Positions 1 through 64,000 of a stretch of 64,000 nt of DNA are shown here, piece after piece. Origin of the DNA: Verrucomicrobiota bacterium (lineage in GTDB: Bacteria; Verrucomicrobiota; Verrucomicrobiia; Verrucomicrobiales; Verrucomicrobiaceae); contig JAYVOH010000098.1 in assembly GCA_043758025.1 (NCBI GenBank), positions 199 through 64,198 of the forward strand. Reading direction: 5' to 3'. The position numbers and the translations under genes are program-made. Within the stretch, counting starts at the first letter, position 1. Each line of letters starts with the position of its first letter. Below the pieces are notes generated by a model. It was not told where the DNA came from, did no database searches, and saw only the letters and a program-made list of their open reading frames with translations.

Positions 1-3000
1 CGGCGCGGGTGTGGTCACCTTCGGCGGCACTGTGACCCAGGCCTCAGGCAGCCGGAAGCTGACGAAATCCGGCACCGGCACGCTGACGCTCAACGGCGCG
101 AACACGTTCGTCGGCGGACTCATTGTGAACGCCGGCACGGTCATCCTCGGAACCAACACGGCCGCGGGCACTGGCACCTTCACGATGAGCACCGCCACCA
201 TCCAGGCCGGCGGCGCGGCGCGCACCCTCGCCAACGCCGTCACCCTCCTGGGCAACACGACCTTCAGCGGCGCCTACGACCTGACCTTCACCGGCGCGAC
301 CGTAGTGGCCGCCACGCGCACGCTCACCGTCAGCAACACGAGCACCACCTTCAGCGGCGTCATCAGCGGTGCGGGCGGACTGACGAAGGGCGGCTCCGGC
401 GCCCTCACGCTGGGCGGCGCTTCCGCGAACACCTTCGGCGGCAGCGTGACGGTGAATGACGGCACGCTCGTTTTCAACAAGACGGCGGGCGTGGATGCGA
501 TGGCCGGCACGGTGCTGACCATCGGCGACGCGGCGGGCGCGGCCAATTCCGCCACCTTGCAGCTCAGCGCCTCGAATCAGATCCCTGACACCGCGGGCGT
601 GACGGTCAACGCCGACGGCCAGCTCAATCTGCAAGGCTTCACCGATGCGATCGGCACGCTGACGATGAGCGGCGGCAGTGTGACCGGCACTGGCACCTCG
701 CTGCTCGTCCTCGGCGGCGATCTCACCGTGACCGCGACCGGAACGAATGTCGCACAGATCACCGCGAACGTCGGCCTCAACGCCAACCGCACTTTTACGA
801 TCAACGACAACGCCGTTTCCACGGACAACGACCTCGCCATTTCCGGCATCATTTCCACCGCCTTCGCGCTCACGAAGACCGGCGCGGGCACGCTGCTGTT
901 GAGCGGCACCAACACCTTCAGCGGCGGCGTGAACGTCAACGCCGGCACGCTCTCCATGGACAACGCCGCCGCGCTCGGCACCGGCGCGGTGAACGTCGGC
1001 GACACCGCCGGCACGAGCGGCGCGACTTTGCTCTTCAGCGCCACGGGAGGACGCACCGTGACGAACGCCATCGCCGTGCGCGCCGGCAGCAGCGGCACCG
1101 CGACGCTCGGCGGCCTGAACACGGGCGGCGCGAACATTTTCGGCGGCAACATCACGCTCAACAAGTCCGTCACGCTCACTGCCGCAGCGGGCGGCGAGGT
1201 GGCCTTCAACGGCGTGATCTCCGGCGCGCTCTTCGGCCTGACGAAGATCGGCGCGGGCACCGTGCGCCTCGGCGGCGCAAACACCTACACCGGCCTGACC
1301 ACGATCAGCACGGGCACGCTGGCCTATGGTGCCAGCAACGTGATCGCCACCGGCAGCGTGACCGTGGATGGTGCGACCGCAGTGCTCGATCTCGGCGCGA
1401 GCCGCACCGACACCGTGGGCCAGGTCATTCTCGACAACGGCGGCGTCATCACCGGCAGCGGCACGTCCGCGCTCGGCAGCACCGCAGCGTTCGATGTGCG
1501 CAACGGCTCCGTCGCCATCCCGCTCGGTGGCAGCGTCGCGCTGACGAAATCCACCAGCGGCACCGTCGTGCTCTCCGCGGCGAACACTTATACCGGCGCG
1601 ACCACGATCAGCGCGGGCACGCTCCAGCTCGGCGTCGCCAGCAGCATCCCATCCGCTTCCGCAGTCAGCGTCTCCGGCGGCGCGACGCTTGATCTCGGCG
1701 GCTTCAATCAAACCATCGGCTCGCTGGCCAGTGCGGGCACGGCGGCGCTCGGCGCGGCCACGCTCACGACGGGCGGCGACAATACCTCCACCACTTTTTC
1801 CGGCGTCATCGGCGGCACGGGCGGCCTGACAAAAAACGGCAGCGGCGTCTTCACTGTCAGCGGCACCAACACCTTCACCGGCGCGACCGCGATCAACGCG
1901 GGCACGCTCAAACTCGGCGCGGCGGGCGGCCTCCACAGCGCCACGGCGGTGAGCGTCGCGGGCGGGGCGACGTTCGATCTCAACAGTTTCTCCGCGACCG
2001 TCGGCTCGCTCGCCGGCGCGGGCAGCGTCACGCTCGGCAGCGGCGGGCTGAATACGGGTGGCAATAATTCAACCACGACCTTTTCGAACGCGATCAGCGG
2101 CAGCGGCGGGCTGACCAAAAGCGGCACCGGCACGCTCACGCTCACCGGCACCAACACCTTTACCGGTGCAGTTGCAGTCAACACCGGCACCCTGGCGCTC
2201 TCCGGCGCGTCCGGCCGCGCGGCCAGCGCGTCCGGTTTCACCATCGGCACCGGCGCGACGCTGACCCTCGACAGCAACGCGGGCGAAAACGCCGACCGCA
2301 TCGGCAACGGCGCGGCAGTCACGTTCACCGGCGGCACGCTGCGCTTCCTCTCCGACGGCAACGGCTCGACGGAAACCGTCGGCGCGCTCAACGCCTCCGG
2401 CGGCGCATCCACCATCACAGTCACGCACAACGGCGCGGTCACGGACAGCACCTCGCTCACGTTCAGTTCGCTCGGCACCATCGCCGGCGGGGCGACCGTG
2501 AATTTCACCGCCACGGGCGGCACCCTCGGCTCCACCACCACCGGCCCGCACATTTACATCGCCGGCCAGGCGAACGGGCTGCTCGGCGGCTGGGCGACGG
2601 TCGGCAGCAACTTCGCCGAATATTACATCGACGGCGTCCGCGCCTTCAGCAGCTACTACACCGGCAGCCTCGGCATCAACATCAACGACGCCGCAAAAAT
2701 CCCGCAGTTGGGCAGCAGCTCGCCTTCCACCGCTTACACGCTGACCAATGCGGGAACGACGACCGATCTTGGCTTGAATCTCAACGACCTCGCCACCGTG
2801 GATCTCGGCGCGGCGTCCACGCGCACGCTCAATCTCGCGGGCGGCGGCCTGATCAAAAGCACCGCCACCGCGACGACCATCTCCGGCGCCGGACGGCTCA
2901 CCGCGGGCGGCACGGCTAGCGGCACGCTCTCGGTTTCGGTGGACACGGGCCACACGCTCACGATTTCATCGGTCATCATCAACAACGCCGGCGTGAACGG

Positions 3001-6000
3001 CACCTACGGCGATGGCGACGACGGCGTGGTCTCGCTCTCGAAAGGCGACGCGGGCCTGCTCGTCCTCAGCGGCGCGAGCACCTTCGGCGGAAGCGTTTTC
3101 ATCAACGCGGGCACCGTGCAGATCGGCGCGGAAAACAATCTCGGCGCGTCGGCCAACGGCGTGATCTTCGGCGGCGGCACGCTCAGCGTCACCGCTGGCT
3201 TCACCGCGGGCACGGGGAAAGTTCTCACCGTCAGTTCCGATCTCAGCGGCACGCTCGACATTGCCTCGGGGCAGACGCTCACGCTCGGCAACGCCAGCGA
3301 CGTGCTCACCACCGGCAACACCGCGGGCGTGCTGCTCAAGGCCGGCGCGGGCGCGCTCGTGATCCAGGCGGCGAACCCCGCCTTCGACGGCACGATGCAA
3401 ATTGACGCGGGCAGCGTCGAGCTGCGCCACGCGCAGTCGCTCGGCGACTCGGTGAACCGCGGGCGCATCACGCTCAACGGCGGCACGCTCAAGCTGCGCA
3501 ACGACACGGGCACGAACTTCGCGAATGACGTGACCGTCGCCGCCAGCTCGACGGTGGATGTCGCGCGGCTGACCGGAACCACGCCCGCCGTCACGCACAC
3601 GCTCGGCGCGCTTTCCATCGGCACCCAGACGCTCACGATCAGCGGCAGCAACGGCGCGGCGCTCACCTTCGGCGCGGTCACGCTCACCGGCGGTGCGACG
3701 TTCAATCCGACGACCGCGGATGCCACGCTCGCTGCGGTTTCCGGCATGTTTGGATTCACAAAAACCGGCGCCGGCACGCTCGTGCTCAACGGCGCGGGCA
3801 GCTACACGGGCACGGCGACGGTGAGCGTCGGCACGCTGCGCCTCGGCGTCGCAGGCGGTGTGGCCTCGACATCGGCGGTCAGCGTCGCCAGCGGCGCGAC
3901 TTTCGATTTGAACAGCCTCAGCGCGACCATCGGATCGCTCACCGGCGCGGGCAGCGTCACCCTCGGCAGCGGCACGCTCACGACCGGCGGCGACAACACC
4001 AGCACGACTTTCTCCGGCGTCATCAGCGGCGGCGGCGGCCTCACAAAAACCGGCAGCGGCGTTTTCACCGTCAGCGGCACGAACACTTACTCGGGCATCA
4101 CCAGCGTCAGCAGCGGCGTGCTCAGGCTCGGCAGCGCGGGCGGCGTGCCGTCTTCCTCCGCGCTCAGCGTCAGCGTCGCGATCGGCGCGACTTTTGATCT
4201 GAACAATTTCAGCGCGACCATCGGCTCGCTCAGCGGCGCGGGCAGCGTCACGCTCGGCAGCGGCACACTCACCAGCGGCGGCGACAACACCTCGACCACC
4301 TTCTCCGGCGTCATCAGCGGCACCGGCGGCCTGACGAAAACTGGCACGGGCGCGCTCACGCTCTCCGGCGCGGACACCTTCACGGGCGCGGTCAACGTCA
4401 ACAACGGCGTCGTCATTGCCCAGGACTCCGCCGCGCTCGGCAGCACCGCGGGCGGCACGACCGTCGCCTCCGGCGCGGAGCTGCGAATCGCAGGCGGCAT
4501 CGCCGTCGGCGCGGAGCCGCTGACGCTGAGCGGCAGCGGCACGGGCAGCGCGGGAGCGTTGCGAATCATCAGCGGCATCGCCTCGGCCGCGGGCAACATC
4601 ACGCTCGCGGCCGCGGCATCCATCGGCGCGGACGCCGGCCAGCTCACGCTCGGCGGCACGATCAGCGGCGGCACGAACACCCTGACCTTCACCGGCGCGG
4701 GCAACATCCAGGCCGACGGCATCATCAGCGGCAGCAGCGCCCTGGTGAAGAACGGCGCGGGCACGCTCAAGCTGACCGCGGCGAACACCTACACCGGCGC
4801 GACGACGATCAATGCCGGCGCGGTCAATGTGCAGAACGGCGCGGCGTTTGGCGCGACCGGCGCGGGCGCGGTGACTCTGGTGAGCGGCGCGGCGATTCAG
4901 CTCAACAACGCCAGCGGCATCAATGTCGGCAACAAATCACTCACGCTCAACGGCACCGGCATCAGCGGCGCGGGCGCGATTGACAGCATCCTCGGACACC
5001 ATTCGTGGGCGGGCAGCATCACGCTCGCCACCGACACGACCATCGCCGTGGACGCCGACAGCCTCACGATTTCCGGCGTGATCGGCGAATCGGGCGGCGC
5101 GCGCGCGCTGACGAAGACCGGCGCGGGCACGCTCGTGTTCGTCGGCAGCAATTCCTACACCGGCGCGACGCTGATCAACGCCGGCATCCTTCAGCTCGGT
5201 TCCTCAGAGCGCATCGGCGACACCTCGGCGGTGCTCATCGCCGCGGGCGCGACACTTAATTTCAACGACTTCGATGAAACCGTCGGCTCGCTCGCGGGCG
5301 CGGGCACGGTTGATTTCGGCACGCTCCTCACCGCGTCGCTCAGCTCCGGCGGCGACAGCACCAGCACGACCTTTTCCGGCGTGCTCACCGGCACCGGCGA
5401 CCTCATCAAGACCGGCAGCGGCACCCTGACGCTGAGCGGCGCGAACACCTTCACCGGCACCGTGTTCATCAACGGCGGCGTGCTCTCGATTGACAGCGAC
5501 GCGCGGCTCGGCAACAGCGCCAACGCGCTCAACTTCGGCGGCGGCACACTCAAGCTGACCTCGGCGTTGACGATCAGCCGCGCCATCACCCTGAGCAGCG
5601 GCGGAACCGTGGACACCGCTGGCGTGAATTCCACCATCAGCAGCGCGATCGGCGGCGTCGGTTCGTTCACCAAGTCGGGCGCGGGCACGCTGAGCCTGAC
5701 CACGGCGAATAGCTACACCGGCGACACCACCGTGAGCACTGGCACGCTAAGCATCGGCTCCAGTGGCGCGATCGTAAGCGCGAACGTGGGCGTCAGCAGC
5801 GGCGCGACGCTTTCCATTGTCAGCGGCGGCACGATTCCCACCACCACCGCGCTGACCACGGACGGCACGGTGAATTTCAACAGCGCGACCGCCACCATCG
5901 CCTCGCTCAGCGGCGCGGGCACCGGCGTGCTCACCCTCAACAGCACCACCCTCACCGTCAGCAGCGGCAGCTACGCCGGCGTGGTGCAAAACGGCGCCAG

Positions 6001-7933
6001 CACGGGCAGCCTGACCAAGACCAGCACCGGCACCTCGACGCTCACCGGGGCGAACACTTACACCGGCGCGACGACCGTGAACCTCGGCACTCTGGCCCTG
6101 GGCACCGGCGGGTCGCTCGGAGGGACAGCCGTGACCGTCGGCAGTGGCACCACTCCGACCGCCACGGCGGGCAACGCCACCTTGCAGATCAATGGAAACT
6201 ATACCATCGGCACCACCTCCCTGGGCGGCCTCACCATCAAGGGCGGCAACACCGGCGGCACGCCTTTGGGCCAGGGAACGCTGAGCTTGCAGGATACGAC
6301 GATCAACACCCTGACTCTGGCCAACACCTCGGCCACCACGAACCTGACCCTCGGCGGCACCGCTGGAAATCCCTCCCTCCTGAGCTTCGACCTGGGCAAC
6401 TCCTCCACCGACCTCATCGCCGTCGGAAAAAAACTGACGCTCAACGCAGGTGGCGCAGTCATCAGCCTTAACCAGCTTGCCGGCACCAACATCGCCAACG
6501 GAACCTACACCCTGCTGAGCTTCACGGCCTTTGGCAGTGCTCCAGCGGGCGCATTCAGCCTGGCCGCCGGCAGCACGGTCTTCGGCGGTCACGCGTTTTC
6601 GTTGAGCGCTTATTCGAGCAGTTCCACAATCGAGTCGCTGATCGTCACCTCCAATGTCATTCCACCCATTGCCTACTGGACCGGGAGCCAGGACACATTT
6701 TGGAATTCTTTTGGCATCAGCCAGGTGAATACGAACTTCAGCACGGATGCCGCTGGCACCACGAATCCCAACCAGCTTCCAGGAAGCATCACGGATGTTT
6801 TCTTCACCGCCAACAGCGCCGCCAACCTCTCCACGACGCTCGGTTTGGACTTTTCCATCAAGAGTCTGACCTTCACCGGCACCGGCACCACGGCAGCTTC
6901 CAGCTCCGTGACCATCGGCGGCGCGAACACGCTCACGCTGGGCACCGGCGGCATCACGGTTCAGACCGGCTCCGCCGCCCACACCATCAGCAGCAACGTG
7001 GCCCTTGGCGTGGCCCAGTTCTGGACCAACAACAGCGGCAGCCTCCTGACCGTGAGCGGCAACGTCAGCAACAGCACTTACCTTCTCACCGTGGCCGGCA
7101 GCGGCAGCACCACCATTTCCGGCATCATCGGCAGTGGCAGCGGTGGCCTGACGAAGACCGGCGCAGGCACGCTCACGCTCTCCGGGCTGAACACTTACAC
7201 CGGGGCGACGTCAATCACCGGCGGCACGCTGCAAGCCGGCGTCGCGGGCGTGGGCCAGACCGGCGCCGGAGTGACTACCGTGGGCGATGGCACGAATGCG
7301 GCGACACTTGCCGGAACCGGCACCATCAGCGGCACAGTCAATGCCACCAATCACATCATTCGTGGTGTCGCCTCATTAAAGCCTGGGGACAGCGGCGGCA
7401 ATCTCAACGGTGCCTTGACCTTTAATGGCAACCTCAACCTCAACAACAATTCGCAGACGATTCTCCAGATCACCACCCGCACCGCCACCGCCGGGACATT
7501 CGGCGGCAACCCTGTCGGCTCCGCCGCCTACATCGCCTACCTCGCCGCCAACGTCGCCACCTGGAACAGCGCCACGCCCGGCAACCATGACAGCATCACC
7601 GTCAACGGCACGATAACCCTCGGCACTAACGCCGCGGGATTGATTCAGGTGCTGGACAACGGCTACGTCAGCCAAGCTCTACTTGGCGACGTCTATGATT
7701 TGCTGGACTGGAACAGCATCGTTGTGGGCAGTTTCAATTCGGGAACCACCATCCGCTCCGGTGGTGCCGGCGGTGGCGATCTCTTTCTGCCCGACCTCTC
7801 GGCGCGAGGACTCGGTTGGGACGTGCGCCACTTCACTAGTTCTGGAGTTCTCGTCGTAGTGCCGGAGCCGTCACGCGCAGTTATGATCTCGGCGGGGCTG
7901 GCTGCACTTTTGCTGCGCCGGAAAAGGCGCTGA
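1..7933 (+). CDS. Giant cell-surface protein, autotransporter-associated beta-strand repeat type, PEP-CTERM anchored (5' end outside window)
   Basis: The frame is open from the window edge to the TGA at 7931-7933. It encodes >2600 aa of Gly/Thr/Ala/Ser/Asn-rich beta-strand repeats (..GTGTLTLSGANTFTG..). The C-terminus VPEPSRAVMISAGLAALLLRRKRR is a PEP motif plus hydrophobic helix plus basic tail, typical of exosortase substrates. Confidence 0.9.
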   Translation, partial: GAGVVTFGGTVTQASGSRKLTKSGTGTLTLNGANTFVGGLIVNAGTVILGTNTAAGTGTFTMSTATIQAGGAARTLANAVTLLGNTTFSGAYDLTFTGATVVAATRTLTVSNTSTTFSGVISGAGGLTKGGSGALTLGGASANTFGGSVTVNDGTLVFNKTAGVDAMAGTVLTIGDAAGAANSATLQLSASNQIPDTAGVTVNADGQLNLQGFTDAIGTLTMSGGSVTGTGTSLLVLGGDLTVTATGTNVAQITANVGLNANRTFTINDNAVSTDNDLAISGIISTAFALTKTGAGTLLLSGTNTFSGGVNVNAGTLSMDNAAALGTGAVNVGDTAGTSGATLLFSATGGRTVTNAIAVRAGSSGTATLGGLNTGGANIFGGNITLNKSVTLTAAAGGEVAFNGVISGALFGLTKIGAGTVRLGGANTYTGLTTISTGTLAYGASNVIATGSVTVDGATAVLDLGASRTDTVGQVILDNGGVITGSGTSALGSTAAFDVRNGSVAIPLGGSVALTKSTSGTVVLSAANTYTGATTISAGTLQLGVASSIPSASAVSVSGGATLDLGGFNQTIGSLASAGTAALGAATLTTGGDNTSTTFSGVIGGTGGLTKNGSGVFTVSGTNTFTGATAINAGTLKLGAAGGLHSATAVSVAGGATFDLNSFSATVGSLAGAGSVTLGSGGLNTGGNNSTTTFSNAISGSGGLTKSGTGTLTLTGTNTFTGAVAVNTGTLALSGASGRAASASGFTIGTGATLTLDSNAGENADRIGNGAAVTFTGGTLRFLSDGNGSTETVGALNASGGASTITVTHNGAVTDSTSLTFSSLGTIAGGATVNFTATGGTLGSTTTGPHIYIAGQANGLLGGWATVGSNFAEYYIDGVRAFSSYYTGSLGININDAAKIPQLGSSSPSTAYTLTNAGTTTDLGLNLNDLATVDLGAASTRTLNLAGGGLIKSTATATTISGAGRLTAGGTASGTLSVSVDTGHTLTISSVIINNAGVNGTYGDGDDGVVSLSKGDAGLLVLSGASTFGGSVFINAGTVQIGAENNLGASANGVIFGGGTLSVTAGFTAGTGKVLTVSSDLSGTLDIASGQTLTLGNASDVLTTGNTAGVLLKAGAGALVIQAANPAFDGTMQIDAGSVELRHAQSLGDSVNRGRITLNGGTLKLRNDTGTNFANDVTVAASSTVDVARLTGTTPAVTHTLGALSIGTQTLTISGSNGAALTFGAVTLTGGATFNPTTADATLAAVSGMFGFTKTGAGTLVLNGAGSYTGTATVSVGTLRLGVAGGVASTSAVSVASGATFDLNSLSATIGSLTGAGSVTLGSGTLTTGGDNTSTTFSGVISGGGGLTKTGSGVFTVSGTNTYSGITSVSSGVLRLGSAGGVPSSSALSVSVAIGATFDLNNFSATIGSLSGAGSVTLGSGTLTSGGDNTSTTFSGVISGTGGLTKTGTGALTLSGADTFTGAVNVNNGVVIAQDSAALGSTAGGTTVASGAELRIAGGIAVGAEPLTLSGSGTGSAGALRIISGIASAAGNITLAAAASIGADAGQLTLGGTISGGTNTLTFTGAGNIQADGIISGSSALVKNGAGTLKLTAANTYTGATTINAGAVNVQNGAAFGATGAGAVTLVSGAAIQLNNASGINVGNKSLTLNGTGISGAGAIDSILGHHSWAGSITLATDTTIAVDADSLTISGVIGESGGARALTKTGAGTLVFVGSNSYTGATLINAGILQLGSSERIGDTSAVLIAAGATLNFNDFDETVGSLAGAGTVDFGTLLTASLSSGGDSTSTTFSGVLTGTGDLIKTGSGTLTLSGANTFTGTVFINGGVLSIDSDARLGNSANALNFGGGTLKLTSALTISRAITLSSGGTVDTAGVNSTISSAIGGVGSFTKSGAGTLSLTTANSYTGDTTVSTGTLSIGSSGAIVSANVGVSSGATLSIVSGGTIPTTTALTTDGTVNFNSATATIASLSGAGTGVLTLNSTTLTVSSGSYAGVVQNGASTGSLTKTSTGTSTLTGANTYTGATTVNLGTLALGTGGSLGGTAVTVGSGTTPTATAGNATLQINGNYTIGTTSLGGLTIKGGNTGGTPLGQGTLSLQDTTINTLTLANTSATTNLTLGGTAGNPSLLSFDLGNSSTDLIAVGKKLTLNAGGAVISLNQLAGTNIANGTYTLLSFTAFGSAPAGAFSLAAGSTVFGGHAFSLSAYSSSSTIESLIVTSNVIPPIAYWTGSQDTFWNSFGISQVNTNFSTDAAGTTNPNQLPGSITDVFFTANSAANLSTTLGLDFSIKSLTFTGTGTTAASSSVTIGGANTLTLGTGGITVQTGSAAHTISSNVALGVAQFWTNNSGSLLTVSGNVSNSTYLLTVAGSGSTTISGIIGSGSGGLTKTGAGTLTLSGLNTYTGATSITGGTLQAGVAGVGQTGAGVTTVGDGTNAATLAGTGTISGTVNATNHIIRGVASLKPGDSGGNLNGALTFNGNLNLNNNSQTILQITTRTATAGTFGGNPVGSAAYIAYLAANVATWNSATPGNHDSITVNGTITLGTNAAGLIQVLDNGYVSQALLGDVYDLLDWNSIVVGSFNSGTTIRSGGAGGGDLFLPDLSARGLGWDVRHFTSSGVLVVVPEPSRAVMISAGLAALLLRRKRR

Positions 7934-7935
7934 AC
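7912..7935. repeat. Direct repeat copy 1 (24 nt, GCTGCGCCGGAAAAGGCGCTGAAC), overlaps stop codon of giant PEP-CTERM gene
   Basis: Perfect 24/24 match to 10904-10927, read directly from the sequence. Confidence 0.9.
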
Positions 7936-7990
7936 AAATATTTAGCGCCCATCTCGCCGAAGATGGATGCGGCGCTTGCGGAGTATACTT

Positions 7991-8707
7991 TCAGTTTGCA
8001 GTCCGAACTTTCTTTGGCGCACCGCCTCGATACCCGCTCGGTGCCTCCAGCAGCCGCATTTGAGGGTCCACGTGACCTTTCCGTTGCGCCACATTCTGTA
8101 GAGAGTTCTGCTCGACGTCTTCATTGCCCCATTGATGCCAACCTAGACGCTTGAAACGAGCGAACAATTCGAGAAAAGGGCCTGGCGAACATGATTCAAT
8201 GATGTCGTAGATCTCGTCCGGCTTCCGGCTGTGCTCACGTTTGCGCGTTGCCAGCATATTCACCTGTGTCCGCCCCGGCTTGAGCGTCCTCATTGATCCA
8301 CGCACACCGAACAAAATCAGTTCAGTGACATTGCGGAAATAAAATCCAACTCCCCGACCATCAGGCCCGCCGTCTTTCCGCACCTTAAACCAGACCACGT
8401 TTGATTTGTAGGTGAACCCCCACGCTTTCATCACTTGAAGACCTTCTTGCAACAAGGCATTGGGAACCCACAAGTAGAGATGAGACTGAGCGGCAGCGAG
8501 TTTCCCGATGGGAAGATCCATGATCTCTTGGAGTTCCATGGTCGGATAGCGAAGCAGCCGCCGATGCTCTGGCGCGACCTTGCCTGTGGAATTCTGAAAG
8601 CGCCAAGGCGGGTCTGCCACGATTGTGGAATATCGGCCTTCGACCTTCTGAAGAAGATCTTCGGCGGGGGCAGGCTCAGGCGAGTGGATGCTAACAATCT
8701 TCGACAT
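7991..8707 (-). CDS. MT-A70 family N6-adenine DNA methyltransferase
   Basis: DPPW catalytic motif in ..YSTIVADPPWRFQN.., then ..HLYLWVPN..AWGF..WFK..; the C-terminal part SRKPDEIY matches the MT-A70 fold pattern. The start is placed at ATG 8707 (MSKIVSIH); the longest ORF would start at 8755. It overlaps the upstream endonuclease stop by 17 nt. Confidence 0.8.
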   Translation of the reverse strand: MSKIVSIHSPEPAPAEDLLQKVEGRYSTIVADPPWRFQNSTGKVAPEHRRLLRYPTMELQEIMDLPIGKLAAAQSHLYLWVPNALLQEGLQVMKAWGFTYKSNVVWFKVRKDGGPDGRGVGFYFRNVTELILFGVRGSMRTLKPGRTQVNMLATRKREHSRKPDEIYDIIESCSPGPFLELFARFKRLGWHQWGNEDVEQNSLQNVAQRKGHVDPQMRLLEAPSGYRGGAPKKVRTAN

Positions 8708-9317
8708 AAAGTTTTGAGGTGATTCCAAAGACAATGATCGGGCATCCACCACCACCGCCGCCTTCGATGCGCGGCAGAAGTTTACTCATGTGAGTCGTCG
8801 ATGCCCCAAACGATTCCCCGCGCCCAAGTTTAGCGACGACACTTTGAAGCTCATCACAGCGCGTGATGATGATCCCCACCGAGACGGTGCGAAGTTCAAA
8901 CAGCAGCCGGAAATTATTGAGGTCCCGATCATAAAATGGATCCTTGTTGTTCCATTCAATTTCTAGAGCGACACGATTCTTGAAGCAATCGACCTTGTGC
9001 GTTGGACTCTTAAACTCTGACTCATCCACAACAATCTTCGTGTCGAAGTGGCGTTCCGCCCATCCTTTCTTCTCAAACTCGCTGTCGATCCAGCCAGCCA
9101 CATCGCTCTTCCGACCTCCACCGACAGCAATGGCGCTTTTTAGCAACCGGAAGCGACCGAGCACATCATAAATGTCCGCGCATTGGTCTGAGAAATCAGC
9201 CTGCAGAATCGCCGACGCGTGTCTCCACTCATGGAGTTCATAATTCTCGCGGATAAATTCTGGAAAGTCTTCAAGTGCCACCGCGTGAGTTTTGCATCTT
9301 ACGGTGCGGAGCGCCAC
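8691..9317 (-). CDS. Type II restriction endonuclease, BglII/BamHI fold
   Basis: ..VDCFKNRVALEIEWNNKDPFYDRDL..VGIIITR..PIIVFGI.. parallels the BglII pattern IDFGKRDTLVEVQF..VAIIITKG..PIRLVGL (D..ExE/Q active-site block). GTG start at 9317. Sits next to methyltransferase genes. Visibly low GC. Confidence 0.7.
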   Translation of the reverse strand: MALRTVRCKTHAVALEDFPEFIRENYELHEWRHASAILQADFSDQCADIYDVLGRFRLLKSAIAVGGGRKSDVAGWIDSEFEKKGWAERHFDTKIVVDESEFKSPTHKVDCFKNRVALEIEWNNKDPFYDRDLNNFRLLFELRTVSVGIIITRCDELQSVVAKLGRGESFGASTTHMSKLLPRIEGGGGGGCPIIVFGITSKLYVEDC

Positions 9318-9418
9318 AAGAAATCATTATTCAGGTCAATCAGGTGGGCAAGGTGGGTCGTCACGACATCAATGCCAATCCACTGTCGCTTGAGCTTGTG
9401 CCGTTTACAGCGAACGAA
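9299..9418 (-). pseudogene. 3' remnant of a disrupted N4/N6 DNA methyltransferase (C-terminal AdoMet-binding region)
   Basis: The minus-strand frame reads FVRCKRHKLKRQWIGIDVVTTHLAHLIDLNNDFLWRSAP*. K(L)xRxWIGID followed by THLA is the conserved C-terminal block of beta-class DNA methylases. It begins immediately after the DUF4145 stop codon and has no start codon of its own. Confidence 0.6.
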
Positions 9419-10096
9419 TCACGTGCCCCGTGACTGCGCGTCTTTGCGGCCTCGCTCGACCATCGAAGGCAGGACATACATAAAAAGCCCAAGTGCCTTA
9501 GTAAAGTCGATACACTTCTTCGCATCTTCCTCCGTGGGAAGCGCAGCATCCTCATCGGCGTGACGCTCATTATTCGCATCAAGTCTTACATCATGGGCCC
9601 AAAGAGCCATCTCATCCGTGATGAGGCCTGCTGCCTTCGCGTCGTTGATTCTTTTGTTCAATGATCCTTCCTTCAACCCCTTCTGCTTTAGCATTGCATC
9701 CACGCTTGATGCACAAAGCATAATGGCACCGGATGGTGAGTGAAGACATTCGATCGCTTGGTTGAGAAATGATTCAGCCTTCGCGGGCAGGCCTTCCTGA
9801 ATTGCTTCCTGCCCTGGGAAAATCTCTGAAAGCGGATGTTCGTCGCTAAATGCCCATCCCAGCACAGCGCCGCCACATTTTGAGCAGACATAGACACGCC
9901 ACGATCTCGCCGAGGTTTGGTTGGAGTTATTAGTAGCAAAACGATGCACACTCTTGAGATAAGGGTTTGCGATGCTGCAATGCGGACATCGCGCAAGATT
10001 CAATGCATCGTCCGAAAGGCGGGTTGATGTCGAAGGGCGAGCCATAATCAATAGATTTTGAATTTCGTAGCACTTCAAAACTGCGTTTCCTGACAA
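9419..10096 (-). CDS. Zinc-ribbon + DUF4145 domain protein (defence-island associated)
   Basis: N-terminal CPHC..(x26)..CSKCGG zinc-ribbon-like pairs. The C-terminal helical region ..AIMLCASSVDAMLKQKG..LNKRINDA..GLITDEMALWAHDVRLDANNERHAD.. matches the DUF4145 pattern. An alternative start is ATG 10045 (MARPSTS). Visibly low GC. Confidence 0.65.
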   Translation of the reverse strand: MSGNAVLKCYEIQNLLIMARPSTSTRLSDDALNLARCPHCSIANPYLKSVHRFATNNSNQTSARSWRVYVCSKCGGAVLGWAFSDEHPLSEIFPGQEAIQEGLPAKAESFLNQAIECLHSPSGAIMLCASSVDAMLKQKGLKEGSLNKRINDAKAAGLITDEMALWAHDVRLDANNERHADEDAALPTEEDAKKCIDFTKALGLFMYVLPSMVERGRKDAQSRGT

Positions 10097-10542
10097 CCAA
10101 AGGCAAGATAGAGTGAGCCGGTGGGCTTGAGCACGCGATGCAGTTCCAGCAGGCGGTTGGCCATCATGGTGAGGTAGGCCATCATATTGTTCTCCCCGAG
10201 GAAGGCGCGCAGAGCCTGCATCATCGCCGCGACCGCGTTGTTCCGCTGGTGCAGCAGTTCATCGAACTCCCGCTCCGCCTGCTCGCCCCAATGCCATGAG
10301 TCCTCGAAGGCGGTGATCTGCGACTGGCTGTATTCTTGTAGGGCGTCTGTGCCAGACGCCGAAGCTTTGGGTGTTTCGCCGGTTGACACAACCGGCCTAC
10401 AGATATTCTTCGGCGACTTGAAGAGGAGGTTGTAGTCCCGCTTGGAGTTGAACGGCGGATCAAGGTAGATGAGGTCCACGCTCTCCGGCGCGATGGACTC
10501 GCGCAGGACGTAAAGGTTGTCGCCGTAGTAGAGCTGGTTCAT
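10075..10542 (-). pseudogene. 5' fragment of the same disrupted N4/N6 DNA methyltransferase
   Basis: MNQLYYGDNLYVLRESIAPESVDLIYLDPPFNSKRDYN.. carries the DPPF catalytic motif IV, followed by ..AFEDSWHWG..MMAYLTMMANRLLELHRVLKPTGSLYL. Homology then stops (AFGCQETQF*) at about nt 10104, where intact family members continue with HCD... Confidence 0.7.
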
Positions 10543-10653
10543 GCCGTGCCTGTCTTTGGGCGATGCTAACCCGAATGTCAACGATGTCTGCGGGCCGAAC
10601 GCCACACTGCCTTACCTTTAGGGGGATAGCTCTGGGGAAACGCTGAACAAAGG

Positions 10654-10714
10654 GTAGAAGCGACGCCCTCGTCGCTTGCTGCACTGGGATAAGCGACGGT
10701 GGCGTCGCTTCTAC
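10654..10714. repeat. Twin-hairpin palindromic element (clamp GTAG/CTAC, two hairpins with identical 8-bp stems AAGCGACG/CGTCGCTT)
   Basis: Hairpin A is 10658-10677 (loop CCCT) and hairpin B is 10691-10710 (loop GTGG). The outer 14-nt arms 10654-10667 and 10701-10714 are perfectly complementary. Confidence 0.7.
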
Positions 10715-10789
10715 TTGCGATTAATCAGCGCTTCCCAGTGCGGGCTAACAAGTTCGTGCCCTTGGCAGCGAGCGGAGTTTTTTTGCAGC

Positions 10790-10830
10790 GCACGCGCCCT
10801 CGCGTGCCAAAGTCCGCGCCTCCGCGGACT
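10790..10830. repeat. Two adjacent GC-rich hairpins with C-rich tetraloops
   Basis: GCACGCG-CCCT-CGCGTGC (10790-10807) and AGTCCGCG-CCTC-CGCGGACT (10811-10830). Confidence 0.6.
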
Positions 10831-10903
10831 CCCTGCGGATGCCACTTGTTGTTGGATCATCGAGGGCTTGCGCTTCGCGAGGGCGCAAAGGGCCGCACGC
10901 GAG

Positions 10904-10927
10904 GCTGCGCCGGAAAAGGCGCTGAAC
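10904..10927. repeat. Direct repeat copy 2 (24 nt) closing the restriction-modification islet
   Basis: Perfect match to 7912-7935. Confidence 0.9.
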
Positions 10928-11001
10928 TTGGGAGCAGTCTCTTTGATTCACACGGGAATATTTTCTTGCTGACAACCCGCGCGGCGTGTGTTCAGTAACC
11001 T

Positions 11002-12459
11002 ATGGGCGATCTATCGTTATCTTTGTCATTCGATGACGTGCTTCTCCTCCCGGCCAAAAGCTCCGTGCTGCCGGGAGATGTGGAACTGGGCACGCAACTC
11101 ACGCCGCTCCTGCGGCTTCATATTCCCGTGCTGTCCTCTGCCATGGACACGGTCACGGAAAGCGAGCTGGCCATCGCGCTCGCTCGCGAGGGCGGCATGG
11201 GCGTGATTCACCGCGCATGTCCGATTGACTACCAGGTCGAGCAAGTCGCGCGGGTGAAGCGCTCGGAAAACACTGTTATTCACGACCCGCTGACCGTAAG
11301 GCCGGACATGACCTTGAGCGAAGTGACGCAGTTGATGCGCGAGCGCGGCGTGAGCGGCTTCCCCGTTGTCGATCAGAGCAATGTTCTCGTCGGCATGGTG
11401 ACGAGTCGCGACATGTGGTATATCGAGGACGATAACACACCCGTGAGCGAAGTGATGACGCCGCGCGAACGGCTGGCCACGGGCACACCGACGACCACGC
11501 AAGAGGAGGCGCTGAAGCAAATCTTCGTGCATCGCATTGAAAAACTTCCGCTGGTGGACAGCGCCGGACGACTCGCCGGATTGATCACGAAGCAGGATAT
11601 CGGGAAGATGCAAACCTTCACCAACGCCGCAAAAGATTCACATGGTCGCCTGCGTGTGGGCGCTGCCGTCGGCGTAAGCGAGGACTGCGTGCAGCGCGCG
11701 CTCTTGCTGCAAGCCGCGGGCGCGGATGCCGTGTTCATTGATGCCGCTACTGGTCACACAGATCGAGTGCTCAAGGTCATCTCGCAATTGCGCGAAGCCT
11801 TGGGCGAAAGGACGCCGATTGTGGCGGGCAACGTGGTCACGAAAGATGGCGCGAAAGATTTGTGCAATGCCGGCGCGTCAGCCATCAAGGTCGGCGTCGG
11901 CCCCGGTTCCATTTGCACCACGCGCATTATCTCCGGCGTGGGCATGCCGCAATTCACCGCTGTGCAGGAAGTCGCGGAAGTATGCCGCCCGCGCGGGGTG
12001 GCGGTCATTTCCGATGGCGGCATCCGTTACTCCGGCGACGTGGTCAAGGCCATCGCTGCGGGCGCAGACTGCGTCATGATCGGTTCTATTCTCGCGGGCA
12101 CGGCGGAAAGCCCCGGCGCGATGGTTCGCTGGCAAGGCCGCACTTTCAAAGAGTATCGCGGCATGGGTTCGCTCAAGGCGATGCGCAAGGGCGCGGGCGA
12201 CCGTTACGGCCAGAACTCATCCGGCAAGCTGGTGCCCGAAGGTGTGGAAGCGCGCGTGCCTTACAAAGGCCCGCTCAGCGAAGTCGTCTTCCAGCTCATG
12301 GGCGGTCTGCGCAGCGGCATGGGTTATGTCGGTGCCAACAATCTCGATGAACTGCGCAGCAAGGCGCGCTTCGTGCGCATCACCGCCGGCGGACTCAAGG
12401 AAAGCCATCCGCACGACATTCTGATCACCGAGGAACCGGTTAACTACGAGGTGGGCTAA
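11002..12459 (+). CDS. guaB: IMP dehydrogenase
   Basis: [10 protein letters not shown] start, tandem CBS region, catalytic loop [11 protein letters not shown], and ..GMGS..; length 485 aa. Confidence 0.95.
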
Positions 12460-12468
12460 GCCTGTCGC

Positions 12469-13305
12469 ATGATCCAAACCGGCAAATGGAACAAGCTCCG
12501 CATTTTGCGTGAGACAAGCTCCGGGCTGTTCCTTGATGGCGGCACCGAAGGCGAAATTCTTCTGCCGGGACGTTACATCCCGGCCCGTGGCTTTCCCGGC
12601 GCAGAGGCGGACGTTTTTATTTACCGCGACTCAAAGGACTGGCTCATCGCGACCACGGAAACACCGAAGGCAACAGTCGGCGAGTTTGCAGCGCTGGACG
12701 TGAAGGATTTCAAGCCCGGCGTTGGCGCGTTTCTTGATTGGGGTCTTCCAAAGGACTTGCTGCTGCCACTCAACAATATTCGGATCCCGGCGCGCCCCGG
12801 CGAGCGGGTGGTGGTTTATGTTTATCTCGACGAAGCAACAGACCGCATTGTGGCCACGACCAAGTTCGACCATTACCTTGATCTGTCACCACCACCCTAC
12901 AAGGAGGGCGACAGCGTGGATTTGCTTATCGAAAGCGAAACCCCGCTCGGATGGGGTGCGATCATTGATAGTAAGCATCGTGGTCTGATTTATCAGGGCG
13001 AGACGGGTGCGGCGCCACGCATCGGCGACCGCGTGAAGGGCTTCGTGCGCGAGGTGCGCCCCGATGGGAAAATCGATCTCGGCCTTGATGATGCCGGCTA
13101 TCAGCGCATCGCGCCGCTTTCGGAACAGATCATCGAAAAACTCAAAGCCGCCGGTGGAAGCCTTCCCTATCACGACAAAAGCACGCCGGAGGAAATTCGC
13201 ACCGCATTTGGTTGCAGCAAGAAAGCGTTCAAGCAGGCGCTCGGCGCGCTCTACAGCGAAAAGCGCATCCGCATCGCGAACGGCGGCTTTGAACTTCCCG
13301 GCTGA
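12469..13305 (+). CDS. S1 RNA-binding domain protein, CvfB/YitL family
   Basis: Repeated S1-like segments (..GAFLDWGLPKDLLLP..) and a C-terminal winged-helix-like tail. 278 aa, typical of CvfB. Confidence 0.7.
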   Translation: MIQTGKWNKLRILRETSSGLFLDGGTEGEILLPGRYIPARGFPGAEADVFIYRDSKDWLIATTETPKATVGEFAALDVKDFKPGVGAFLDWGLPKDLLLPLNNIRIPARPGERVVVYVYLDEATDRIVATTKFDHYLDLSPPPYKEGDSVDLLIESETPLGWGAIIDSKHRGLIYQGETGAAPRIGDRVKGFVREVRPDGKIDLGLDDAGYQRIAPLSEQIIEKLKAAGGSLPYHDKSTPEEIRTAFGCSKKAFKQALGALYSEKRIRIANGGFELPG

Positions 13306-13375
13306 GGGCACCAACACGCAAGATTCCCCCTTTGACACACAGCCAGTCTGAGCGAATGACTGCTGCCTTCCTATT

Positions 13376-14899
13376 ATGATGATCGAAGGCGAAGTTTCTG
13401 TTCTGGATTATGGCTCGCAATACAGCCAGCTCATTGTCCGCCGCGTCCGCGAGCTGGGATTTGTCTCGCATCTTTATCCGCCTGCGCGGCTGGGCGAACT
13501 GAACAAACCGGGTGCCATCATCCTCAGCGGCGGCCCGCGCAGCACGAGCGAGAAGGATGCGCCGGACGTGGATTTTGCGAAGCTGAACTCGTTCAGCGTG
13601 CCAGTGCTCGGTGTCTGCTACGGCATGCAATTGCTCAACATCAAACACGGCGGCACGGTGAAGCCCGGCGTCACGCGCGAGTATGGACCAGCCAAGCTTG
13701 TAGTCGCGCAGGACTGCGCGTTGTTCAAAGGCGTATCGCACGAGTCCCAGGTGTGGATGAGCCACAGCGACACCTGCCAGGATCGCGGCGGCGAGACCAA
13801 GGTCATCGCGACCAATGAAGACGGCGTGCCCGTGGCTCTGCAATGGAGCTCGACTTGCTTCGGCATTCAATTCCACCCGGAGGTCACGCACTCGCACGAA
13901 GGCACGGCCATCCTGCGCAACTTCCTCACCAATACCGGCGCGAAACTAGCGAAGTTCGACATCCAAGCCTTCAAGACGCAGATGCTGGAGCAGATCAAAC
14001 ACGATGTCGGCAATCGCGAAGTAATCTGCGGCGTTAGCGGCGGCGTTGATTCGACCGTGCTCGCCGTGCTGTTACAGCGTGCGAGCGTAAAAGTGCGCGC
14101 GATCTACATCGACAACGGCCTGATGCGTCTGAACGAAACGGCCGAAGTGATAGCGCAATTTGTAGAAGTCGGCGTCCCCATTGAAGTCATCGATGCCAGC
14201 AAGCGTTTCCTCGATGCGCTAAAAGGCGTGACCGATCCCGAGCAGAAGCGCAAGATCATCGGCACTATGTTTGTCGATGTGTTCTGGGGCGTGGCCGACA
14301 ATGTGGAGCTGCTCGCACAGGGCACGCTTTATCCCGACGTGATCGAAAGCGCCACCAGCGGCAGCATTGCCAGCGTGATCAAAACGCATCACAACCGCGT
14401 GGATCGCATCATGGAACTCAAGGCGCAGGGCAAGGTGCTGGAACCGCTCGCGGAACTCTTCAAAGACGAAGTGCGCGCGCTCGGTGCGAGCCTCGGCATC
14501 CCCCATCACGCACTGTGGCGGCATCCGTTCCCTGGGCCTGGGCTCGCCGTGCGCGTGCCTGGTGAGATCACCGAGGAGAAACTGACGATCTGCCGCGCTG
14601 CTGATGACATTTGGATCAAAGAACTGCGTCGCAGCGGCCAATACGAACGCGTGTGGCAGGCCTATGCCGCGCTGTTGCCCGTGAAAACCGTGGGCGTGAA
14701 AGGTGATGAACGAAGCTACGAAGCCGCCATCTCCCTGCGCGCCGTGATCAGCGAAGACGCCATGACCGCCGACTGGGTGGAACTCCCCTATGAAGTGCTG
14801 CGTGCCGCATCGAATAAGATCCTGAACTCGGTCAAAGGCATCAACCGCGTGCTCTACGATATTTCCACGAAGCCGCCGGCGAGCATTGAATGGGAGTGA
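13376..14899 (+). CDS. guaA: GMP synthase (glutamine-hydrolysing)
   Basis: N-terminal GATase (..VLGVCYGMQLL..FHPEV..), ATP-PPase loop GVSGGVDS, and canonical C-terminus ..KPPASIEWE*. Confidence 0.95.
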   Translation: MMIEGEVSVLDYGSQYSQLIVRRVRELGFVSHLYPPARLGELNKPGAIILSGGPRSTSEKDAPDVDFAKLNSFSVPVLGVCYGMQLLNIKHGGTVKPGVTREYGPAKLVVAQDCALFKGVSHESQVWMSHSDTCQDRGGETKVIATNEDGVPVALQWSSTCFGIQFHPEVTHSHEGTAILRNFLTNTGAKLAKFDIQAFKTQMLEQIKHDVGNREVICGVSGGVDSTVLAVLLQRASVKVRAIYIDNGLMRLNETAEVIAQFVEVGVPIEVIDASKRFLDALKGVTDPEQKRKIIGTMFVDVFWGVADNVELLAQGTLYPDVIESATSGSIASVIKTHHNRVDRIMELKAQGKVLEPLAELFKDEVRALGASLGIPHHALWRHPFPGPGLAVRVPGEITEEKLTICRAADDIWIKELRRSGQYERVWQAYAALLPVKTVGVKGDERSYEAAISLRAVISEDAMTADWVELPYEVLRAASNKILNSVKGINRVLYDISTKPPASIEWE

Positions 14900-14927
14900 G
14901 GCCGCGGGTGCCAGCGTCCTGAGTGCC

Positions 14928-15584
14928 CTAAAGCTTGTGCGACGAAGATATACGAATCCAAATTCCAGACCATCTGTCTTCCAGATATCCCATATAGTTG
15001 AACAGGTATCCCGGAGTAAATGATTGAATACCGGCTGAAGCTGTCCCGCTCTTGTCGCTGCCATATCGATAAAGTTGATCAGGTGTTCGATCAACCCCGG
15101 TATATGCCTCATATCCGAAGAACTGATTAAGGTCTTTTGCGGATAATGACCAAGGCGTTGGCCATTGGAATTCGTCACTCGGCAAGAGGCTCCTATATCG
15201 CTTGAGTAGATCAGCTATCTCATGATTCTTCTTGTTTGGCTCTTTATCTATCAACTCAAGACATGCCTTCAGGAACAATTCCGTAGCGAGATGAAGGCAG
15301 TAATAACAAACATTCGCCTGCGGCCAATCGAGGTCGTGACCAATCTCTCCGGCATCTTCGCAGAGAACTTTTGCTGCGTGGAGGAAGGCTCGACTTTGTT
15401 GATATAACCTCTCAGACGGAGAAAGTGCTTTGAAGGCCCATGATTCCACCCTCACTCCGGGCCATCGCATGTTTGCTTGGAACTGATCAACGATGTAAAG
15501 GATGCCATCACTGTCATAGTGGGCCGATACCCACGGCGGCAAATTGGTCGGCAATTCTTTTGGTTCTTGCGCATCATCTGGCAT
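14928..15584 (-). CDS. Hypothetical protein, possible HEPN-like helical domain
   Basis: 218-aa ORF in an AT-richer segment. The helices ..CYYCLHLATELFLKACLELI..KNHEIADLLKRY.. resemble HEPN helices, but no canonical Rx4-6H motif is present. Confidence 0.55.
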   Translation of the reverse strand: MPDDAQEPKELPTNLPPWVSAHYDSDGILYIVDQFQANMRWPGVRVESWAFKALSPSERLYQQSRAFLHAAKVLCEDAGEIGHDLDWPQANVCYYCLHLATELFLKACLELIDKEPNKKNHEIADLLKRYRSLLPSDEFQWPTPWSLSAKDLNQFFGYEAYTGVDRTPDQLYRYGSDKSGTASAGIQSFTPGYLFNYMGYLEDRWSGIWIRISSSHKL

Positions 15585-15816
15585 ATGGCTGGCACCCCTT
15601 TATGGGGTGCAAAATCAGTCGTTTCGTTACATTTGCAACTCTACCAATTGAGTCTCGCTATGAATCACGGGCTGCAGGCTGTCGGCGAAATGGTTGGGGT
15701 CGGTTCTCGTGATTGGGCTCCTCGCAATCAAACAAAATCTAGTGAGCATGGGTCACAAGCCCTGGCCCGCATCATCTGAATTTGTTGTGTTGGAGCATCA
15801 ACTGGCTTGTTGAAGG

Positions 15817-16077
15817 CTATTTGTAAATGTCACCACGTGGCCCAATCGCCAGAACGACGATCATGTCCTGTTCCCGGTCCCATTGGTAAATCACGCGCAG
15901 ATCGCCGTGACGCAGCCGAAGACAGCCGGTGTATTCTCCCTCCATTGGTTTGACATTGGGTGTGTTTTCGGGGTCTTGGGCAAGGGCTTCGAGCTTGGCG
16001 ATGAGCTGGGCTTTGATGCGCCCGTCCATGCGCTCCAGATATTTCCGCGCCTTCCGGTGGACGAGGATCGCGGCCAT
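15817..16077 (-). CDS. Type II toxin-antitoxin system RelE/ParE family toxin
   Basis: 86 aa; ..KARKYLERMD..I..KLEALAQDP......G.LRLRHGDLRVIYQWD....IVVLAIGPRGDIYK is the RelE/StbE pattern. It shares 1 nt with the upstream antitoxin stop (TAATG). Confidence 0.8.
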   Translation of the reverse strand: MAAILVHRKARKYLERMDGRIKAQLIAKLEALAQDPENTPNVKPMEGEYTGCLRLRHGDLRVIYQWDREQDMIVVLAIGPRGDIYK

Positions 16078-16280
16078 TATTTCAATTCCGAAAGCGGCAC
16101 GAATGCCTTGCGATTCCCGCTTCGCCAGTCCTTGATAGCTTCCTGGAGTTCTTCTGCTTCACTGGCATCCAAGTCCCAGCCCAGACGTTCGGCGAGATCT
16201 TGGTAGTCGGACCAGGCGATAATGACTTCCAGCGGCGCACCGCGCTCGTTCACGACGATCTTCTTGGGAACAGCGGTCAT
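16077..16280 (-). CDS. Antitoxin partner of RelE/ParE toxin
   Basis: 67-aa acidic ORF directly upstream of, and overlapping, the toxin gene. Confidence 0.65.
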   Translation of the reverse strand: MTAVPKKIVVNERGAPLEVIIAWSDYQDLAERLGWDLDASEAEELQEAIKDWRSGNRKAFVPLSELK

Positions 16281-16285
16281 GTCTG

Positions 16286-16314
16286 GAGTGTATTGCCTTT
16301 CTGGTGCTTTCGCA
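16286..16314 (-). promoter_or_regulatory. Candidate sigma70-type promoter of the RelE TA operon (possibly leaderless)
   Basis: The minus strand reads TTGCGA, a 17-nt spacer, TACACT, then 5 nt (CCAGA) before the ATG at 16280. Confidence 0.4.
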
Positions 16315-16368
16315 ACTACGCTTAAGGAGAAGGGCGTTGCGGTGTTGTATCCAGTCAGGCTGGCCGGA

Positions 16369-16436
16369 TCAAAGGCATCAACCGCGTGCTCTACGATATT
16401 TCCACCAAGCCTCCCGCGAGCATTGAGTGGGAGTGA
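16369..16436 (+). repeat. Duplicated guaA 3' end, copy 2 (encodes ..[19 protein letters not shown])
   Basis: Aligns with 14832-14899, the native guaA end. The first ~37 nt are identical and the remainder carries a few substitutions. There is no upstream guaA body. Confidence 0.9.
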
Positions 16437-16437
16437 A

Positions 16438-16500
16438 GTGGGTCGGCAGCCTTCTGCCGACTTTTAATTGATTGATGTCGGCGGAGGGCCGCCGACCCAC
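16438..16500. repeat. Twin-hairpin palindromic element (clamp GTGG/CCAC)
   Basis: GTCGGCAG-CCTT-CTGCCGAC (16442-16461), a 15-nt AT-rich spacer, then GTCGGCGG-AGGG-CCGCCGAC (16477-16496). Flanked by 19-nt direct repeats at 16420-16438 and 16505-16523 (16/19 match). Confidence 0.75.
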
Positions 16501-16707
16501 ATTTGCATTGCATGAGAGTGAAGCGGCGGATGTCTGCATCAAGGGTGAAAGAGCCCGGTGAATAAGGTTGACCCACAGGATTGTTGATCAGCAAAAAGAT
16601 CGGCAATTTCATCTGAATTCAAAGTTGATTAATGCCCGTAATGCCCTTATTATATATGGATTACCCCATGAACGACGCCGACAAATAGATCGGTAATTTT
16701 TACCCTC

Positions 16708-17895
16708 ATGCCCCGCTTTTACGACAATCTCTCAGACATGAAGCCGCTACTGCCTGCGGACCGTGACGGCAGTCTTGCGTCACTGGGCTGGCAGGTGGTG
16801 CGACGGGCGGAGCGGCTTGGAGGGGCGCTACATCCGGTCACGGCGCGCGGGCTGGCGCAGGTGGTGCGGGTGATGAACAGCTACTACTCTCACCTCATTG
16901 AGGGACATCACACCGCGCCGGCGGACCTGGATGCTGTGCTGCGCGGCGCGACCACTGGCAGACTGGAGCGGCGGGAGTTACAACAGCTTCACTTGGCGCA
17001 CCTGCACACGCAGTCGGAGATGGAGCAGGGTCTGGCGGCGCAGCCGGATGAGGACATCACCGAGCCAGCTTTCATTCAGAAGCTGCATGCCATTTTCTAT
17101 GACGCGCTGCCGGCCAGTGCGCGGCTGGTGAGGGGGCATGATGGGAAAAGCCACGCCGTGCCACCGGGGCAGTGGCGGGGATTCAACGTGTCCGTAGGGC
17201 AGCATCTCGCGCCGAAGCATGAAAAGCTCCCAACGTTCATGGAGCGTTTTGGCCGGTTTTATCGACCGCTGGTGGCGGACACGGGCGCCAGTCTTGTGGC
17301 CTGCGCGGCGGCGCATCACCGGCTGGCGTGGATTCATCCGTTCGCGGATGGGAACGGTCGGGTGGCGCGGCTTTTCAGCCAAGCGTGGCACTGGCGCGGC
17401 GGCGTGCATGCGCACGGGCTGTGGTCCGTCTCGCGTGGCCTGGCGCGCCGACTGGACGACTATCGCGCGGCATTGTCCGCAGCGGATGGAAAGCGCCGGC
17501 ATGATGCGGACGGGCGCGGCTATCTGTCCGAGACGGCACTGGCGGAGTTCTGCTGGTTTTATCTGGAGACCAGCGTGGACCAGCTTGATTTCATGGCGGA
17601 ACGCCTCGCCGTGGATTCATTGGCACGAAGGATCACGGGTTACGCGGAACTTTCAGAAGCCACGGGTGATCTGCCCAAAGGCAGCCGCCATCTGCTGCCG
17701 GAAGTCTCACGACGTGGTGAAATCCCGCGAGGAGACGCCGCGCGGATCATCGGCAAAAGCGCGCGCACGGCGCAGACCGTGATTCGTGGTCTGTTGGACA
17801 GCGGCCATTTCACCAGCCCCAGCGAGAAAGGTCCGCTGCGTTTGGGTTTTCCCCTCGAGGCGCTGGCGGCGTGGCTTCCGGGGTTATATGCGTGA
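16708..17895 (+). CDS. Fic family protein (AMPylase-type, auto-inhibited class)
   Basis: Fic motif HPFADGNGRVAR and an N-terminal inhibitory-helix motif SHLIEG ([S/T]xxxE[G/N]) at residues 61-66. C-terminal winged-helix-like region. Confidence 0.9.
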   Translation: MPRFYDNLSDMKPLLPADRDGSLASLGWQVVRRAERLGGALHPVTARGLAQVVRVMNSYYSHLIEGHHTAPADLDAVLRGATTGRLERRELQQLHLAHLHTQSEMEQGLAAQPDEDITEPAFIQKLHAIFYDALPASARLVRGHDGKSHAVPPGQWRGFNVSVGQHLAPKHEKLPTFMERFGRFYRPLVADTGASLVACAAAHHRLAWIHPFADGNGRVARLFSQAWHWRGGVHAHGLWSVSRGLARRLDDYRAALSAADGKRRHDADGRGYLSETALAEFCWFYLETSVDQLDFMAERLAVDSLARRITGYAELSEATGDLPKGSRHLLPEVSRRGEIPRGDAARIIGKSARTAQTVIRGLLDSGHFTSPSEKGPLRLGFPLEALAAWLPGLYA

Positions 17896-17916
17896 GGCCT
17901 GCTGCGCGCTGCGTCG

Positions 17917-17974
17917 CATCCGCGTGCTCTACGATATTTCCGCGAAGCCGCCTGCGAGCATTGAGTGGGAGTGA
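17917..17974 (+). repeat. Duplicated guaA 3' end, copy 3 (encodes ..[17 protein letters not shown])
   Basis: Aligns with 14846-14899 and 16383-16436. Confidence 0.9.
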
Positions 17975-17986
17975 AGTGGGAGTGAA

Positions 17987-18045
17987 GTGGGTCAGCAGCC
18001 CTCTGCCGACTTCCAACTGATGTCGGCGGAGGGCCGCCGACCCAC
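17987..18045. repeat. Twin-hairpin palindromic element, second copy
   Basis: GTCAGCAG-CCCT-CTGCCGAC (one mismatch), an 11-nt spacer, then GTCGGCGG-AGGG-CCGCCGAC. Flanked by 19-nt direct repeats GCATTGAGTGG(G/A)AGTGAAG at 17958-17976 and 18050-18068 (18/19 match). Confidence 0.75.
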
Positions 18046-18134
18046 ATTGGCATTGAGTGGAAGTGAAGCCAGGGCACCGAGACGTTGCTTGCAATGAGGC
18101 CCAAGCTTGGTGAAAGTCCTGTTCTCTTCCGGGC

Positions 18135-20867
18135 ATGTCCTCACCTTCGCAATTCAAGCATTACCTGATCTGTCAGGACGTGGCGGGCAAGAACATCGAG
18201 ATTGTCCGCTCCGGCGATCAGGTTGTGGTGCTGGCTTTTGATTCGCAGCGCTTGCAGTTCGTCCACTGCCATGTGCTGATGGAACCGCTGGCGGATCGGG
18301 GCGCATTTGAGAAACGCGCCAGCCTGCTGAAAAAGTCGGGCCATCCGCTGCTGGCGCGGGTGCTGGATTTTGGCGAGGATGAGGGCAGTCCGTATTACAT
18401 CACAGCCAACACTGATGGCGAAACCTTGCGCGAATTGATCTCGCGTCACGAGGAGCTTCCGGGCTGGCTGGCGATGCAACTCACGACGCTGGCGATCGGG
18501 GCCGTCCGGGTCTTGCATGAACGGGGTGATTTTTTGTCCGGCCAACCGCTCAGCGATTTACGCGCGCTGTTTACGGGACCGACGCAGCTTCAGGTCTGCG
18601 TGGCCGATTATCGGCTGAGAGAGGACGGGTCGGTGAAAAAAATTTCGCGCCGCAAACAGGAGGCCGCCCTGGCCATGCAATCGAAGGCTCTGTTAGATTA
18701 CATGGAAGAAAAAATCCGCCTTGGCGGAGTTGCGGAGGCCATGTTGCCCGCATCGGAGTTCGGCGCACGGTTGGACGCACTGCTGGTCTCCATTGCGCCC
18801 GGCTTGGGCGCTGCGCTTGATGAACTTCAAAGCGCGCTCGCCAGTCTCCAGCCTCCGGTTCCTTCGGGCGATCTGGTGGCGACTTACAAACCGAAGCCGC
18901 TCATCGTTCCACTGCTCGCGAGTTTTCAGGAGGTCGCGCGCTGTGTCGCGCAGAGCGTGCGAATGCAAAGCCAGAGGCTCGATCCCTCGCAGCCCTATGC
19001 GCTGAGCGGCACACTAATGAAGACTGGGCAGCATATTTTCGTAGAGCAGGTGCCGCCATTCCGTCTGGTCGGCGCGGCTCCGTCGGGGGCCTTGCTGCAG
19101 GTGGTGCATTCTCCTAAATCCGGCAAGCTGCCGAATCTGTTGCCGGTGGTTTTTGTGGAGGAGAAAGACGGGATTGAATGCTTCGCAGAAACGGTTGTCG
19201 AGGGCCTCAATCTCCGTGAACTGCTCGATGAGCGGGGGGCGCTTGATGCGCAGGAAATTTATCTGGTGCTGGCGGCTGTGGACTCGTCTCTGGCACAGTT
19301 TGAAAAAGCCGGGCGCACGAGCCGACGGCTGCGATTGGATGACATTTATTTGTTCACAGGATACGGCCAGGAGAATCCGCGCGATGCCGGGCTGATGGGA
19401 CGGAAGCTTGGTGAGTGGCCGGGCTTTTCCATCGTGCTGCGCGGTCATCACTGTCTGCATTCGTTGGTTGGGCGCGGCACGGACCCGGCGGTTTTGTTGC
19501 CGTTGGAACCGGTGAACTTGAGCGGTGTGGAATCGCTCTGGAATGGCGGCTGGATGGCTGCGCTTGCGACATGTCTGCTCGGTTCAGGCGACAAGGTGAA
19601 AAACAGTGATGCCGAAGAATCCGTCGCGCAGTTATTGAATGATGAACTGGCACTGGCTCAGCGCGGATCGCCGAGTTCACGCGCGGGATTTCTCGGACGA
19701 TATGCGCGCGTGCTCCGCTATGAAGACATGGAGGAAATCAGCGGTGGCGGTCTCTGGACGGAAGTGGGAGCAACCAGCATCGCACCCAGTCCCGTCGCGG
19801 AAATGCCACGCATGGAAGTGACGGATTTTCCTGCGCTCATGGTTTCGACCGAGGAGCCTGAGCCTGCCATCGGATTTGCCGAGGCGCTCATGCAGCCCTT
19901 CACCGATGACCAGATGGATGAACCTGATGAAAGTTCCTGGATGGAATTTCGGAACAAGCGCCCGCTCTGGATCAAGGCGTTACTCTTAATCATCGTGGCT
20001 GCCATCGCTGCTGCTGGTCTGGCGCATTATCAAGGCCGCGCCTGGTGGCAGAAACGCGCGTCTGCAAAAAATGAACGGGGCCGACCTCTCATCGACCCGC
20101 TGGAAATGCCCAAGGGAGAAGCATTGGAAAAATCAGCAACGCCACTCCTGCCCCCGCCTAATGACCCTCCAGCTCCAGTGATTGACAAGCTCACCGTTCG
20201 TCTGCGTGAAATCCGGCAGAGCGGGGCTAAATTCCCTGATGAACTGCGCGCCTCGACCGAGAAGGCCGCGCAATCAGGCAACACGGAAGCGATGATCGCG
20301 CTCGGCACATTGTTGTTGCGGGCAGATTCCGGCAATGTGGATGAGCCTGCGGCTTTCGGATGGTTCGACAGGGCGTTCATGGCCGGCGACAAATCGGCGA
20401 TGCTCCCATTGGCGAGTTGTTATCTTCAAGGCTGGGGCACCAAGCCGGATTTCTCCCAGGCGGTGAACCTGCTCAAAAAAGCGTTGGGTAATGGAGAAAA
20501 CGCCGCGGGCGATTTGTTGGGAGTCTGTTACCTCGGCGGACTCGGCGTGACCCGCGATGAAGCGAAAGCGCACCAGCTTTTCACAGAAGCGCGCGATGCC
20601 GGAGTTGCCAGTGCGTGCGGGAATCTGGGGAACATGTATCTTAAAGGCCTGGGCGTGACTGCCGATGCCGCGCGCGCGGTGACCTTGTTTGCCGAGGGTG
20701 CGCGGAAAGGACATGCGGAGAGCATGTTATTCTACGCGCAGTGTCTTGAAAACGGAACTGGCACCCGGGCCGATTTGGGTCAGGCAACCATCTGGTATCA
20801 GAAAGCTGCACGCGCAGGAAACGCAGAGGCTGCGGGCTGGTGCCGGGCCAGGGGACTGGCGTTTTGA
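18135..20867 (+). CDS. Membrane protein with N-terminal degenerate kinase-like region(s) and C-terminal Sel1 repeats
   Basis: 910 aa. TM helix PLWIKALLLIIVAAIAAAGLAHY. The C-terminus holds about 5 Sel1-type repeats (..AMIALGTLLL.., ..CYLQGWGTKPDFSQAVNLLKKA.., ..NMYLKGLGVTADAARAVTLFAEGA.., ..ATIWYQKAA..). The N-terminal segments resemble protein-kinase lobes but lack the HRD/VAIK motifs. Confidence 0.75.
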   Translation: MSSPSQFKHYLICQDVAGKNIEIVRSGDQVVVLAFDSQRLQFVHCHVLMEPLADRGAFEKRASLLKKSGHPLLARVLDFGEDEGSPYYITANTDGETLRELISRHEELPGWLAMQLTTLAIGAVRVLHERGDFLSGQPLSDLRALFTGPTQLQVCVADYRLREDGSVKKISRRKQEAALAMQSKALLDYMEEKIRLGGVAEAMLPASEFGARLDALLVSIAPGLGAALDELQSALASLQPPVPSGDLVATYKPKPLIVPLLASFQEVARCVAQSVRMQSQRLDPSQPYALSGTLMKTGQHIFVEQVPPFRLVGAAPSGALLQVVHSPKSGKLPNLLPVVFVEEKDGIECFAETVVEGLNLRELLDERGALDAQEIYLVLAAVDSSLAQFEKAGRTSRRLRLDDIYLFTGYGQENPRDAGLMGRKLGEWPGFSIVLRGHHCLHSLVGRGTDPAVLLPLEPVNLSGVESLWNGGWMAALATCLLGSGDKVKNSDAEESVAQLLNDELALAQRGSPSSRAGFLGRYARVLRYEDMEEISGGGLWTEVGATSIAPSPVAEMPRMEVTDFPALMVSTEEPEPAIGFAEALMQPFTDDQMDEPDESSWMEFRNKRPLWIKALLLIIVAAIAAAGLAHYQGRAWWQKRASAKNERGRPLIDPLEMPKGEALEKSATPLLPPPNDPPAPVIDKLTVRLREIRQSGAKFPDELRASTEKAAQSGNTEAMIALGTLLLRADSGNVDEPAAFGWFDRAFMAGDKSAMLPLASCYLQGWGTKPDFSQAVNLLKKALGNGENAAGDLLGVCYLGGLGVTRDEAKAHQLFTEARDAGVASACGNLGNMYLKGLGVTADAARAVTLFAEGARKGHAESMLFYAQCLENGTGTRADLGQATIWYQKAARAGNAEAAGWCRARGLAF

Positions 20868-20998
20868 GTTCGCGTCGGAAAAATCACCGGCAGTTTCAAC
20901 AAAATTACAAAAATACCGTCTATTGTGACGTTGCTGATGATGCAGGATACCTGCGAGCAACGTAACACTTCAACGAAACCCCAACCCCCAAGACATCC

Positions 20999-22594
20999 AT
21001 GAAAATAAATCGAACCACATCCATGATCCTCGTCGGCGCCAGCCTGCTGGGTGTGGCGGCCTTGGTTTATTCCGAGGACGCCAAAGGCAAATTCACTTCT
21101 GCAGAACTGGAAAAGAAGATCACCCGTGACACAGCGGAAATTCGCAACGCCACCCCCGCGATGGCTGGGTTTGCTGATGTCGTCGAGCGCATTCTTCCCA
21201 GCGTCGTCAGCATCAACACCTACTCGAAAAAAGCCCCGCGCAAGGGCTTCAATTTTAACGAAGATGAAATGGAACAGCTTCCGCCCATGCTGCGACCCTT
21301 CTTTGAAGACTGGCTTCAGCGTCACGGCGACAGTCCTATTCCGAATCAGCGCAACCGCCAGTCGCCACAACGTCCCCAGAAGCCTGTGCAGACCGGACTC
21401 GGTTCCGGAATGTTGCTCACGGATGATGGCTACATCCTGACTAACAATCACGTCGTGGATGGCGCGGATGATATCAAGGTTATGGTCGCCGGCAAAGGCA
21501 AGGAATACACCGCCAAGGTCATCGGCGCGGATCCGTCCACGGATGTCGCTCTTATCAAGATCGAGGGGACGGGACTGCCGCACGCCACCATTGGCGACAG
21601 CTCCAAGCTGCGCGTCGGCGATATCGTGCTGGCCGTTGGTGCGCCGATGGGACTCGAACAATCTGTGACGCACGGGATCGTCAGCGCGCTCGGGCGCAGT
21701 GCGATGGGAATCATCGGCAACAAGAAGGGTGAAGCCGGTTACGAGAACTTCATCCAGACCGATGCGGCCATCAATCCGGGCAACTCCGGAGGTCCATTGG
21801 TCGATGCCCAGGGGCGCGTCATCGGCATCAACTCCGCCATTGAAACCCAGAGCGGCATGTTCGCTGGCATCGGCCTCGCCATTCCGGTGAACATGGCCAT
21901 GTCAGTCGTCCGTGATCTCGTGGACTCCGGCAAGGTTCAGCGCGGATTCCTTGGCATCCAGATGGATGCAGTCGAGCCGAGCATGTCCGATTTCCTCGGA
22001 CTGAAGGATGAAAACGGCGTCACGGTTTCGCGGATTGTCGATGGTTCCCCCGCAGCCAAGGCCGGATTTGAAGAGGGTGACGTGATCATCAGTGCCGATG
22101 GCCAAAAAATTGCCGATCCCACAAAACTCCGCCTCATGATCAGTTCTAATCATCCAGGAACCGACGTGAAATTCGGCGTTGTCCGCTTCAACGAGTCGAG
22201 CAAAAAACCCGAGCGCAAGGAGATCACCGCTAAACTGGAAAAACTTCCGGACCAGCTCAGTTCCGCCTTTGAAAAAATCAGGCCAGGCCCCGAGAAGGCC
22301 AAGGGTGCCGGTGATGTTTTCCTCGAAGGCGTCAAGGTGGAGGAACTCAATGATGAGTTGCGCGTGAATTATAAAATCGAAGCCGATGTGAAGGGGGTGG
22401 TCGTCACCAACGTGGATGAAAAAAGTCCGGCGGCGAAAGTCGGCCTCCAAGAAGGCGATGTGATCACACAGGTGAATCGCAAGGTTGTGAGCAGCCTTCC
22501 CGAGGCCCGCTCCAATAAAGGAGAAGCTGGCGGCGCGGTGCAGTTGAAGATTGTTCGTGCGGGCCAGACGAAGTTTCTTGTCGTGAAGAACTGA
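20999..22594 (+). CDS. HtrA/DegP (Do) family periplasmic serine protease with two PDZ domains
   Basis: Signal peptide. Catalytic triad context TNNHVV, DVALIKI, GNSGGPL. Two PDZ-like regions (..GDVIISADGQKI.., ..GDVITQVNRKVV..). Confidence 0.9.
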   Translation: MKINRTTSMILVGASLLGVAALVYSEDAKGKFTSAELEKKITRDTAEIRNATPAMAGFADVVERILPSVVSINTYSKKAPRKGFNFNEDEMEQLPPMLRPFFEDWLQRHGDSPIPNQRNRQSPQRPQKPVQTGLGSGMLLTDDGYILTNNHVVDGADDIKVMVAGKGKEYTAKVIGADPSTDVALIKIEGTGLPHATIGDSSKLRVGDIVLAVGAPMGLEQSVTHGIVSALGRSAMGIIGNKKGEAGYENFIQTDAAINPGNSGGPLVDAQGRVIGINSAIETQSGMFAGIGLAIPVNMAMSVVRDLVDSGKVQRGFLGIQMDAVEPSMSDFLGLKDENGVTVSRIVDGSPAAKAGFEEGDVIISADGQKIADPTKLRLMISSNHPGTDVKFGVVRFNESSKKPERKEITAKLEKLPDQLSSAFEKIRPGPEKAKGAGDVFLEGVKVEELNDELRVNYKIEADVKGVVVTNVDEKSPAAKVGLQEGDVITQVNRKVVSSLPEARSNKGEAGGAVQLKIVRAGQTKFLVVKN

Positions 22595-22614
22595 GATTGC
22601 GTTCAACTATCAGG

Positions 22615-22651
22615 GCCGGTTTCTGCTGCATGCAGGAACCGGCATTTTTTT
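22615..22651 (+). terminator. Rho-independent terminator downstream of the HtrA-type protease gene
   Basis: GCCGGTTTCTGC-TGCAT-GCAGGAACCGGC (11/12-bp stem) followed by A + 7 T (22645-22651). Confidence 0.8.
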
Positions 22652-22705
22652 GCAACGCTGATTTGCAATCGCGGTTGTAAAATTGATGGTGCCACCCCTT
22701 TCCAA

Positions 22706-23395
22706 ATGTCCGCCCTCCGACGCCTCGATCAGCTTCTCTCCTCTCTGGGTTATGGTTCCCGTCGGGAGGTTCGCGCATTAGTAAATGCCGGGCACGTCAC
22801 CGTGCGCGGTGCAGTGGCGTCGCATCATGACGTCAAAGTTGCTGCGAGTGATGTCCTCTTTGACGGTGTGCCACTCGAAGCGCCTGATGGTTTGCTCGCC
22901 ATCCTGCACAAGCCGATCGGTTATGTCTGCACTCGCGCCGACGGAGAAGGCCCGACGATCTACGAATTGCTTCCCCCGCGCTGGTCGCGACGCAACCCGC
23001 CCGTCACCAGCGTGGGCCGGCTCGACAAGGATACCAGCGGCCTGCTCTTAATCACGGATCGCGGCGATCTCGTGCAGAAATGGACCTCGCCGAAATCAGA
23101 CATAGAAAAAGTCTATGAGGCCACCGTGGACAAACCTCTTTCAGTGGAGCTGGCCGAAATCTTCGCACGGGGCGACCTGATGTTGCGCAGTGAGGAGAAA
23201 CCATGCCGACCTGCGAAGCTGGAGATTATCAATGAACTAAATGCGCGACTCACCATCACCGAAGGCCGCTACCATCAAGTGCGCCGCATGTTCGCCAGCC
23301 AGGGCTGGCATGTGGAGCAGCTGCACCGCGCGCGGTTTGGGGAATTTGATCTTGGAGAGTTAAAGCCGGGCGAGTGGTGCATTTTCAAAGCTTGA
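22706..23395 (+). CDS. rsuA: 16S rRNA pseudouridine synthase (RsuA/RluB family)
   Basis: N-terminal S4 domain (RLDQLLSSLGYGSRREVRALV) and catalytic motif VGRLDKDTSGLLL. 229 aa. Confidence 0.8.
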   Translation: MSALRRLDQLLSSLGYGSRREVRALVNAGHVTVRGAVASHHDVKVAASDVLFDGVPLEAPDGLLAILHKPIGYVCTRADGEGPTIYELLPPRWSRRNPPVTSVGRLDKDTSGLLLITDRGDLVQKWTSPKSDIEKVYEATVDKPLSVELAEIFARGDLMLRSEEKPCRPAKLEIINELNARLTITEGRYHQVRRMFASQGWHVEQLHRARFGEFDLGELKPGEWCIFKA

Positions 23396-23589
23396 TGCCA
23401 GGCTCGATCTGCTCATAGAAATGCTAGAGGGCTGGGGCTGTGACGCATCAGACTTCACAAGACAAATTAGCAAGCTAATGACGGTGCTTTCCTTAATAAC
23501 TTAGGGTTTTGCCCCATATACCATGAGCGTGATTTGCAAGACACTTTGCGTGTTCAAAAGATTGTTGTTGATAAGTGATTTCCATTTCC

Positions 23590-24015
23590 ATGCAGCCACC
23601 ATCATCTCGCTTTTATCTTGCGTCGTTCCTCGCAACGGGGATTCTGGCCCTGACCGGCTGTGATCAGCCGCCTCCAACTACTGCTCCATCTGGCGGGCAC
23701 CCGCGCACGACGTCAGCCAGCAATCCCCAAGATGTTAAGCAGCGTCAGATGGCCTTTCTCAATCGAATTCGCGAGGCTGATCCCCAAGGGCGCACCATTG
23801 ATCGTGCGCTTTTGAATGAGCAAAACGAACTCGGCCTCGTGCTGGATCGCAGCGTTGAGATGGATAAAATCCCTGCATTGATGCGAGTCATGCTCGGTAA
23901 AATGGCGGCCGAGTTTCCTGGCGCGGATGCGACGGTCATTGTTTATACGCCCTCGAATCCGCCGCACAAACTTGGCACTGGTCACTTGAATGCGCGCACT
24001 CGCCTAAACAAATAA
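23590..24015 (+). CDS. Hypothetical lipoprotein
   Basis: Signal peptide with lipobox LALTGC. The start is taken at ATG 23590; the ORF opens at GTG 23575. Confidence 0.6.
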   Translation: MQPPSSRFYLASFLATGILALTGCDQPPPTTAPSGGHPRTTSASNPQDVKQRQMAFLNRIREADPQGRTIDRALLNEQNELGLVLDRSVEMDKIPALMRVMLGKMAAEFPGADATVIVYTPSNPPHKLGTGHLNARTRLNK

Positions 24016-24019
24016 ACAT

Positions 24020-24526
24020 ATGCCTGGAACTGTTGATGACTTTATGAGCCGCTTTGGCGGAGATAAAACTGTGGATGATCGCGATGCCGCCCAGTATCAC
24101 GACCGCTTTGTTTCGACTCATCCAGACGACGCTGGCTTCGACAACAAAACCTACCAGCAAAGCGCGACGGAATATCTGGGCAAGATGCCAGACGACCAAT
24201 TTCACCAGGCGGCAAGCACCGCGATCGCTCAAGCTCCGCCAGAAGAGCGCAAGGGTCTGCTCGGCGGGTTGTTGGGTTCGCTGGGTGGCGGCGGTGCGCT
24301 GAGTGGCATCGCCAGCATGTTGGGCCTGGGCTCGATTGATCCAAACAAGATGAGCGGAGATGACGCCGCCCGACTCATGGACTACGCCCGCCGTGAAAAG
24401 CCGGAGGCGCTGCAGAAGGTTGTGGAGGAGAAGCCTTGGCTCGTGAAAGCGATGGGTAACCCTGTAGTGCTCGGTGCGCTGACGGTGGCTGCCGCCAAAT
24501 TGCTGCAGCATCAGCGTGGACAATAG
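24020..24526 (+). CDS. Hypothetical protein
   Basis: 168-aa ORF 4 nt after the preceding stop. Gly-rich central segment. No family recognised. Confidence 0.55.
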   Translation: MPGTVDDFMSRFGGDKTVDDRDAAQYHDRFVSTHPDDAGFDNKTYQQSATEYLGKMPDDQFHQAASTAIAQAPPEERKGLLGGLLGSLGGGGALSGIASMLGLGSIDPNKMSGDDAARLMDYARREKPEALQKVVEEKPWLVKAMGNPVVLGALTVAAAKLLQHQRGQ

Positions 24527-24618
24527 ACATTAGATATGATGTTATACTTTCGCCCATTTAGCAGTGGGCATGCCAATGATGGCACAATTGATAAAATAAC
24601 TAACCTACTATACATATT

Positions 24619-24876
24619 ATGAGTTTTCTTTGGATGTTATTAATTGGTCTTATTGTTGGAGCAATCGCAAAGTTCCTGATGCCCGGCAGAGATCCCGGCG
24701 GATTCATTGTCACGATTCTGATTGGAATCGTGGGAGCACTTATCGCAGGATTTTTGGGTCGCACTCTTGGATGGTATACCGAAGGTCAACCCGCGGGCTT
24801 TCTGGCCTCTGTGGTGGGAGCCATCTTGCTTCTGATGGTTTACCGGCTTTTGACCAAAGGTCGGACTGCGGCATGA
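24619..24876 (+). CDS. GlsB/YeaQ/YmgE family stress-response membrane protein
   Basis: 85 aa; WMLLIGLIVGAIAKFLMPGRDPGGFIVTILIGIVGALIAGFLG is the typical transglycosylase-associated family pattern. Confidence 0.85.
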   Translation: MSFLWMLLIGLIVGAIAKFLMPGRDPGGFIVTILIGIVGALIAGFLGRTLGWYTEGQPAGFLASVVGAILLLMVYRLLTKGRTAA

Positions 24877-24942
24877 GAATCTGCGCAGTAAATTAATATT
24901 AGAGCCGCAGCAGGGCCTGTTTTTACTGCTCGATAATTAATG

Positions 24943-24971
24943 GTAGCCGTGGGTTTCAACCCCACGGCTAC
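24943..24971. other. Perfect 11-bp stem hairpin between convergent genes (possible bidirectional terminator or REP-like element)
   Basis: GTAGCCGTGGG-TTTCAAC-CCCACGGCTAC. No flanking U-tract. Confidence 0.4.
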
Positions 24972-25023
24972 ATTCATGTTCACGATGGGGCATGTAGTGG
25001 ACGGCAACCATTTAAGTTCTGAA

Positions 25024-26010
25024 CTAAGGAGCTTTGGGTTCGGGCGAAGTATCGGTCGCCCGCGGGATGCTCGGGGGCGTGGATGCGGCATCAATGATGG
25101 CGTGAGTCAGCCCCAACCGCTCCCGGAGCAGATCATCAATCAGCACGGCGTGACTGTTCGGCACGATGCCGGAGCCAAATTTGCGTGCGTAGATTTTTGT
25201 GATCTCGGCACCGAAAAACAAGATGCAAGCTGAGTAGTATATCCAGATAAGCACGATCACGACGGATCCTGCCGCGCCGAACGAGGAGGCGATGCTGCTG
25301 GTGGCGAGGTAATAGCCGATCACGAATTTGCCCAGTGTGAAAAGCAGAGCTGTCCAAACTGCACCCAGCCACACGTCGCGCCATCTGATGCGGACGTTGG
25401 GCATTAATTTGAAGATCATGGCGAAGAGACAACTTACCACGACGAACGAGATGAGAAAATCCCAAGCTTGCCAGACTGCCGTCGGGAACTGGAAGCGACC
25501 GCTCATATATTGTCCCAGCGCCGCCAGAAGGACGCTGATGACCAGGGAAACAAGAAGCAGGAAGCCCACGGCCAGAACTATAGAGAAGGAGAAGAAACGA
25601 TCCCGCGCCAGCGTTAGAAAGGGCCGACCGGGTTTCACGACGACTCCCCAAATTGTGTTGAGGGAGTCTTTCAGTTCGGCAAATACGGTGGAGGCTCCAA
25701 AGAGCAGCAGGGCCGTGCTGAGGACCGTGGCCAGCACTCCGGTGGATTTTTGCGATGCGCTGGAATGCACCGCCGACTGAATCGCTTCTCCTGCGCCCTT
25801 GCCTGCCAAGGTGGCAATCTGCTGCGCTAATTGGCCGCGAGCTGCTTCCTCATCAAAGAACAACCCGGCTATGGCGACAACGATGATAAGTAGTGGTGCG
25901 AGCGAGAAGATGGCGTAATACGCCAGCGATGAACTGAGGCGCATCGCGCCGTCCGCAACCCACTCTGACGCGGCCTCTTTCAACACTTGGAACGAATAAG
26001 GGGAAGGCAT
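25024..26010 (-). CDS. YihY/BrkB family inner-membrane protein
   Basis: ..RLSSSLAYYAIFSLAPLLIIVVAI.. and six predicted TM segments. 328 aa. Confidence 0.85.
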   Translation of the reverse strand: MPSPYSFQVLKEAASEWVADGAMRLSSSLAYYAIFSLAPLLIIVVAIAGLFFDEEAARGQLAQQIATLAGKGAGEAIQSAVHSSASQKSTGVLATVLSTALLLFGASTVFAELKDSLNTIWGVVVKPGRPFLTLARDRFFSFSIVLAVGFLLLVSLVISVLLAALGQYMSGRFQFPTAVWQAWDFLISFVVVSCLFAMIFKLMPNVRIRWRDVWLGAVWTALLFTLGKFVIGYYLATSSIASSFGAAGSVVIVLIWIYYSACILFFGAEITKIYARKFGSGIVPNSHAVLIDDLLRERLGLTHAIIDAASTPPSIPRATDTSPEPKAP

Positions 26011-26013
26011 GGG

Positions 26014-28449
26014 TCAGGAAGGAGGCGGGGTGTCTGTTGCAGTGGGACTGGATTTTTCCTGCGCGGGTGCCCGGCGCGCGATTTCTTCCATGACTTCGTT
26101 GGCATATTCCTGAAGCAGGCGCTTTTCACGCTCGGTGACCTGGCGCGGCTTCATGTCCATCAGGCAGAGCGAGCCGATGGGCTGCCCATTGGGCGCGAGG
26201 AGCGGAACGCCGGCGTAGAATCTAATCCCGTGTTCTTTGAATAATGGGTTGTTGGCGAAACGGCGGTCGCGCGCCAGGTCTTCGATGACCATCACTTGAT
26301 TTTTTGCCACCACATGTCCGCATGCGGAGACGTTGCGCGGCGTCTGGCGCGCTTTGGCGAGATCCTCGGAAAGACCGGTTTGGGATTTGAAAAACTGCCG
26401 GTCGCGATCAACGAACGTGATGAGGGCGATGGGCACCTCGAAGACACGCGCGAGCTTTGCGGTGATGCGGTCAAAGACGGGCTCCGCTTCCGTGTCGAGC
26501 AGGTTCAGTTCGAAGAGGGCGGCGAGACGCTCTTCCTCGTCTGCTGGAATCGGCGCGGGCGTCATCTCTTCGGTCAGTGGTGGCGCGAGCTTGGCGATTT
26601 TCACAAGTGCATCCGCCAGCGAGGTGACCACTTCATCGGCACCTGACTCGCGCAAGCGTCTCGTGGCCTCGATCAGATCTTCGGTTGCGCCCCAGAGGCC
26701 GATCACGATTTTTTGTTTCAGCAGTAACGCGCGCAATTTCAGACAAAGATAGCGCGCGTGGATGACGGTGGACGGAGCCACGACTGAAATACAGACGACA
26801 TCGACGTCTGCTTTTTCAGCCAGCACGAGCAACTCGCCCGCGACGAGTTGAGCCGCAGCATTTTGAGCGCCGAAGCCTTGCTGGCGCGCGAGTTGCACGA
26901 GCATGGTGCCGGCCAGCTCATCGCGATCTGCACGCGCGGGCAGGCAGTAAATTCGGCAGTCCGGCGCTTGCGCAGGCTCCGGGGCTGTCACTTCGCCATC
27001 AACCGCCTCCGCAGAGTCCTCCGCCATCTTCGCTGGGACCGTAGGACGGGTGCCCAGGTCTTCGATGATGTCGCGCATGCTTTGCTCCACGTAAACGAGC
27101 TGTTCGGGGTCCAGCAAGTCCGAGCGGGCATCTGTCCCCGCAGCGGTGAGCACCGGGATGAAGACGGAGTCATAAAGCGCGGTCAGTGAGTTCGCTTTCA
27201 AATAAGCCTCCACCAGCTCGAGTTCGTCGCGATCCCCGGGCGTGAGCAGCCGGTGATAGCAATCCTCGGCGGGAGTGAGCGCTTCTTCATCGCTAAGAAT
27301 GATACTGAGAAAACTCAGGCGTGGGACATGTCTCCCCATGACCACGAGACATACGGTGAGCGGAGTCGCGAGCACTAGGCCGAGCGGCCCCCACATCCAC
27401 GTCCAGAACACTGCAGCCATAATTAATGCGATGGATGAAACGCCCGTATGCGCCCCGTAGAGCAATGGTTCCATCACGTTGTTGAGGAGCAATTCGAGCC
27501 CGGCGAATAGCGCGATAGTCAGCAAAGGCATCAACCAGTGAGGCGAGACAGCTAGGGCGAGAATAGTTGGAAAAATCGTGGCTATCCACGGCCCAATGTA
27601 AGGAATAAACCGGAGCACCGTCCCGAACGCGCCCCAAAGCACGGCATTGGGCACACCGATAAAATACAGGCCAATGGCGATGACCGTTCCGTAGGTTACG
27701 TTCACGAAAAGCTGCATGAGCAGGTAACGCGAAACGCGGTGGCCTGCGTCGTCCATGGCGCGCGTGGTGGCGCTGATGCGCCCTTGGCCGATGAGCCGGA
27801 TGAGCCGGCTGCGCAAATCTTCGCGCTGGAAGAGCATGCAAATGACCAGCACCAGGACAAGCGCCGCCATGCCCAACGGCCCGAGAAGCGGCGCGATGAT
27901 AAGCTGCACCAGATCGAACGGATTTGCCTTCGAACTCTCGACCACATGCACCGGCACAGCGTTTACCGAGGAACCTGCTGGAGTGGCGACGGCCGTATCG
28001 GGTTTTCCAGGGTCGCTCGTAATCGTTGGTCCGGTTGGCGCTGACCCACCAGGCAGCTCCTTTTTTAACTCCTCGACGGCCTCGGAAATTTTTCTAAAAA
28101 CGCCGCCCTTCGGCATGTCGAAGGCGTGGATCTTGGTGATGATATTGCCTTTGTATTCGGGTAGTTTCGTCGCCAAGTCTACAAGTTGCCGGGTTAGCAT
28201 CCAGCCGGCTGCACCTAAGCCGGTGAAGATCAGCGCCACCACCGACAGCACCGCCGCAATGCGGCCGATCCACCGTTCCAGACGCGTGACCAGTGGCGAA
28301 AGGAGAAACGTGAGCAGTGCCGACAGCGCGAGTGGAATGAGCAGTTCTCGCGCGAAGTAGAGCGTCGCGACGATGAACCCCGTCAGCATCACGGTCCAGA
28401 TACCGACAAGCGCATCAGCCGCGCTGGTTTTTATTTTTGTGTTGGGCAT
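26014..28449 (-). CDS. AI-2E (PerM) family transporter fused to B12-binding-like and GAF domains
   Basis: The N-terminal ~370 aa is a multi-TM AI-2E pattern (..LRFIPYIGPW..). The middle Rossmann-like segment (..VDVVCISVVAPSTVIHARYLCLKLR..IVIGLWGA..) resembles cobalamin-binding domains. The C-terminal GAF is ..FDRITAKLARVFEVPIALITFVD..FYAGVPLLAPNGQPIGSLCLMD... Confidence 0.8.
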   Translation of the reverse strand: MPNTKIKTSAADALVGIWTVMLTGFIVATLYFARELLIPLALSALLTFLLSPLVTRLERWIGRIAAVLSVVALIFTGLGAAGWMLTRQLVDLATKLPEYKGNIITKIHAFDMPKGGVFRKISEAVEELKKELPGGSAPTGPTITSDPGKPDTAVATPAGSSVNAVPVHVVESSKANPFDLVQLIIAPLLGPLGMAALVLVLVICMLFQREDLRSRLIRLIGQGRISATTRAMDDAGHRVSRYLLMQLFVNVTYGTVIAIGLYFIGVPNAVLWGAFGTVLRFIPYIGPWIATIFPTILALAVSPHWLMPLLTIALFAGLELLLNNVMEPLLYGAHTGVSSIALIMAAVFWTWMWGPLGLVLATPLTVCLVVMGRHVPRLSFLSIILSDEEALTPAEDCYHRLLTPGDRDELELVEAYLKANSLTALYDSVFIPVLTAAGTDARSDLLDPEQLVYVEQSMRDIIEDLGTRPTVPAKMAEDSAEAVDGEVTAPEPAQAPDCRIYCLPARADRDELAGTMLVQLARQQGFGAQNAAAQLVAGELLVLAEKADVDVVCISVVAPSTVIHARYLCLKLRALLLKQKIVIGLWGATEDLIEATRRLRESGADEVVTSLADALVKIAKLAPPLTEEMTPAPIPADEEERLAALFELNLLDTEAEPVFDRITAKLARVFEVPIALITFVDRDRQFFKSQTGLSEDLAKARQTPRNVSACGHVVAKNQVMVIEDLARDRRFANNPLFKEHGIRFYAGVPLLAPNGQPIGSLCLMDMKPRQVTEREKRLLQEYANEVMEEIARRAPAQEKSSPTATDTPPPS

Positions 28450-28507
28450 AGGGCGGACTTGGAGAATTGTGGAAGCCGCTGGTTTAATGTGTTTTTTTGA
28501 ATTCAGG

Positions 28508-29581
28508 CTATCGTTGCCAGAACCACTTAAATCTGCGCTTGGACTCGGGGATCACAGCTGGAGGAGCCTGCGATTCAGATTTGTTATTCAAATAGATGGA
28601 CCGCGGCTCTACAGGAGGGCCTTCGATGATCACGACCATGCTTTTGGTGATCATCTTCGACAGGCGCACGATGTCCCAGTTCGCAGTCCTCATGCAGCCG
28701 TGGCTGGCGCTGCGACCGATGGTCTGCGGCTGGTTCGTCCCGTGAATGCCGATGCCGGGCCGGTTGAGGCCGATCCACATGATGCCGACAGGATTGTTGG
28801 GGCCGATGGGCAACTGGTAGAAGTCGTTGCTGCGCACGCCATATTCCAAAACGCTTTTGTCCCAGCGGAAGGTCGGCATTTGCGCGATGTCAACAATTCT
28901 CCAAGTGCCGGGCGGCGTCCCAAGGTGGCCGCTGCCGGGCGTGATCGGGATGCTGGCAAGCAGCTTCTCCCCTTCATAAAGATCGAGCATCTTCTCGCGC
29001 GTATCTATTTTGATGACACGGCTCTGGTATGCAGGGATCTCAGGAAGCTTCGCAATCTGGGTCAGCTCTTCGATCAAGAAAGGCTGCACGTTCGGCACCT
29101 TCACCACGTCACCCGGCTTCAAGGCGCTCATTTTCATCGGCCGGTTGATGAACTCGATAAGTTGGGGCGAACTGTGAAAGCGCTCCGTCAAGAATTCCAG
29201 CAGAGAGTCATACGGCAAATATTTCTTCTTGCTCTGTGCAGAAGGCTCGCTGGGAAATACGCCTACGAACTTGAGGTCATCGGAACTGATGGTGTAGGTC
29301 GTATAATTCAGTGGAACGCTCGCAAGGTCTAAGGTGTGCGACTCCAACTCCGTCTCGGCAATGCCCCGCGAACGCTGGTAGCGCTGCAGGGCTTTGGACG
29401 TAAACTCTCCGGGCCGACCGTCCAGCTGCCCCGGTCCGAAAAGATGACCATCCAAAAAAATCTGAAGCTGGAGAATGCCTTCGACAGGCTCGGGCGACTT
29501 AGGCAGCGGGACAGGGATCACCGCATAAACTGAAGATACAAGAGCAAGTAGGGCTAAAAAACTCGGAAGTCGTTTGTTCAT
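28508..29581 (-). CDS. L,D-transpeptidase (YkuD) with peptidoglycan-binding domain
   Basis: Signal peptide; PG_binding-like segment ..TSKALQRYQRSRGI..; catalytic motif GIHGTNQPQTIGRSASHGCMR. Confidence 0.9.
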   Translation of the reverse strand: MNKRLPSFLALLALVSSVYAVIPVPLPKSPEPVEGILQLQIFLDGHLFGPGQLDGRPGEFTSKALQRYQRSRGIAETELESHTLDLASVPLNYTTYTISSDDLKFVGVFPSEPSAQSKKKYLPYDSLLEFLTERFHSSPQLIEFINRPMKMSALKPGDVVKVPNVQPFLIEELTQIAKLPEIPAYQSRVIKIDTREKMLDLYEGEKLLASIPITPGSGHLGTPPGTWRIVDIAQMPTFRWDKSVLEYGVRSNDFYQLPIGPNNPVGIMWIGLNRPGIGIHGTNQPQTIGRSASHGCMRTANWDIVRLSKMITKSMVVIIEGPPVEPRSIYLNNKSESQAPPAVIPESKRRFKWFWQR

Positions 29582-29714
29582 TTAAGACTCTTGAAAGGGT
29601 GTAGATCGCTCCTAATGGAGCCGAGAACTCAACACTAGTAGCCCAACGATGATCTCCAACTAAGGGACTAAGTCATTACGGGCAGCTGCGTGCGGTCTCG
29701 CCTCCTAGCAACGC

Positions 29715-30413
29715 TTATTTGGTCCGGACAACAAGCACACGTCGGTCCTGCTGCAACTGTTCTTCCGTTCCGTTGGGAAACGCAGGGAAATTTTCACCGT
29801 AGCCGTGGGCGCTTAATGCGTTGGCTGGCACGTGGTAGCGCTGGGTAAGCTCGTCATACACGCGCTGGGCGCGAGCGGCGGACAGAGACATGTTAAACTC
29901 GTCAGTGCCCTCGGTGCTGGTGTGGCCTTCAATGTCAAACTGCGTGCCAGGTTCTGTTTTGCTAACTTCCAAAATCACGCCTGCGATCTGGTCAAGAGCG
30001 GCGCGTGACTCGGTGTCGAGAAGTTCAGCGGTGGACTTCACAAACAAAACTGGAAGCGTCACATAGGGTAATTCCCGGGTTTGACCCTGATCCTCCACCA
30101 CAACAACACTACGCTCTGAGTTGTAAACACGACGTGGTCTGCCGGGGGTATCTACTACGGTGGTGGTCTTGGTGGTCTTGATAATCTCCTGCGGTGCGGG
30201 GGCAGGCGTTGGAGCCGGAGTCACGGTCACCACCCTCGGGGCGACAGACAGGTGACCGCGCAATACGACCGTATCCATCGGGCGTGCGGTAGGTCGCACT
30301 TCTTGAACAATGACACGTGTCGGTGCCGGAACTGGCTCAACGATAACGCTTTGAGCGAACAATGGAATTTGAAGCGGAAAAAGGAGAAGAATAACTAATA
30401 AGGGGGATTTCAT
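29715..30413 (-). CDS. OmpA-family peptidoglycan-associated protein
   Basis: Signal peptide and C-terminal OmpA-like domain (..FDIEGHTSTEGTDEFNMSLSAARAQRVYDEL..RRVLVV). Confidence 0.85.
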   Translation of the reverse strand: MKSPLLVILLLFPLQIPLFAQSVIVEPVPAPTRVIVQEVRPTARPMDTVVLRGHLSVAPRVVTVTPAPTPAPAPQEIIKTTKTTTVVDTPGRPRRVYNSERSVVVVEDQGQTRELPYVTLPVLFVKSTAELLDTESRAALDQIAGVILEVSKTEPGTQFDIEGHTSTEGTDEFNMSLSAARAQRVYDELTQRYHVPANALSAHGYGENFPAFPNGTEEQLQQDRRVLVVRTK

Positions 30414-30665
30414 TTTGGTATGGTGGGATAAGTTTGACGAACTTTAGTGTCGTTCTTTAGTCCCGGTTCTCCATGGGGCATAACCCTACCTAATAAGCCG
30501 CTTTATTTTAGCATCGGGCAATATTCTTGCCCTTGGCAACTTAGTAATCGTCGTGCCGGAATCGTAGGGTTACACCCCATCGCAGATGACGCACACGTTG
30601 TGTAATATATTCACTCAAGAATCAAGCGCACCGACATCGTCACTTAAATTTAGCCATTTTATTAA

Positions 30666-32450
30666 ATGAAAATATTCAGGACACTATTCGTGGTTGCTAT
30701 CCTCCTTACGGCGGCAGCTCCTTCTGTTCGTGCGGAAACCCGCGTATCGATCGACTTTTTTTATGACAATCTGGATCCTTATGGGACTTGGCGCGAGGTC
30801 GGCGAATACGGCTACTGCTGGCAGCCGCGCGACGTGGACCGCGACTGGCAACCCTACAGCGATGGACGTTGGGTCTATACCGATGCGGGATGGACTTGGG
30901 ATTCTGAGGAACCCTATGCATGGGCCGTCTATCATTATGGCCGTTGGGCCTTTGTCGAGGACACTGGCTGGATTTGGGTGCCGGATACGCAATGGGGCCC
31001 CGGCTGGGTTTCCTGGCGGCACAGCAATAACTATGTCGGTTGGGCTCCACTCCCCCCTGAGGCGCGCTTCGTTGCCAATGTGGGCTTTAGTTCTTGGGTG
31101 GACAATTACTATGATATTGGCCCCAGTCATTACCGGTTTGTAGAAACGCGCAATTTTGGTGATCGCAGACTGCGCTCCAGATTTGTCGATTCGCGACAGA
31201 ACCTGACGATCATCAACAGCACGACCAACATCACCAATATCACCTATGCCGACAGTGTGGTTCACAATGGTGGTCCACGCTATGAAGAGATAGCCGGAAT
31301 CAGCGTGCAGCCCATTCAACGATTCCGCCTGGATCGGCAGCAGCAGTTTGAGGGCAATTCTGGAAGCGAGCGTGGGGAAAGATTCCGGTCCAGGGAAGAT
31401 GGTGGATCATTGCGAGTCTTCGCACCACCAATTGAACTGAGTGCGACCGCAGTTCCGAAGCGAGTGGCCGAACGGGTAGATCGGGTCGCGATCAATCACG
31501 GCTGGAAGAATGTTGGAACTGAAGCCGAGGTGAGCCAACTGCGCACTCAAATGAAGAGCAAGGCCCAGCCACCTCCGGAGCTGCCGCCACAGCCAAAGTT
31601 TGAAAAGCCCGTCGTGCAGCAAGCGACCGACCCTTCAACAAAGCAGACGCAGAAGCCATTCTCGGACGCTCCACCAAGCAGCGTGGTAAAACCTGGGGCG
31701 ACCGATACTACGCCATCTATCAGGCCTAATGTTCCGGATCGCGCCGATCAACCTCCTGCAACACCGATGCCTAGGAAGACTGGCAATGGCGAACCAGCGG
31801 TAAGACCCCAACCGCCCGAGAGACCTCCCGTTGTCCCTGGAACCGAACCGGAACTTCCGCGTATTAAGCCGACTGTTCCTGCTGATAACACCAACAGGCC
31901 CGAAAAACCTTCCAACACGAAAGGTGACAGGCCGCGTCAGCCGGGACCGACAGAGCCAATCCCTACCGTGAAAACACCTGCAGTAACTCCTAAACCAGAT
32001 GTGCCCCCTGTCATCCCTCATCCCGCTACTGAGGCACCGCGTGTGCGCCCGCTAGACACTACCACTACCCGCACACCGGATAAAAAGCCTGACTTGCCAA
32101 AAGTGCGCGAGCGCGACGGAAAACCGCAGCGTCCAGAGGAAACGCCTTTGCCACGCAAGCCAGACCCTACGCCAATCCCCAGCGAAAAACCACCGACACG
32201 CAGGCCCCAGCCCGCGACACCCGAGCCGGAGATCAAACGCCCAGCTCCTCCTTCTCAGAGCGACAGAGTTCCTCCGCCAAGGAATGAAAGGCCATCGAAT
32301 CCCCCGGTTCCCACGCCCCAGAGAAAACCAGAAATCGTTCCACAACAACCGGTCACCAAGCCACCTACAGGTGAGTCTGAGCAGCCGGTTCAGGGAAAAG
32401 GCAAGGGTAAACCCAAGGACAAAAATAAAGATGACCCTGACAAAAATTAA
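30666..32450 (+). CDS. Secreted Trp/Tyr-rich repeat protein with ~300-aa Pro-rich tail
   Basis: Signal peptide. N-terminus YGTWREVGEYGYCWQP..GRWVYTDAGWTWDSEEPYAWAVYHYGRWAF..GWIWVPD..WGPGWVSWR. C-terminal low-complexity P/T/K/E-rich region. Confidence 0.75.
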   Translation: MKIFRTLFVVAILLTAAAPSVRAETRVSIDFFYDNLDPYGTWREVGEYGYCWQPRDVDRDWQPYSDGRWVYTDAGWTWDSEEPYAWAVYHYGRWAFVEDTGWIWVPDTQWGPGWVSWRHSNNYVGWAPLPPEARFVANVGFSSWVDNYYDIGPSHYRFVETRNFGDRRLRSRFVDSRQNLTIINSTTNITNITYADSVVHNGGPRYEEIAGISVQPIQRFRLDRQQQFEGNSGSERGERFRSREDGGSLRVFAPPIELSATAVPKRVAERVDRVAINHGWKNVGTEAEVSQLRTQMKSKAQPPPELPPQPKFEKPVVQQATDPSTKQTQKPFSDAPPSSVVKPGATDTTPSIRPNVPDRADQPPATPMPRKTGNGEPAVRPQPPERPPVVPGTEPELPRIKPTVPADNTNRPEKPSNTKGDRPRQPGPTEPIPTVKTPAVTPKPDVPPVIPHPATEAPRVRPLDTTTTRTPDKKPDLPKVRERDGKPQRPEETPLPRKPDPTPIPSEKPPTRRPQPATPEPEIKRPAPPSQSDRVPPPRNERPSNPPVPTPQRKPEIVPQQPVTKPPTGESEQPVQGKGKGKPKDKNKDDPDKN

Positions 32451-32475
32451 GGGCTAACTGGCCAACTTACTCAAT

Positions 32476-32925
32476 ATGTCCGATCCTCGAAACGTTGCTC
32501 ACGACAAGAAAGTCGCCCGCGAAAAAGGTCATCAAGGAGCACCGGCGGGAATCGCCGGTGAACCGCCAGTGCAGCCAGGTAAGAAGGCGAGAAAAAAATC
32601 CATTTCGGCGCAGACCACCCCGACTGTCGAAATCATTCCAATGATAGAAATCGCACCTGAGGAGAATTCCAGAAAGGAAGCACCGCTCGAGTTAGAAGGC
32701 TCCCTGGTCGTGCTTTCGCAACTCAAGGGAATAGCATTCCATTCCAAGGCTCACCAAGAACAGCTTGCTCAACTCATGCTGACGGTGGAGGAAAAACTGA
32801 AGCAGAAGGAATTGGCTAATACCACGGGGGAAGTTTATTCCGCCCACGCCGAATTTCACACCCAGCTAATAACACTCATCGACGTTTACGAATCTGAGTG
32901 CGCCAAGCTTAACGGCCAAGCCTAA
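32476..32925 (+). CDS. Hypothetical protein
   Basis: 149-aa ORF with a basic N-terminus and helical C-terminus. No family recognised. Confidence 0.5.
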   Translation: MSDPRNVAHDKKVAREKGHQGAPAGIAGEPPVQPGKKARKKSISAQTTPTVEIIPMIEIAPEENSRKEAPLELEGSLVVLSQLKGIAFHSKAHQEQLAQLMLTVEEKLKQKELANTTGEVYSAHAEFHTQLITLIDVYESECAKLNGQA

Positions 32926-32990
32926 GTAGGGCGTGCTGATCCTTTAGATAGGAAGGATATCGACATGCCGGGAAAACGCCATCAGTTACT

Positions 32991-33911
32991 TCAGTGCGCC
33001 AGATAGCGTTCCGCCTCCAGCGCAGCGGCGCAGCCCTGACCGGCGGCGGTAATGGCCTGGCGATAGACGTGATCCGCTACGTCGCCCGCAGCGAAGAGTC
33101 CCGCGACGTTGGTCTGGGTGCCCTTGGTCTGCACAATGTAGCCGTTCTCATCGAGCGTGATCAGGCCGTTGAGAAACTGCGTGTTAGGCACATGGCCGAT
33201 GGCGACGAAAACGCATTTCAGTTCCAGTTCGTTCTCCGCGCCGGTCACGAGGTTTTTCAGTGTAACCGCGCGCACCTCGCCTTTCTCATCGGCAAGGTAT
33301 TCTGAGACTGTGCTGTTCCAGACGGGCTTAATTTTTGGATTGGCCAACGTGCGGTCGGCCATGATCTTGGAGGCCCGTAATTCTTCGCGACGATGTATAA
33401 GATACACCACGCTGGCGAAGCGGGTGAGAAACATCGCCTCCTCGCAGGCGCTGTCGCCGCCGCCGATGACGCAGACGGGCACGTTGCGATAGAACGCTCC
33501 ATCGCAAGTGGCGCAGCTTGTCAGTCCGTGGCCGATGAGCTTTTGTTCCCCGGGCAGACCAAGGTGGCGGGGCGAGGCGCCGGTGGCGATGATGACGGTC
33601 TTCGCGTGCAAGGTGCGACCGCCTTCCAGGGCGAGTTCAAAATGGCCGTCCGCGCATTCTGTGAGGACCTCGACCTTCGCATAATCAATGCGCGCGCCGA
33701 ACTTTTCCGCTTGGGCCTGCATTTTCATCATTAAATCTGGCCCTTGGATGCCTTCGGGAAAACCTGGAAAATTCTCCACTTCGGTCGTGGTGGTGAGCTG
33801 GCCGCCGGGCTGGGTGCCGGAGAGCAGGAGCGGATTCAAATTAGCGCGTGCGGTGTAAATGGCTGCTGTGTAGCCGGCGCAGCCGGTGCCGATGATGATG
33901 ACGTTTTCCAT
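32991..33911 (-). CDS. trxB: Thioredoxin-disulfide reductase
   Basis: FAD motif [14 protein letters not shown], redox centre CATCDG, NADPH motif GGGDSA. 306 aa. Confidence 0.95.
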
Positions 33912-33976
33912 GTTTGCAGGATAAAATTGAGCGCCAAAGATGCAAGGCGGCCCGCGTGGGTCAATCCCTCATTTGC

Positions 33977-34004
33977 TTGCAATGACCGGCGGCAGACTTA
34001 GAAT
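33977..34004 (+). promoter_or_regulatory. Candidate sigma70-type promoter of second RelE/ParE TA operon (possibly leaderless)
   Basis: TTGCAA (33977-33982), a 16-nt spacer, TAGAAT (33999-34004), then 6 nt before the ATG at 34011. Confidence 0.4.
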
Positions 34005-34010
34005 GCCGAC

Positions 34011-34205
34011 ATGAGCGGTGCGTTGCAATATCTGACCGACACCAAGGGCGAGAAGACCGCCGTGGTGCTCCCTCTGCATGATTATGAGGAGTTGCTGGAG
34101 GACCTTGATGATCTTGCCGTGATCGCCGAGCGGCGCGACGAACCAGCCGTGCCCCACGAGGAGTTCATTAACAAGCTGCGCGCGGATGGCCTCCTTCCGA
34201 CTTGA
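34011..34205 (+). CDS. Type II antitoxin (Phd/YefM-like)
   Basis: 64 aa; ..KTAVVLPLHDYEELLEDLDDLAVIAERRDEP.. is typical of antitoxins. It overlaps the toxin gene by 20 nt. Confidence 0.7.
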   Translation: MSGALQYLTDTKGEKTAVVLPLHDYEELLEDLDDLAVIAERRDEPAVPHEEFINKLRADGLLPT

Positions 34206-34449
34206 GTGGCGCGCTTCCGTCCACAAGGACCTGCGTAAGCTGTCGCCAGATATAAACGCAAGACCCGTGGCGGTCGTCACAAGCCTGATTTGCAATCCCT
34301 TTCCATCGGGTATAAAAAAAATAGCAGGATGTGAGCATACCTATCGGATTCGTAATGGCGACTACCGCATTATTTACGAAGTGATAACATCGCAATCCCT
34401 AGTTGTTGTGCAGCGCGTCCGGCATCGGAAGGACGCTTATCGAGATTAA
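34186..34449 (+). CDS. Type II toxin-antitoxin system RelE/ParE family toxin
   Basis: 87 aa; ..YRIRNGDYRIIYEV.....VVVQRVRHRKDAY is the RelE/ParE C-terminal pattern. Confidence 0.8.
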   Translation: MASFRLEWRASVHKDLRKLSPDINARPVAVVTSLICNPFPSGIKKIAGCEHTYRIRNGDYRIIYEVITSQSLVVVQRVRHRKDAYRD

Positions 34450-34450
34450 T

Positions 34451-35047
34451 ATGTTCACTGGCATCGTCGAAACCACAGGCACCGTGCAAGGCATCGCCTT
34501 CCGCGAAGGTGGGGCGCGGTTTGTCGTGCAAGTCGGCGCGATGGCTGCGGAACTTTCGCTCGGTGAAAGCGTGGCGGTGAACGGCTGCTGTCTTACGGTC
34601 ACGGAGTTTAATGGTGCAGCGGGGACAGCGGCATTTGACCTCCTGAGCGAGACTCTGCGGGTGACAAGCCTGGGCAAGTTGAACGAAGGCGGCATCGTTA
34701 ATCTGGAGCGCGCGCTGCGTGTGGGCGACCGGCTCAGCGGTCACTTTGTCCAAGGGCATGTGGATGCCACGGCAGAGGTGCTCGCCTTGGAACCAGTCGG
34801 GGCCGATCACCGCTTTGTGGTCGCCCTGCCGCAGGAGTGGGCGCGACTCGTCGTTCACAAAGGTTCCGTATGCATTGACGGCATGAGCCTGACCATCGCC
34901 GAACTCGGAACGGATCGCATGACGTTCTGGATCACGCCGCACACCTTCGCGGTGGCGAATTTGTGCGCTCTCCGAACTGGCGACTTGGTGAACCTCGAGT
35001 TCGACATGCTGGCCAAGCACATCGAGCGTCTGGTGGCGGGGCGCTGA
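34451..35047 (+). CDS. ribE: Riboflavin synthase alpha subunit
   Basis: MFTGIVETTG start and duplicated lumazine-binding repeats (..GESVAVNGCCLTV.. and ..GSVCIDGMSLTI..). The start at ATG 34451 lies 1 nt after the toxin stop. Confidence 0.9.
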   Translation: MFTGIVETTGTVQGIAFREGGARFVVQVGAMAAELSLGESVAVNGCCLTVTEFNGAAGTAAFDLLSETLRVTSLGKLNEGGIVNLERALRVGDRLSGHFVQGHVDATAEVLALEPVGADHRFVVALPQEWARLVVHKGSVCIDGMSLTIAELGTDRMTFWITPHTFAVANLCALRTGDLVNLEFDMLAKHIERLVAGR

Positions 35048-35055
35048 GACGGTGC

Positions 35056-35541
35056 TCAATCTTGCTTCTCGAAGCGCAGCAAATGCTGGCCATCGCCTTT
35101 CTCCTGGGGATGGAAGAGCCAGCCGGGAGATTCGTTGCGCACCTCCCAGCAGGTGAGTATAAACTCGGGCAGGTAGAGATCGCTGTTCGGATCATAGATT
35201 TTCCGCCCGGAGAAATGGCCGGTCATTTTGTATTCGCGGTTATGGTCGAACCCATGTGCAGGACCGCCATCGAGAGGCATTTCCGGCAACCGGTCTGGAG
35301 CGAGCTTGCGGTTTTCATTGATCAGCACCAGACGGGAATCATCCCATGACTGGCCGGGCCGTCGGATGTAACCCCAGAACTGGGTGCGTTCGATGTAGAA
35401 CCGGCGCCCGATGAAGTAATCGCCGCGAGGCTCGCTCATGATCGAGAGCCGGCGTTCCTCAATGTGTTGCTGCACCATCGGGTCCGCACAAGCGGCGAGG
35501 AACAAGCAAGACAAAAGCAGAAGCGGTATGAGGCGGCGCAT
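35056..35541 (-). CDS. Hypothetical lipoprotein
   Basis: Signal peptide with lipobox FLAAC. 161 aa. Confidence 0.6.
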   Translation of the reverse strand: MRRLIPLLLLSCLFLAACADPMVQQHIEERRLSIMSEPRGDYFIGRRFYIERTQFWGYIRRPGQSWDDSRLVLINENRKLAPDRLPEMPLDGGPAHGFDHNREYKMTGHFSGRKIYDPNSDLYLPEFILTCWEVRNESPGWLFHPQEKGDGQHLLRFEKQD

Positions 35542-35578
35542 AGCGGAGAGTTAAGGAGCAAAGACGATTATTCAAGCA

Positions 35579-36430
35579 TCAAGATTCAAAACGCCGTCCG
35601 GTCGGATAGCTGCCGACGCTGCGGATATTGGATGCGATGGCACGCGCTTTTTCAAGAGCGGCCTCAACTTGCGGCAGCGCGGGCGAGCCTTCGATCTCGA
35701 TATAGAAGCGATATGTGTTTGGCTTGCCGCGAATGGGGCGTGACTCGATGCGCTTCAAGCTCACGCGCGCCTCCGAGAACGGGGAGAGAAAAGCGCAAAG
35801 GATGCCCGGCTTGTCCGGAAGTTCCACGGCGAGCGCGGTGCGATTGTTTGCGGGCGAGGGGGATTTTTCCTGATGACCGATGAGAAAGAATTGCGTGACG
35901 TTCACCAGGCCGTCGTTGATGGGAAACTCCAGGAGGTCGAGTCCGTGCAGACGGGCGTTGCCACGGCTCCCGATGGCGGCGGAGTTCGGCTCCTGCGCAG
36001 CGCGCGCGGCCGCTTGCGAGGTGCTGGGCAGGGGAACGCGGCGCGCGTTCGGGTGCTGCGCTTTCAGCCATTCATCACAATGATAAAAGGGCATGTAATG
36101 CGAATAGATCACGTCCACGGGACGGCCCAGCTTTCCGAGCAGTGCGAGCTTCACATCCAGCGTCAGTTCCTCGCGAATTTTCAGATGGCATTGCGGATCC
36201 ATCAAGCGATCCACCGTGGCCATGATGATGCCGCCGGATGAATTCTCGATGGGAACAATGCCGAGCGCGTCCGGCTTGTTCGCGAGCCAGTCGAAGACTT
36301 CCTCCACGCTGCCGAGCGTGGTGATTTCTCCGGCGGGCGCGAATTGGGTGGCCACCAGATGAGAGAAACTCCCCTCGGGGCCGAGGCAGGCGATGACTTC
36401 GGGCATGACGCCTTTCATAAACGCAAACAT
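35579..36430 (-). CDS. pheA: Prephenate dehydratase
   Basis: PDT domain (..LGPEGSFSH..) and ACT domain with ..LKRIESRPIRG..YRFYIEIEG... 283 aa. Confidence 0.85.
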   Translation of the reverse strand: MFAFMKGVMPEVIACLGPEGSFSHLVATQFAPAGEITTLGSVEEVFDWLANKPDALGIVPIENSSGGIIMATVDRLMDPQCHLKIREELTLDVKLALLGKLGRPVDVIYSHYMPFYHCDEWLKAQHPNARRVPLPSTSQAAARAAQEPNSAAIGSRGNARLHGLDLLEFPINDGLVNVTQFFLIGHQEKSPSPANNRTALAVELPDKPGILCAFLSPFSEARVSLKRIESRPIRGKPNTYRFYIEIEGSPALPQVEAALEKARAIASNIRSVGSYPTGRRFES

Positions 36431-36610
36431 CGCGGCAATCCAGACCGTTTCGCAGACATTGCGGATTTCTGATTGCGCGGCTGTTCTGCGATGCAGGTGG
36501 GCCGCTTGTTCGGGTCGATGCGTAGCGGAAAATATTAAGATGAAATGAATCTAAAACTCACGCTTTGTATTCACGGCAATTATTGCTAAGATGCGCCCTC
36601 TCGATTTCCC

Positions 36611-38782
36611 ATGACTTCCGCTGCCGCGACCGCAACCCATCATGCCACCATCAATGGTTTGGAGAATGTGCCGAGTGTCGGTGTGCTCATCATTCCGAGC
36701 AGGCTGGGGTTCTCTGATCTGATCAATTTGGAAAAAATGCTTCCCGGGCGGGAGCTGGTTTATTTGATCGAGCACGACGCGCAGTTCTCGGCGGAATTAA
36801 AAAAGCATCTGCACAGCGACGGAGTCCATGCCCTTGAAATACCCCCTGGCCCGGCAAAAGCGGATGCGCTGCATCGCGAGATCCAAGGCGCCGCCGCCGC
36901 TGGCAAAGTCATCATCTATGTGCCTTCAGAGTTGGTGGCCCCCGGCGCCCCCCTGTGCACCATCCCAGGCGCGAAGCTCGAATTTCTCATGCAGTTGAAG
37001 TTGCCGGTGCTGCCTCTCCACGTGCTGCACACCCATGATCTCGCCATGGCTATTGAGAGGAAGAGGCCGTCAGACGCGGCGGTCTTCTCTTTCGGCACCG
37101 TGGTGTCCGAGGGTTCGGTGGCAGCGATTCAGGAGTCACTCTTGCTGCTCTCGGAGAAAAGCTTCTCCCGGCTTCCGCTGCTTGATCTGCATCTGGCGCG
37201 CGCACTATTGATGGGATTAAAAAAACACCGTTCTCACGCCTGTGTCATTGACGGGAAAGACGACAGGATTTTCAGCTTCGATAGGATTCTGGCCCTGGCC
37301 ATCGTGCTCAGCAAGCACATCCGGTCCGCCACCAAGAAAAACCGGGTGGGCATCATCCTCCCTCCGTGTGGGGCCTCCACGGTAGCCAACGTCGCGGTGC
37401 TGCTGGCCGGGAAAGTTCCGGTGAATCTCAATTTCACGGCGGGTCGCGCCGCGATTGAAAGCGCTATGAAGCAGGCCGAGACCGATCACTACATCACCTC
37501 CGATTTGTTTGTTCGGAAAGTGCAGACTTTCCCGTGGCCGCCCAACCGCCAGCTCACTTTCATCGAGCGACTCCTGCCGATGAAGAAGGGGGCCATCATC
37601 TTTTGGTCGGCCGTCTCCAAGTTTCTCCCGACCTCCATCCTCGCGATGGTTCTGGGCGTTCCCAAAAAAGGCGGCGACTCCGAGGCCACGCTCCTTTTCA
37701 CCAGCGGCAGCAGCGGCGACCCCAAGGGCGTGGTGATGAGCCATCGCAATCTCATGGCCAACATCTGCCAGTTCAGTTCGCGCCTGAATCTGAAGCGTGG
37801 AGACAGTATCCTCGGCTGCCTGCCGCTCTTTCACTGCTTCGGCAGCACGGTGACGCTCTGGTATCCCATGGTCCAAGGGATCAATGTGGTGACTTATCCC
37901 ACGCCGCTGGAGATCAAAAAACTCGCCGAGCTGGTGCACAAGCACAAGATCACCGTGATGATTTCCACCCCGACCTTCCTGCGCGGTTATCTCAAGGGCG
38001 TGAACCCTGAGATGCTGGCGTCATTGAATCTCATTGTCACCGGCGCGGAGAAACTACCCAGGGCGGTGGCCGATGCCTTCGAATCGCGCTTCGGAAAAAA
38101 AGTTTACGAAGGATATGGCCTCACGGAAACCTCGCCCGTCTCCAATGTCAACCTGCCCGATCCCGTGCCACCCAGTGGAGCCGGTGATAGCTCGGTCATG
38201 ACCACTCATCGCCCGGGCAGCGTCGGCCAGTTGGTGCCGGGCTTGGCGATGAAAATCACCGTGCCGGAATCTGACTCGCCCCTCAGCTTGCATCAAAGCG
38301 GCATGATCTGGTTCAAGGGGGCCAATGTTTTCAAAGGCTATCTAAAAAATCCCAAGAAGACGGAGGAGGTCATTCAGGACGGATGGTTCCGCACTGGTGA
38401 CATCGGACGCATGGATGCAGATGGTTTCCTCTATATTGAAGGCCGTCTCAGCCGTTTCTCGAAGATCGGCGGCGAAATGGTGCCGCACGAAACCGTTGAG
38501 GAGAACCTGGTCAGAGCCCTGAATCTCGAAAGTGAAAGCAACCGCTGCATCGCTGTGGTCGGCATCCCCGACGCGGACAAAGGTGAGGCGCTGGTGATGC
38601 TCACCACCTTGCCCGGCGGTTCCGTGCAGCAGGAGATTCTCGATCTGCGTTACAAGCTGCTCGATCGAGGCATGACGCCGCTCTGGATACCCAAAAAGAT
38701 GATCCGCGTTCAGGAAATTCCCGTGCTGGCCAGCGGCAAGCTTGATATCAAAGCGTGTGAAGTCATCGCGATGACTGCGTGA
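36611..38782 (+). CDS. Aas-like bifunctional-type protein: degenerate acyltransferase-like N-domain + AMP-dependent acyl-(ACP/CoA) synthetase
   Basis: AMP-binding motifs LLFTSGSSGDPKGVVMSHRNL, YGLTETSP, GWFRTGDIG and the terminal ..ASGKLD. The N-terminal ~230 aa resembles PlsC-type acyltransferase, but the HxxxxD position reads PSRLGFSD. Confidence 0.8.
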   Translation: MTSAAATATHHATINGLENVPSVGVLIIPSRLGFSDLINLEKMLPGRELVYLIEHDAQFSAELKKHLHSDGVHALEIPPGPAKADALHREIQGAAAAGKVIIYVPSELVAPGAPLCTIPGAKLEFLMQLKLPVLPLHVLHTHDLAMAIERKRPSDAAVFSFGTVVSEGSVAAIQESLLLLSEKSFSRLPLLDLHLARALLMGLKKHRSHACVIDGKDDRIFSFDRILALAIVLSKHIRSATKKNRVGIILPPCGASTVANVAVLLAGKVPVNLNFTAGRAAIESAMKQAETDHYITSDLFVRKVQTFPWPPNRQLTFIERLLPMKKGAIIFWSAVSKFLPTSILAMVLGVPKKGGDSEATLLFTSGSSGDPKGVVMSHRNLMANICQFSSRLNLKRGDSILGCLPLFHCFGSTVTLWYPMVQGINVVTYPTPLEIKKLAELVHKHKITVMISTPTFLRGYLKGVNPEMLASLNLIVTGAEKLPRAVADAFESRFGKKVYEGYGLTETSPVSNVNLPDPVPPSGAGDSSVMTTHRPGSVGQLVPGLAMKITVPESDSPLSLHQSGMIWFKGANVFKGYLKNPKKTEEVIQDGWFRTGDIGRMDADGFLYIEGRLSRFSKIGGEMVPHETVEENLVRALNLESESNRCIAVVGIPDADKGEALVMLTTLPGGSVQQEILDLRYKLLDRGMTPLWIPKKMIRVQEIPVLASGKLDIKACEVIAMTA
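38735..38782 (+). repeat. Direct repeat copy 1 (3' end of Aas-like gene, ..GKLDIKACEVIAMTA*)
   Basis: Aligns with 43591-43638. The exact 23-nt core ATCAAAGCGTGTGAAGTCATCGC lies at 38747-38769. Confidence 0.85.
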
Positions 38783-39137
38783 CTTGCGGTCCTTATTTTT
38801 TCTGCGGCAGATTCAACTTCATTGATTGCGCCACGGCATATCCGGCGAGCTTGGAGATCGCGCAGAGTGGTCGGGAGGGAGGACTTGCTCGTATGCTGAG
38901 TTCGTGAAGTGGCTGCTGTAACCGCACGCGATTCACCGCGCCCTACCGACTGCAAGCCAAGGGGAAGTCAAGACATACAGAGACGGAGCAGCCTCCCGCA
39001 AGCACAAGACAAGAAATGAAAGAAACTACTGCTACAGACTACACTACGTTGTAACAAGTTTACTCATAAGCTGACGCAGAGTGTTTCAGCGGAGGGTAAG
39101 CGCATATCCGCGAACGGCGGCGTTGTGTTAGAGTTGG

Positions 39138-40130
39138 CTATCTAGCACCGAGTTTCGGCTCAAGGTTTCTATCATTTGGAGATGGGTTTCGAAAGCCGTC
39201 CACGACCGCAAAGTGATCGCCACCCGCTATCATTCTAAATCGAACCTTGGCAAAGGAATTATCAGGTAGTTGCAGCCAGTAGTTCTTTGTCTCGGTATCC
39301 CTCCATTTTCGAATACCAAGTGACTTCGGCATATCAATTACTGTTGAAGTAGTATAACCTTTAACAGGTGCTTCAAAAGCGGTGCTATCTGTCACTTCTT
39401 GGATGCCTCCGCCATTTACGATGATTTCGCATCGCCAATCAAACGGTGCTGCTGAGTCGTCAGTGTGGGCTTCGCTTTCACACTTCACGGTCAAGATCGG
39501 TGATCCCTTCCGACTTAAGCTAATCGGTAAAGCAACTCCGTTCCGAGGAATTTTTGCTTGTCCATTGAGCCGTTCAAGAACCACCGGATTGCCAGGCTTC
39601 CGAAGGTTGAAAATTGCTGGACGACTTGGATCGGATTTATGGACTCCACGGCCGGTATCAGCAGCAAAGTCAAATCCCTGCGAAGTAGGCTTTAACTGGC
39701 CTCCACGATCAATGTCGTCGTAGCCGTCCTTCGACACGCGCACATGAAGGCTTGCACCATTCGCACGGATTGTAAACCTGCCATCAGCAGCGGAAGATGT
39801 GGAGAGTGGAGTGCCAGATTGAAGATTATTGAGAACCGTCGCACTGACGGTTGCGCCTTGCACTGGGTTCTGATTCTGATCTAGCACAATGCCATAAAAC
39901 GTGATCGGCGTTTGAAGCAATGCTAGCATTGGCTTGGCCTCTGAAGCTGGCGGTGATTGATTGCCGACATTTGTCGGCAACAGAGTTGAAGCTTCCGTTG
40001 TGTATGGCTTTGACGCCAAAGTATCGACTCTACTTTGTTTGCTGGACGAATCGGGTCGGAGACACAAAAACAGCAGTGTTACCAGAAGTAAGACCCCACT
40101 TATCCAAACAATCTTCCTTGGTGTGCTCAT
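39138..40130 (-). CDS. Membrane-anchored protein with carboxypeptidase-regulatory-like beta-sandwich domain
   Basis: N-terminal TM anchor IVWISGVLLLVTLLFLCL, and ..FYGIVLDQNQNPVQGATVSATV...ADGRFTI.. (CarboxypepD_reg pattern). ATGA overlap with the upstream gene. Visibly low GC. Confidence 0.65.
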   Translation of the reverse strand: MSTPRKIVWISGVLLLVTLLFLCLRPDSSSKQSRVDTLASKPYTTEASTLLPTNVGNQSPPASEAKPMLALLQTPITFYGIVLDQNQNPVQGATVSATVLNNLQSGTPLSTSSAADGRFTIRANGASLHVRVSKDGYDDIDRGGQLKPTSQGFDFAADTGRGVHKSDPSRPAIFNLRKPGNPVVLERLNGQAKIPRNGVALPISLSRKGSPILTVKCESEAHTDDSAAPFDWRCEIIVNGGGIQEVTDSTAFEAPVKGYTTSTVIDMPKSLGIRKWRDTETKNYWLQLPDNSFAKVRFRMIAGGDHFAVVDGFRNPSPNDRNLEPKLGAR

Positions 40131-42364
40131 GGCATTGGGTTTGGGTTGATTCTGAAAGTGTAGAGAAGCTCACGCCATACTCCAAATGTCCTCTGAAGCG
40201 ACCAAATCCACTCCGCGCTGTGTTCACTGCCGAACAGTGACCGGTAGTTGTTCTCGAAAACGAATCTGTCCATGTCGATTTGCCAAGCCCCTGGCATTTC
40301 TAAATTGGTCGGTGTTCGACCGGCGGGTAGGGATTGCGTCCGAGTCACGAACGCCATGGCCTCTTCTTCCATTGTAACAGCATGATTTGAGAATAGGTCG
40401 AATCGAATTAGCTTACTCTTTGTTCCATGTCCGTCGCCAAGATCCCAGCCGCTATTTGAATACTCGTAGGTGCGATCGGTGACACTGTTTGGTTTGTTTA
40501 TTGTTTGATTGAGGCTCCAAGCCGTCGTTGCAAAGTCATCCTCAAGATAGAAATTGGTAACTGTCGCTGTGATGCCACTGAACTTCCCAGAAAGACCGAA
40601 CTTCGTCCGGATTGATGCGTCATCGTCCGTGTCTGGTGTGGCCAAGTTCGGAATGTCAATTCGGGTGGGGTCATATGATTGTGCGGCCATCGCAGCATTG
40701 AAAAGCGCATATCGTGAGACTCCAGTCATTCCCTGGAGAAACGCAGAACCGACAACTACATTTCCCATGCTATGCGCCATGATGTTCTTGGTGTAGCCGC
40801 TGGGTAGGGATGCCACATACGACTTCAGCGCCGCACCTGAGAGCCATGCACGATACTCGCTCTTGTTGTAAGTCAGGTAGCCATTGAGCGCACTTGTTGC
40901 AGGATTGAAAGTTGGCCAACTAAAGAAAGCATATCGTCCTTTATAGCCCAGATGCCACAATCGTTTGAATGTAGTGTTTGCCCAAGTCTGTGCTTCAGCA
41001 TACGTCATGCGCCAGCTGTGAACGTGGATGATGTATTGCTTGGTTTCGTCTGGATCTGTCTGGAACGCATTTCCATTTGGGTCAGTGGTTGACTGGAAGA
41101 TCAATGGCTCAGCTGTCACCCATGGGTCAGGAACGTTGTCAGGTTCAGCCATGGGAGCTGCAACCTTGCCGCGCTCGAACATCTCTTGGACGTCCATGAG
41201 TTTGATCCAAACGCCAGCCCCCTCGGCTTCTGCTGTAGAGCCAAACTTGATGACCATGGCAAGCTGTGCTGTTCCTTTTTCACAGCCTTCAAAAATAAAG
41301 TTCAATTTCGATGTTCCTGCCGCCACACCATGCCAGTAGGAGATTGGTAGAAATGTGGTCTGGCTTCCCTTCACATCAAGCACAGATTTCTGGTGGTCAG
41401 GGTCAACCTGCAAGTTAGCCTCATATTTGTAAAACAAGTATCTCTCATCTCCTTCGTCACCTTGCGCTTTGTAAACGCGAATTCGTGGGCCGATGCCATT
41501 TACCCATTTAAACCCAACCTGCAGTTCACCCGCTTTGGCTTTCTGCACGATGGCCGACGGCAATCTCACATGCAGGCGCGTGAAGTCCTCAAGGTCACGC
41601 ACTCCATCAATGTGACCTAGTGTCGGAGAAGAACGCCAGTCCGCAAATTCAGGCGGCGAAAGCTCGTCCCTCTTCATTGCTGTCTCAACATCTTCTCCGA
41701 GAGTATAAGGATCATCATCGTTATTGATCCAGAACCTAAACGGCTTTTGTTGGCTGGTCGTGTCTTTCTCATCGAAAGTGATTTCACCATCCCTGTTGGC
41801 GTCCACTGCTAAGTCAATAGGCAGTAAACACAAGATCACAGAAATGCCATCCTGATCATTGACGCCGGGTTTATACCACTTTTGACAGTAGTGAAGCTGG
41901 ATGTCGTAAGTTTTGCCAGATATGAATACACTCGGCCACGGTCTGGCTCCATTTAAAATATCGTGTCCTTTGTCATATTCTTCCAACCATGGCTTGGTTG
42001 TGTTATCAATATTCATTTCACAGCCATCATCGGACACTAGCGTCATCAGGCAGATGAACGACTGGCCATGTTTAGCTTCCGGCAATCTGAGCGCTCCGTC
42101 GTAGGTCTTGCCTATGGCTGTGCCTTGCGTGGCATCCATGTTTTTAATCTTGAGTTTACCACTTTTTGCTTTTTCTATCTCCTTAGTATAATCTGCATAA
42201 CTTTTCGTGTGCACGACGACGCTGGGAAAGTCTCCTGTGACGTTGGCATTAGTTGGATCTTGGGCTTGAAGCAGTGCTCCCGCACCATGAAGAATGCAGA
42301 CGGCGATCAACCCTGCACGAATTCCGGGACCATTTGAGAGTAATCTGAAATGCTTTATGGTCAT
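40127..42364 (-). CDS. Secreted multidomain protein with C-terminal DUF900-type alpha/beta hydrolase (lipase/esterase-like)
   Basis: Signal peptide. The C-terminal part ..IIHVHSWRM..GYKGRYAFFSWPT..NIMAHSMGNVVV.. matches the DUF900 pattern (HG.. / FSWPS / nucleophile elbow HSMG). The N-terminal PA14-like pattern (..SDDGCEMNID..GKTYDIQLHY..) is tentative. Acidic Ca-binding-like motifs DANRDGEI and FWINNDDD. Confidence 0.7.
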   Translation of the reverse strand: MTIKHFRLLSNGPGIRAGLIAVCILHGAGALLQAQDPTNANVTGDFPSVVVHTKSYADYTKEIEKAKSGKLKIKNMDATQGTAIGKTYDGALRLPEAKHGQSFICLMTLVSDDGCEMNIDNTTKPWLEEYDKGHDILNGARPWPSVFISGKTYDIQLHYCQKWYKPGVNDQDGISVILCLLPIDLAVDANRDGEITFDEKDTTSQQKPFRFWINNDDDPYTLGEDVETAMKRDELSPPEFADWRSSPTLGHIDGVRDLEDFTRLHVRLPSAIVQKAKAGELQVGFKWVNGIGPRIRVYKAQGDEGDERYLFYKYEANLQVDPDHQKSVLDVKGSQTTFLPISYWHGVAAGTSKLNFIFEGCEKGTAQLAMVIKFGSTAEAEGAGVWIKLMDVQEMFERGKVAAPMAEPDNVPDPWVTAEPLIFQSTTDPNGNAFQTDPDETKQYIIHVHSWRMTYAEAQTWANTTFKRLWHLGYKGRYAFFSWPTFNPATSALNGYLTYNKSEYRAWLSGAALKSYVASLPSGYTKNIMAHSMGNVVVGSAFLQGMTGVSRYALFNAAMAAQSYDPTRIDIPNLATPDTDDDASIRTKFGLSGKFSGITATVTNFYLEDDFATTAWSLNQTINKPNSVTDRTYEYSNSGWDLGDGHGTKSKLIRFDLFSNHAVTMEEEAMAFVTRTQSLPAGRTPTNLEMPGAWQIDMDRFVFENNYRSLFGSEHSAEWIWSLQRTFGVWRELLYTFRINPNPMP

Positions 42365-43413
42365 GGGCGGGGCTTGGGCTTGACTTCGGTGTTGGTTGCT
42401 TTCTTTTTTAAAACTTTCTCAGCAGCATCTTTTTTTGCTTTGGCAGCCGCGATCCATTTGTCAAAATATTTTCGACATGGCGCAAGGTTGCCATCCGTTC
42501 GCAGCATTGCTGCCTCTGTCCGGGCTTGGTCGTATCGGCCCGTTGAGAGATAAATCACTGCGAGGTTGTAATGAACATCGTCCAAGTCATTTCCTTCTCC
42601 CGGTCTGATGAAGCGCGGCGCAAGACTTTTTAGTAACTGAATGGCGCATTCTGTGTTCGCCTGACCTCCAAGTGCTTGAGCCTCCTGTGCCGCATCCTTG
42701 GTAAGGCTCAATACCTTATCACTAGAGAAATGTTCCGACGACGGTTCAAGCGCAGCCAGGAGTTCACTCATCCAGCCACGCCGAACCAAATGCGTCAGCC
42801 AGCTGCTGGAACGGGCGGCAAACTGTTTATCCTTGGGGAAATTGCCTGTGTTGATCAAATCACATATGTAAAAAATGATCCTTCGCGCCATGATGCGGCG
42901 GGTTTCGGGCGTGAAGGCAACGGGGTCCTGGGAATTCATCATATAACCCAATGAGAACTCCCATTTCGCACGTCGCTCATTGCCGGTCAGTTCCGCATCA
43001 CACACAGCCAGGATCACTCGCAGGCCGGCGCACATGCCGGGCCAGTCTTTCGCTTCGTCAAGGTAAGCGTATGCCGTGGTTTCCGGCACATAACCCGTGG
43101 TGGTAATAGAAAATGGTGGCACAATGGTGTCACCTTTGGCCTTGTCCAGATAGGTCATGACACGAGTGCGGATGATTGCTGCATCAAAAGCGTAATTGGA
43201 AGCGAGTGCTTTCAAATAATCGATGTCCACATTGGTCTTGCGCCATTCTCGATCAAACAAGCGCTGAAACTCTGTAGGTTCCGTAGTTGTTCCACTCTGG
43301 CTTTCGCCAGACTGCGCATTGATGAGGCCGCATGGGAAAATCACTGCCATGACAAGCCATAGCCATGCTCCGCAACTCAATGGGAGACTCCTGAAGTTTA
43401 TGAGACGAGTCAT
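42361..43413 (-). CDS. Secreted helical (TPR-like C-terminus) protein
   Basis: The signal peptide begins at MTRLINFRSLPLSCGAWLWLVMAVIFPCGLINAQ (ATG 43413; the ORF opens at 43473). The C-terminus ..YNLAVIYLSTGRYDQARTEA.. is TPR-like. ATGA overlap with the downstream gene. Confidence 0.6.
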   Translation of the reverse strand: MTRLINFRSLPLSCGAWLWLVMAVIFPCGLINAQSGESQSGTTTEPTEFQRLFDREWRKTNVDIDYLKALASNYAFDAAIIRTRVMTYLDKAKGDTIVPPFSITTTGYVPETTAYAYLDEAKDWPGMCAGLRVILAVCDAELTGNERRAKWEFSLGYMMNSQDPVAFTPETRRIMARRIIFYICDLINTGNFPKDKQFAARSSSWLTHLVRRGWMSELLAALEPSSEHFSSDKVLSLTKDAAQEAQALGGQANTECAIQLLKSLAPRFIRPGEGNDLDDVHYNLAVIYLSTGRYDQARTEAAMLRTDGNLAPCRKYFDKWIAAAKAKKDAAEKVLKKKATNTEVKPKPRP

Positions 43414-43590
43414 TTCAGTGTTCTCCGTTGTTCGTAGAATGGAAATGGTTAACCCCAGTTTGGTTGCTGGCAATCAACAAATGGTAGATTTTCGTTACCG
43501 ACCATGCCGTGCTGATAGAATGGTGAAGGCAATCGATTGCGCCCGGCTTGATGCGAATACAAGCCGATGAAAAGAATGGTGTCCGGCTGC

Positions 43591-43638
43591 GGCAAGCTGG
43601 ACATCAAAGCGTGTGAAGTCATCGCCAGGAACGCATGA
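43591..43638 (+). repeat. Direct repeat copy 2 (orphan copy of Aas-like gene 3' end, ..GKLDIKACEVIARNA*)
   Basis: The 23-nt exact core lies at 43603-43625, with flanking partial identity. No gene body upstream. Confidence 0.85.
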
Positions 43639-43647
43639 CCGAAGCTC

Positions 43648-45273
43648 CTAGTTTTTCCGTGACAAAAACAACTTCATCGACTGCGCCACATAAAAACCGG
43701 CGAGTTTGGCAAAGCCTGGCTCATTGATGATTTGATCCAGTTGATCGCGTGCTTCCTCCGGAGTTCCTTTGCGTTGCGCAAGTTCCGCGCGGTAGAGTGC
43801 GCAGCGAAGCTGGTCTTCCGGCACTGTGTTCAAGGAGCGGGCGTGCTGATAGAAATCATCCGCCTGACCGAAATTTCCCTCAAGCGTGGACAGCATCCCG
43901 GCCAGTTCAAGTAACAGCGGTTTTTTCATTTCCTCCGCAATGCGGACGATTTCCCGGTGAAATTTTTTTGTGTCATGCGGTAGAAAACGATGCGCCTGCT
44001 CCTGGTAAAGCGCGTAGTCTGCACCCGGCGACCCGCTCCCGGGCAGCGCGCGCTCCTTGCGAAATGGCTGGTAGAGAGGATCGCCGACCACCACGTTCAT
44101 CCATGAGAGCACCGGAGTGCCGCTCCATGCGGCCTCGCCCAGCGTGAAGCCTTCAAGCAGCCGCGCATTCATCAGGTCAAAGTGCGTGGTCAGCGTGAGG
44201 TAGGGTTCCCAGACATTTCCCAAGACCGCTGCTGCGCCGTGGTCGAGCATCGGCCCGCACCAGTTGTCTGTTTTCGTGCGCAGGGTGGCGGCGCTGAATG
44301 AATGAAGATGACACGCGATGGCTCCCGGCTTGAACCTGAATCCCGGTGATCCCAGGGCGCCGCTGCATTGGTCGTTATACCAGCCGAAGTAGAGAATCGT
44401 GTCCGGCAGCGGCCAGTTGCTGCGCAGGATTTCCTTGTTCCGGTCGGCATAGACAGGAATGCCTGCATCGCGAAAAAGTTTCACGCTGTTTCCCAGCCAG
44501 CGCTCGCCCTCGAGAAATGCTCCGTCTTTGAGGGCAAAGTCCACCACCGCGCGCCCCCACAAGCCTTCCTTCTCGGCCTTCAACGTTTCATTGATCATGC
44601 GCTTGACGATGTCATCGGTCGCCGCATCGAGGCGTCCGATGAGAAGCTGGCCGCGTGCCTCATAGTGATCGGCGAATCGGCGGGTGGATTGGTAGTATCG
44701 GTTTTCAATGCCGCCCTTGATAGGCCGCTGCATAAGTCCCAGCGCTGCCAGCTCGCTGTCCACGCTGGCCTCGTCGGTATCCATCACATTGGGCTTAGCC
44801 TCATGCGAGGCCCGGCTTACACGCAGCGGAATGCCGCGAATCAGCACCAGCACCCGCACGTTTTGGCTAACCACTTGCGGCCCCTGGCTGATCGGGCTGC
44901 CGTTTGGATCCAGCACATCGCGGGTCTCCACGACCCACCATTTCTTTTCGGTGAATTTTTTCAGCAAAGGTTCACGGATCGATTTTTCAAACTCATCCCG
45001 CGTGATGGTTTCTTCCTTGGAGCACTCGATGCCCACCACGCGATCATCTGGGATTAGTCTCAGGCCGGCGTAATATTTCGCCAGTGCTTCCGAGCCTTCA
45101 CATGCCGGATTGAAGACGACCACCGCTTCCTTGACCGGCTCCCATTCTCGCGCCGGAGTAGGGGCGGGCATCGCAGGTGGCGCTGCGGAAACCCGATGAA
45201 CACCCGCCAGTAGTGAAAGTAACAGCAGCTTTCTCAACAGGGCCGTGAAGCCCTGTCGTCGCGTGATTCTCAT
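43648..45273 (-). CDS. Secreted hypothetical protein with C-terminal TPR-like repeats (possibly TIGR03790-type family)
   Basis: Signal peptide after MRITRRQGFTALLRKLLLLSLLAGVHRVSA (the ORF opens at 45312). ..VVVFNPACEGSEALAKYYAGLRLIPDDRVV.. is recalled as typical of a Verrucomicrobia/Planctomycetes conserved family. That family call is from memory only. Confidence 0.65.
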   Translation of the reverse strand: MRITRRQGFTALLRKLLLLSLLAGVHRVSAAPPAMPAPTPAREWEPVKEAVVVFNPACEGSEALAKYYAGLRLIPDDRVVGIECSKEETITRDEFEKSIREPLLKKFTEKKWWVVETRDVLDPNGSPISQGPQVVSQNVRVLVLIRGIPLRVSRASHEAKPNVMDTDEASVDSELAALGLMQRPIKGGIENRYYQSTRRFADHYEARGQLLIGRLDAATDDIVKRMINETLKAEKEGLWGRAVVDFALKDGAFLEGERWLGNSVKLFRDAGIPVYADRNKEILRSNWPLPDTILYFGWYNDQCSGALGSPGFRFKPGAIACHLHSFSAATLRTKTDNWCGPMLDHGAAAVLGNVWEPYLTLTTHFDLMNARLLEGFTLGEAAWSGTPVLSWMNVVVGDPLYQPFRKERALPGSGSPGADYALYQEQAHRFLPHDTKKFHREIVRIAEEMKKPLLLELAGMLSTLEGNFGQADDFYQHARSLNTVPEDQLRCALYRAELAQRKGTPEEARDQLDQIINEPGFAKLAGFYVAQSMKLFLSRKN

Positions 45274-45301
45274 TTGAGTATGAACATTCATCACCATGCA
45301 A

Positions 45302-46093
45302 TCATGCATCATTCCAAGTCAGCCGGAGACCATCATAAGCGATCTTCACGCCATCCGGCAACTTCTGTTCCTCTCGTGCATGCATAATTTCGCACTGGAT
45401 GTGTGTGAACCAGGTCTGTCGTGCGCCAACATTCCCGGCAAACGCCAGCGCCTCCGGGAAGTTCATATGCGTGGGGTGCGGTGAGTGCCGCAGGGCGTCC
45501 ACAATGAGTGTGTCCACCCCGCTCAAGGCATCAATGGTTCCTGCAACCGCCTCCTTCATGTCGCTGATATACGCGCAAATTTTTCTGCCATGCCGCATAA
45601 ACAAAAACCCGATAGCTTCCACATTGCCATGTTTCACCGGGACTGGGATCACTTCCGTCTGTCCGATCTGGAACGGCCCGCTGATCGGCCGGGCCTCCGC
45701 TTTCAGATAGCCCCGCCAGCGGTTCACCGGATTGAAGCTGAAATAAAAGATGCGCTGCAGCGCCTCCAGCGTTTCCGGCAGTCCATACACCGGCATCACC
45801 GCCTCCTCGGGAATCGTGAACCGGCGCACATCATCAAAGCCGACGACATGATCAATGTGCGAATGCGTGAGCAGCACCGCATCCACGCGGCGAATGTTTT
45901 CCCGCAGGCATTGCGCGCGAAAGTCCGGCCCCGTATCCACCACGAAAGTGCATTCCGGCGTCTGGATGTAAATCGAGGATCGCAGGCGCTTGTCCCTTGG
46001 ATCAACGCTCCGGCAGGTCTCGCAGTCGCAGCCGATCATCGGCACGCCGACCGAGGTTCCGGTTCCGAGAAAGGTGAGTTCAAATGTGGACAT
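45302..46093 (-). CDS. MBL-fold metallo-hydrolase (PhnP-like)
   Basis: ..FLGTGTSVGVP..C.C..C.. then the HxHxDH motif THSHIDHVVG. 263 aa. Confidence 0.85.
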   Translation of the reverse strand: MSTFELTFLGTGTSVGVPMIGCDCETCRSVDPRDKRLRSSIYIQTPECTFVVDTGPDFRAQCLRENIRRVDAVLLTHSHIDHVVGFDDVRRFTIPEEAVMPVYGLPETLEALQRIFYFSFNPVNRWRGYLKAEARPISGPFQIGQTEVIPVPVKHGNVEAIGFLFMRHGRKICAYISDMKEAVAGTIDALSGVDTLIVDALRHSPHPTHMNFPEALAFAGNVGARQTWFTHIQCEIMHAREEQKLPDGVKIAYDGLRLTWNDA

Positions 46094-46144
46094 CGTTGCA
46101 AATTAATACGTGCTCTCTCATACTCTACCAGCCAGCTTCCTGCC

Positions 46145-47803
46145 ATGCTTTCCCTGCTGAAAATACAAAACCTCGCCCTCGTCGAAGATCTCGCATGGGA
46201 ACTAGACGCGGGACTTATCGGCGTCACCGGCGAAACGGGCGCGGGTAAGTCCATCATCGTCGGGGCCTTGAAGCTCATCCTCGGCGAGCGCGCGGATCGC
46301 GGGCTGATCCGCACCGGCGCGGACACCTGCACGGTGGAGGCGGTGTTTGATTTGAAAAAAACCGCGATCGTGGACGAAATCCTCACACAAAGCGGCCTCG
46401 ACAAGCTTGATGGAGAGCCGCTCATCATCCGCCGCGTCATCGGCGCGACCACGAACAAGCAGTTCGTCAACGGCTCGCCAGTCACCAGCGCGATGTTGAA
46501 GCAACTGGGCGAACATCTGGTCGATCTGCATGGCCCGCATGATCATCAATCGCTTAATTCAAAAGAACGCCAGCTTGAAATGCTCGACGCCTACGCGGCG
46601 ATCGATGATTTGGCGGACAAATATCAAGTCGCATTTGCCACCTGGCGTCGCCTTCAGTCCGAGCACGACGAACTCGCGAACGCCGGTCGCGCCACGGAGC
46701 AGGAAATGGACATGCTCCGCTTCCAGATCAAAGACATCGCCGATGCGGATTTGCAGGACGGCGAGGAAGAGGAAATCGAATCACGGCATCGCATCGCCGC
46801 CAACAGCACGCGCCTCATCGAGCTCTGCGGCGGCATCGCCGAACGGCTCGGTGAAGGTGAGAATGGTCTCATGACCGCGCTGCGCGAAGTTGCGAAGATG
46901 GTGCATGAGCTGGAGAAATACGATCCGAAGCTCGCTGAAATATTTGGCGGCTTTGAGTCCGCGCATATCGAGTTGCGAGAGATGGAAAGCTCCGTGCGCG
47001 ACTACGCCGAGGGTATCGAAATCCAGCCGGACGAACTCGCGCGTCTGGAGCAGCGCATTCACACCATCCAGATGCTGAAGCGAAAATACGGCGCGACCGT
47101 CAAAGACATTCTCGCATTCAAGGAACAGGCCGAGGGTAAACTCGCGAAGATGGAAAATCGCGGTGACGTCCTCGAAAAATTCCGCCATCAAGCCGATGCC
47201 GCGCGCACCGAAGTCGGCAAAGTCGGCACCCAGCTTTCCATGAAGCGTAAATCCGCCGCGCCCAAGCTCGCCAAAGATATCAGCGCTCATCTCGCCGATC
47301 TCGGCTTCCAGCGCGCCGTGTTTGAAGTGCCTCTCATCAAGCGTGACGAACCAGCACGTGACGGGCTCGAAGAATGTGATTTTCAGTTTGCGCCGAATCC
47401 CGGCGAACCGCTCAAGCCCCTGCGTCTGACTGCATCCAGCGGTGAAATGAGCCGCGTGCTGCTCGCCGTGAAAAGCGCGCTCGCCAAACAGGATGCCATC
47501 CCGCTCATGGTCTTCGATGAAATCGACGCCAACGTCGGCGGTGCCATCTCCGAGGCCGTCGGTCGCAATATGGCCGCGCTCGCTGAACGCCACCAAGTCA
47601 TCGCCATCACCCACATGCCGCAGCTCGCGAGCCTGGCGAAGACCCAGTTCGTCGTGACCAAGGAATTCGACGACAAACGCACGCGCTCTACGATCACCGA
47701 AGTCAAAGGCAAAGACCGCGTCGCCGAACTCGCGCGGATGCTCGGTGGAAAAGCCGAGAGCGCCAGGGCACACGCGGAGAATTTGCTTGCCGCAAGACGA
47801 TAA
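46145..47803 (+). CDS. recN: DNA repair protein RecN
   Basis: MLSLLKIQNLALVEDL.., Walker A GETGAGKS, long coiled coil, signature ..SGGEMSRV.. and Walker B MVFDEIDA. The start at ATG 46145 was chosen over the artefactual long ORF from 45485. Confidence 0.9.
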   Translation: MLSLLKIQNLALVEDLAWELDAGLIGVTGETGAGKSIIVGALKLILGERADRGLIRTGADTCTVEAVFDLKKTAIVDEILTQSGLDKLDGEPLIIRRVIGATTNKQFVNGSPVTSAMLKQLGEHLVDLHGPHDHQSLNSKERQLEMLDAYAAIDDLADKYQVAFATWRRLQSEHDELANAGRATEQEMDMLRFQIKDIADADLQDGEEEEIESRHRIAANSTRLIELCGGIAERLGEGENGLMTALREVAKMVHELEKYDPKLAEIFGGFESAHIELREMESSVRDYAEGIEIQPDELARLEQRIHTIQMLKRKYGATVKDILAFKEQAEGKLAKMENRGDVLEKFRHQADAARTEVGKVGTQLSMKRKSAAPKLAKDISAHLADLGFQRAVFEVPLIKRDEPARDGLEECDFQFAPNPGEPLKPLRLTASSGEMSRVLLAVKSALAKQDAIPLMVFDEIDANVGGAISEAVGRNMAALAERHQVIAITHMPQLASLAKTQFVVTKEFDDKRTRSTITEVKGKDRVAELARMLGGKAESARAHAENLLAARR

Positions 47804-47824
47804 TGATTTTTATTAGACAACAGT

Positions 47825-48436
47825 ATGTTGGAGCCAGCAATTGAATCATCAAAAAGTCTAGAGCATTTCCAGATGGGAAGGTGCCATGCAGTCCTTATTG
47901 GGAATATTGTGACAAGCGGGTTTGTTGAGTATGAGTTTATCATGGCTGTCTCTGATGAGGATAGTAATCCATGCTATTATGTAACTTCAGAGATCAATAA
48001 TACAGGCCGCGCTAACATGGGTTCGCATTTCCTCTGTGCATTCGAGGGTGCTTTGCATGTCAATTATGGATGCTCAGATGATTGGGCAGACCAATCAAAA
48101 TTTAGATCAGAAGCCCTCATAATGGTTTGCAAGCATCTAGGATTTGATTCAAGCGACATTAAATCTTCACGCATTAGCTATGACACGTTGAAGAAAATTG
48201 ATCCGATTGTAAAGTTGGTTTGTATTGCTGGTAGGGACACTTCATTGGCTTTTCAGCATGATAACAGCCTCAAGTGGGAGCACGCGCAGAGGTGGTGCGC
48301 CATGTGCGGGTCGATACCCGCGTTTGCATTTGTCATTATGCGGGAGGCTTATATGTCTGGTGGCACGACCCCGTCCTCCGACCAAATAGCTTTTTTTCAA
48401 GTCGATAGAGAACATTCTTTTCGAGCTATATGGTAA
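47825..48436 (+). CDS. Hypothetical protein (AT-rich orphan)
   Basis: 203-aa ORF in a markedly AT-rich stretch. No family recognised. Confidence 0.5.
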   Translation: MLEPAIESSKSLEHFQMGRCHAVLIGNIVTSGFVEYEFIMAVSDEDSNPCYYVTSEINNTGRANMGSHFLCAFEGALHVNYGCSDDWADQSKFRSEALIMVCKHLGFDSSDIKSSRISYDTLKKIDPIVKLVCIAGRDTSLAFQHDNSLKWEHAQRWCAMCGSIPAFAFVIMREAYMSGGTTPSSDQIAFFQVDREHSFRAIW

Positions 48437-48542
48437 CGACAAGTCATCTTACACCGTCACCATTAAGTCGTGTTTACTTCTGAAATCAGAATGTGAAATC
48501 GTTTGTAATGCTCTGGGTGTCACATCAGACACATTAGTCACC

Positions 48543-48809
48543 ATGGACATGATACTTGGTGTAATTTTTCCTGAACGATTGGCCAGATACCAGGTTGATT
48601 GGGCTGACGGCTTTACTTCTCGTTCAGGTTGTGGCCCTGCGGTGTATGCGGCAATGCGCCTGACGGCAGACTTAACGGGAGTTGTGACGCCAAATTCCTT
48701 AGTAGGTCACACTGCTGATGAGCTAGGCCTCATGAGTTTTGGTTCTGCATTAGTAGTCCTTACAGATTTTGTAGCTTCATATATTTCGGAATGCCCTAAC
48801 CGCCAATGA
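48543..48809 (+). CDS. Hypothetical protein
   Basis: 88-aa ORF in AT-rich context. Weak support. Confidence 0.35.
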   Translation: MDMILGVIFPERLARYQVDWADGFTSRSGCGPAVYAAMRLTADLTGVVTPNSLVGHTADELGLMSFGSALVVLTDFVASYISECPNRQ

Positions 48810-48957
48810 ATGAACCCAAGACGCAAGGCGGTGTCGTGGCGCAGCTATGATCGGCACGGACGGTCGCTTCACTGCATCGGGTGCTCCGGCTCGATGAAAT
48901 CGTCGTGCCTTGCTGTTTTCGATATTGATGAACTTTGGTCTCAACGCATTCCCTATG

Positions 48958-49639
48958 TCCCAACGGGACATCAGCCTCCAGCCCAAGGTTGCCGCTCGGC
49001 GGCTACCTTGGGTAACGGGTTTCCCCATGATGGATCAACCCTGAAGGGGTTGCAGCAGTGCTGCCCTGAACGATCAATCCCACACATAACGCTCATCGAA
49101 ATCCATTTCATGTTTGCGGAACATCGCTCGCAGTTCGTCCTGAAAGCTCAGCTTGCGATGATGTTCCTCCTGCCGAGCGACGTAATCCCGCACGCGGCTC
49201 AAACTGGACTGGCTTACGGAGAAGACGGCATAGCCGCCCTGCCATTGAAAATCACGCCAGTTCGTTCCGTGCTCCTGCAGCCAGAGATTGGACGATCGCT
49301 TAATTTCCTTCACCCAGTCGGCGATGGAAATAGTCCGGCCGAATCGTGCGAGGATGTGGACATGATCCTCCACTCCGCCGATGAGGATCGGGGCGCATTC
49401 GAGCCGTTTGGAGATGCCGCCGAGGTATTCATGCAGCGAGGCGCGCACGGCCTCATCGTGCAGCCAAGGGCGACGCTCCTTGGTGGAAAATACGAGGTGC
49501 AGATAAACCGTGGCGAGTGATTGCGGCATGATCTTTAAGAGGCTGCAACCCCGTTAGGGTTGGGCGATTGGATAATCTTATACCCAAGGTAGCAGCAAGC
49601 TGCAACCTTGGGCTGGAGGCCGAAATCCCGTTGGGATTT
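48958..49639. mobile_element. IS200-like Y1 transposase (RAYT-type) unit flanked by ~100-bp inverted hairpin arrays
   Basis: The left arm (48958-49056) is the reverse complement of the right arm (49542-49639) with few mismatches. Examples are CCTCCAGCCCAAGGTTGC / GCAACCTTGGGCTGGAGG and CAACCCTGAAGGGGTTGCAGC / GCTGCAACCCCGTTAGGGTTG. Each arm contains three short hairpins. Confidence 0.8.
49074..49529 (-). CDS. IS200/IS605-family Y1 (HUH) transposase, REP-associated tyrosine transposase-like
   Basis: 151 aa; ..YLHLVFSTKERRP.., HUH motif VEDHVHIL, and ..QWQGGYAVFSVS.. with the catalytic Tyr region. Confidence 0.85.
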   Translation of the reverse strand: MPQSLATVYLHLVFSTKERRPWLHDEAVRASLHEYLGGISKRLECAPILIGGVEDHVHILARFGRTISIADWVKEIKRSSNLWLQEHGTNWRDFQWQGGYAVFSVSQSSLSRVRDYVARQEEHHRKLSFQDELRAMFRKHEMDFDERYVWD

Positions 49640-49933
49640 GGAATTGTGCGTGGCAATCATCGCTGGGTGTTTTTGAATTCCGCACAATTGATCGGCGACC
49701 AAAACAGAAAGGCATGAAGGAGCGCGAACATGATGGAACCTGCCCGCCGAGACCTCCTGCGGCACTGTAAATCTATAATCAAGGCATGCGGTTTCAAAAA
49801 AATCCCCCAGATGTGTCCCACCCTTCGGAGATCACCGGCTCCCCGCCTCACTTCGTCAGCCACACACGTTTTCCTTGGCATCTGTCTTTGATGATTGGTG
49901 CAAAGCCTGGTATTTCATCGTATTCTCTACTTG

Positions 49934-52900
49934 ATGAAGTTCCCGCTGCAAACGATGCAGGCCATCAGTTTCGGCTGGTTGCTCATGGCTGTCTTGTTAT
50001 GCGCCGCAGACCCGCAGCCATGGGTGGAGAAGGACACCCGGCTGGCGACGGAGTATTTGAAAATGCTGGTTGAGAAGCCGGAATATGGGCGCGTGCTTGA
50101 TCTGCTCTGGGAACTTTACGACAAGCACGGATCATCTGCCCTGTTGCTCGACAGCATCAACGCGCAAGTGAAGCAGCAAGCGCATCCGAATGTGCTGCTG
50201 GTTCAGGCGCACTTGCTCCGCAAGGCGGGTCACGTTGATGAGGCGGCGCTGGATTATCGCGCGATACTTGTGAAGGAACCGAACAACACGGTCGCTCTGC
50301 GCGGACTGGCGGACATTTTGCTGGAGCAATCGAAGCGTGAGGAGGCGTTGCAAATTTTAAGACTCCTCGCGGCGACCTTGCCCCATAACGATCCGCAGCG
50401 TGGACCTTTGCTTTTGGAGCAGGGAAAAATCGCACTGCAAATTGGAAAACGTGATGGTGCGGCGGCGGCGTGGGAGGAGGCCGTGAAGCTACAGCCGGAC
50501 AATGTCGCGCTGGTGCGTGAAGTTGCGCAGTTATTTCTGGGTGCGGGATTTTTGGAGAAGGCTCTCGAACTGCAGCGGCAGATCGCGCGCTCAACGGATC
50601 CGGTGAAGAGACTCGATGCACTCCTTGAACTCTCACGCATTGAGGAACAGAGCGACCATTTCTCCGAGGCCAAGGCCGCGCTGCACAATGGTATAGCTCT
50701 ACTGCATTACAAAGAAGGCCGTTATGAAATGTTTTTTCAACGTATGGTGAAACTGCATGAGCGCTTCGGACAGCTTGATGCCTTGAAATCTGAACTGCTC
50801 AAGGCGGCGGAACCCAAGCCAGTGCCGGAGAAGGCGTTGATGGACTTGGAACATTTTTTTGCGATCACCGTCGAGCCGGAGCAGCGCATCATCTGGTTGC
50901 GCATATTGGCGCAAACTTTTCCGCAAAACAACGAACACATCTGGAAACTCGTGGGCGCGCTGCTCGATCACGAAGGCAACGCGGAAGCGGCGCAACTCCT
51001 CGATGCCCGGTTAAAAAATGACGGCACTGATTTCGCCAGCGTCGTATTGATGCGGTGTGCCGCCCATTTGCAAGCGGGCGAAGCAGATCAGGCCGCTGCG
51101 CGACTGGGTAAACTTCTGGAAGTTCAGAACGCGAATGCGGATGTGGAAAAACAGGTGCTCGCCTTTGCCCAACAGAAGTCGCTCGATGCCGTCACGGAGC
51201 AGCTGTTACGGGGGCGCTTGGCGCGCGATCCGGCCAAGGCGGAGCCGGTGTTTGAACTTGCCGCCTTTCTTCGCGCGCGCGGACGTGGACGGGAATCAGG
51301 AGCACTGTTTGATGCCTTCGTTGCGGCTGCACCGCCTGCGGAAAAATTGCGCCACATGAATGACGTGGCCGGATTTCTGGCCAATGGCGGCGACCCTGAC
51401 GCGGCGGAAGATGCGGCGCGCAGGGCATTGAAACAACGGAACGCAGGTCGCGATGAGATCATCCGCCTTGCTGATGTGCTCTCACAGAATGAAAAAAACG
51501 GCGAGGCACTTTCGCTACTGGAACAGGCCTGGGTGTTGAGTGACAGCACCGACAAGCGGATGGAGACTGATGAGCGTATTCTGGCGTTGCTTTCAGGCGG
51601 GCCGGCACCGAAGACGGCACCACCTGCGGCTGTGACCGACTTCAAGCTGCCTGCGTTTTTCACCCCCGGATTCGGTTCCGATGCCCCGACCGAGAAACGC
51701 GCCACTGTGGCGAGGGCGGCTGTTGAATATGCCGTGGCGCAGGCTGCTGTGGTTAAGTTTAAGTCCCGTCAGTTCGAAATTCCCCATGGAATATTTCGAC
51801 TGTGGCCCATCGGAGACTTGGAGGGCGCGTGGAATATCCTCCTGCAAAATTTTCCTGCCGCCACGCCGGAGCGTATGTTGCGCGCCGCATGGTGGTGCTT
51901 CCGCTCCGACCAGACAGAACTCGCCTACGCCGTGGTGTGGAATCTTATATTCGATGACAGAGGTCGTCGCGTAACCGCATCGACTGAAGTTGAGAAGTTG
52001 CTGCTGGATATTGCGCTTGCGGATAAGAACTCGTTTCTCGCCATCCGTCAGTTGAGGCTGCTTTCAGAAATCGATCCCGAAAATCGCACCGCTCACCAAC
52101 TGCGACTGGCCGAGCAGCAAATGGCGCGGGAGGGCGCGGCGGGGCGCGGGGAGGCGATGGGCATTCTGGAATCCCTTGCGAGGTCAGTGCCGCAGAATGA
52201 ATCAGTGCTTTCCGCACTCGCCCAATGTTATAAGGTCGAGGGCCGTCGCGACAAGGTGCTTGCTCTCTGGGAAAATGCCGTGCGCAGCACGAGGACACCG
52301 CTGGCAACGCTTCAGGAACATCACGCGGAGGCACTTATGGAGCAGCATAAGTTCAAGGAGTTCATCGAAATCCAAATGCGATTGATCGAGTCAGAAACCG
52401 ATCTGAAGCGGAGACGGGAAAATTTTCAGCGCGCCTTGGAACGATTGATGTGGGCTGATTCCTTGCAAGGCGAGCTGCCGGATGATGAGAAAAAAAAGCG
52501 CCTCACTCTGGTGGCGGGTGCACTCAAAGAACGATCACAGCAACATTCTTTCGAGGGCTTCTGGTTTGAGGCGCTTGCGAGAATCTATGAGCGTCAGGGT
52601 GATCCCGCCAAGGCATTTGCTGCCATGAAACAGGCTTACTACACAACTCCAGATGCGCCGTATTCGCTGGAGGAGCTTCGATCCGCCGCGCAGAGGGCGG
52701 GGGACTTGAAGATCTCGATATATTTTCAGAAGCAAATCGCCGCTGGTGCCCCGGCAAAAAACTCGGCCGCCGAATGGCGCGAACTGGTGCAGCTGCTTGA
52801 GCAGGATTTTCGCATCACGGAAGCAGATCAGGTTCGCCGTCAGTTGGAAACTCGTTCCTCCCAGAATTTTGCCGCGTTGGACGATCTGGCAAAATATTAT

Positions 52901-55900
52901 GCCGACACTTCACAGGAAGATGCCGGGCGACGCGTGCTTGAGCAGATGGCACGCATTCGCCCGTGGGATGCCCGGAATTTGTTAAAGCTTGCGATGGTGC
53001 AGAAAAGCATGGGTGACATCAAGGCCGCCGGGCAGGTCTTGCAGGCGTTGCTCACCGTCACGCCCGTGGTGGAGATTCCGCAGAACACGCCGCTGGAATT
53101 ATGGCCGTGGCCAGTCATGGACCAGCGCATGTCCGCCGCTCCGGTGCGCACGGCGCTCATGAGCGCGCTGGATAACGCTCCGGGAATCGAGCAGCCGGAG
53201 CGGGATCGCCTGCGTATATTCCTGAGCCTGCCGCGCGGTGAATCTGCGGAGATTCCTGATGAAGCTGGTCGGGTGCGGCTGCGGGCGATAGAAGAGATGT
53301 CGGCCATGAAAGTTGCACCTGACATCGTGGCGTCACCACCTTCAGAAATCGAGCGCGCCTGGGCGATGTTTCACAGCGCGGATAAGGCGGGTTTTCACAA
53401 GCTGATGGGCGCACGATTCAAGGATGCAAGGGCCTTGGAGGAGCAATTCGTTTACGTTTGGCTGGGCCTGCGTTCTCATGGCATGGCGGAGATGATCGCA
53501 TGGGCTGGTGATGAAAAGCTGGCCGAGGCTCAGCGCAAATCACGCAAGGGATTGATTCAAGCCGTGGTGCACATGCTGGTGGAATCCCCAGGCTTTGTCT
53601 TCTCCGCTTCCGACATATCAGCGCTGGGTGACGCGAATTTCTTCACCAACACGGAGCTCATCGACATAACGCGCAAGCTGGAAAGCCGCCAGCGCCGCGA
53701 TCTGGCGCTGCTGTTGGGCACTGCGGCCAAGCGCAATGCGCCAGCGCTGGATGCCGACTACGGAATCTTTCTGGCCCGTCTCGCGGAGGTCTCGGGTGAT
53801 CTGGATTCACAGCGAAAATTTTTGCTGGACGGATGGAACAGGCCGCTGCAGGCCGAGCGACCAGGCGTGAATGATGTCTTTATGCAAAGCCTTGCGGGCT
53901 TGCTGAGACTGGCGCGCGATGATGCGGAACGCGCACGGATTCTCACCGAGGGCTGGCGCAGGCTGAAACAGCTGCCGCCTTCCGGGCAAGGCAATCTTCG
54001 TGAAGCGAGACTGCTGGGCCTGGCAGGAGCGGATGACATCGCGGAGCGAAAGCTTGCTGGCTATCTCGGCAACGGTTTTCTCACGGCGCGCGCATTTGTG
54101 GAACCCATGATTGGCCGCCTGCCACCAGGGGTGAAACCCGGACCTAGAGTTGATGAGGTGAATCATCTGCGGGGTTATTGGGATGATTTGCGCGTTTGGG
54201 GCGAGGTATTGAAACAGGACGGTCTGGCGCCGTTGGTGAATGATGCCGCGCAAATAGTTGGTCTGAGAAATGGGGGCGTGCCCGCCGGCCCCCGGTCAAA
54301 CTATGAGTTCAGCATGTGGCAGCATCAGGTGACGGATCTGAACTTGCGCGTCACGTCTTATCCTGAGCGTTTGCTGAAAGTGCGCGCGATCGCAGCGGCC
54401 AATGAATCCGTGGATGCGATCATTGAGGTTGGAAATTTTCTCGAATCCCAAGGGTTCGCTCGCGAGTGTATTGAGCTTTACCGCCGGCTTCCCGATCGTG
54501 CGCCATCGAATGTGGAATACTGCGAGCAGTTGCTGCGTGTGAGTGAAAGCGCGTGGGACTATGAGGCGGCCATTCCCTTGATCGAGAAATTGCTGGTGGC
54601 CGCGCCCGAGATGCGACCGCAAAATCTTGCGGAGCGACTGCTCGAAGAAAAGCACGCCCGGTTCCTCGCGCGGCTGCATGACACGGCCAGGCTGCGCGTC
54701 ATGGCCTTCGGCGCGGCGTCTCCATTGAAGTCGGGGCGCATCCCCGGGGAGGCTCCTTATCTCAGGGAGCTGGCCTTGTTGCTGGAGCGCGAGGGGGACC
54801 GGCCCGGCGCTCTCGCCGCGTGGGATCAGCTAGCCTTGCTGATGCCGGATGATGTTGTAGCGACACTGCATCGCGCAAAAATATTTGCGGCCCAAGGACA
54901 TTCCAGTCTGGCGCTGGAGACACTTCGCAAAGTGGCTGCGGCAGATTTATCCAAGGAAGGTTCACGCGGAGTCCTGGAGCTGCGAGCCAGACTGGAGGCG
55001 GAAGCCGGGCACTGGGATCACATGCGGGAATTGATGAACGTGGTGAGTGGTGGTTCCGTGAACGCATCATTCCTGCATGTCGGAAATGTCATCATGCTCG
55101 CCCAAGTGCTCGCTGACCATCATCGTCCGGTTGAGGCGCAGAGCCTGCTGGTGCGTGGAGAGCGAATGGTGAAGGATGAAACCGGGCGCTTTAGATTGCG
55201 GCTGGAACAGTTCAAGCTGGCGGCGCATGATCCGGCATGGGATCCCCGGCGGGATGCGGTGCGCATCGCCTCACTTTTGCGGATCGAAATCACGGATCGG
55301 GATGTATTGAACAATCTTCGCGAATGGATGGCGCATGAGTCAGTCACAACACGGGCAGCGGCATGGGCTGAGTTATTAACCGGACTGCCACCAGCGCCGT
55401 CCGTGATTTTGGCATTGGCGACGATGGACGTTCCGCAGGAAAATCTTCGATCTGTAATTCAGAATGCACGATGGGATTTGCCAGATGGTCGCCAGAAAGC
55501 TGTGAGGCGGTTGATTGCAGAGACATTGATGGATCACGGGAAGCCGCAACTCGCGCTTGAATTGCTGCCGGACGACGGCCCGCAGTCAGTTCGCGCGTTG
55601 TCCGCTCTGGGCGACAGACATGGTTTGCAGGAGTTGGTGGGCAAACTTGTAAGAATGAGTTTTCCCGGTGGTGGTGAAATCGTGGAATATGCGGAGGCAT
55701 TGGCCGCATCGGGTCAAGCAGAACTTGCGGATGAATTGTATTCACTGGGCATGAAGCGGCTGCGGGCGACGGCAGGCATCCTGCCGCCATTGGTGAAATC
55801 TTACGCGACGTTTTTATTGAAGAGGAGACAGTTTGAACGTGCGGAGGTATTGCTGATCCGGGAGAACGCGGGCATCACCGAAGGGCTGCCGGAATTGCTG

Positions 55901-56026
55901 GTTGAACTTTACAGGGAATGGAACAGGCTTGGTCAGTTGCCCTTGGAGTTGGTAAAGTTTCATCTGCCCAACGGGGTTCGCGAGGAAGCTTTGTTCCTTG
56001 CCAGGCAACGCGAAAAGAAGCCATGA
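49934..56026 (+). CDS. Giant TPR-repeat protein
   Basis: About 2030 aa. Signal/anchor MKFPLQTMQAISFGWLLMAVLLCA, then continuous helical TPR-like repeats. The ORF opens at 49895. Confidence 0.8.
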   Translation: MKFPLQTMQAISFGWLLMAVLLCAADPQPWVEKDTRLATEYLKMLVEKPEYGRVLDLLWELYDKHGSSALLLDSINAQVKQQAHPNVLLVQAHLLRKAGHVDEAALDYRAILVKEPNNTVALRGLADILLEQSKREEALQILRLLAATLPHNDPQRGPLLLEQGKIALQIGKRDGAAAAWEEAVKLQPDNVALVREVAQLFLGAGFLEKALELQRQIARSTDPVKRLDALLELSRIEEQSDHFSEAKAALHNGIALLHYKEGRYEMFFQRMVKLHERFGQLDALKSELLKAAEPKPVPEKALMDLEHFFAITVEPEQRIIWLRILAQTFPQNNEHIWKLVGALLDHEGNAEAAQLLDARLKNDGTDFASVVLMRCAAHLQAGEADQAAARLGKLLEVQNANADVEKQVLAFAQQKSLDAVTEQLLRGRLARDPAKAEPVFELAAFLRARGRGRESGALFDAFVAAAPPAEKLRHMNDVAGFLANGGDPDAAEDAARRALKQRNAGRDEIIRLADVLSQNEKNGEALSLLEQAWVLSDSTDKRMETDERILALLSGGPAPKTAPPAAVTDFKLPAFFTPGFGSDAPTEKRATVARAAVEYAVAQAAVVKFKSRQFEIPHGIFRLWPIGDLEGAWNILLQNFPAATPERMLRAAWWCFRSDQTELAYAVVWNLIFDDRGRRVTASTEVEKLLLDIALADKNSFLAIRQLRLLSEIDPENRTAHQLRLAEQQMAREGAAGRGEAMGILESLARSVPQNESVLSALAQCYKVEGRRDKVLALWENAVRSTRTPLATLQEHHAEALMEQHKFKEFIEIQMRLIESETDLKRRRENFQRALERLMWADSLQGELPDDEKKKRLTLVAGALKERSQQHSFEGFWFEALARIYERQGDPAKAFAAMKQAYYTTPDAPYSLEELRSAAQRAGDLKISIYFQKQIAAGAPAKNSAAEWRELVQLLEQDFRITEADQVRRQLETRSSQNFAALDDLAKYYADTSQEDAGRRVLEQMARIRPWDARNLLKLAMVQKSMGDIKAAGQVLQALLTVTPVVEIPQNTPLELWPWPVMDQRMSAAPVRTALMSALDNAPGIEQPERDRLRIFLSLPRGESAEIPDEAGRVRLRAIEEMSAMKVAPDIVASPPSEIERAWAMFHSADKAGFHKLMGARFKDARALEEQFVYVWLGLRSHGMAEMIAWAGDEKLAEAQRKSRKGLIQAVVHMLVESPGFVFSASDISALGDANFFTNTELIDITRKLESRQRRDLALLLGTAAKRNAPALDADYGIFLARLAEVSGDLDSQRKFLLDGWNRPLQAERPGVNDVFMQSLAGLLRLARDDAERARILTEGWRRLKQLPPSGQGNLREARLLGLAGADDIAERKLAGYLGNGFLTARAFVEPMIGRLPPGVKPGPRVDEVNHLRGYWDDLRVWGEVLKQDGLAPLVNDAAQIVGLRNGGVPAGPRSNYEFSMWQHQVTDLNLRVTSYPERLLKVRAIAAANESVDAIIEVGNFLESQGFARECIELYRRLPDRAPSNVEYCEQLLRVSESAWDYEAAIPLIEKLLVAAPEMRPQNLAERLLEEKHARFLARLHDTARLRVMAFGAASPLKSGRIPGEAPYLRELALLLEREGDRPGALAAWDQLALLMPDDVVATLHRAKIFAAQGHSSLALETLRKVAAADLSKEGSRGVLELRARLEAEAGHWDHMRELMNVVSGGSVNASFLHVGNVIMLAQVLADHHRPVEAQSLLVRGERMVKDETGRFRLRLEQFKLAAHDPAWDPRRDAVRIASLLRIEITDRDVLNNLREWMAHESVTTRAAAWAELLTGLPPAPSVILALATMDVPQENLRSVIQNARWDLPDGRQKAVRRLIAETLMDHGKPQLALELLPDDGPQSVRALSALGDRHGLQELVGKLVRMSFPGGGEIVEYAEALAASGQAELADELYSLGMKRLRATAGILPPLVKSYATFLLKRRQFERAEVLLIRENAGITEGLPELLVELYREWNRLGQLPLELVKFHLPNGVREEALFLARQREKKP

Positions 56027-56568
56027 ATCGCAGCGCCATCCTTTTTTTCATCCTCATCTCGGGGCTGTCGGGCTGTGCGCACAAGCAGAAGGACAGCGGA
56101 ACAGGCCCGCGACTGGCGGAGCGCCTAGGCAAGTGGGATATGAACAAAAAAAGTTCATTCGAAAAGGAGCTGTATGCGACCAAGTCGTCCAAAGTCATAA
56201 AAACAGGTCCTTTCCGAACCACGGAATTTAAAGGCACCAAAGGCTTCACGGGTGCATGCGACTCCTATCGCACCAAGGATTTTCAGCAGTCCTCCAAAAC
56301 TAGCAGCGTGGCGGATAAAATTTTCTCTGACGCAAAGAAGGACAGCAACCTCGCCCAATCACAATTCAAAACCAAGGAAAGCAGTTTTGATCAAAAAACG
56401 AGCCGGGATGCTGGAAAGAAATTCGCCGACACCGACAAGACCTATCAGACCAAGGATGAGCGAGAGGCCACGAAGGCGCTGAAAAAGAAAAGCCATCCCG
56501 TGATGGTCGATACCGGTAAACCGAGCTACACCGAAGACGAGGTGCGGGGGCTGCTGAACAAGAAGTGA
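56023..56568 (+). CDS. Lys-rich lipoprotein, translationally coupled to giant TPR gene
   Basis: MNRSAILFFILISGLSGC lipobox. The ATG overlaps the TPR gene stop (ATGA at 56023-56026). Confidence 0.7.
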   Translation: MNRSAILFFILISGLSGCAHKQKDSGTGPRLAERLGKWDMNKKSSFEKELYATKSSKVIKTGPFRTTEFKGTKGFTGACDSYRTKDFQQSSKTSSVADKIFSDAKKDSNLAQSQFKTKESSFDQKTSRDAGKKFADTDKTYQTKDEREATKALKKKSHPVMVDTGKPSYTEDEVRGLLNKK

Positions 56569-56573
56569 ACGGA

Positions 56574-56601
56574 AGTTTTCAGTTTTCAGTTTTCAGTTTT
56601 C
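56574..56601 (+). repeat. Heptanucleotide tandem repeat (AGTTTTC)x4
   Basis: Four perfect contiguous copies, 6 nt after the lipoprotein stop. Confidence 0.9.
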
Positions 56602-56649
56602 GGCTTCAAGTGCGAGCCTGCCTCCTGAATACCGACCCTTGATAAACTG

Positions 56650-57825
56650 ATGCTTTCCGTTCCTGAACAATTAAAAATCCTCACCCGAGGCACCGTCACT
56701 ATTCACAGCGAGAAGGAACTCGCGGACAAGTTGGCGCGTGGCAAGCCCCTGCGCGTGAAACTTGGTGTTGATCCCACCGCGCCGGACATTCATCTCGGAC
56801 ACGCGGTCGGCTTGCGGAAGCTGCGGCAGTTCCAGGAACTCGGTCATCATATCGTGCTCATCATCGGCGACTTCACCGCCATGATCGGCGATCCCAGCGG
56901 ACGCAGTTCCACGCGCCCTCCGCTGACGCACGACGACGTGATGGCCAATGCCAGGACTTTCACCGAACAGGCGTTTCTCGTGCTCGACAAGTCGAAGACC
57001 GAGGTCGTGTATAATGGCGACTGGTTTTCCAAGATGACCTTCACCGAAGTCATCAAGCTGAACGCGCGGGTCACCCTCAACCAGATGATGCAGCGCGAGG
57101 ATTTTAAGAACCGCTTTGGTCAGGGGCACGAGATTCGGTTGCATGAAATTCAATATCCCATCATGCAGGGCTGGGATTCCGTCGTAGTGCGCGCGGATGT
57201 GGAGATCGGAGGCAGTGACCAGTTGTTTAACATTCTCGTTGGTCGTGATTTGCAAAAAGAAGAGGGCCAGGAACCGCAGGTCGTGATGACGTTGCCTTTG
57301 CTTGAAGGCCTCGACGGCGTAAAGAAGATGAGCAAATCGCTCGGCAACTACGTCGGCCTCACCGACGCGCCGAAAGAAATGTTCGGCAAGCTCATGAGCA
57401 TCCCGGATGAACTGATGGAGAAGTATTACCTCCTCGTGCTCGGTGAAATTCTGGACAAATCACTTCACCCGATGGAGGCCAAGAAGCAGCTCGCCGCGAA
57501 ATGCGTCGCGACTTATCATGGCGCCGAGGCTGCGATAGAAGCGCGCGCGGATTTCGAGACGCGCTTCAGCAAGCGTGATCTGGCGCACGCGGATTTGCCC
57601 GTCGTGAAACTTGGTGACCGGCGTGATGTGCTCGGTGTCGTGTTGCAAGCCTACACCGATGCCTTTCAAACCACCCCCAGCGGCGGAGACGTGCGCCGCC
57701 TCATCCAAGGCGGTAGCGTCCAGCTCAACGGTGAAAAGCTGTCCGATCCAAAAACGACGCCCGAGTGGAAGGAAGGCGATGTGCTTAAGCTAGACAAAAA
57801 GCGTCAGGTGCGGCTTTCGCTGTGA
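56650..57825 (+). CDS. tyrS: Tyrosine--tRNA ligase
   Basis: HIGH-type motif DIHLGH, KMSKS motif KKMSKSLGN, C-terminal S4-like domain. 391 aa. Confidence 0.9.
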   Translation: MLSVPEQLKILTRGTVTIHSEKELADKLARGKPLRVKLGVDPTAPDIHLGHAVGLRKLRQFQELGHHIVLIIGDFTAMIGDPSGRSSTRPPLTHDDVMANARTFTEQAFLVLDKSKTEVVYNGDWFSKMTFTEVIKLNARVTLNQMMQREDFKNRFGQGHEIRLHEIQYPIMQGWDSVVVRADVEIGGSDQLFNILVGRDLQKEEGQEPQVVMTLPLLEGLDGVKKMSKSLGNYVGLTDAPKEMFGKLMSIPDELMEKYYLLVLGEILDKSLHPMEAKKQLAAKCVATYHGAEAAIEARADFETRFSKRDLAHADLPVVKLGDRRDVLGVVLQAYTDAFQTTPSGGDVRRLIQGGSVQLNGEKLSDPKTTPEWKEGDVLKLDKKRQVRLSL

Positions 57826-57991
57826 CTGCGACCGCGAGCGTTGTGAGTGGTAAGTAGTCTTCGACTCTAGTCGAAAACTATTGCCATGAATCCAAACATT
57901 CTCGCGCAGGGAAGTCCTCAATTGAGAGATGATTGCATCAATAGTCCGAACACCGCGCTAGTTGTAATTGTCGCTCTTGTCTGCGAATTTC

Positions 57992-58657
57992 TCATTTTAC
58001 GGTTCGTGTGGTCTGGAATCGCTTTATGCTATGTGTGCTGCCCTGAGAATCACTGTATGAGAAGACTCCGTCCTCATATGCGTCAACATCAATTCTATCA
58101 CCTTCCACTTTTCTTTCCTTTTCGGAGTGGCCTGTGATAAGAAGAATGTCTCTTTGCGTCTTTGGGTCATAGTCCCGTGGGCGCCCCTTTTCGGCAGCAC
58201 TTCCCGCAGGGAGCGATCCCCCCATGCCAACGCTGCTCGCGGAACTGCTTGGCCCAAATGAGAATCCCTTAATAACGATAAGCCCTTCCGGTATGACCTG
58301 AAATATTGCTCCGTTAATGCGCACTGCATTCTTTGCGTTCTCGACCTGCTTTTTCTTAGCTGCCTCCTCAATTTGTGCGGCCTTATACTCTTTCACTTTC
58401 GACTCCTGAGCAGATTTTTTAAACTGTGCCGCTTTCTCCGAATCAAAGTTGTATTTTGCGCGAAGCTCCTCTGGCAAATCGACAAACGGAACTTTTGATA
58501 CGCCGTCTTTATGAGCAAACACAAGCCCGTCTGGATCGGCCCGCTTGACCGTTACGCCCTCAAACTTTTTGCCCGAGAGTGTCAAAATGTCTTCGGAGCG
58601 AAGCTGACTATAATCGAAAATGACGAGGAGCAGAACAAAAAGAACTTTTGCGTTCAT
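57992..58657 (-). CDS. Secreted hypothetical protein
   Basis: Signal peptide MNAKVLFVLLLVIFDYSQL (ATG 58657; the ORF opens at 58732). Lys/Ala-rich coiled segment. AT-richer. Confidence 0.55.
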   Translation of the reverse strand: MNAKVLFVLLLVIFDYSQLRSEDILTLSGKKFEGVTVKRADPDGLVFAHKDGVSKVPFVDLPEELRAKYNFDSEKAAQFKKSAQESKVKEYKAAQIEEAAKKKQVENAKNAVRINGAIFQVIPEGLIVIKGFSFGPSSSASSVGMGGSLPAGSAAEKGRPRDYDPKTQRDILLITGHSEKERKVEGDRIDVDAYEDGVFSYSDSQGSTHSIKRFQTTRTVK

Positions 58658-58736
58658 GGCTTCAATTGGACACTTTAAATTAGTTGGCGCAATCAGAAAC
58701 GCTCCGTTCCTTGTTATCGCGCCCTCGGGCAATATG

Positions 58737-59063
58737 CTAAACCAGTCTCCAGCCCATCGCCGCGTTGATCTTGTTCACGATCTGGCGGCGGCGCAGCGGG
58801 GACACGGTTCCGCGCTTTTGTTTGAGGTTGGATTTCTCCACAAGCCACAGCGCATCACAGCGGCACAGCGTTTCCCAGTCGAGTCCATCGGCGCCGTTGA
58901 GACGGACTTCGTTTCCATTTGGAGGGCGGTTGGCGCGCTGTGAGGTGCAGAGCAGGATGTTCACGGCGTTAGAGCGCGCGATGCGATCCGGGTGAGAGAC
59001 AATGACCGCTGGATGTGGGCCTGCATGCTCGAAGTCATAGGTGTAAATGTCCCAGGCTTTCAT
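58737..59063 (-). CDS. Type II toxin-antitoxin system PemK/MazF family toxin
   Basis: ..WDIYTYDFEHAGPHPAVIVSHPD..ILLCTSQ.. is the MazF/PemK pattern. 4-nt overlap with the upstream antitoxin. Confidence 0.75.
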   Translation of the reverse strand: MKAWDIYTYDFEHAGPHPAVIVSHPDRIARSNAVNILLCTSQRANRPPNGNEVRLNGADGLDWETLCRCDALWLVEKSNLKQKRGTVSPLRRRQIVNKINAAMGWRLV

Positions 59064-59290
59064 ACCTCATCGGGTTCGAGCACACGGAGACTGCGCATGA
59101 GCTTAATTTCCTCGCGATTTGCTTCGGCAGTGTAAAGGTGCTCAAGCGATCCGGGCGGGAAGACTTCGCCTTCTTTTTCCTGCAATTCACGCAAGGCGGC
59201 GCGGACGACCTCGCTGGCGTTGTTGTAGCGACCCGATTGGATGAGTTGCTGGATGAAGCCCTCGAAATGGCTGGTGAGTGCGACGTTCAT
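59060..59290 (-). CDS. ParD/CopG-type ribbon-helix-helix antitoxin
   Basis: MNVALTSHFEGFIQQLIQSGRYNNASEVVRAALRELQEKE is the ParD-family pattern. The ORF opens at 59308. Confidence 0.75.
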   Translation of the reverse strand: MNVALTSHFEGFIQQLIQSGRYNNASEVVRAALRELQEKEGEVFPPGSLEHLYTAEANREEIKLMRSLRVLEPDEV

Positions 59291-59484
59291 GTGGATAACT
59301 ATTAGCAATAGATGTCCAAAGTCAAGGCTCGCGAATGAGGTCGCATCTCGAGAATGTTCATGTCGGTTGTTCGAGTGAAGATCAACGCTTCTTGAGATGT
59401 TTCGGAGTCGGTGTTAAAACTAAAATCTACGTGATTTTTCGGTTCTTTCGGCCAATCCTCACTGCTGTTTTCGAATGAATCCCA

Positions 59485-60018
59485 ATGGAATCGACTTGCT
59501 CAAAAATTATCATCCACACTGACGGCGGCTGCATTGGCAACCCGGGCGTGGGCGGCTGGGCAGCAGTCATGGAATCAGGCAGGCATCGTAAGGAGATCAG
59601 CGGAGGCGAACTCGCCACGACGAACAATCGCATGGAACTTCGGGCGGCGATCGAGGCGCTTGGTCTATTGAAAAAGCCCTGTGCGGTGGAGATGCACACC
59701 GATTCCCAATACGTCCGCAACGGCATTACCAAATGGCTGGCAGGGTGGAAGAAGAACGGATGGAAGACTGCCGCCAAACAACCGGTTAAGAACGGGGAGC
59801 TCTGGCGCGCACTGGATCTTGCCGCGTCACGGCACCAGGTGAAATGGCATTGGCTCAAAGGCCACGCGGGTCATGATGGGAATGAGCGCTGCGATCAACT
59901 CTGCGCCGAAGCGATGGCCGCGATCAAAAAGCAATACACCCATCAGCAACTTGCAGTCGCATTGACGGCCTTCAAGGATGCCGGGGTGGCCGCGACTTCT
60001 TCTTCGCAGCTTTTTTGA
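59485..60018 (+). CDS. rnhA: Ribonuclease HI
   Basis: ..[17 protein letters not shown].., TNNRMEL, ..HTDSQYV.., ..[15 protein letters not shown]... It has a ~20-aa C-terminal extension relative to E. coli RNase HI. Confidence 0.9.
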
Positions 60019-60817
60019 CTGCTTTCTTGGCGGTTTTCTTGGCGGTTTTCTTTGCCGCCTTGCTCTTGGGCTTGGCAAGTGTCTTCACAACCGTCTCGCC
60101 CGCATCCAGTTCGATGCCGAAGATGTCGCTCAGATCACCCAGCCCGGACGCAGCTTCAGCACCCTCGGTTTGAGCTAGGACAGCATCACCGGCACCGGCG
60201 ATGAGTTCCGTGTGATCCACGCCGCGCAGGAGAAAGAGCAGATCGGGGCATTCATCAAGGCGCGCGCCGACACCGTAAGCGGCGGCGGCGGAGTGTTTGC
60301 ACAAGTCCGCGTAGTCGGGACAGGAGCAATCAAAACGAATGTCCTTGGGTTCTGGAAACAAACCCGTGTCATGATGAGTGACAGCAGCCATCACGGGCGC
60401 CGGGAGTTTGCCCTGAAGCAGGCCGATCAAGGACGTGATCTGGCCAGAGCATTCCTGCTTCAATTCCTTCCACCTCGTCGGTTTTAGTGGCTGGATGTGA
60501 ATGTTCACGGTGTAGAGTTCGGAGCCGCTCACGAGGGCTTTGATCATGCCTTTCTCGACCTTCAGATCAATAACCGCACCGTGTTTCACATAGGAGCGCC
60601 CGCGCGGCAGCCGGTTCTCATAGTGCTGATAGCTTTCAAGATTTCGGTTCCACGCCTGGCCCCAAAAGCTGCTCGCAATCTTTGAGCCTTTGACGACGGC
60701 GGGTTCGAGCTTCTCCCCTTTCCCGGCCAGCTTCTTCGAGTGCTTTTCGGCTTTTACCTTTTTCTGCGCCACTGAGACGTATTCAGAATAATCAGTGTAG
60801 TAGTTGCCCCAGCCCAT
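59972..60817 (-). CDS. SWIM zinc-finger protein with Lys/Ala-rich histone-H1-like tail
   Basis: SWIM motif [20 protein letters not shown]-terminal tail [28 protein letters not shown]. The 3' end overlaps convergent rnhA by 47 nt. Confidence 0.8.
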
Positions 60818-60826
60818 GATGTTTAA

Positions 60827-63589
60827 TTAGTCGTCGGTTGAAATTTGATTCACATCCAGCGAGACGAAACTTAACAGATCCGCGTCGCTCAGTTCAGTAA
60901 GTGGCAATTCTCCGCCGCTGGCAAGCACACCTTCAGCAAGGTCGCGTTTTTCCGTGATCACGCGGTCGATCCTCTCTTCCAAAGTGCCGCGACAGACGAA
61001 TTTATGAACGAGCACGTTTTTTTTCTGGCCGATGCGGAAAGCGCGGTCGGTGGCCTGAGTTTCCACGGCGGGATTCCACCATCGATCAAAATGAATCACG
61101 TGCGATGCCGCCGTGAGAGTCAGTCCGGTGCCACCCGCCTTCAGCGATAGAATAAAATACGGCGGGCCTGATTCGCGCTGGAACTCATCGACCAGCGCGC
61201 GCCGCTGTTTCACGTCCGTCTTGCCCGTCAAGACAAGTCCATCACGCCCAAAGATGCCCCTCATGAAATCGCGGAGCGCCGGGATGATCTGGGTGAATTG
61301 CGTGAAGACCAGCACCCGCTCCTGCCGCTCAGCGATAGGCTGGCAGAGTTCGCGCAACCTCGCAAACTTCCCACTTTGCGCGGGATCATAGTGGGTGTCA
61401 CCGCTGTGTTGCGCGGGGTGGTTGCAAATCTGCTTGAAGGCCATGAGCGCAGCGAGGATAAGGCCTTTTTTTTGCACGCCTTTGGTCTCGGACAGATCCT
61501 TTGCGAGCTGATCCACCACGCGCTGATAGAGAATGGCCTGGGGCTTGGTCAGCAGACACCAGGCGTTCATCTCGGTCTTGTCCGGAAGATCAGAGATGAT
61601 GGTCTTGTCCGTCTTCAGTCGTCGCAAAATGTAGGGCCGGACCAGCTTGCGCATGGGTCCGTATTGCATGCCGTCGTTGCTGGACAATGATTTCACAAAT
61701 CTCCCGAACGCGGCACCGGAGCCGAGCAGTCCGGGGTTGATGAAATCGAACAAAGACCACAAGTCGCCCAGCCGGTTCTCCACCGGTGTGCCGGTCAGAA
61801 CAATGCGATTGTCCGCCTGCAATTCTTTCACGGCGCGGGTTTGCGAAGCGCCGGGATTTTTGATGGCCTGCGCTTCATCGAGCACCGCAAGCCTCCAGCG
61901 CTGCTGCTTGAGCGCCTTGACTCGCAACATCATACCGTAGGTGGTGAGCACGAGATCGACGCCTTGCAGTGATTGCTCATTGCCTTCGGTGAAACGTTGG
62001 AGCCGATCCGGTTCAGCGCCCGAAGGATGAGCAATAAACAGCCGTAGCGTCGGCGCGAACTTGTCGGCCTCGCCCTTCCAGTTCGCCAGCAAAGACGCGG
62101 GCGCGACCAGCAACGACGCGCCGCCATCCGGTGCCGTGCGTTTTAAATGTAGCAACAAGGCGAGCACCTGAATCGTTTTGCCGAGGCCCATGTCATCCGC
62201 GAGGCACGCGCCGAGGCCGATCCGAGTCATGAAGTGCAGCCAGTTGACGCCATCGCGTTGATAGGGTCGCAGCGTGGCCTTGAGATCGGGATGCCCGGCG
62301 ATTTCATTCAGTCGCGCCGGATCACGCAAGTCTCCGAGCATCTTCTCCAACCACGGACCCGCTTCAATACCCGTCCATGCGCGCGCATCTTCAGTCAAAA
62401 GTTTCGCATCCGCACCTTCGATGCTCGCGCCGGAGAGCAGCCGCATCGCTTGGAGAAAAGAAATGCCGCCCGCGAATTGCATCGTCTGCGCCTGCCGCCA
62501 GTGATCGAGCACCGCTTGCAGTTTCTCCGCATCCGCCTCCACCCATTTGCCTTTGACGAGCACTAGGCCTTCCGCTGTTTTCAGGGCAAGAAGTTCGTTC
62601 GGCGTGAGCTTTTCTCCATCAAGCGTCAGCTCAATCTTAAAGCTGAGCAGGTCGCCTATGTCGAAAGCCTTCGGCGCCCCAGCACCCACCGTCACGGAAA
62701 CTTTCGGGCGCGGCGGTGCGGATGGGTTCCACCAATCCGGAATGCGCACCGTGAGTCCGCATTCTTCGAAGCGCGGAACTTCTCTCAAGAACTTCAAGGC
62801 CTGCCCCGGAGTCCAGCTTTGGGGCCGATAGATATCGCCGCTCTCCACTTGATCCTTGGCCCACGCGCTCTGCTCCGCTGCACGGCTCAGGGGTTCCAGA
62901 AGATTGAGCAACACCGTGCGATTCTGCGCTCCGGCGTATTCCTTGACCGCCTGTTGCAGTGGGAGATGCCGCGCTTTGCCCTCGGCGTTGAGTCCGCTCG
63001 TGTAAGTCGCGAGAAATGCAAAAGGATGATCGGGATTCTTTTTGTTCTCGGCCAGATGCAACGTGACCCGTCCCACCAGATGCCAGTGCGGCAGCGTCTC
63101 TCGCAACCAGGCATCCGGGCCCGAAAGATGCGCTGACGAACGCGCGATCACATGATTTCCAAACGCCGACCACAGTGCCCGCAACACGTCCGCAGTGAGA
63201 TGTTCCGCGCCCCGCATCGGCGGAACTTGCTCGATGAATTTCGCCACCTCTGAATCGGACAATGCTTCGGGCGCAACCCCGCCCCGATGGCAAAATCGCG
63301 ACAGCCAATGCCCCGCGATTTCGCGCCAATAGATCGCAGGCGGCGGCAGATCGGCGCTGGTTTTCAGTGAAGCCAGCCAGAACAGCAACTCGGCTCCGCC
63401 CTGCTCTAGATATTCTCTGGCGGGCTGTTCATGACTCGGAGAAAAACATGATGATTCATCGCTCAGCTCGTCAGCGACGATATGACCTTCAGAAGTTAGA
63501 GAGAGCGAGAGCGGCAAGGTCCCGCGAAATAGAACATGTTTGGATTGCGGGCAAGTGCTTTGCACTTTCCATTTTGTCCGAAATTTCAC
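60827..63589 (-). CDS. SNF2-family DEAD/DEAH-box helicase with bacterial SNF2-associated N-domain
   Basis: Helicase motifs LADDMGLGKT, DEAQAIKN, ..LTGTPVENRL.., the C-terminal ..LKAGGTGLTLT.. and ..QATDRAFRIGQ... The start is uncertain. Confidence 0.85.
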   Translation of the reverse strand: MKFRTKWKVQSTCPQSKHVLFRGTLPLSLSLTSEGHIVADELSDESSCFSPSHEQPAREYLEQGGAELLFWLASLKTSADLPPPAIYWREIAGHWLSRFCHRGGVAPEALSDSEVAKFIEQVPPMRGAEHLTADVLRALWSAFGNHVIARSSAHLSGPDAWLRETLPHWHLVGRVTLHLAENKKNPDHPFAFLATYTSGLNAEGKARHLPLQQAVKEYAGAQNRTVLLNLLEPLSRAAEQSAWAKDQVESGDIYRPQSWTPGQALKFLREVPRFEECGLTVRIPDWWNPSAPPRPKVSVTVGAGAPKAFDIGDLLSFKIELTLDGEKLTPNELLALKTAEGLVLVKGKWVEADAEKLQAVLDHWRQAQTMQFAGGISFLQAMRLLSGASIEGADAKLLTEDARAWTGIEAGPWLEKMLGDLRDPARLNEIAGHPDLKATLRPYQRDGVNWLHFMTRIGLGACLADDMGLGKTIQVLALLLHLKRTAPDGGASLLVAPASLLANWKGEADKFAPTLRLFIAHPSGAEPDRLQRFTEGNEQSLQGVDLVLTTYGMMLRVKALKQQRWRLAVLDEAQAIKNPGASQTRAVKELQADNRIVLTGTPVENRLGDLWSLFDFINPGLLGSGAAFGRFVKSLSSNDGMQYGPMRKLVRPYILRRLKTDKTIISDLPDKTEMNAWCLLTKPQAILYQRVVDQLAKDLSETKGVQKKGLILAALMAFKQICNHPAQHSGDTHYDPAQSGKFARLRELCQPIAERQERVLVFTQFTQIIPALRDFMRGIFGRDGLVLTGKTDVKQRRALVDEFQRESGPPYFILSLKAGGTGLTLTAASHVIHFDRWWNPAVETQATDRAFRIGQKKNVLVHKFVCRGTLEERIDRVITEKRDLAEGVLASGGELPLTELSDADLLSFVSLDVNQISTDD

Positions 63590-64000
63590 TTGCCATTTTA
63601 GGGTCTATTGAGTAAAACATTTTTCCATGACGACACAGCCCAGATTTTCAACGGCTCAACGGCTCAACGGATTTAGCGGCTCAACCCGCGCTGCTTTTAC
63701 AAGGCGCGATTTCGGTGGATCGGGCGGATGGTCGGGCGATGGTAAGAGCCCGTCCGACAAGCGGCGGGCTTGAATCGCGGCTGGATATTGGAGCCGCTCG
63801 CCTCGGCATCGACGGCTCGGGTCAGAGCAGCCCCGACCTGAGCACGATCCAGCCCGATTTCCAAGTCACATCGGTGGCAATCAAGCCGTGTTCGCTGGGC
63901 ATGGAGCGGCAACGTGGCGTTCCTCGACATGATCGAGCTGCAAGTGGATCGCGGCGACGGCAAGGGCTTCGTTTTTCTGACCTACGGCACCACGCCCGGC

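Follow-up and report, generated by a model that had tools for sequence, protein, structure and literature searches.

In an uncultured Verrucomicrobiota bacterium, a 4.7-kb islet of low-GC DNA lies inside a dead copy of p554, a gene of the TIGR03790 family, and is bracketed by a direct repeat. This repeat has the look of a scar left by a local duplication long ago, not of a mobile-element attachment site, which makes the islet an ordinary strain-variable one. The analysis concerns a window of 64,000 nucleotides, i.e., the whole stretch of DNA that was analysed. The evidence supports that the islet is strain-variable, compositionally foreign DNA, and comparison with a conspecific strain shows that in a recombining population the locus acts as a haplotype block. 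The locus probably combines a duplication scar with a cassette exchanged through the homologous recombination of the host, no recombinase of the islet's own being involved.

The islet sits exactly between two convergent core genes, both of which are intact. The aas-like gene (36611-38782, plus strand, 723 aa) ends in KACEVIAMTA followed by the stop codon, and orthologous loci were found in 80 cases. It carries an AMP-binding domain of the acyl-ACP-synthetase type (Pfam AMP-binding, 7e-65); designation as a full bifunctional Aas was rejected, since the match to NF006386 covers model positions 431-1143 only and reaches 585 bits, under the cutoff of 1221. The opposing gene, p554 (43648-45312, minus strand), matches TIGR03790 over residues 62-404 with 322.8 bits against a cutoff of 67, and is syntenic with an MBL-fold gene and recN across many Verrucomicrobiota.

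The preliminary description had reported that the last ~48 nt of the ligase gene recur beyond the islet, which was confirmed by sequence match: GKLDIKACEVIAMTA with its stop codon at 38735-38782 is seen again as GKLDIKACEVIARNA with its stop codon at 43591-43638. The perfect 23-nt core claimed for the two copies was also recovered, with the similarity going on for 14 nt upstream of it (some 15 nt had been given). The repeat is larger than first noted, running on for ~90 nt beyond the aas stop codon to take in the spacer and the final ~22 codons of p554; the two copies of ~125 nt (38733-38861 and 43589-43716) are 74-77% identical, with a local alignment score of 102 against a maximum of 30 among 500 shuffles. 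The left copy, DR-L, contains the last 16 aas codons and the stop codon, a 10-nt spacer and, in antisense, the last ~22 codons and the TAA of the dead p554 copy, whose 3' end occupies 38793-38861 on the minus strand and ends in ISKLAGYAVAQSMKLNLPQKK and the stop codon. In the right copy, DR-R, the orphan aas 3' fragment is followed by 9 nt of spacer and then by the genuine 3' end of p554. Both copies have the tail of aas first, then the spacer and then the tail of p554, in the same orientation. Since the repeat covers both gene ends and the spacer, each copy is an image of the empty aas/p554 junction.

The window contains exactly two occurrences of the core, ATCAAAGCGTGTGAAGTCATCGC, at 38747-38769 (plus strand) and 43603-43625, where shuffles predict 0 occurrences, and no third site was found in the window even at up to 3 mismatches. 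In a search of 185,579 species genomes it was found nowhere but at this locus in a conspecific MAG, which has both copies, and in one sister species, at the 3' end of aas. The aas gene of the sister MAG L222 holds an identical core. The core is therefore not the common dispersed repeat that the preliminary description had considered as a possible objection. The repeat structure was recovered in independent assemblies from at least five samples, so it is not an assembly artefact. The motif CEVIA is present in both copies, whereas 70+ orthologs carry CEK[IL]A, and this lineage-specific motif indicates that the duplication happened within the lineage. The uniform divergence expected after a plain duplication was not observed: DR-L and DR-R differ at 2/37 positions through the core end and at 31/92 positions beyond it (5% vs 34%; Fisher p = 6e-4), and a perfect run of at least 23 nt has a probability of 0.017 under randomly placed differences. 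In the aas part of the repeat all differences before the core end are synonymous, and 5/7 differences fall at third codon positions.

At the right-hand end of the cargo there is a decayed internal fragment of p554 (43490-43607, minus strand, codons ~296-347), which lies in two frames and has a ~38-nt deletion. Like the p554 piece at the left end, the fragment is short, and it has support of about p = 0.002-0.004 per test (tblastn E = 2e-4; nucleotide score 37 vs 20.9 +/- 2.5 in shuffles). The p554 fragments align with the homologous positions of four independent p554 orthologs, those of the window strain (W), L082, L083 and L084, and both ends of the cargo hold collinear minus-strand pieces of the gene, with codons 533-554 at its left end and codons 296-347 at its right end. 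At its 5' end the internal fragment is joined to the orphan piece of aas, with p554 codon ~296 meeting aas codon ~705 at a microhomology, GGCNGCGGC (about 43584-43594), which is also found at 38728-38737 in aas and at 44404-44413 in p554; GGCNGCGGC/GCGGCAAGCTG is common to the internal fragment and the adjoining aas fragment. This single novel joint links the distal end of a segment to its proximal start and is what a segmental duplication of ~0.83 kb would be expected to yield. Fusion of a p554 interior to a ligase fragment has the anatomy of a segmental-duplication joint, not that of a recombinase footprint.

The events may be reconstructed as follows. The ancestral state would have been a directly convergent aas/p554 junction with stop codons ~10 nt apart, of which the present repeats are diverged images. 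An illegitimate, microhomology-mediated event at GGCNGCGGC would then have joined p554 codon ~296 to aas codon ~705, duplicating ~0.83 kb across both gene ends and giving the order intact aas, spacer, dead 3' part of p554, orphan aas tail, spacer, intact p554. Because both genes stay whole, this step would have been cost-free, leaving a stretch of junk DNA. In a second step a low-GC three-gene operon, whose products are a TPR-like secreted protein, a multidomain lipase/esterase-like hydrolase that is also secreted, and a partner anchored in the membrane, would have taken the place of the central codons (~348-532) of the dead p554 copy. The cargo would be moved and swapped by host homologous recombination, with the flanking genes, the repeat and a conserved N-terminal module serving as homology arms. 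As neither a cargo-free duplication nor an empty site was found, both steps are reconstructed rather than observed. Uniform neutral decay does not explain the uneven divergence and the 23-nt run, so a gene conversion or an allelic import that ended at the core is assumed in addition; tract ends of the type required are seen at this locus, at the boundary of the mismatches between strains.

Those mismatches come from comparison with strain R (the conspecific L212, comprising L001 and L081). Strain R has the same joint, the p554 internal fragment and DR-R, with a non-homologous left half that carries another C-terminal enzyme domain (DUF6973, unrelated to the DUF900 module of the window) and another partner gene. 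In its DR-L, homology to the window ends at 38825; its left core has 3 synonymous differences, and its left and right cores differ at 3 positions. The first operon gene of strain R is 77-86% identical to that of the window at the nucleotide level and is frameshifted, a tract at ~41846-42175 is 100% identical between the strains, and the C-terminus of the second gene is swapped at window position ~41814-41846. Mismatches are dense until 43601 (the last dense ones at 43599 and 43601), with only 18 in the following 2.5 kb, so that one edge of the divergent block falls exactly at the DR-R core. The genomes form mosaics of tracts with 98-100% identity and tracts with 76-90%, which shows rampant homologous exchange.

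The cargo differs in composition from its surroundings, with a GC content of 0.496 over 38862-43489 against 0.575 for the whole window, and a GC3 of 0.44-0.54 in its three genes against 0.67-0.73 in the flanking genes. The genes overlap on the minus strand. The first, p370 (42361-43413; 350 aa from the ATG at 43413, the ORF reaching 43473), encodes a secreted protein with a weak TPR signal that belongs to a small family. The second, p745 (40127-42364), consists of a conserved N-terminal module (41814-42364), comprising a signal peptide and a ~150-aa beta-rich domain, and a variable module (40127-41813, residues ~185-745) with PAD4-N-terminal-like Ig domains and a DUF900 alpha/beta hydrolase. 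Residues 1-184 gave no Pfam match, only a signal-peptide-like N-terminus being seen. The predicted hydrolase fold resembles lipases and esterases; the domain is lipase/esterase-like, with an invariant S532 in AHSMG (GxSxG) and further invariant residues D610 and H715. The third gene, p330 (39138-40130), encodes an N-terminal transmembrane segment and a CarboxypepD_reg-like domain (PF13620, 3e-9). A non-coding tail of 276 nt follows (38862-39137), without p554 similarity or Rfam match, of which 38922-38994 is 74% similar to sequence downstream of a paralogous hydrolase locus of strain R (L209, 3669-3738).

The same operon family is present at other loci without such repeats, and it is low-GC in every genome. 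The N-terminus of the second gene product (~185 aa) is 52-88% identical across seven proteins, while at least three kinds of C-terminus, unrelated to one another, occur (DUF900, DUF6973 and the L214/L215 type), and the downstream gene co-varies with the C-terminal type: p330 always follows a DUF900-type hydrolase module, a pairing conserved in L205-L211, a 285-aa ORF accompanies DUF6973 and a 259-aa ORF the L214/L215 type. No similarity was found between the partner genes or the C-termini of different types. This modular pattern was seen in L212, L214, L215, L216 and L218, and a decayed stand-alone pair of hydrolase and partner lies elsewhere in strain R (L209). A match of DUF6973 to a T6SS effector is weak (E = 0.48), and Pfam and NCBIfam searches gave no secretion-system genes in the islet flanks. 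Judged from its architecture, the family may constitute a polymorphic effector/partner system, possibly of the toxin/immunity kind.

Pfam and NCBIfam searches detected no recombinase or transposase domain in any ORF of 38783-43590 or of strain R's version. The islet ends carry no terminal inverted repeats, no tRNA-like, Rfam or other RNA gene feature was found in the islet, and neither 38862 nor 43489 shows a visible insertion footprint. The closest transposase is a Y1_Tnp 5.5 kb away (49074-49529) with its own hairpin repeats, none of which occur near the islet. A transposon or insertion sequence was rejected, as there is neither a transposase nor terminal inverted repeats and a diverged repeat of ~125 nt far exceeds a target-site duplication. 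Elsewhere in the same 64-kb window, repeats of the guaA 3' end bracket two recombinase-less islets and look like the pattern of integrase-borne genomic islands. No empty site was found in the 80 aas loci, in 52 + 61 p554 loci, in the 90% protein cluster of aas or in the core search, and the locus, cluster and core searches of assembled sequence gave no donor or circle carrying the unit; no genome with a cargo-free simple duplication was found among the relatives examined. The preliminary description was right that the DNA between the repeats is AT-richer than the flanks and holds a three-gene operon without a recombinase, as the ORFs and domain searches bear out, and the analysis supports taking this DNA as compositionally foreign, recombinase-less and strain-variable. 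The implied simple insertion, with 48 nt of the ligase gene duplicated to give a target-site or att repeat, does not fit, because the repeat spans two genes and their spacer and the p554 fragment is fused to the ligase fragment. The empty site that it proposed to look for was not seen in any relative or member of the aas protein cluster; nor did relatives show the orphan copy without inserted genes, the nearest strain having both.

The duplication reading has to be weighed against other origins of the repeat. A possible but not very likely one is a Campbell-type arrival, by which a circle or tandem intermediate, derived from a diverged relative and comprising a junction image, cargo and p554 internal fragment, would have entered an empty aas/p554 junction by one RecA-type crossover within the conserved coding stretch, leaving repeats that are donor/recipient hybrids switching at the core. 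This would account for the jump in divergence from 5% to 34% at the core's right edge (p = 6e-4), the 23-nt run (p = 0.017), the W/R haplotype boundary at the DR-R core and, in the aas part, the wholly synonymous differences before the core end together with the third-position share (5/7) of the differences, as though each copy had served as a functional gene end while it evolved. Tracts diverged by 10-25% have been imported elsewhere in these genomes, and the core length is near the reported lower bound for starting homologous recombination, which needs 25-90 bp of identity (PMC9650840). The same illegitimate joint and cargo insertion into p554 would, however, still be required in the donor, with excision and transfer as added steps; donor, circle and empty recipient were all not found in the searches, CEVIA in both copies would demand a donor of a very close lineage, and fast-evolving C-terminal tails and spacer could partly cause the uneven divergence.

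Site-specific integration, by which an attL/attR islet targeting the ligase 3' end would have supplied a new gene end, its integrase lost or acting in trans, is improbable. It would fit a perfect core within imperfect arms, a restored target gene with the displaced original tail beside the host flank, the haplotype edge at the core and the guaA repeats of the same window. It is opposed by the absence of any tyrosine or serine recombinase, excisionase or relaxase from the islet and strain R's version, by homology that goes on for ~90 nt beyond the end of the gene and enters its neighbour, by the 3 differences between the cores of strain R and by the operon family at repeat-free loci, and the p554 fragment fused to the orphan tail is unexplained by an att mechanism. 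That the similarity arose by chance, that the repeat is a dispersed one or that the assembly is chimeric has next to no probability: only the shortness of the perfect core speaks for it, and it is already refuted by the alignment score (102 vs 30) with 0 core matches expected in the window, by the confinement of the core to this locus across species genomes, and by the same structure in independent assemblies of several samples and in a diverged strain. A joint reading, which we regard as unlikely, would make the islet a recombinase-free, homology-dependent cassette with a portable ~125-bp image of its target junction, host RecA looping the unit out through recombination of one image with the other and re-inserting it at empty aas/p554 junctions of any strain via a 23-37-nt conserved stretch; the payload would be an undescribed Sec-dependent polymorphic effector/immunity family of Verrucomicrobiota, with DUF900 and DUF6973 alleles as ancient balanced haplotypes.

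The locus and its cargo have parallels among known systems. Tandem segmental duplication joints arise by illegitimate (microhomology) recombination in bacterial chromosomes, and tandem duplications are usually transient. The present locus agrees with such joints in its direct repeats that keep gene order, its single joint from the p554 interior to the aas end with a short motif and its intact flanking genes, but the duplicate is old (74-77%), mostly replaced by foreign cargo, unevenly diverged and fixed in two or more haplotypes that have themselves diverged. Integrase-borne genomic islands insert at gene or tRNA 3' ends and are flanked by attL/attR direct repeats. The islet shares with them an imperfect repeat with a perfect core around low-GC DNA, a reconstituted gene end and an orphan tail on the far side; it departs from them in having no recombinase, a repeat that enters the neighbouring gene and an internal fragment of that neighbour at the joint, with no excision evidence or empty site found in the assemblies searched. 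Polymorphic toxin systems keep a conserved N-terminus while C-terminal toxin domains, among which lipase-like alpha/beta hydrolases are listed, are exchanged by cassette recombination next to immunity genes (Zhang et al. 2012, PMC3482391). The operon family is similar in its kept ~185-aa N-terminus, C-termini unrelated across alleles and loci, co-varying downstream gene, atypical composition and decayed stand-alone pair in strain R. In contrast to those systems, it has a Sec-type signal peptide only, trafficking modules of the T5/T6/T7, Rhs, filamentous or PVC kinds being absent; none of its parts matched a known toxin or immunity family, and for a toxin tip the variable part, multidomain and up to 560 aa long, is large. 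Cinquedea, from Haloferax, is an alpha/beta-hydrolase phospholipase that is secreted and bactericidal, and most of its homologs have DUF900 (bioRxiv 10.64898/2026.06.10.730825). With its DUF900-type hydrolase and signal peptide, p745 is likened to it by domain type; further domains precede the hydrolase in p745, which shares its operon with two more genes, whereas cinquedea is reported as a single-gene unit.

This case suggests that a harmless duplication of convergent gene ends can make a neutral landing pad, which may become a long-lived hotspot for swapping secreted-enzyme cassettes without a dedicated recombinase. It also calls for caution in genome scans, as a duplicated gene tail around low-GC DNA does not on its own point to an att site. 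Systems for antagonism between bacteria are poorly known in the Verrucomicrobiota, and in freshwater members of this phylum the cargo family is a candidate for such a role that can be tested.

The recurrence of the 3' end of aas, the 723-aa AMP-binding, acyl-ACP-synthetase-like gene at 36611-38782 (plus strand), was reproduced: its 16-codon tail is found again at 43591-43638, and the two copies have in common a 23-nt perfect core, ATCAAAGCGTGTGAAGTCATCGC, at 38747-38769 and 43603-43625. Even when up to three mismatches are allowed, these are the only two sites in the window (shuffles expect 0), and the core is not a dispersed element, a degenerate version being present in three places across 185,579 species genomes, namely the two copies of a conspecific strain (strain R) and the aas end of the sister MAG L222 (...CEVIAKTA and stop); the lineage-specific CEVIA motif is common to both window copies and reads CEK[IL]A elsewhere. 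The preliminary description gave the repeat an extent of about 48 nt, which did not stand: the actual span is from 38733 to ~38861 on the left and from 43589 to ~43716 on the right, with an identity of 74-77% that varies with the choice of ends and a local alignment score of 102, against a maximum of 30 in shuffles. Each copy comprises the aas tail with its stop codon, a spacer of 9-10 nt and, read from the other strand, the final ~22 codons of p554 with their stop; p554 is the convergent gene at 43648-45312 (minus strand) and belongs to the TIGR03790 family (322.8 bits, cutoff 67). With aas tail, spacer and p554 tail all inside the repeat, either copy thus portrays the empty site, at which aas and p554 converge directly on each other. 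The duplicated end is thus real and reproducible, and is bigger and more informative than first described.

Searches with p554 (tblastn) revealed two remnants beyond the gene itself, both on its strand and in its order: the last 21 codons, at 38861-38799, and an internal fragment at 43607-43490, which covers codons 296-316 in one frame and 320-347 in another. The internal remnant scores 37, against 20.9 +/- 2.5 in shuffles (1 of 500 as high), aligns with four independent orthologs at the corresponding coordinates and finds its best match in the window's own p554 (81% and 74%). Its 5' end directly abuts the orphan aas fragment, and the motif GGCNGCGGC is common to aas (38728-38737), p554 (44404-44413) and the joint (43584-43593). 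The fusion of p554 fragment and aas is the single novel joint expected of a segmental duplication of ~0.83 kb that starts at aas codon ~705 and ends at p554 codon ~296, and in the dead p554 copy the cargo (38862-43489) stands in for codons ~348-532; no more p554 remnants were found in 38857-39137.

The DNA between the copies is AT-richer, as had been proposed, with a GC content of 0.496 versus 0.575 for the whole window, and codon composition agrees (GC3 of 0.44-0.54 in the three islet genes versus 0.67-0.73 in flanking genes). The cargo consists of three overlapping genes, all on the minus strand: p370 (42361-43413), with a signal peptide and weak TPR matches; p745 (40127-42364), with a DUF900 domain; and p330 (39138-40130), with a membrane segment at its N-terminus and a CarboxypepD_reg-like domain. 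The islet was said to contain no recombinase, and neither a recombinase nor a transposase was found there; Rfam gave no match at E <= 0.1 across 36-46 kb, and scans for promoters and terminators scored no higher than on shuffled sequence. An IS200-like Y1 transposase gene (151 aa, Pfam Y1_Tnp 1e-23) is found at 49074-49529 (minus strand), bordered by inverted hairpin-rich repeats of ~57-99 nt (48958-49056 and 49542-49636); a role for it in the islet was rejected, these flanking repeats not being present in the islet.

The AlphaFold model of p745 (mean pLDDT of 78) has a C-terminal alpha/beta hydrolase whose predicted fold resembles monoglyceride lipases, esterases and PETase, and in the alignment of homologs S532 (in AHSMG) and D610 are invariant and H715 nearly so. 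For the predicted middle part (residues ~186-400), which contains a motif invariant among homologs (DANRDG...PFRFW.N.DDD...RDLEDF), human peptidylarginine deiminase 4 (PAD4) provides the best PDB fold matches with its Ig-like N-terminal domains (E about 4e-7), a modelled likeness that is unexpected in the middle of a bacterial secreted hydrolase. A fold search with the whole model returned matches for the middle and C-terminal parts only, the N-terminal region being a low-confidence model; a PA14-like identity of this conserved N-terminal domain had no Pfam support, and a PDB sequence search with p745 gave no match. A DUF900-rich family has been reported to hold a secreted bactericidal phospholipase (bioRxiv 10.64898/2026.06.10.730825), whose relevance to p745 is a lead only.

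Relatives of p370 number only eight. Five loci (L214-L218) carry a p370-like gene followed by a two-part gene whose first ~185 aa are 52-70% identical to p745 and whose remainder is of unrelated types, and the third gene varies with the type of that remainder; the p745 C-terminal module and p330 also occur as a pair in L205-L211, with quite different N-termini. In polymorphic toxin systems, C-terminal domains are swapped by recombination with cassettes and immunity genes stand next to them (PMC3482391). The islet operon family resembles these systems in its architecture, with a constant N-terminus, a varying C-terminus and a co-varying third gene, but no trafficking module or toxin/immunity family of a known kind was detected. 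One of the pairs, at another locus of strain R (L209), has a frameshifted hydrolase with p330, and the sequence downstream resembles window 38922-38994. Within L209 1-2477 the hydrolase module is 83% identical in nucleotides to window 41614-40490 and p330 ~48% identical in amino acids, and the pair adjoins genes for a 266-aa secreted protein, a sigma-70-like protein and a Ser/Thr kinase, and pntB; this pair may be a decaying stand-alone cassette.

The same operon differs between two strains of the species, an uncultured Verrucomicrobiota bacterium. The strain R contig L212 (25,980 nt) is 99.9% identical to the MAG contigs L001 and L081. Strain R belongs to the same species as the window strain (strain W), and the two are mosaics: most of the DNA is in tracts of 98-100% identity, broken by tracts of 76-90%, indicating frequent import of diverged alleles; diverged tracts include recN (46173-47793, ~86%), 33247-33996 (76-89%) and parts of aas (36594-37460). 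The right repeat copy and the p554-fragment/aas joint are common to both strains. The p370 of strain R is diverged (77-86% in nucleotides) and frameshifted, an N-terminal p745 segment at about 41846-42175 is 100% identical, and homology between the strains is lacking leftwards of about 41814, as far as 38826: in strain W the left half is made up of the hydrolase module and p330 along with a 276-nt non-coding stretch, and in strain R of a DUF6973 C-terminus (in a 467-aa protein) with ORFs of 285 and 91 aa. Homology resumes at 38825, so the dead p554 tail of strain R is 36 nt shorter. Mismatches are dense up to 43601 and only 18 are found from the core through 46141, so that the divergent haplotype block has one of its edges at the right-hand core. 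A search with the DUF6973 C-terminus found one relative only, a PDB sequence search with this protein gave a best E of 0.48, and a RayT/IS200-like origin of the 91-aa ORF was unsupported by Pfam or blastp.

An empty site was sought among species genomes, and neither p554 nor the operon lay within 10 kb of any of 80 aas loci, among which aas/p554 is a synteny breakpoint. These genomes hold 52 p554 loci, only one of them in a conspecific MAG, and the closest match in a metagenome scan with p554 was 44%. Look-ups by exact protein yielded islet-bearing contigs only, as did the 90% protein cluster of aas (0 members without the islet), and every other assembly with exact strain W proteins, from several samples, has the strain W arrangement. 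Several assemblies break inside the conserved p745 N-terminal module or p370 (L219 ends at window 41829, L220 starts at 41969, L134 and L135 start inside p370); such short-read breaks in several samples are expected if alleles or paralogs with that module coexist there. Downstream of aas, L222 carries a module of 357-aa and 613-aa proteins, 84% identical in nucleotides to DNA 3' of p554 in MAG L082; the module adjoins the aas 3' end in the former and the p554 3' end in the latter. The corresponding segments (L222 878-3929, L082 3477-7172) encode a 357/362-aa protein, a 613/616-aa protein and small toxin-antitoxin-like ORFs. These two incomplete contigs suggest that sister species have a different islet, without the repeat, in the aas-p554 interval.

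Other repeats were observed in the window. The last 68 nt of guaA occur three times (14832-14899, 16369-16436 and 17907-17974; 94% and 81% identity) at near-equal spacings of 1537 and 1538 nt, bracketing two recombinase-less islets: a low-GC one with a 218-aa ORF (14928-15584, minus strand; weak HEPN match) and one encoding a Fic/DOC protein of 395 aa (16708-17895). Behind copy 2, and again behind copy 3, stands the same pair of GC-rich hairpins. Positions 1-8000 are very GC-rich (0.68-0.70), with a long ORF region of many ~285-nt imperfect repeats that encode GTLTLSGANTFTG-like units and together resemble a giant repetitive surface protein.

The anatomy, the joint with its conservation in two diverged haplotypes, the lack of a recombinase, the exchange of a module between the strains and the end of a recombination tract at the core are shown. 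As to the origin of the islet, it is proposed that the convergent gene ends would have been duplicated by way of microhomology, leaving a neutral spacer, that the operon would then have taken the place of the central part of the dead p554 copy, and that later homologous recombination may have exchanged the whole block as well as its left module. The repeat copies have diverged unevenly, differing at 2 of 37 positions up to the end of the core and at 31 of 92 beyond it (p = 6e-4), and a 23-nt perfect run between them has a probability of 0.017; this misfits a uniform decay of an in-situ duplicate, and implies either conversion or import ending at the core, or the arrival of the unit from a diverged lineage by a single homologous crossover into the empty aas/p554 junction. 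For homologous recombination to start, an identity of 25-90 bp has been reported as necessary (PMC9650840), and the core lies close to the bottom of this range; the sample of codon positions in the repeat is too small to tell the in-situ from the two-lineage model. That the repeat is an att site made by an integrase is the least likely reading, because it crosses into the next gene, an internal p554 fragment lies at the joint and there is no recombinase.

The most fitting description of the feature is a strain-variable genomic islet that lies within a duplication scar and carries a putative polymorphic secreted-hydrolase operon; its main value lies in a candidate effector family and in a worked example of a recombinase-free hotspot.

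Follow-up and report, generated by a model that had tools for sequence, protein, structure and literature searches.

The window, the 64,000-nt stretch of Verrucomicrobiota DNA analyzed here, carries three ORFs (A, B, and C) in tandem on its minus strand. Gene A (42361..43413) encodes 350 aa from the ATG start chosen by gene callers on identical contigs; an alternative TTG start gives the minus-strand ORF 42361..43473. Gene B (40127..42364) encodes 745 aa, and gene C (39138..40130) encodes 330 aa. Direct reading of the sequence bore out the preliminary description, which had chained the three genes by ATGA overlaps, A to B at 42364–42361 and B to C at 40130–40127. Horizontal acquisition had also been proposed, and it agrees with a GC content of 49% over 39–43 kb versus 57 to 60% in the flanks of the islet, and with imperfect 122-bp direct repeats (75–79% identity, spacing 4856; families D1 and D2 of the repeat search) that bound it. 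The left copy (38733..38854) holds the true 3′ end of an acyl-CoA synthetase gene and the decayed 3′ end of a 554-aa gene, and the right copy (43589..43709) holds the decayed synthetase end and the true end of the 554-aa gene. These data support an acquired, translationally coupled operon of exported proteins. No secretion-system genes were found within about 10 kb of the locus.

The largest protein, B, opens with its start codon and a predicted Sec signal (residues 1 to about 35; 42261..42364, minus strand) in which a hydrophobic core and an LQA|QD cleavage site were recognized by eye; AF2 pLDDT is below 50 over residues 1 to 37. The beta-rich N-domain that follows (residues about 36–183; 41816..42260, minus strand) was earlier thought to be PA14-like, a proposal that we abandon, since Pfam gives no match at E ≤ 1, PA14 included. 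From residue 184 to about 400 (41165..41815, minus strand) lies a beta-sandwich with invariant acidic motifs, modeled with pLDDT mostly above 90, falling to about 55 between residues 221 and 240. Its DANRDGEI, FWINNDDD, and DLEDF motifs are present as first described, and D188/R191/G193, W212/N214/D216/D218, and R256/D257/E259/D260 are invariant both in alignment A1 and in 71 species-representative loci. When the B family profile was compared with the PDB, PAD2 was the only sequence match, a weak one (E = 0.024) aligned on the acidic motifs: VDANRDG, WINNDDD, and RDLEDF of B pair in order with VDADRDG, LVNCDRE, and EDLKDMS within PAD2 101–208. These PAD segments are calcium-binding. The sandwich probably binds Ca, as had been suspected, and by sequence it is weakly PAD-Ig-like. 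The motifs are not generic EF-hands; they are invariant positions of the family, for which the PDB offers a single relative, the Ig-domain region of PAD2. In contrast to the PAD enzymes, B gives no match to Pfam PAD_M and lacks a deiminase catalytic domain, and PAD was not listed by a whole-model Foldseek search of B.

Residues 441 to 745 (40130..41044, minus strand) form a DUF900-like alpha/beta hydrolase, the assignment made at the outset from the HVHSW, FFSWPT, and AHSMGN motifs, all of which are present. Pfam DUF900 matches residues 439 to 614 at 24.8 bits (cut-off 20.5) and is found in 32 of 54 family members; DUF2235, Lipase_3, DUF3274, and PLD were not matched in the family, and PGAP1 matched weakly in 2 of the 54. 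The Ser/Asp/His set is complete: S532 sits in the nucleophile elbow A-H-S-M-G, with D610 and H715 as the other triad residues and an HG motif at 449–450, and the three are conserved in 71/71, 71/71, and 68/71 homologs, respectively. The AF2 model of B (pTM 0.84) places S532 between a strand (525–531) and a helix (534–543), and Foldseek matches of the domain include the esterase 3doh, the monoglyceride lipase 6eic, and a hydroxynitrile lyase. For the C-terminal module of B (B-CT), we infer as most likely a phospholipase or esterase activity, which would damage the cell envelope. Between the catalytic Asp and His lies a hypervariable patch (residues 626–710; 40235..40489, minus strand) with 24 to 27% identity across the family versus about 50% in its flanks, and 36 to 53% versus 75 to 89% in close homologs. 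The patch is a candidate for the surface that sets immunity specificity, or for a lid.

Codon 450 (41015..41017, minus strand) reads AGC (Ser), at a position of the HG motif where all other members of the family that were examined have Gly; an 88%-identical homolog, L092, has GGC there. An identical B protein, Ser450 included, occurs on eight contigs from at least five different samples, which makes a sequencing error unlikely. Because Ser450 replaces an otherwise invariant Gly, the B allele of the window may be weakened. The substitution would also suit a reading of the three ORFs as what is left of a mobile element, unrelated or in decay and functionless today, as would a frameshift in gene A of the sister strain L012 and the splitting of both B and C in L092. 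We regard that reading as very improbable, because here none of the three ORFs is broken and their starts are coupled, the catalytic residues of B are intact, and the same B protein recurs in different samples.

Gene C encodes the single-pass protein with a carboxypeptidase-regulatory-like sandwich that was originally proposed. A predicted signal-anchor helix (residues 5–23; from sequence, and also a helix in the AF2 model) precedes a disordered linker (26–64), a CarboxypepD_reg/transthyretin-like sandwich (79–141; Pfam CarboxypepD_reg, 37.5 bits, cut-off 32.3), and further beta domains, and a conserved RNPxPNDRNLEP motif closes the protein. The AF2 model has a pLDDT of 83, and its Foldseek matches are TTR-like folds.

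Gene A likewise has the features first ascribed to it, a signal peptide (predicted from the sequence, cleavage near INA|QSG by eye) and a helical body ending in a TPR-like C-terminal hairpin, here with conserved Cys residues and a Lys-rich tail. Its single Pfam TPR match (residues 299–320) is sub-threshold, and its profile also matches a TPR protein at A 246–299. Only eight homologs were found, with three strong representatives among 1.84e9 proteins; gene A has essentially no relatives beyond one narrow lineage. Downstream of A homologs there is always a protein with a B-type N-domain, and three unrelated C-termini occur on that N-domain with A upstream: the PAD-like region plus DUF900, DUF6973, and a zincin-like region with the motif HEIGHGLG. 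The DUF6973 protein (P0022) is 88% identical to B over residues 1 to 187, and the proteins of L094, L095, and L096 are 52 to 70% identical to the B N-domain; that of L096 has the same N-domain as B, yet an overall identity of only 46%. Each of the three C-termini is accompanied by a different exported downstream protein. The N-domain is the constant part across different C-termini and a candidate delivery or targeting part. Gene A, a putative lineage-specific accessory protein, covaries with it and not with the hydrolase.

Comparison with L012 shows a cassette replacement directly. By blastn, the two strains are collinear from 47793 to 41814, share nothing from 41813 to 38826, and resume at 38825, and a sliding identity profile gives the same break. 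DNA identity is 100% over 42207–41908 and 92% over 41907–41808, after which homology ends at B codon 184, to return after C. The replaceable cassette (38826..41814, minus strand) comprises B-CT and gene C together with the next 310 bp or so downstream, and L012 carries unrelated sequence in its place. Elsewhere, the B-CT of the window is 71% identical to its counterpart in a protein of 1292 aa that begins with another N-terminus, so B-CT cassettes appear to be shuffled between N-terminal contexts. The locus is therefore not the conserved triad that had been supposed: A is confined to its narrow lineage, while the pair of B-CT and C occurs at 334 loci of a species-representative genome collection. 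A-B-C is two nested modules, B-CT with C and A with the B N-domain.

In 80 of these loci that were fetched, almost all titled Verrucomicrobiota, a C homolog lies directly downstream and on the same strand of 81/81 B 3′ ends, a pairing beyond chance. A 4-nt overlap joins B to C in 46 of 79 cases, and almost all of the remainder lie within 14 nt. Extra tandem C copies, 30 to 40% identical to the first, occur in six loci (L018, L020, L062, L067, L073, and L088), and six others (L042, L043, L076, L081, L087, and L091) have 5′-truncated B fragments, 46 to 64% identical to the main B and each with its own C; in L008 and L009, C stands alone, adjoining transposases. C evolves faster than B, with identities for C versus B-CT of 53 versus 71%, 50 versus 68%, and 34 versus 48%. 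Relative to L092, B is 88% identical over residues 251 to 572 and 60% over 576 to 745, and C is 47 to 50% identical; the break in B at about residue 573 coincides with the diverged C. The preliminary description had offered an effector with its immunity protein as one option for all three genes. Strict adjacency, orphan cassettes, a fast-evolving C, and cassette replacement in the sister strain make that option fit B and C well. C is accordingly a putative cognate immunity protein of B.

B could instead be a secreted or surface lipase or esterase, degradative or host-directed, that serves nutrition or colonization, with C as a dedicated membrane-anchored helper and no interbacterial antagonism. 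The helper would act as an anchor, in maturation, or as a steric chaperone of the kind that Lif, the lipase foldase, represents; lipA-lif operons likewise couple an enzyme tightly to a signal-anchored periplasmic partner. The N-terminal regions of long homologs (39 scanned) contain adhesin-like repeats such as TSP3, Ig, fn3, and LamG, which would also suit a surface enzyme, and no known toxin-trafficking domain (RHS, PAAR, TPS, LXG, DUF1020, or HINT) was found; the lack of a recognized delivery domain or nearby secretion system speaks for the same reading. A private foldase, however, would not be expected in divergent tandem arrays or beside truncated copies of its enzyme, and it should be the more conserved partner, whereas C outpaces an enzyme that itself has a hypervariable patch. 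C is also all-beta with no match to the lipase-chaperone family, and the unrelated C-termini found on one N-domain each come with a downstream gene of their own. We consider this reading unlikely.

The gene set as a whole was said to match no described system, and we found no paper describing A-B-C; its layout nonetheless has a close analog in the mafA-mafB-mafI genes of Neisseria maf genomic islands (PMC4287609, PMC7738311). There too, an exported accessory gene, a Sec-signal polymorphic toxin with a constant N-domain and variable C-terminus, and an immunity gene follow in the same order, on a genomic islet (low GC being a feature of the A-B-C islet), and orphan CT/immunity cassettes occur in both. 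MafB secretion requires MafA, for some MafB proteins specifically the cognate one (PMC4287609, PMC7738311). The differences are considerable. The two systems share no sequence relationship; for the B N-domain, neither DUF1020 nor any other Pfam family is matched, A falls in no adhesin or MafA family and shows no lipobox by eye, and the phylum is another one. The MafB toxin that has been characterized, an EndoU ribonuclease, implies an intracellular target, whereas here a putative envelope-acting hydrolase would be paired with periplasmic immunity.

In chemistry, parallels are the Tle1–5/Tli and Tox-ABhydrolase-1/2/3 families, which use an alpha/beta-hydrolase with a nucleophile-elbow Ser as an antibacterial toxin. 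T6SS Tle/Tli families combine a lipase toxin with an adjacent gene for a periplasm-facing immunity protein. More broadly, polymorphic toxin systems include alpha/beta-hydrolase lipase toxins (PMC3482391 section 33). T6SS genes and PAAR/VgrG fusions, by contrast, are not seen with the B family, whose export is by a Sec signal, and the putative immunity protein C is a signal-anchored CarboxypepD_reg-type beta protein. A third system to compare is Cinquedea, a secreted archaeal alpha/beta hydrolase that is experimentally a bactericidal phospholipase A; Pfam DUF900 is matched by most of its archaeal homologs (bioRxiv 10.64898/2026.06.10.730825). Its link to B is through those DUF900 matches; it is an archaeal single-gene unit with no immunity partner, and the acidic beta-sandwich and N-terminal modules are extra in B.

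Cinquedea, a free enzyme that is bactericidal from outside the cell and whose genomic context shows no evident partner gene, lends some weight to C being self-protection only during the periplasmic transit of B, with B aimed from outside at non-kin (Gram-positive bacteria, eukaryotic cells, or membrane vesicles) and no kin discrimination. After Sec export B must cross the periplasm of its producer, and a mechanism of entry into diderm neighbors is not evident. The additional, divergent copies of C and the orphan cassettes suggest, rather, protection collected against nonself alleles, and the covariation of the B patch with C fits an allele-specific arms race; we hold transit protection alone to be quite improbable.

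With moderate confidence, we favor a Sec-dependent polymorphic toxin and immunity system with a Maf-like layout and probably a Tle/Tli-lipase-like action. The toxin would be B 184–745, the acidic, probably Ca-binding beta-sandwich together with the Ser532/Asp610/His715 hydrolase. C would be a bitopic inner-membrane immunity protein whose periplasmic beta-sandwich domains bind B and block it, whether B is passing through the periplasm of its producer or arriving from neighbors; the Sec signal of B and the signal anchor and periplasmic body of C match the location of immunity proteins of envelope-acting lipases. A and B 36–183 would be a lineage-specific delivery part, in which A, an exported helical/TPR partner, would recognize the N-domain and, in the manner of MafA with MafB, help B to traverse the outer membrane or settle on it. 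New toxin/immunity cassettes would be swapped in by recombination at the codon 184 junction and in the right flank. Against this toxin reading, the conserved module, at about 565 aa, is large, and it varies rather little by comparison with the highly diverse C-termini of classical systems; moreover, a B protein of roughly 80 kDa, with no recognized trafficking domain or nearby secretion system, needs a route into the neighbor's periplasm. Most likely, then, the islet carries an undescribed toxin kit, and its pair of an enzyme and a protector recurs across the phylum Verrucomicrobiota.

Three linked ORFs, here called A, B and C, lie on the minus strand of the islet. Gene A (42361..43413) encodes 350 aa from an ATG that gene callers use on identical contigs, an alternative TTG start at 43473 yielding 370 aa; gene B (40127..42364) encodes 745 aa and gene C (39138..40130) 330 aa. 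The ATGA overlaps proposed in the preliminary description can be read directly in the sequence at both the A/B and the B/C junctions. A and B begin with signal-peptide-like segments, as judged from their sequences and AF2 models; such a start had been claimed for A together with a TPR-like end, but for the latter we found only one sub-threshold Pfam match. NCBIfam holds no family for A, B or C, and a promoter and terminator scan returned a number of sites not above chance. We consider the operon to be, with reasonable probability, a Sec-dependent polymorphic toxin system. The C-terminal part of B (B-CT, an acidic region from residue 184 plus the hydrolase) would be a lipase-like toxin, C would be its periplasmic immunity protein, and A together with the N-domain of B (residues ∼36–183) would form a lineage-specific delivery part.

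Assignment of B to the DUF900-type hydrolases, first made by eye, was borne out by Pfam. DUF900 (PF05990) matches residues 439–614 with 24.8 bits against a cut-off of 20.5, a partial match that covers profile positions 16–168 of 232, and 32 of 54 B family members have it as their top Pfam family (best E-value 5e-9). The AF2 model of B, built with 54 sequences, has a pLDDT of 82.6 and a pTM of 0.84; residues 184–745 mostly exceed 90 except for a dip to ∼55 over 221–240, and the N-domain lies at 50–78. In this model the nucleophile elbow A-H-S532-M-G sits between strand 525–531 and helix 534–543, D610 follows strand 601–606, and H715 is near the C terminus. Among homologs from the species-representative genome collection, the Ser and the Asp are each kept in 71 of 71 and the His in 68, the remaining three having gaps. 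With Ser, Asp and His in canonical order and a recognizable elbow, the predicted structure of B is that of an alpha/beta hydrolase.

A Foldseek search with the whole B model gave mostly meaningless multi-domain matches (TM ∼0.1). Those over the hydrolase domain were to a thermostable esterase (3doh), the monoglyceride lipase of Mycobacterium tuberculosis (6eic), and a hydroxynitrile lyase, and the similarity to esterases and lipases is a general one; a PDB sequence search with B alone returned no match. [quoted passage not shown] From the fold and DUF900 matches taken together with these precedents, we infer that B is a phospholipase or esterase acting on the cell envelope.

The B protein of the window departs from its family at one position. 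Its HG oxyanion motif reads H449-S450, where Gly is found in all 71 collection homologs and in all 53 other alignment members; codon 450 (41015–41017) is AGC, and it is GGC in L092, the locus of the nearest, 88%-identical relative. The identical protein occurs on eight contigs, five of them shown to come from five different samples, so Ser450 is a real allele, and its activity may be attenuated or altered. That the operon as a whole is a decaying remnant strikes us as very improbable.

The acidic motifs of B, noticed earlier in the single sequence, turned out to be invariant positions of the family. Between residue 184 and ∼400 these positions are D188/R191/G193, W212/N214/D216/D218, and R256/D257/E259/D260. 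A search of PDB sequences with the B family profile matched protein-arginine deiminase 2 (PAD2) only, and weakly (best E-value 0.024); in this weak match the segments VDANRDG, WINNDDD and RDLEDF of B are collinear with PAD2 residues 101–208. Pfam PAD_M did not match B, and the Foldseek search with the whole model was uninformative as to PAD. The PAD region bearing these acidic motifs binds calcium. Judged by sequence, homology of the acidic region to PAD-Ig is probable, if unproven. A PA14-like N-domain, also proposed at first, found no backing, residues 1–183 being without a Pfam match at E ≤ 1.

The beta-sandwich of the carboxypeptidase-regulatory kind that had been suspected in C was recovered as a Pfam CarboxypepD_reg match (PF13620; 37.5 bits against a cut-off of 32.3, residues 79–141). 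The AF2 model of C (pLDDT 83) comprises a membrane helix (5–23), a disordered linker (26–64) and all-beta domains (75–315). Its Foldseek matches are generic transthyretin-like/CarboxypepD_reg sandwiches, namely carboxypeptidase D/N regulatory domains, the SusC N-terminal extension, and the teneurin TTR domain. Because positive residues precede the helix, the body of C should face the periplasm, which is where an immunity protein against an envelope-acting lipase would be needed and also where B would pass after Sec export. A toxin accompanied by a purely self-protective inhibitor would use the same compartment; we hold that version to be rather improbable. C was also considered as a Lif lipase foldase and rejected, there being no such match in Pfam or NCBIfam and the C model being all-beta after the membrane helix. 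The Lif lipase chaperone family has a helical fold.

At least 467 relatives of B are found, 545–1300 aa long, and the part common to them is only that corresponding to B residues ∼180–745. A scan of one genome per species identified 334 loci that encode a B relative. We fetched 80 of these; almost all are from Verrucomicrobiota, and they include Akkermansiaceae, Verrucomicrobiaceae, Luteolibacter, Haloferula, Prosthecobacter, Brevifollis, Chthoniobacterales, and Opitutales. Carriers that can be cultivated include Brevifollis gellanilyticus NBRC 108608 (L019), Haloferula luteola YC6886 (L034, L047), Haloferula chungangensis (L036), and Phragmitibacter flavus (P0016). Stop-to-stop ORFs of the 80 loci were searched with two profiles, one for B (from alignment A1) and one for C (from alignment A2). 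A C homolog was located directly downstream, on the same strand, at 81 of 81 B 3′ ends. Of 79 B stop/C start junctions, 46 have a 4-nt overlap, and in nearly all others the two lie within 14 nt. The conserved unit is this B–C pair, not the triad initially proposed; A, with few homologs, falls outside it, and the original idea of an effector with its immunity protein fits B and C.

Further C genes accompany some of these pairs. About 10 loci contain extra C copies, and tandem copies that are 30–40% identical to the first C are present in L018, L020, L062, L067, L073, and L088. Six loci (L042, L043, L076, L081, L087, and L091) contain 5′-truncated B fragments, 46–64% identical to the main B, and a separate C gene follows each fragment. 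In L008 and L009 a C homolog (P0133) without an adjoining B is found among Y1 and DDE transposase genes; this lone C may be an orphan immunity gene or what remains of a disrupted locus.

Divergence is faster in C than in B-CT, with identities in matched pairs of 53 versus 71%, 50 versus 68%, and 34 versus 48%. Within B, residues 626–710, between the catalytic Asp and His, are hypervariable (24–27% identity versus ∼50% for neighboring blocks; 36–53% versus 75–89% in close homologs). Relative to L092, B is 88% identical over residues 251–572 and 60% over 576–745, and C is 47–50% identical; since B 576–745 and C have both diverged, the changing part of B changes together with C. Divergent C copies, truncated B fragments with their own C, the fast divergence of C, and the variable patch of B are what one would expect to see in CDI, Rhs, or Maf-type cassettes. 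They are not expected of a private foldase, and we think it unlikely that B is a nutritional or surface lipase served by a chaperone or anchor.

The N-terminal regions of the long B homologs are mutually unrelated: 22 of 39 carry TSP3_bac repeats, and the other Pfam domains among the 39 are fn3, Ig-like, LamG, NIDO, and RCC1. Pfam searches of the same 39 regions found no RHS, PAAR, TPS, LXG, HINT, or DUF1020 domain. A is far rarer than B. Only eight homologs were found in 5.8e9 clusters, and a search of 1.84e9 representative proteins with no word filter yielded three strong representatives, the rest being TPR noise; the A profile had no match in the PDB. At every A-bearing locus, the protein encoded after A has the same N-domain (B residues ∼20–185, 52–88% identical), attached to one of three C termini: a PAD-like region plus DUF900 (the window and L096), DUF6973 (L012, a sister strain with the islet at the equivalent chromosomal site), or a HEIGHGLG zincin-like region (L094 and L095). 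A different exported protein lies downstream of each type. Across these loci the identity of A and that of the N-domain drop in parallel, and A belongs with the N-domain of B, not with the hydrolase.

The proteins with the HEIGHGLG zincin-type end (L094, 9055–10833; L095, 1656–3275) precede a helical protein of 259 aa with a signal peptide, the L094 and L095 versions of which are 99.6% identical. Pfam has no family for this C terminus or for the 259-aa partner, and the two proteins are a candidate new metallopeptidase toxin/immunity pair. Signal-peptide helical proteins of ∼200–260 aa, 30–42% identical mutually, occupy the A position in L033 (6950–7756), L046 (6976–7764), L067 (7311–8003), and L087 (7305–7997), where they abut the start of N-domain-bearing B homologs. 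We did not accept them as distant relatives of A; with a blastp E-value of 0.011 and an hhalign probability of 5%, homology is not established.

Alignment with L012 locates the boundaries of exchange. The DNA of the window and that of L012 are 99–100% identical through the 554-aa gene to the right of the islet and 65–92% identical through A and the B signal peptide. Within the N-domain, identity is 100% over 42207–41908 and 92% over 41907–41808. The sequences are unrelated over 41814–38826, and homology returns from 38825. As homology breaks at codon 184 and returns after C, B-CT and C have been exchanged as one block. The window B-CT is 71% identical to the C terminus of a 1292-aa protein with a different N terminus, whereas the L096 protein, which has the common N-domain, is 46% identical to the whole of B; cassettes therefore move between N-terminal contexts. 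In L012 itself, gene A (4504–5615) is split by a frameshift into ORFs of 305 and 93 aa, and the putative immunity gene after the DUF6973 protein likewise seems to be in two pieces, one ORF of 73 aa with a signal peptide and another of 211/232 aa with a membrane helix at its C terminus. These split genes are either pseudogenes or assembly errors.

The islet also differs from its surroundings in composition, with a GC content of 49% across 39–43 kb and 57–60% on either side. It is flanked by two convergent housekeeping genes, on the left an acyl-CoA synthetase-like gene (36611..38782, plus strand) and on the right the 554-aa gene (43648..45312, minus strand), and is bracketed by an imperfect 122-bp direct repeat (38733–38854 and 43589–43709; copies 75–79% identical). 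Each copy contains a 3′ end of either flanking gene; on the left the synthetase end is the true one and that of the 554-aa gene is decayed, and on the right it is the other way round. This pattern would be the expected trace of a Campbell-type integration by a circular element that brought in a foreign copy of this junction. There is no integrase. An exact bridging-pattern search for a sister genome that lacks the islet and so shows the empty site found none, and a protein-based scan returned only relatives of at most 44% identity, which keep the Lactamase_B and 554-aa pair with neither an adjoining synthetase nor the islet. Because no empty-site relative was found, the case for insertion draws solely on GC content, repeats, and mosaic structure.

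Other genes of the window were recorded in passing. The Lactamase_B-fold gene and the 554-aa signal-peptide gene (together 43648–46093) are kept as an adjacent pair in many distant metagenome loci (L097–L132); the 554-aa protein has no Pfam family. An ORF of 2640 aa (11–7933, plus strand) has 15 PATR (passenger-associated transport) repeats and, at 68–70%, a GC content much higher than elsewhere in the window. Its product resembles a giant surface protein of the autotransporter-passenger type; the ORF may be cut off, since its start lies 10 nt from the window start. N-terminal TPR repeats are the only recognizable features of a 2043-aa ORF (49895–56026, plus strand).

The polymorphic toxin systems described by Zhang et al. 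2012 resemble the operon in several respects: one N-domain is found on three unrelated C termini with a sharp break at codon 184, a gene lies directly downstream of the putative toxin C terminus, and there are orphan cassettes of CT and putative immunity gene as well as arrays of the latter. They differ in that no trafficking domain was recognized by Pfam in B, its N-domain, or the 39 long N-terminal regions. The sole export feature evident in B is a Sec signal peptide, equivalent to the Sec/'T2SS' class in the scheme of the same authors. The closest known layout is the mafA-mafB-mafI island of Neisseria, where MafA is needed for MafB secretion (PMC4287609, PMC7738311); gene order and logic are all that is in common. 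The N-domain of B has no match to DUF1020 or any other Pfam family (E ≤ 1), and A shows only sub-threshold TPR and no similarity to MafA. For lack of the DUF1020 match and of MafA similarity, the operon does not belong to the Maf systems. In its proposed action, the operon is most like the Tle/Tli lipase effector-immunity pairs. The Tle1–Tle5 families are of the DUF2235, Lipase_3, DUF3274, PGAP1-like, and PLD types. In contrast, the B family matches only DUF900 and Abhydrolase_6, apart from weak PGAP1 matches for 2 of 54 members, and we saw no T6SS component in the annotated neighborhood.

The view that no described system has this gene set stands, none having been found in the literature; searches on DUF900, PF05990, DUF6973, and Verrucomicrobia toxins gave no description of the set or its families. 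Nor did we find a dedicated interbacterial toxin system described for Verrucomicrobiota, the only exception being generic lists of domains in the 2012 survey of polymorphic toxins. As a kind of system, polymorphic toxins that combine a lipase-like domain with a periplasmic immunity partner are already known, which is not the case for the putative toxin module and immunity family seen here, nor for the N-domain or A. A broader proposal, which we offer tentatively, joins the parts: A and the ∼150-aa N-domain would be a new Sec-dependent outer-membrane delivery route for Verrucomicrobiota polymorphic toxins, analogous to MafA/MafB and unrelated to them in sequence, and PAD-like/DUF900 with C would be a new toxin-immunity family, phylum-wide in its 334 loci, with allele specificity set by the hypervariable B residues 626–710. 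Were both parts of this proposal true, the operon would be the first interbacterial weapon for which we have found a description in this phylum.

Verrucomicrobiota are common in soil, freshwater, and the gut. If the toxin reading is true, the operon would define a toxin/immunity gene pair (334 loci in the species-representative genome collection), a signal-anchored CarboxypepD_reg beta protein as an immunity protein of a new type, and possibly a Maf-like export helper. The strict B–C pairing provides a simple genomic marker for finding such loci, and DUF900 hydrolases gain a testable role along with concrete residues and regions to mutate.
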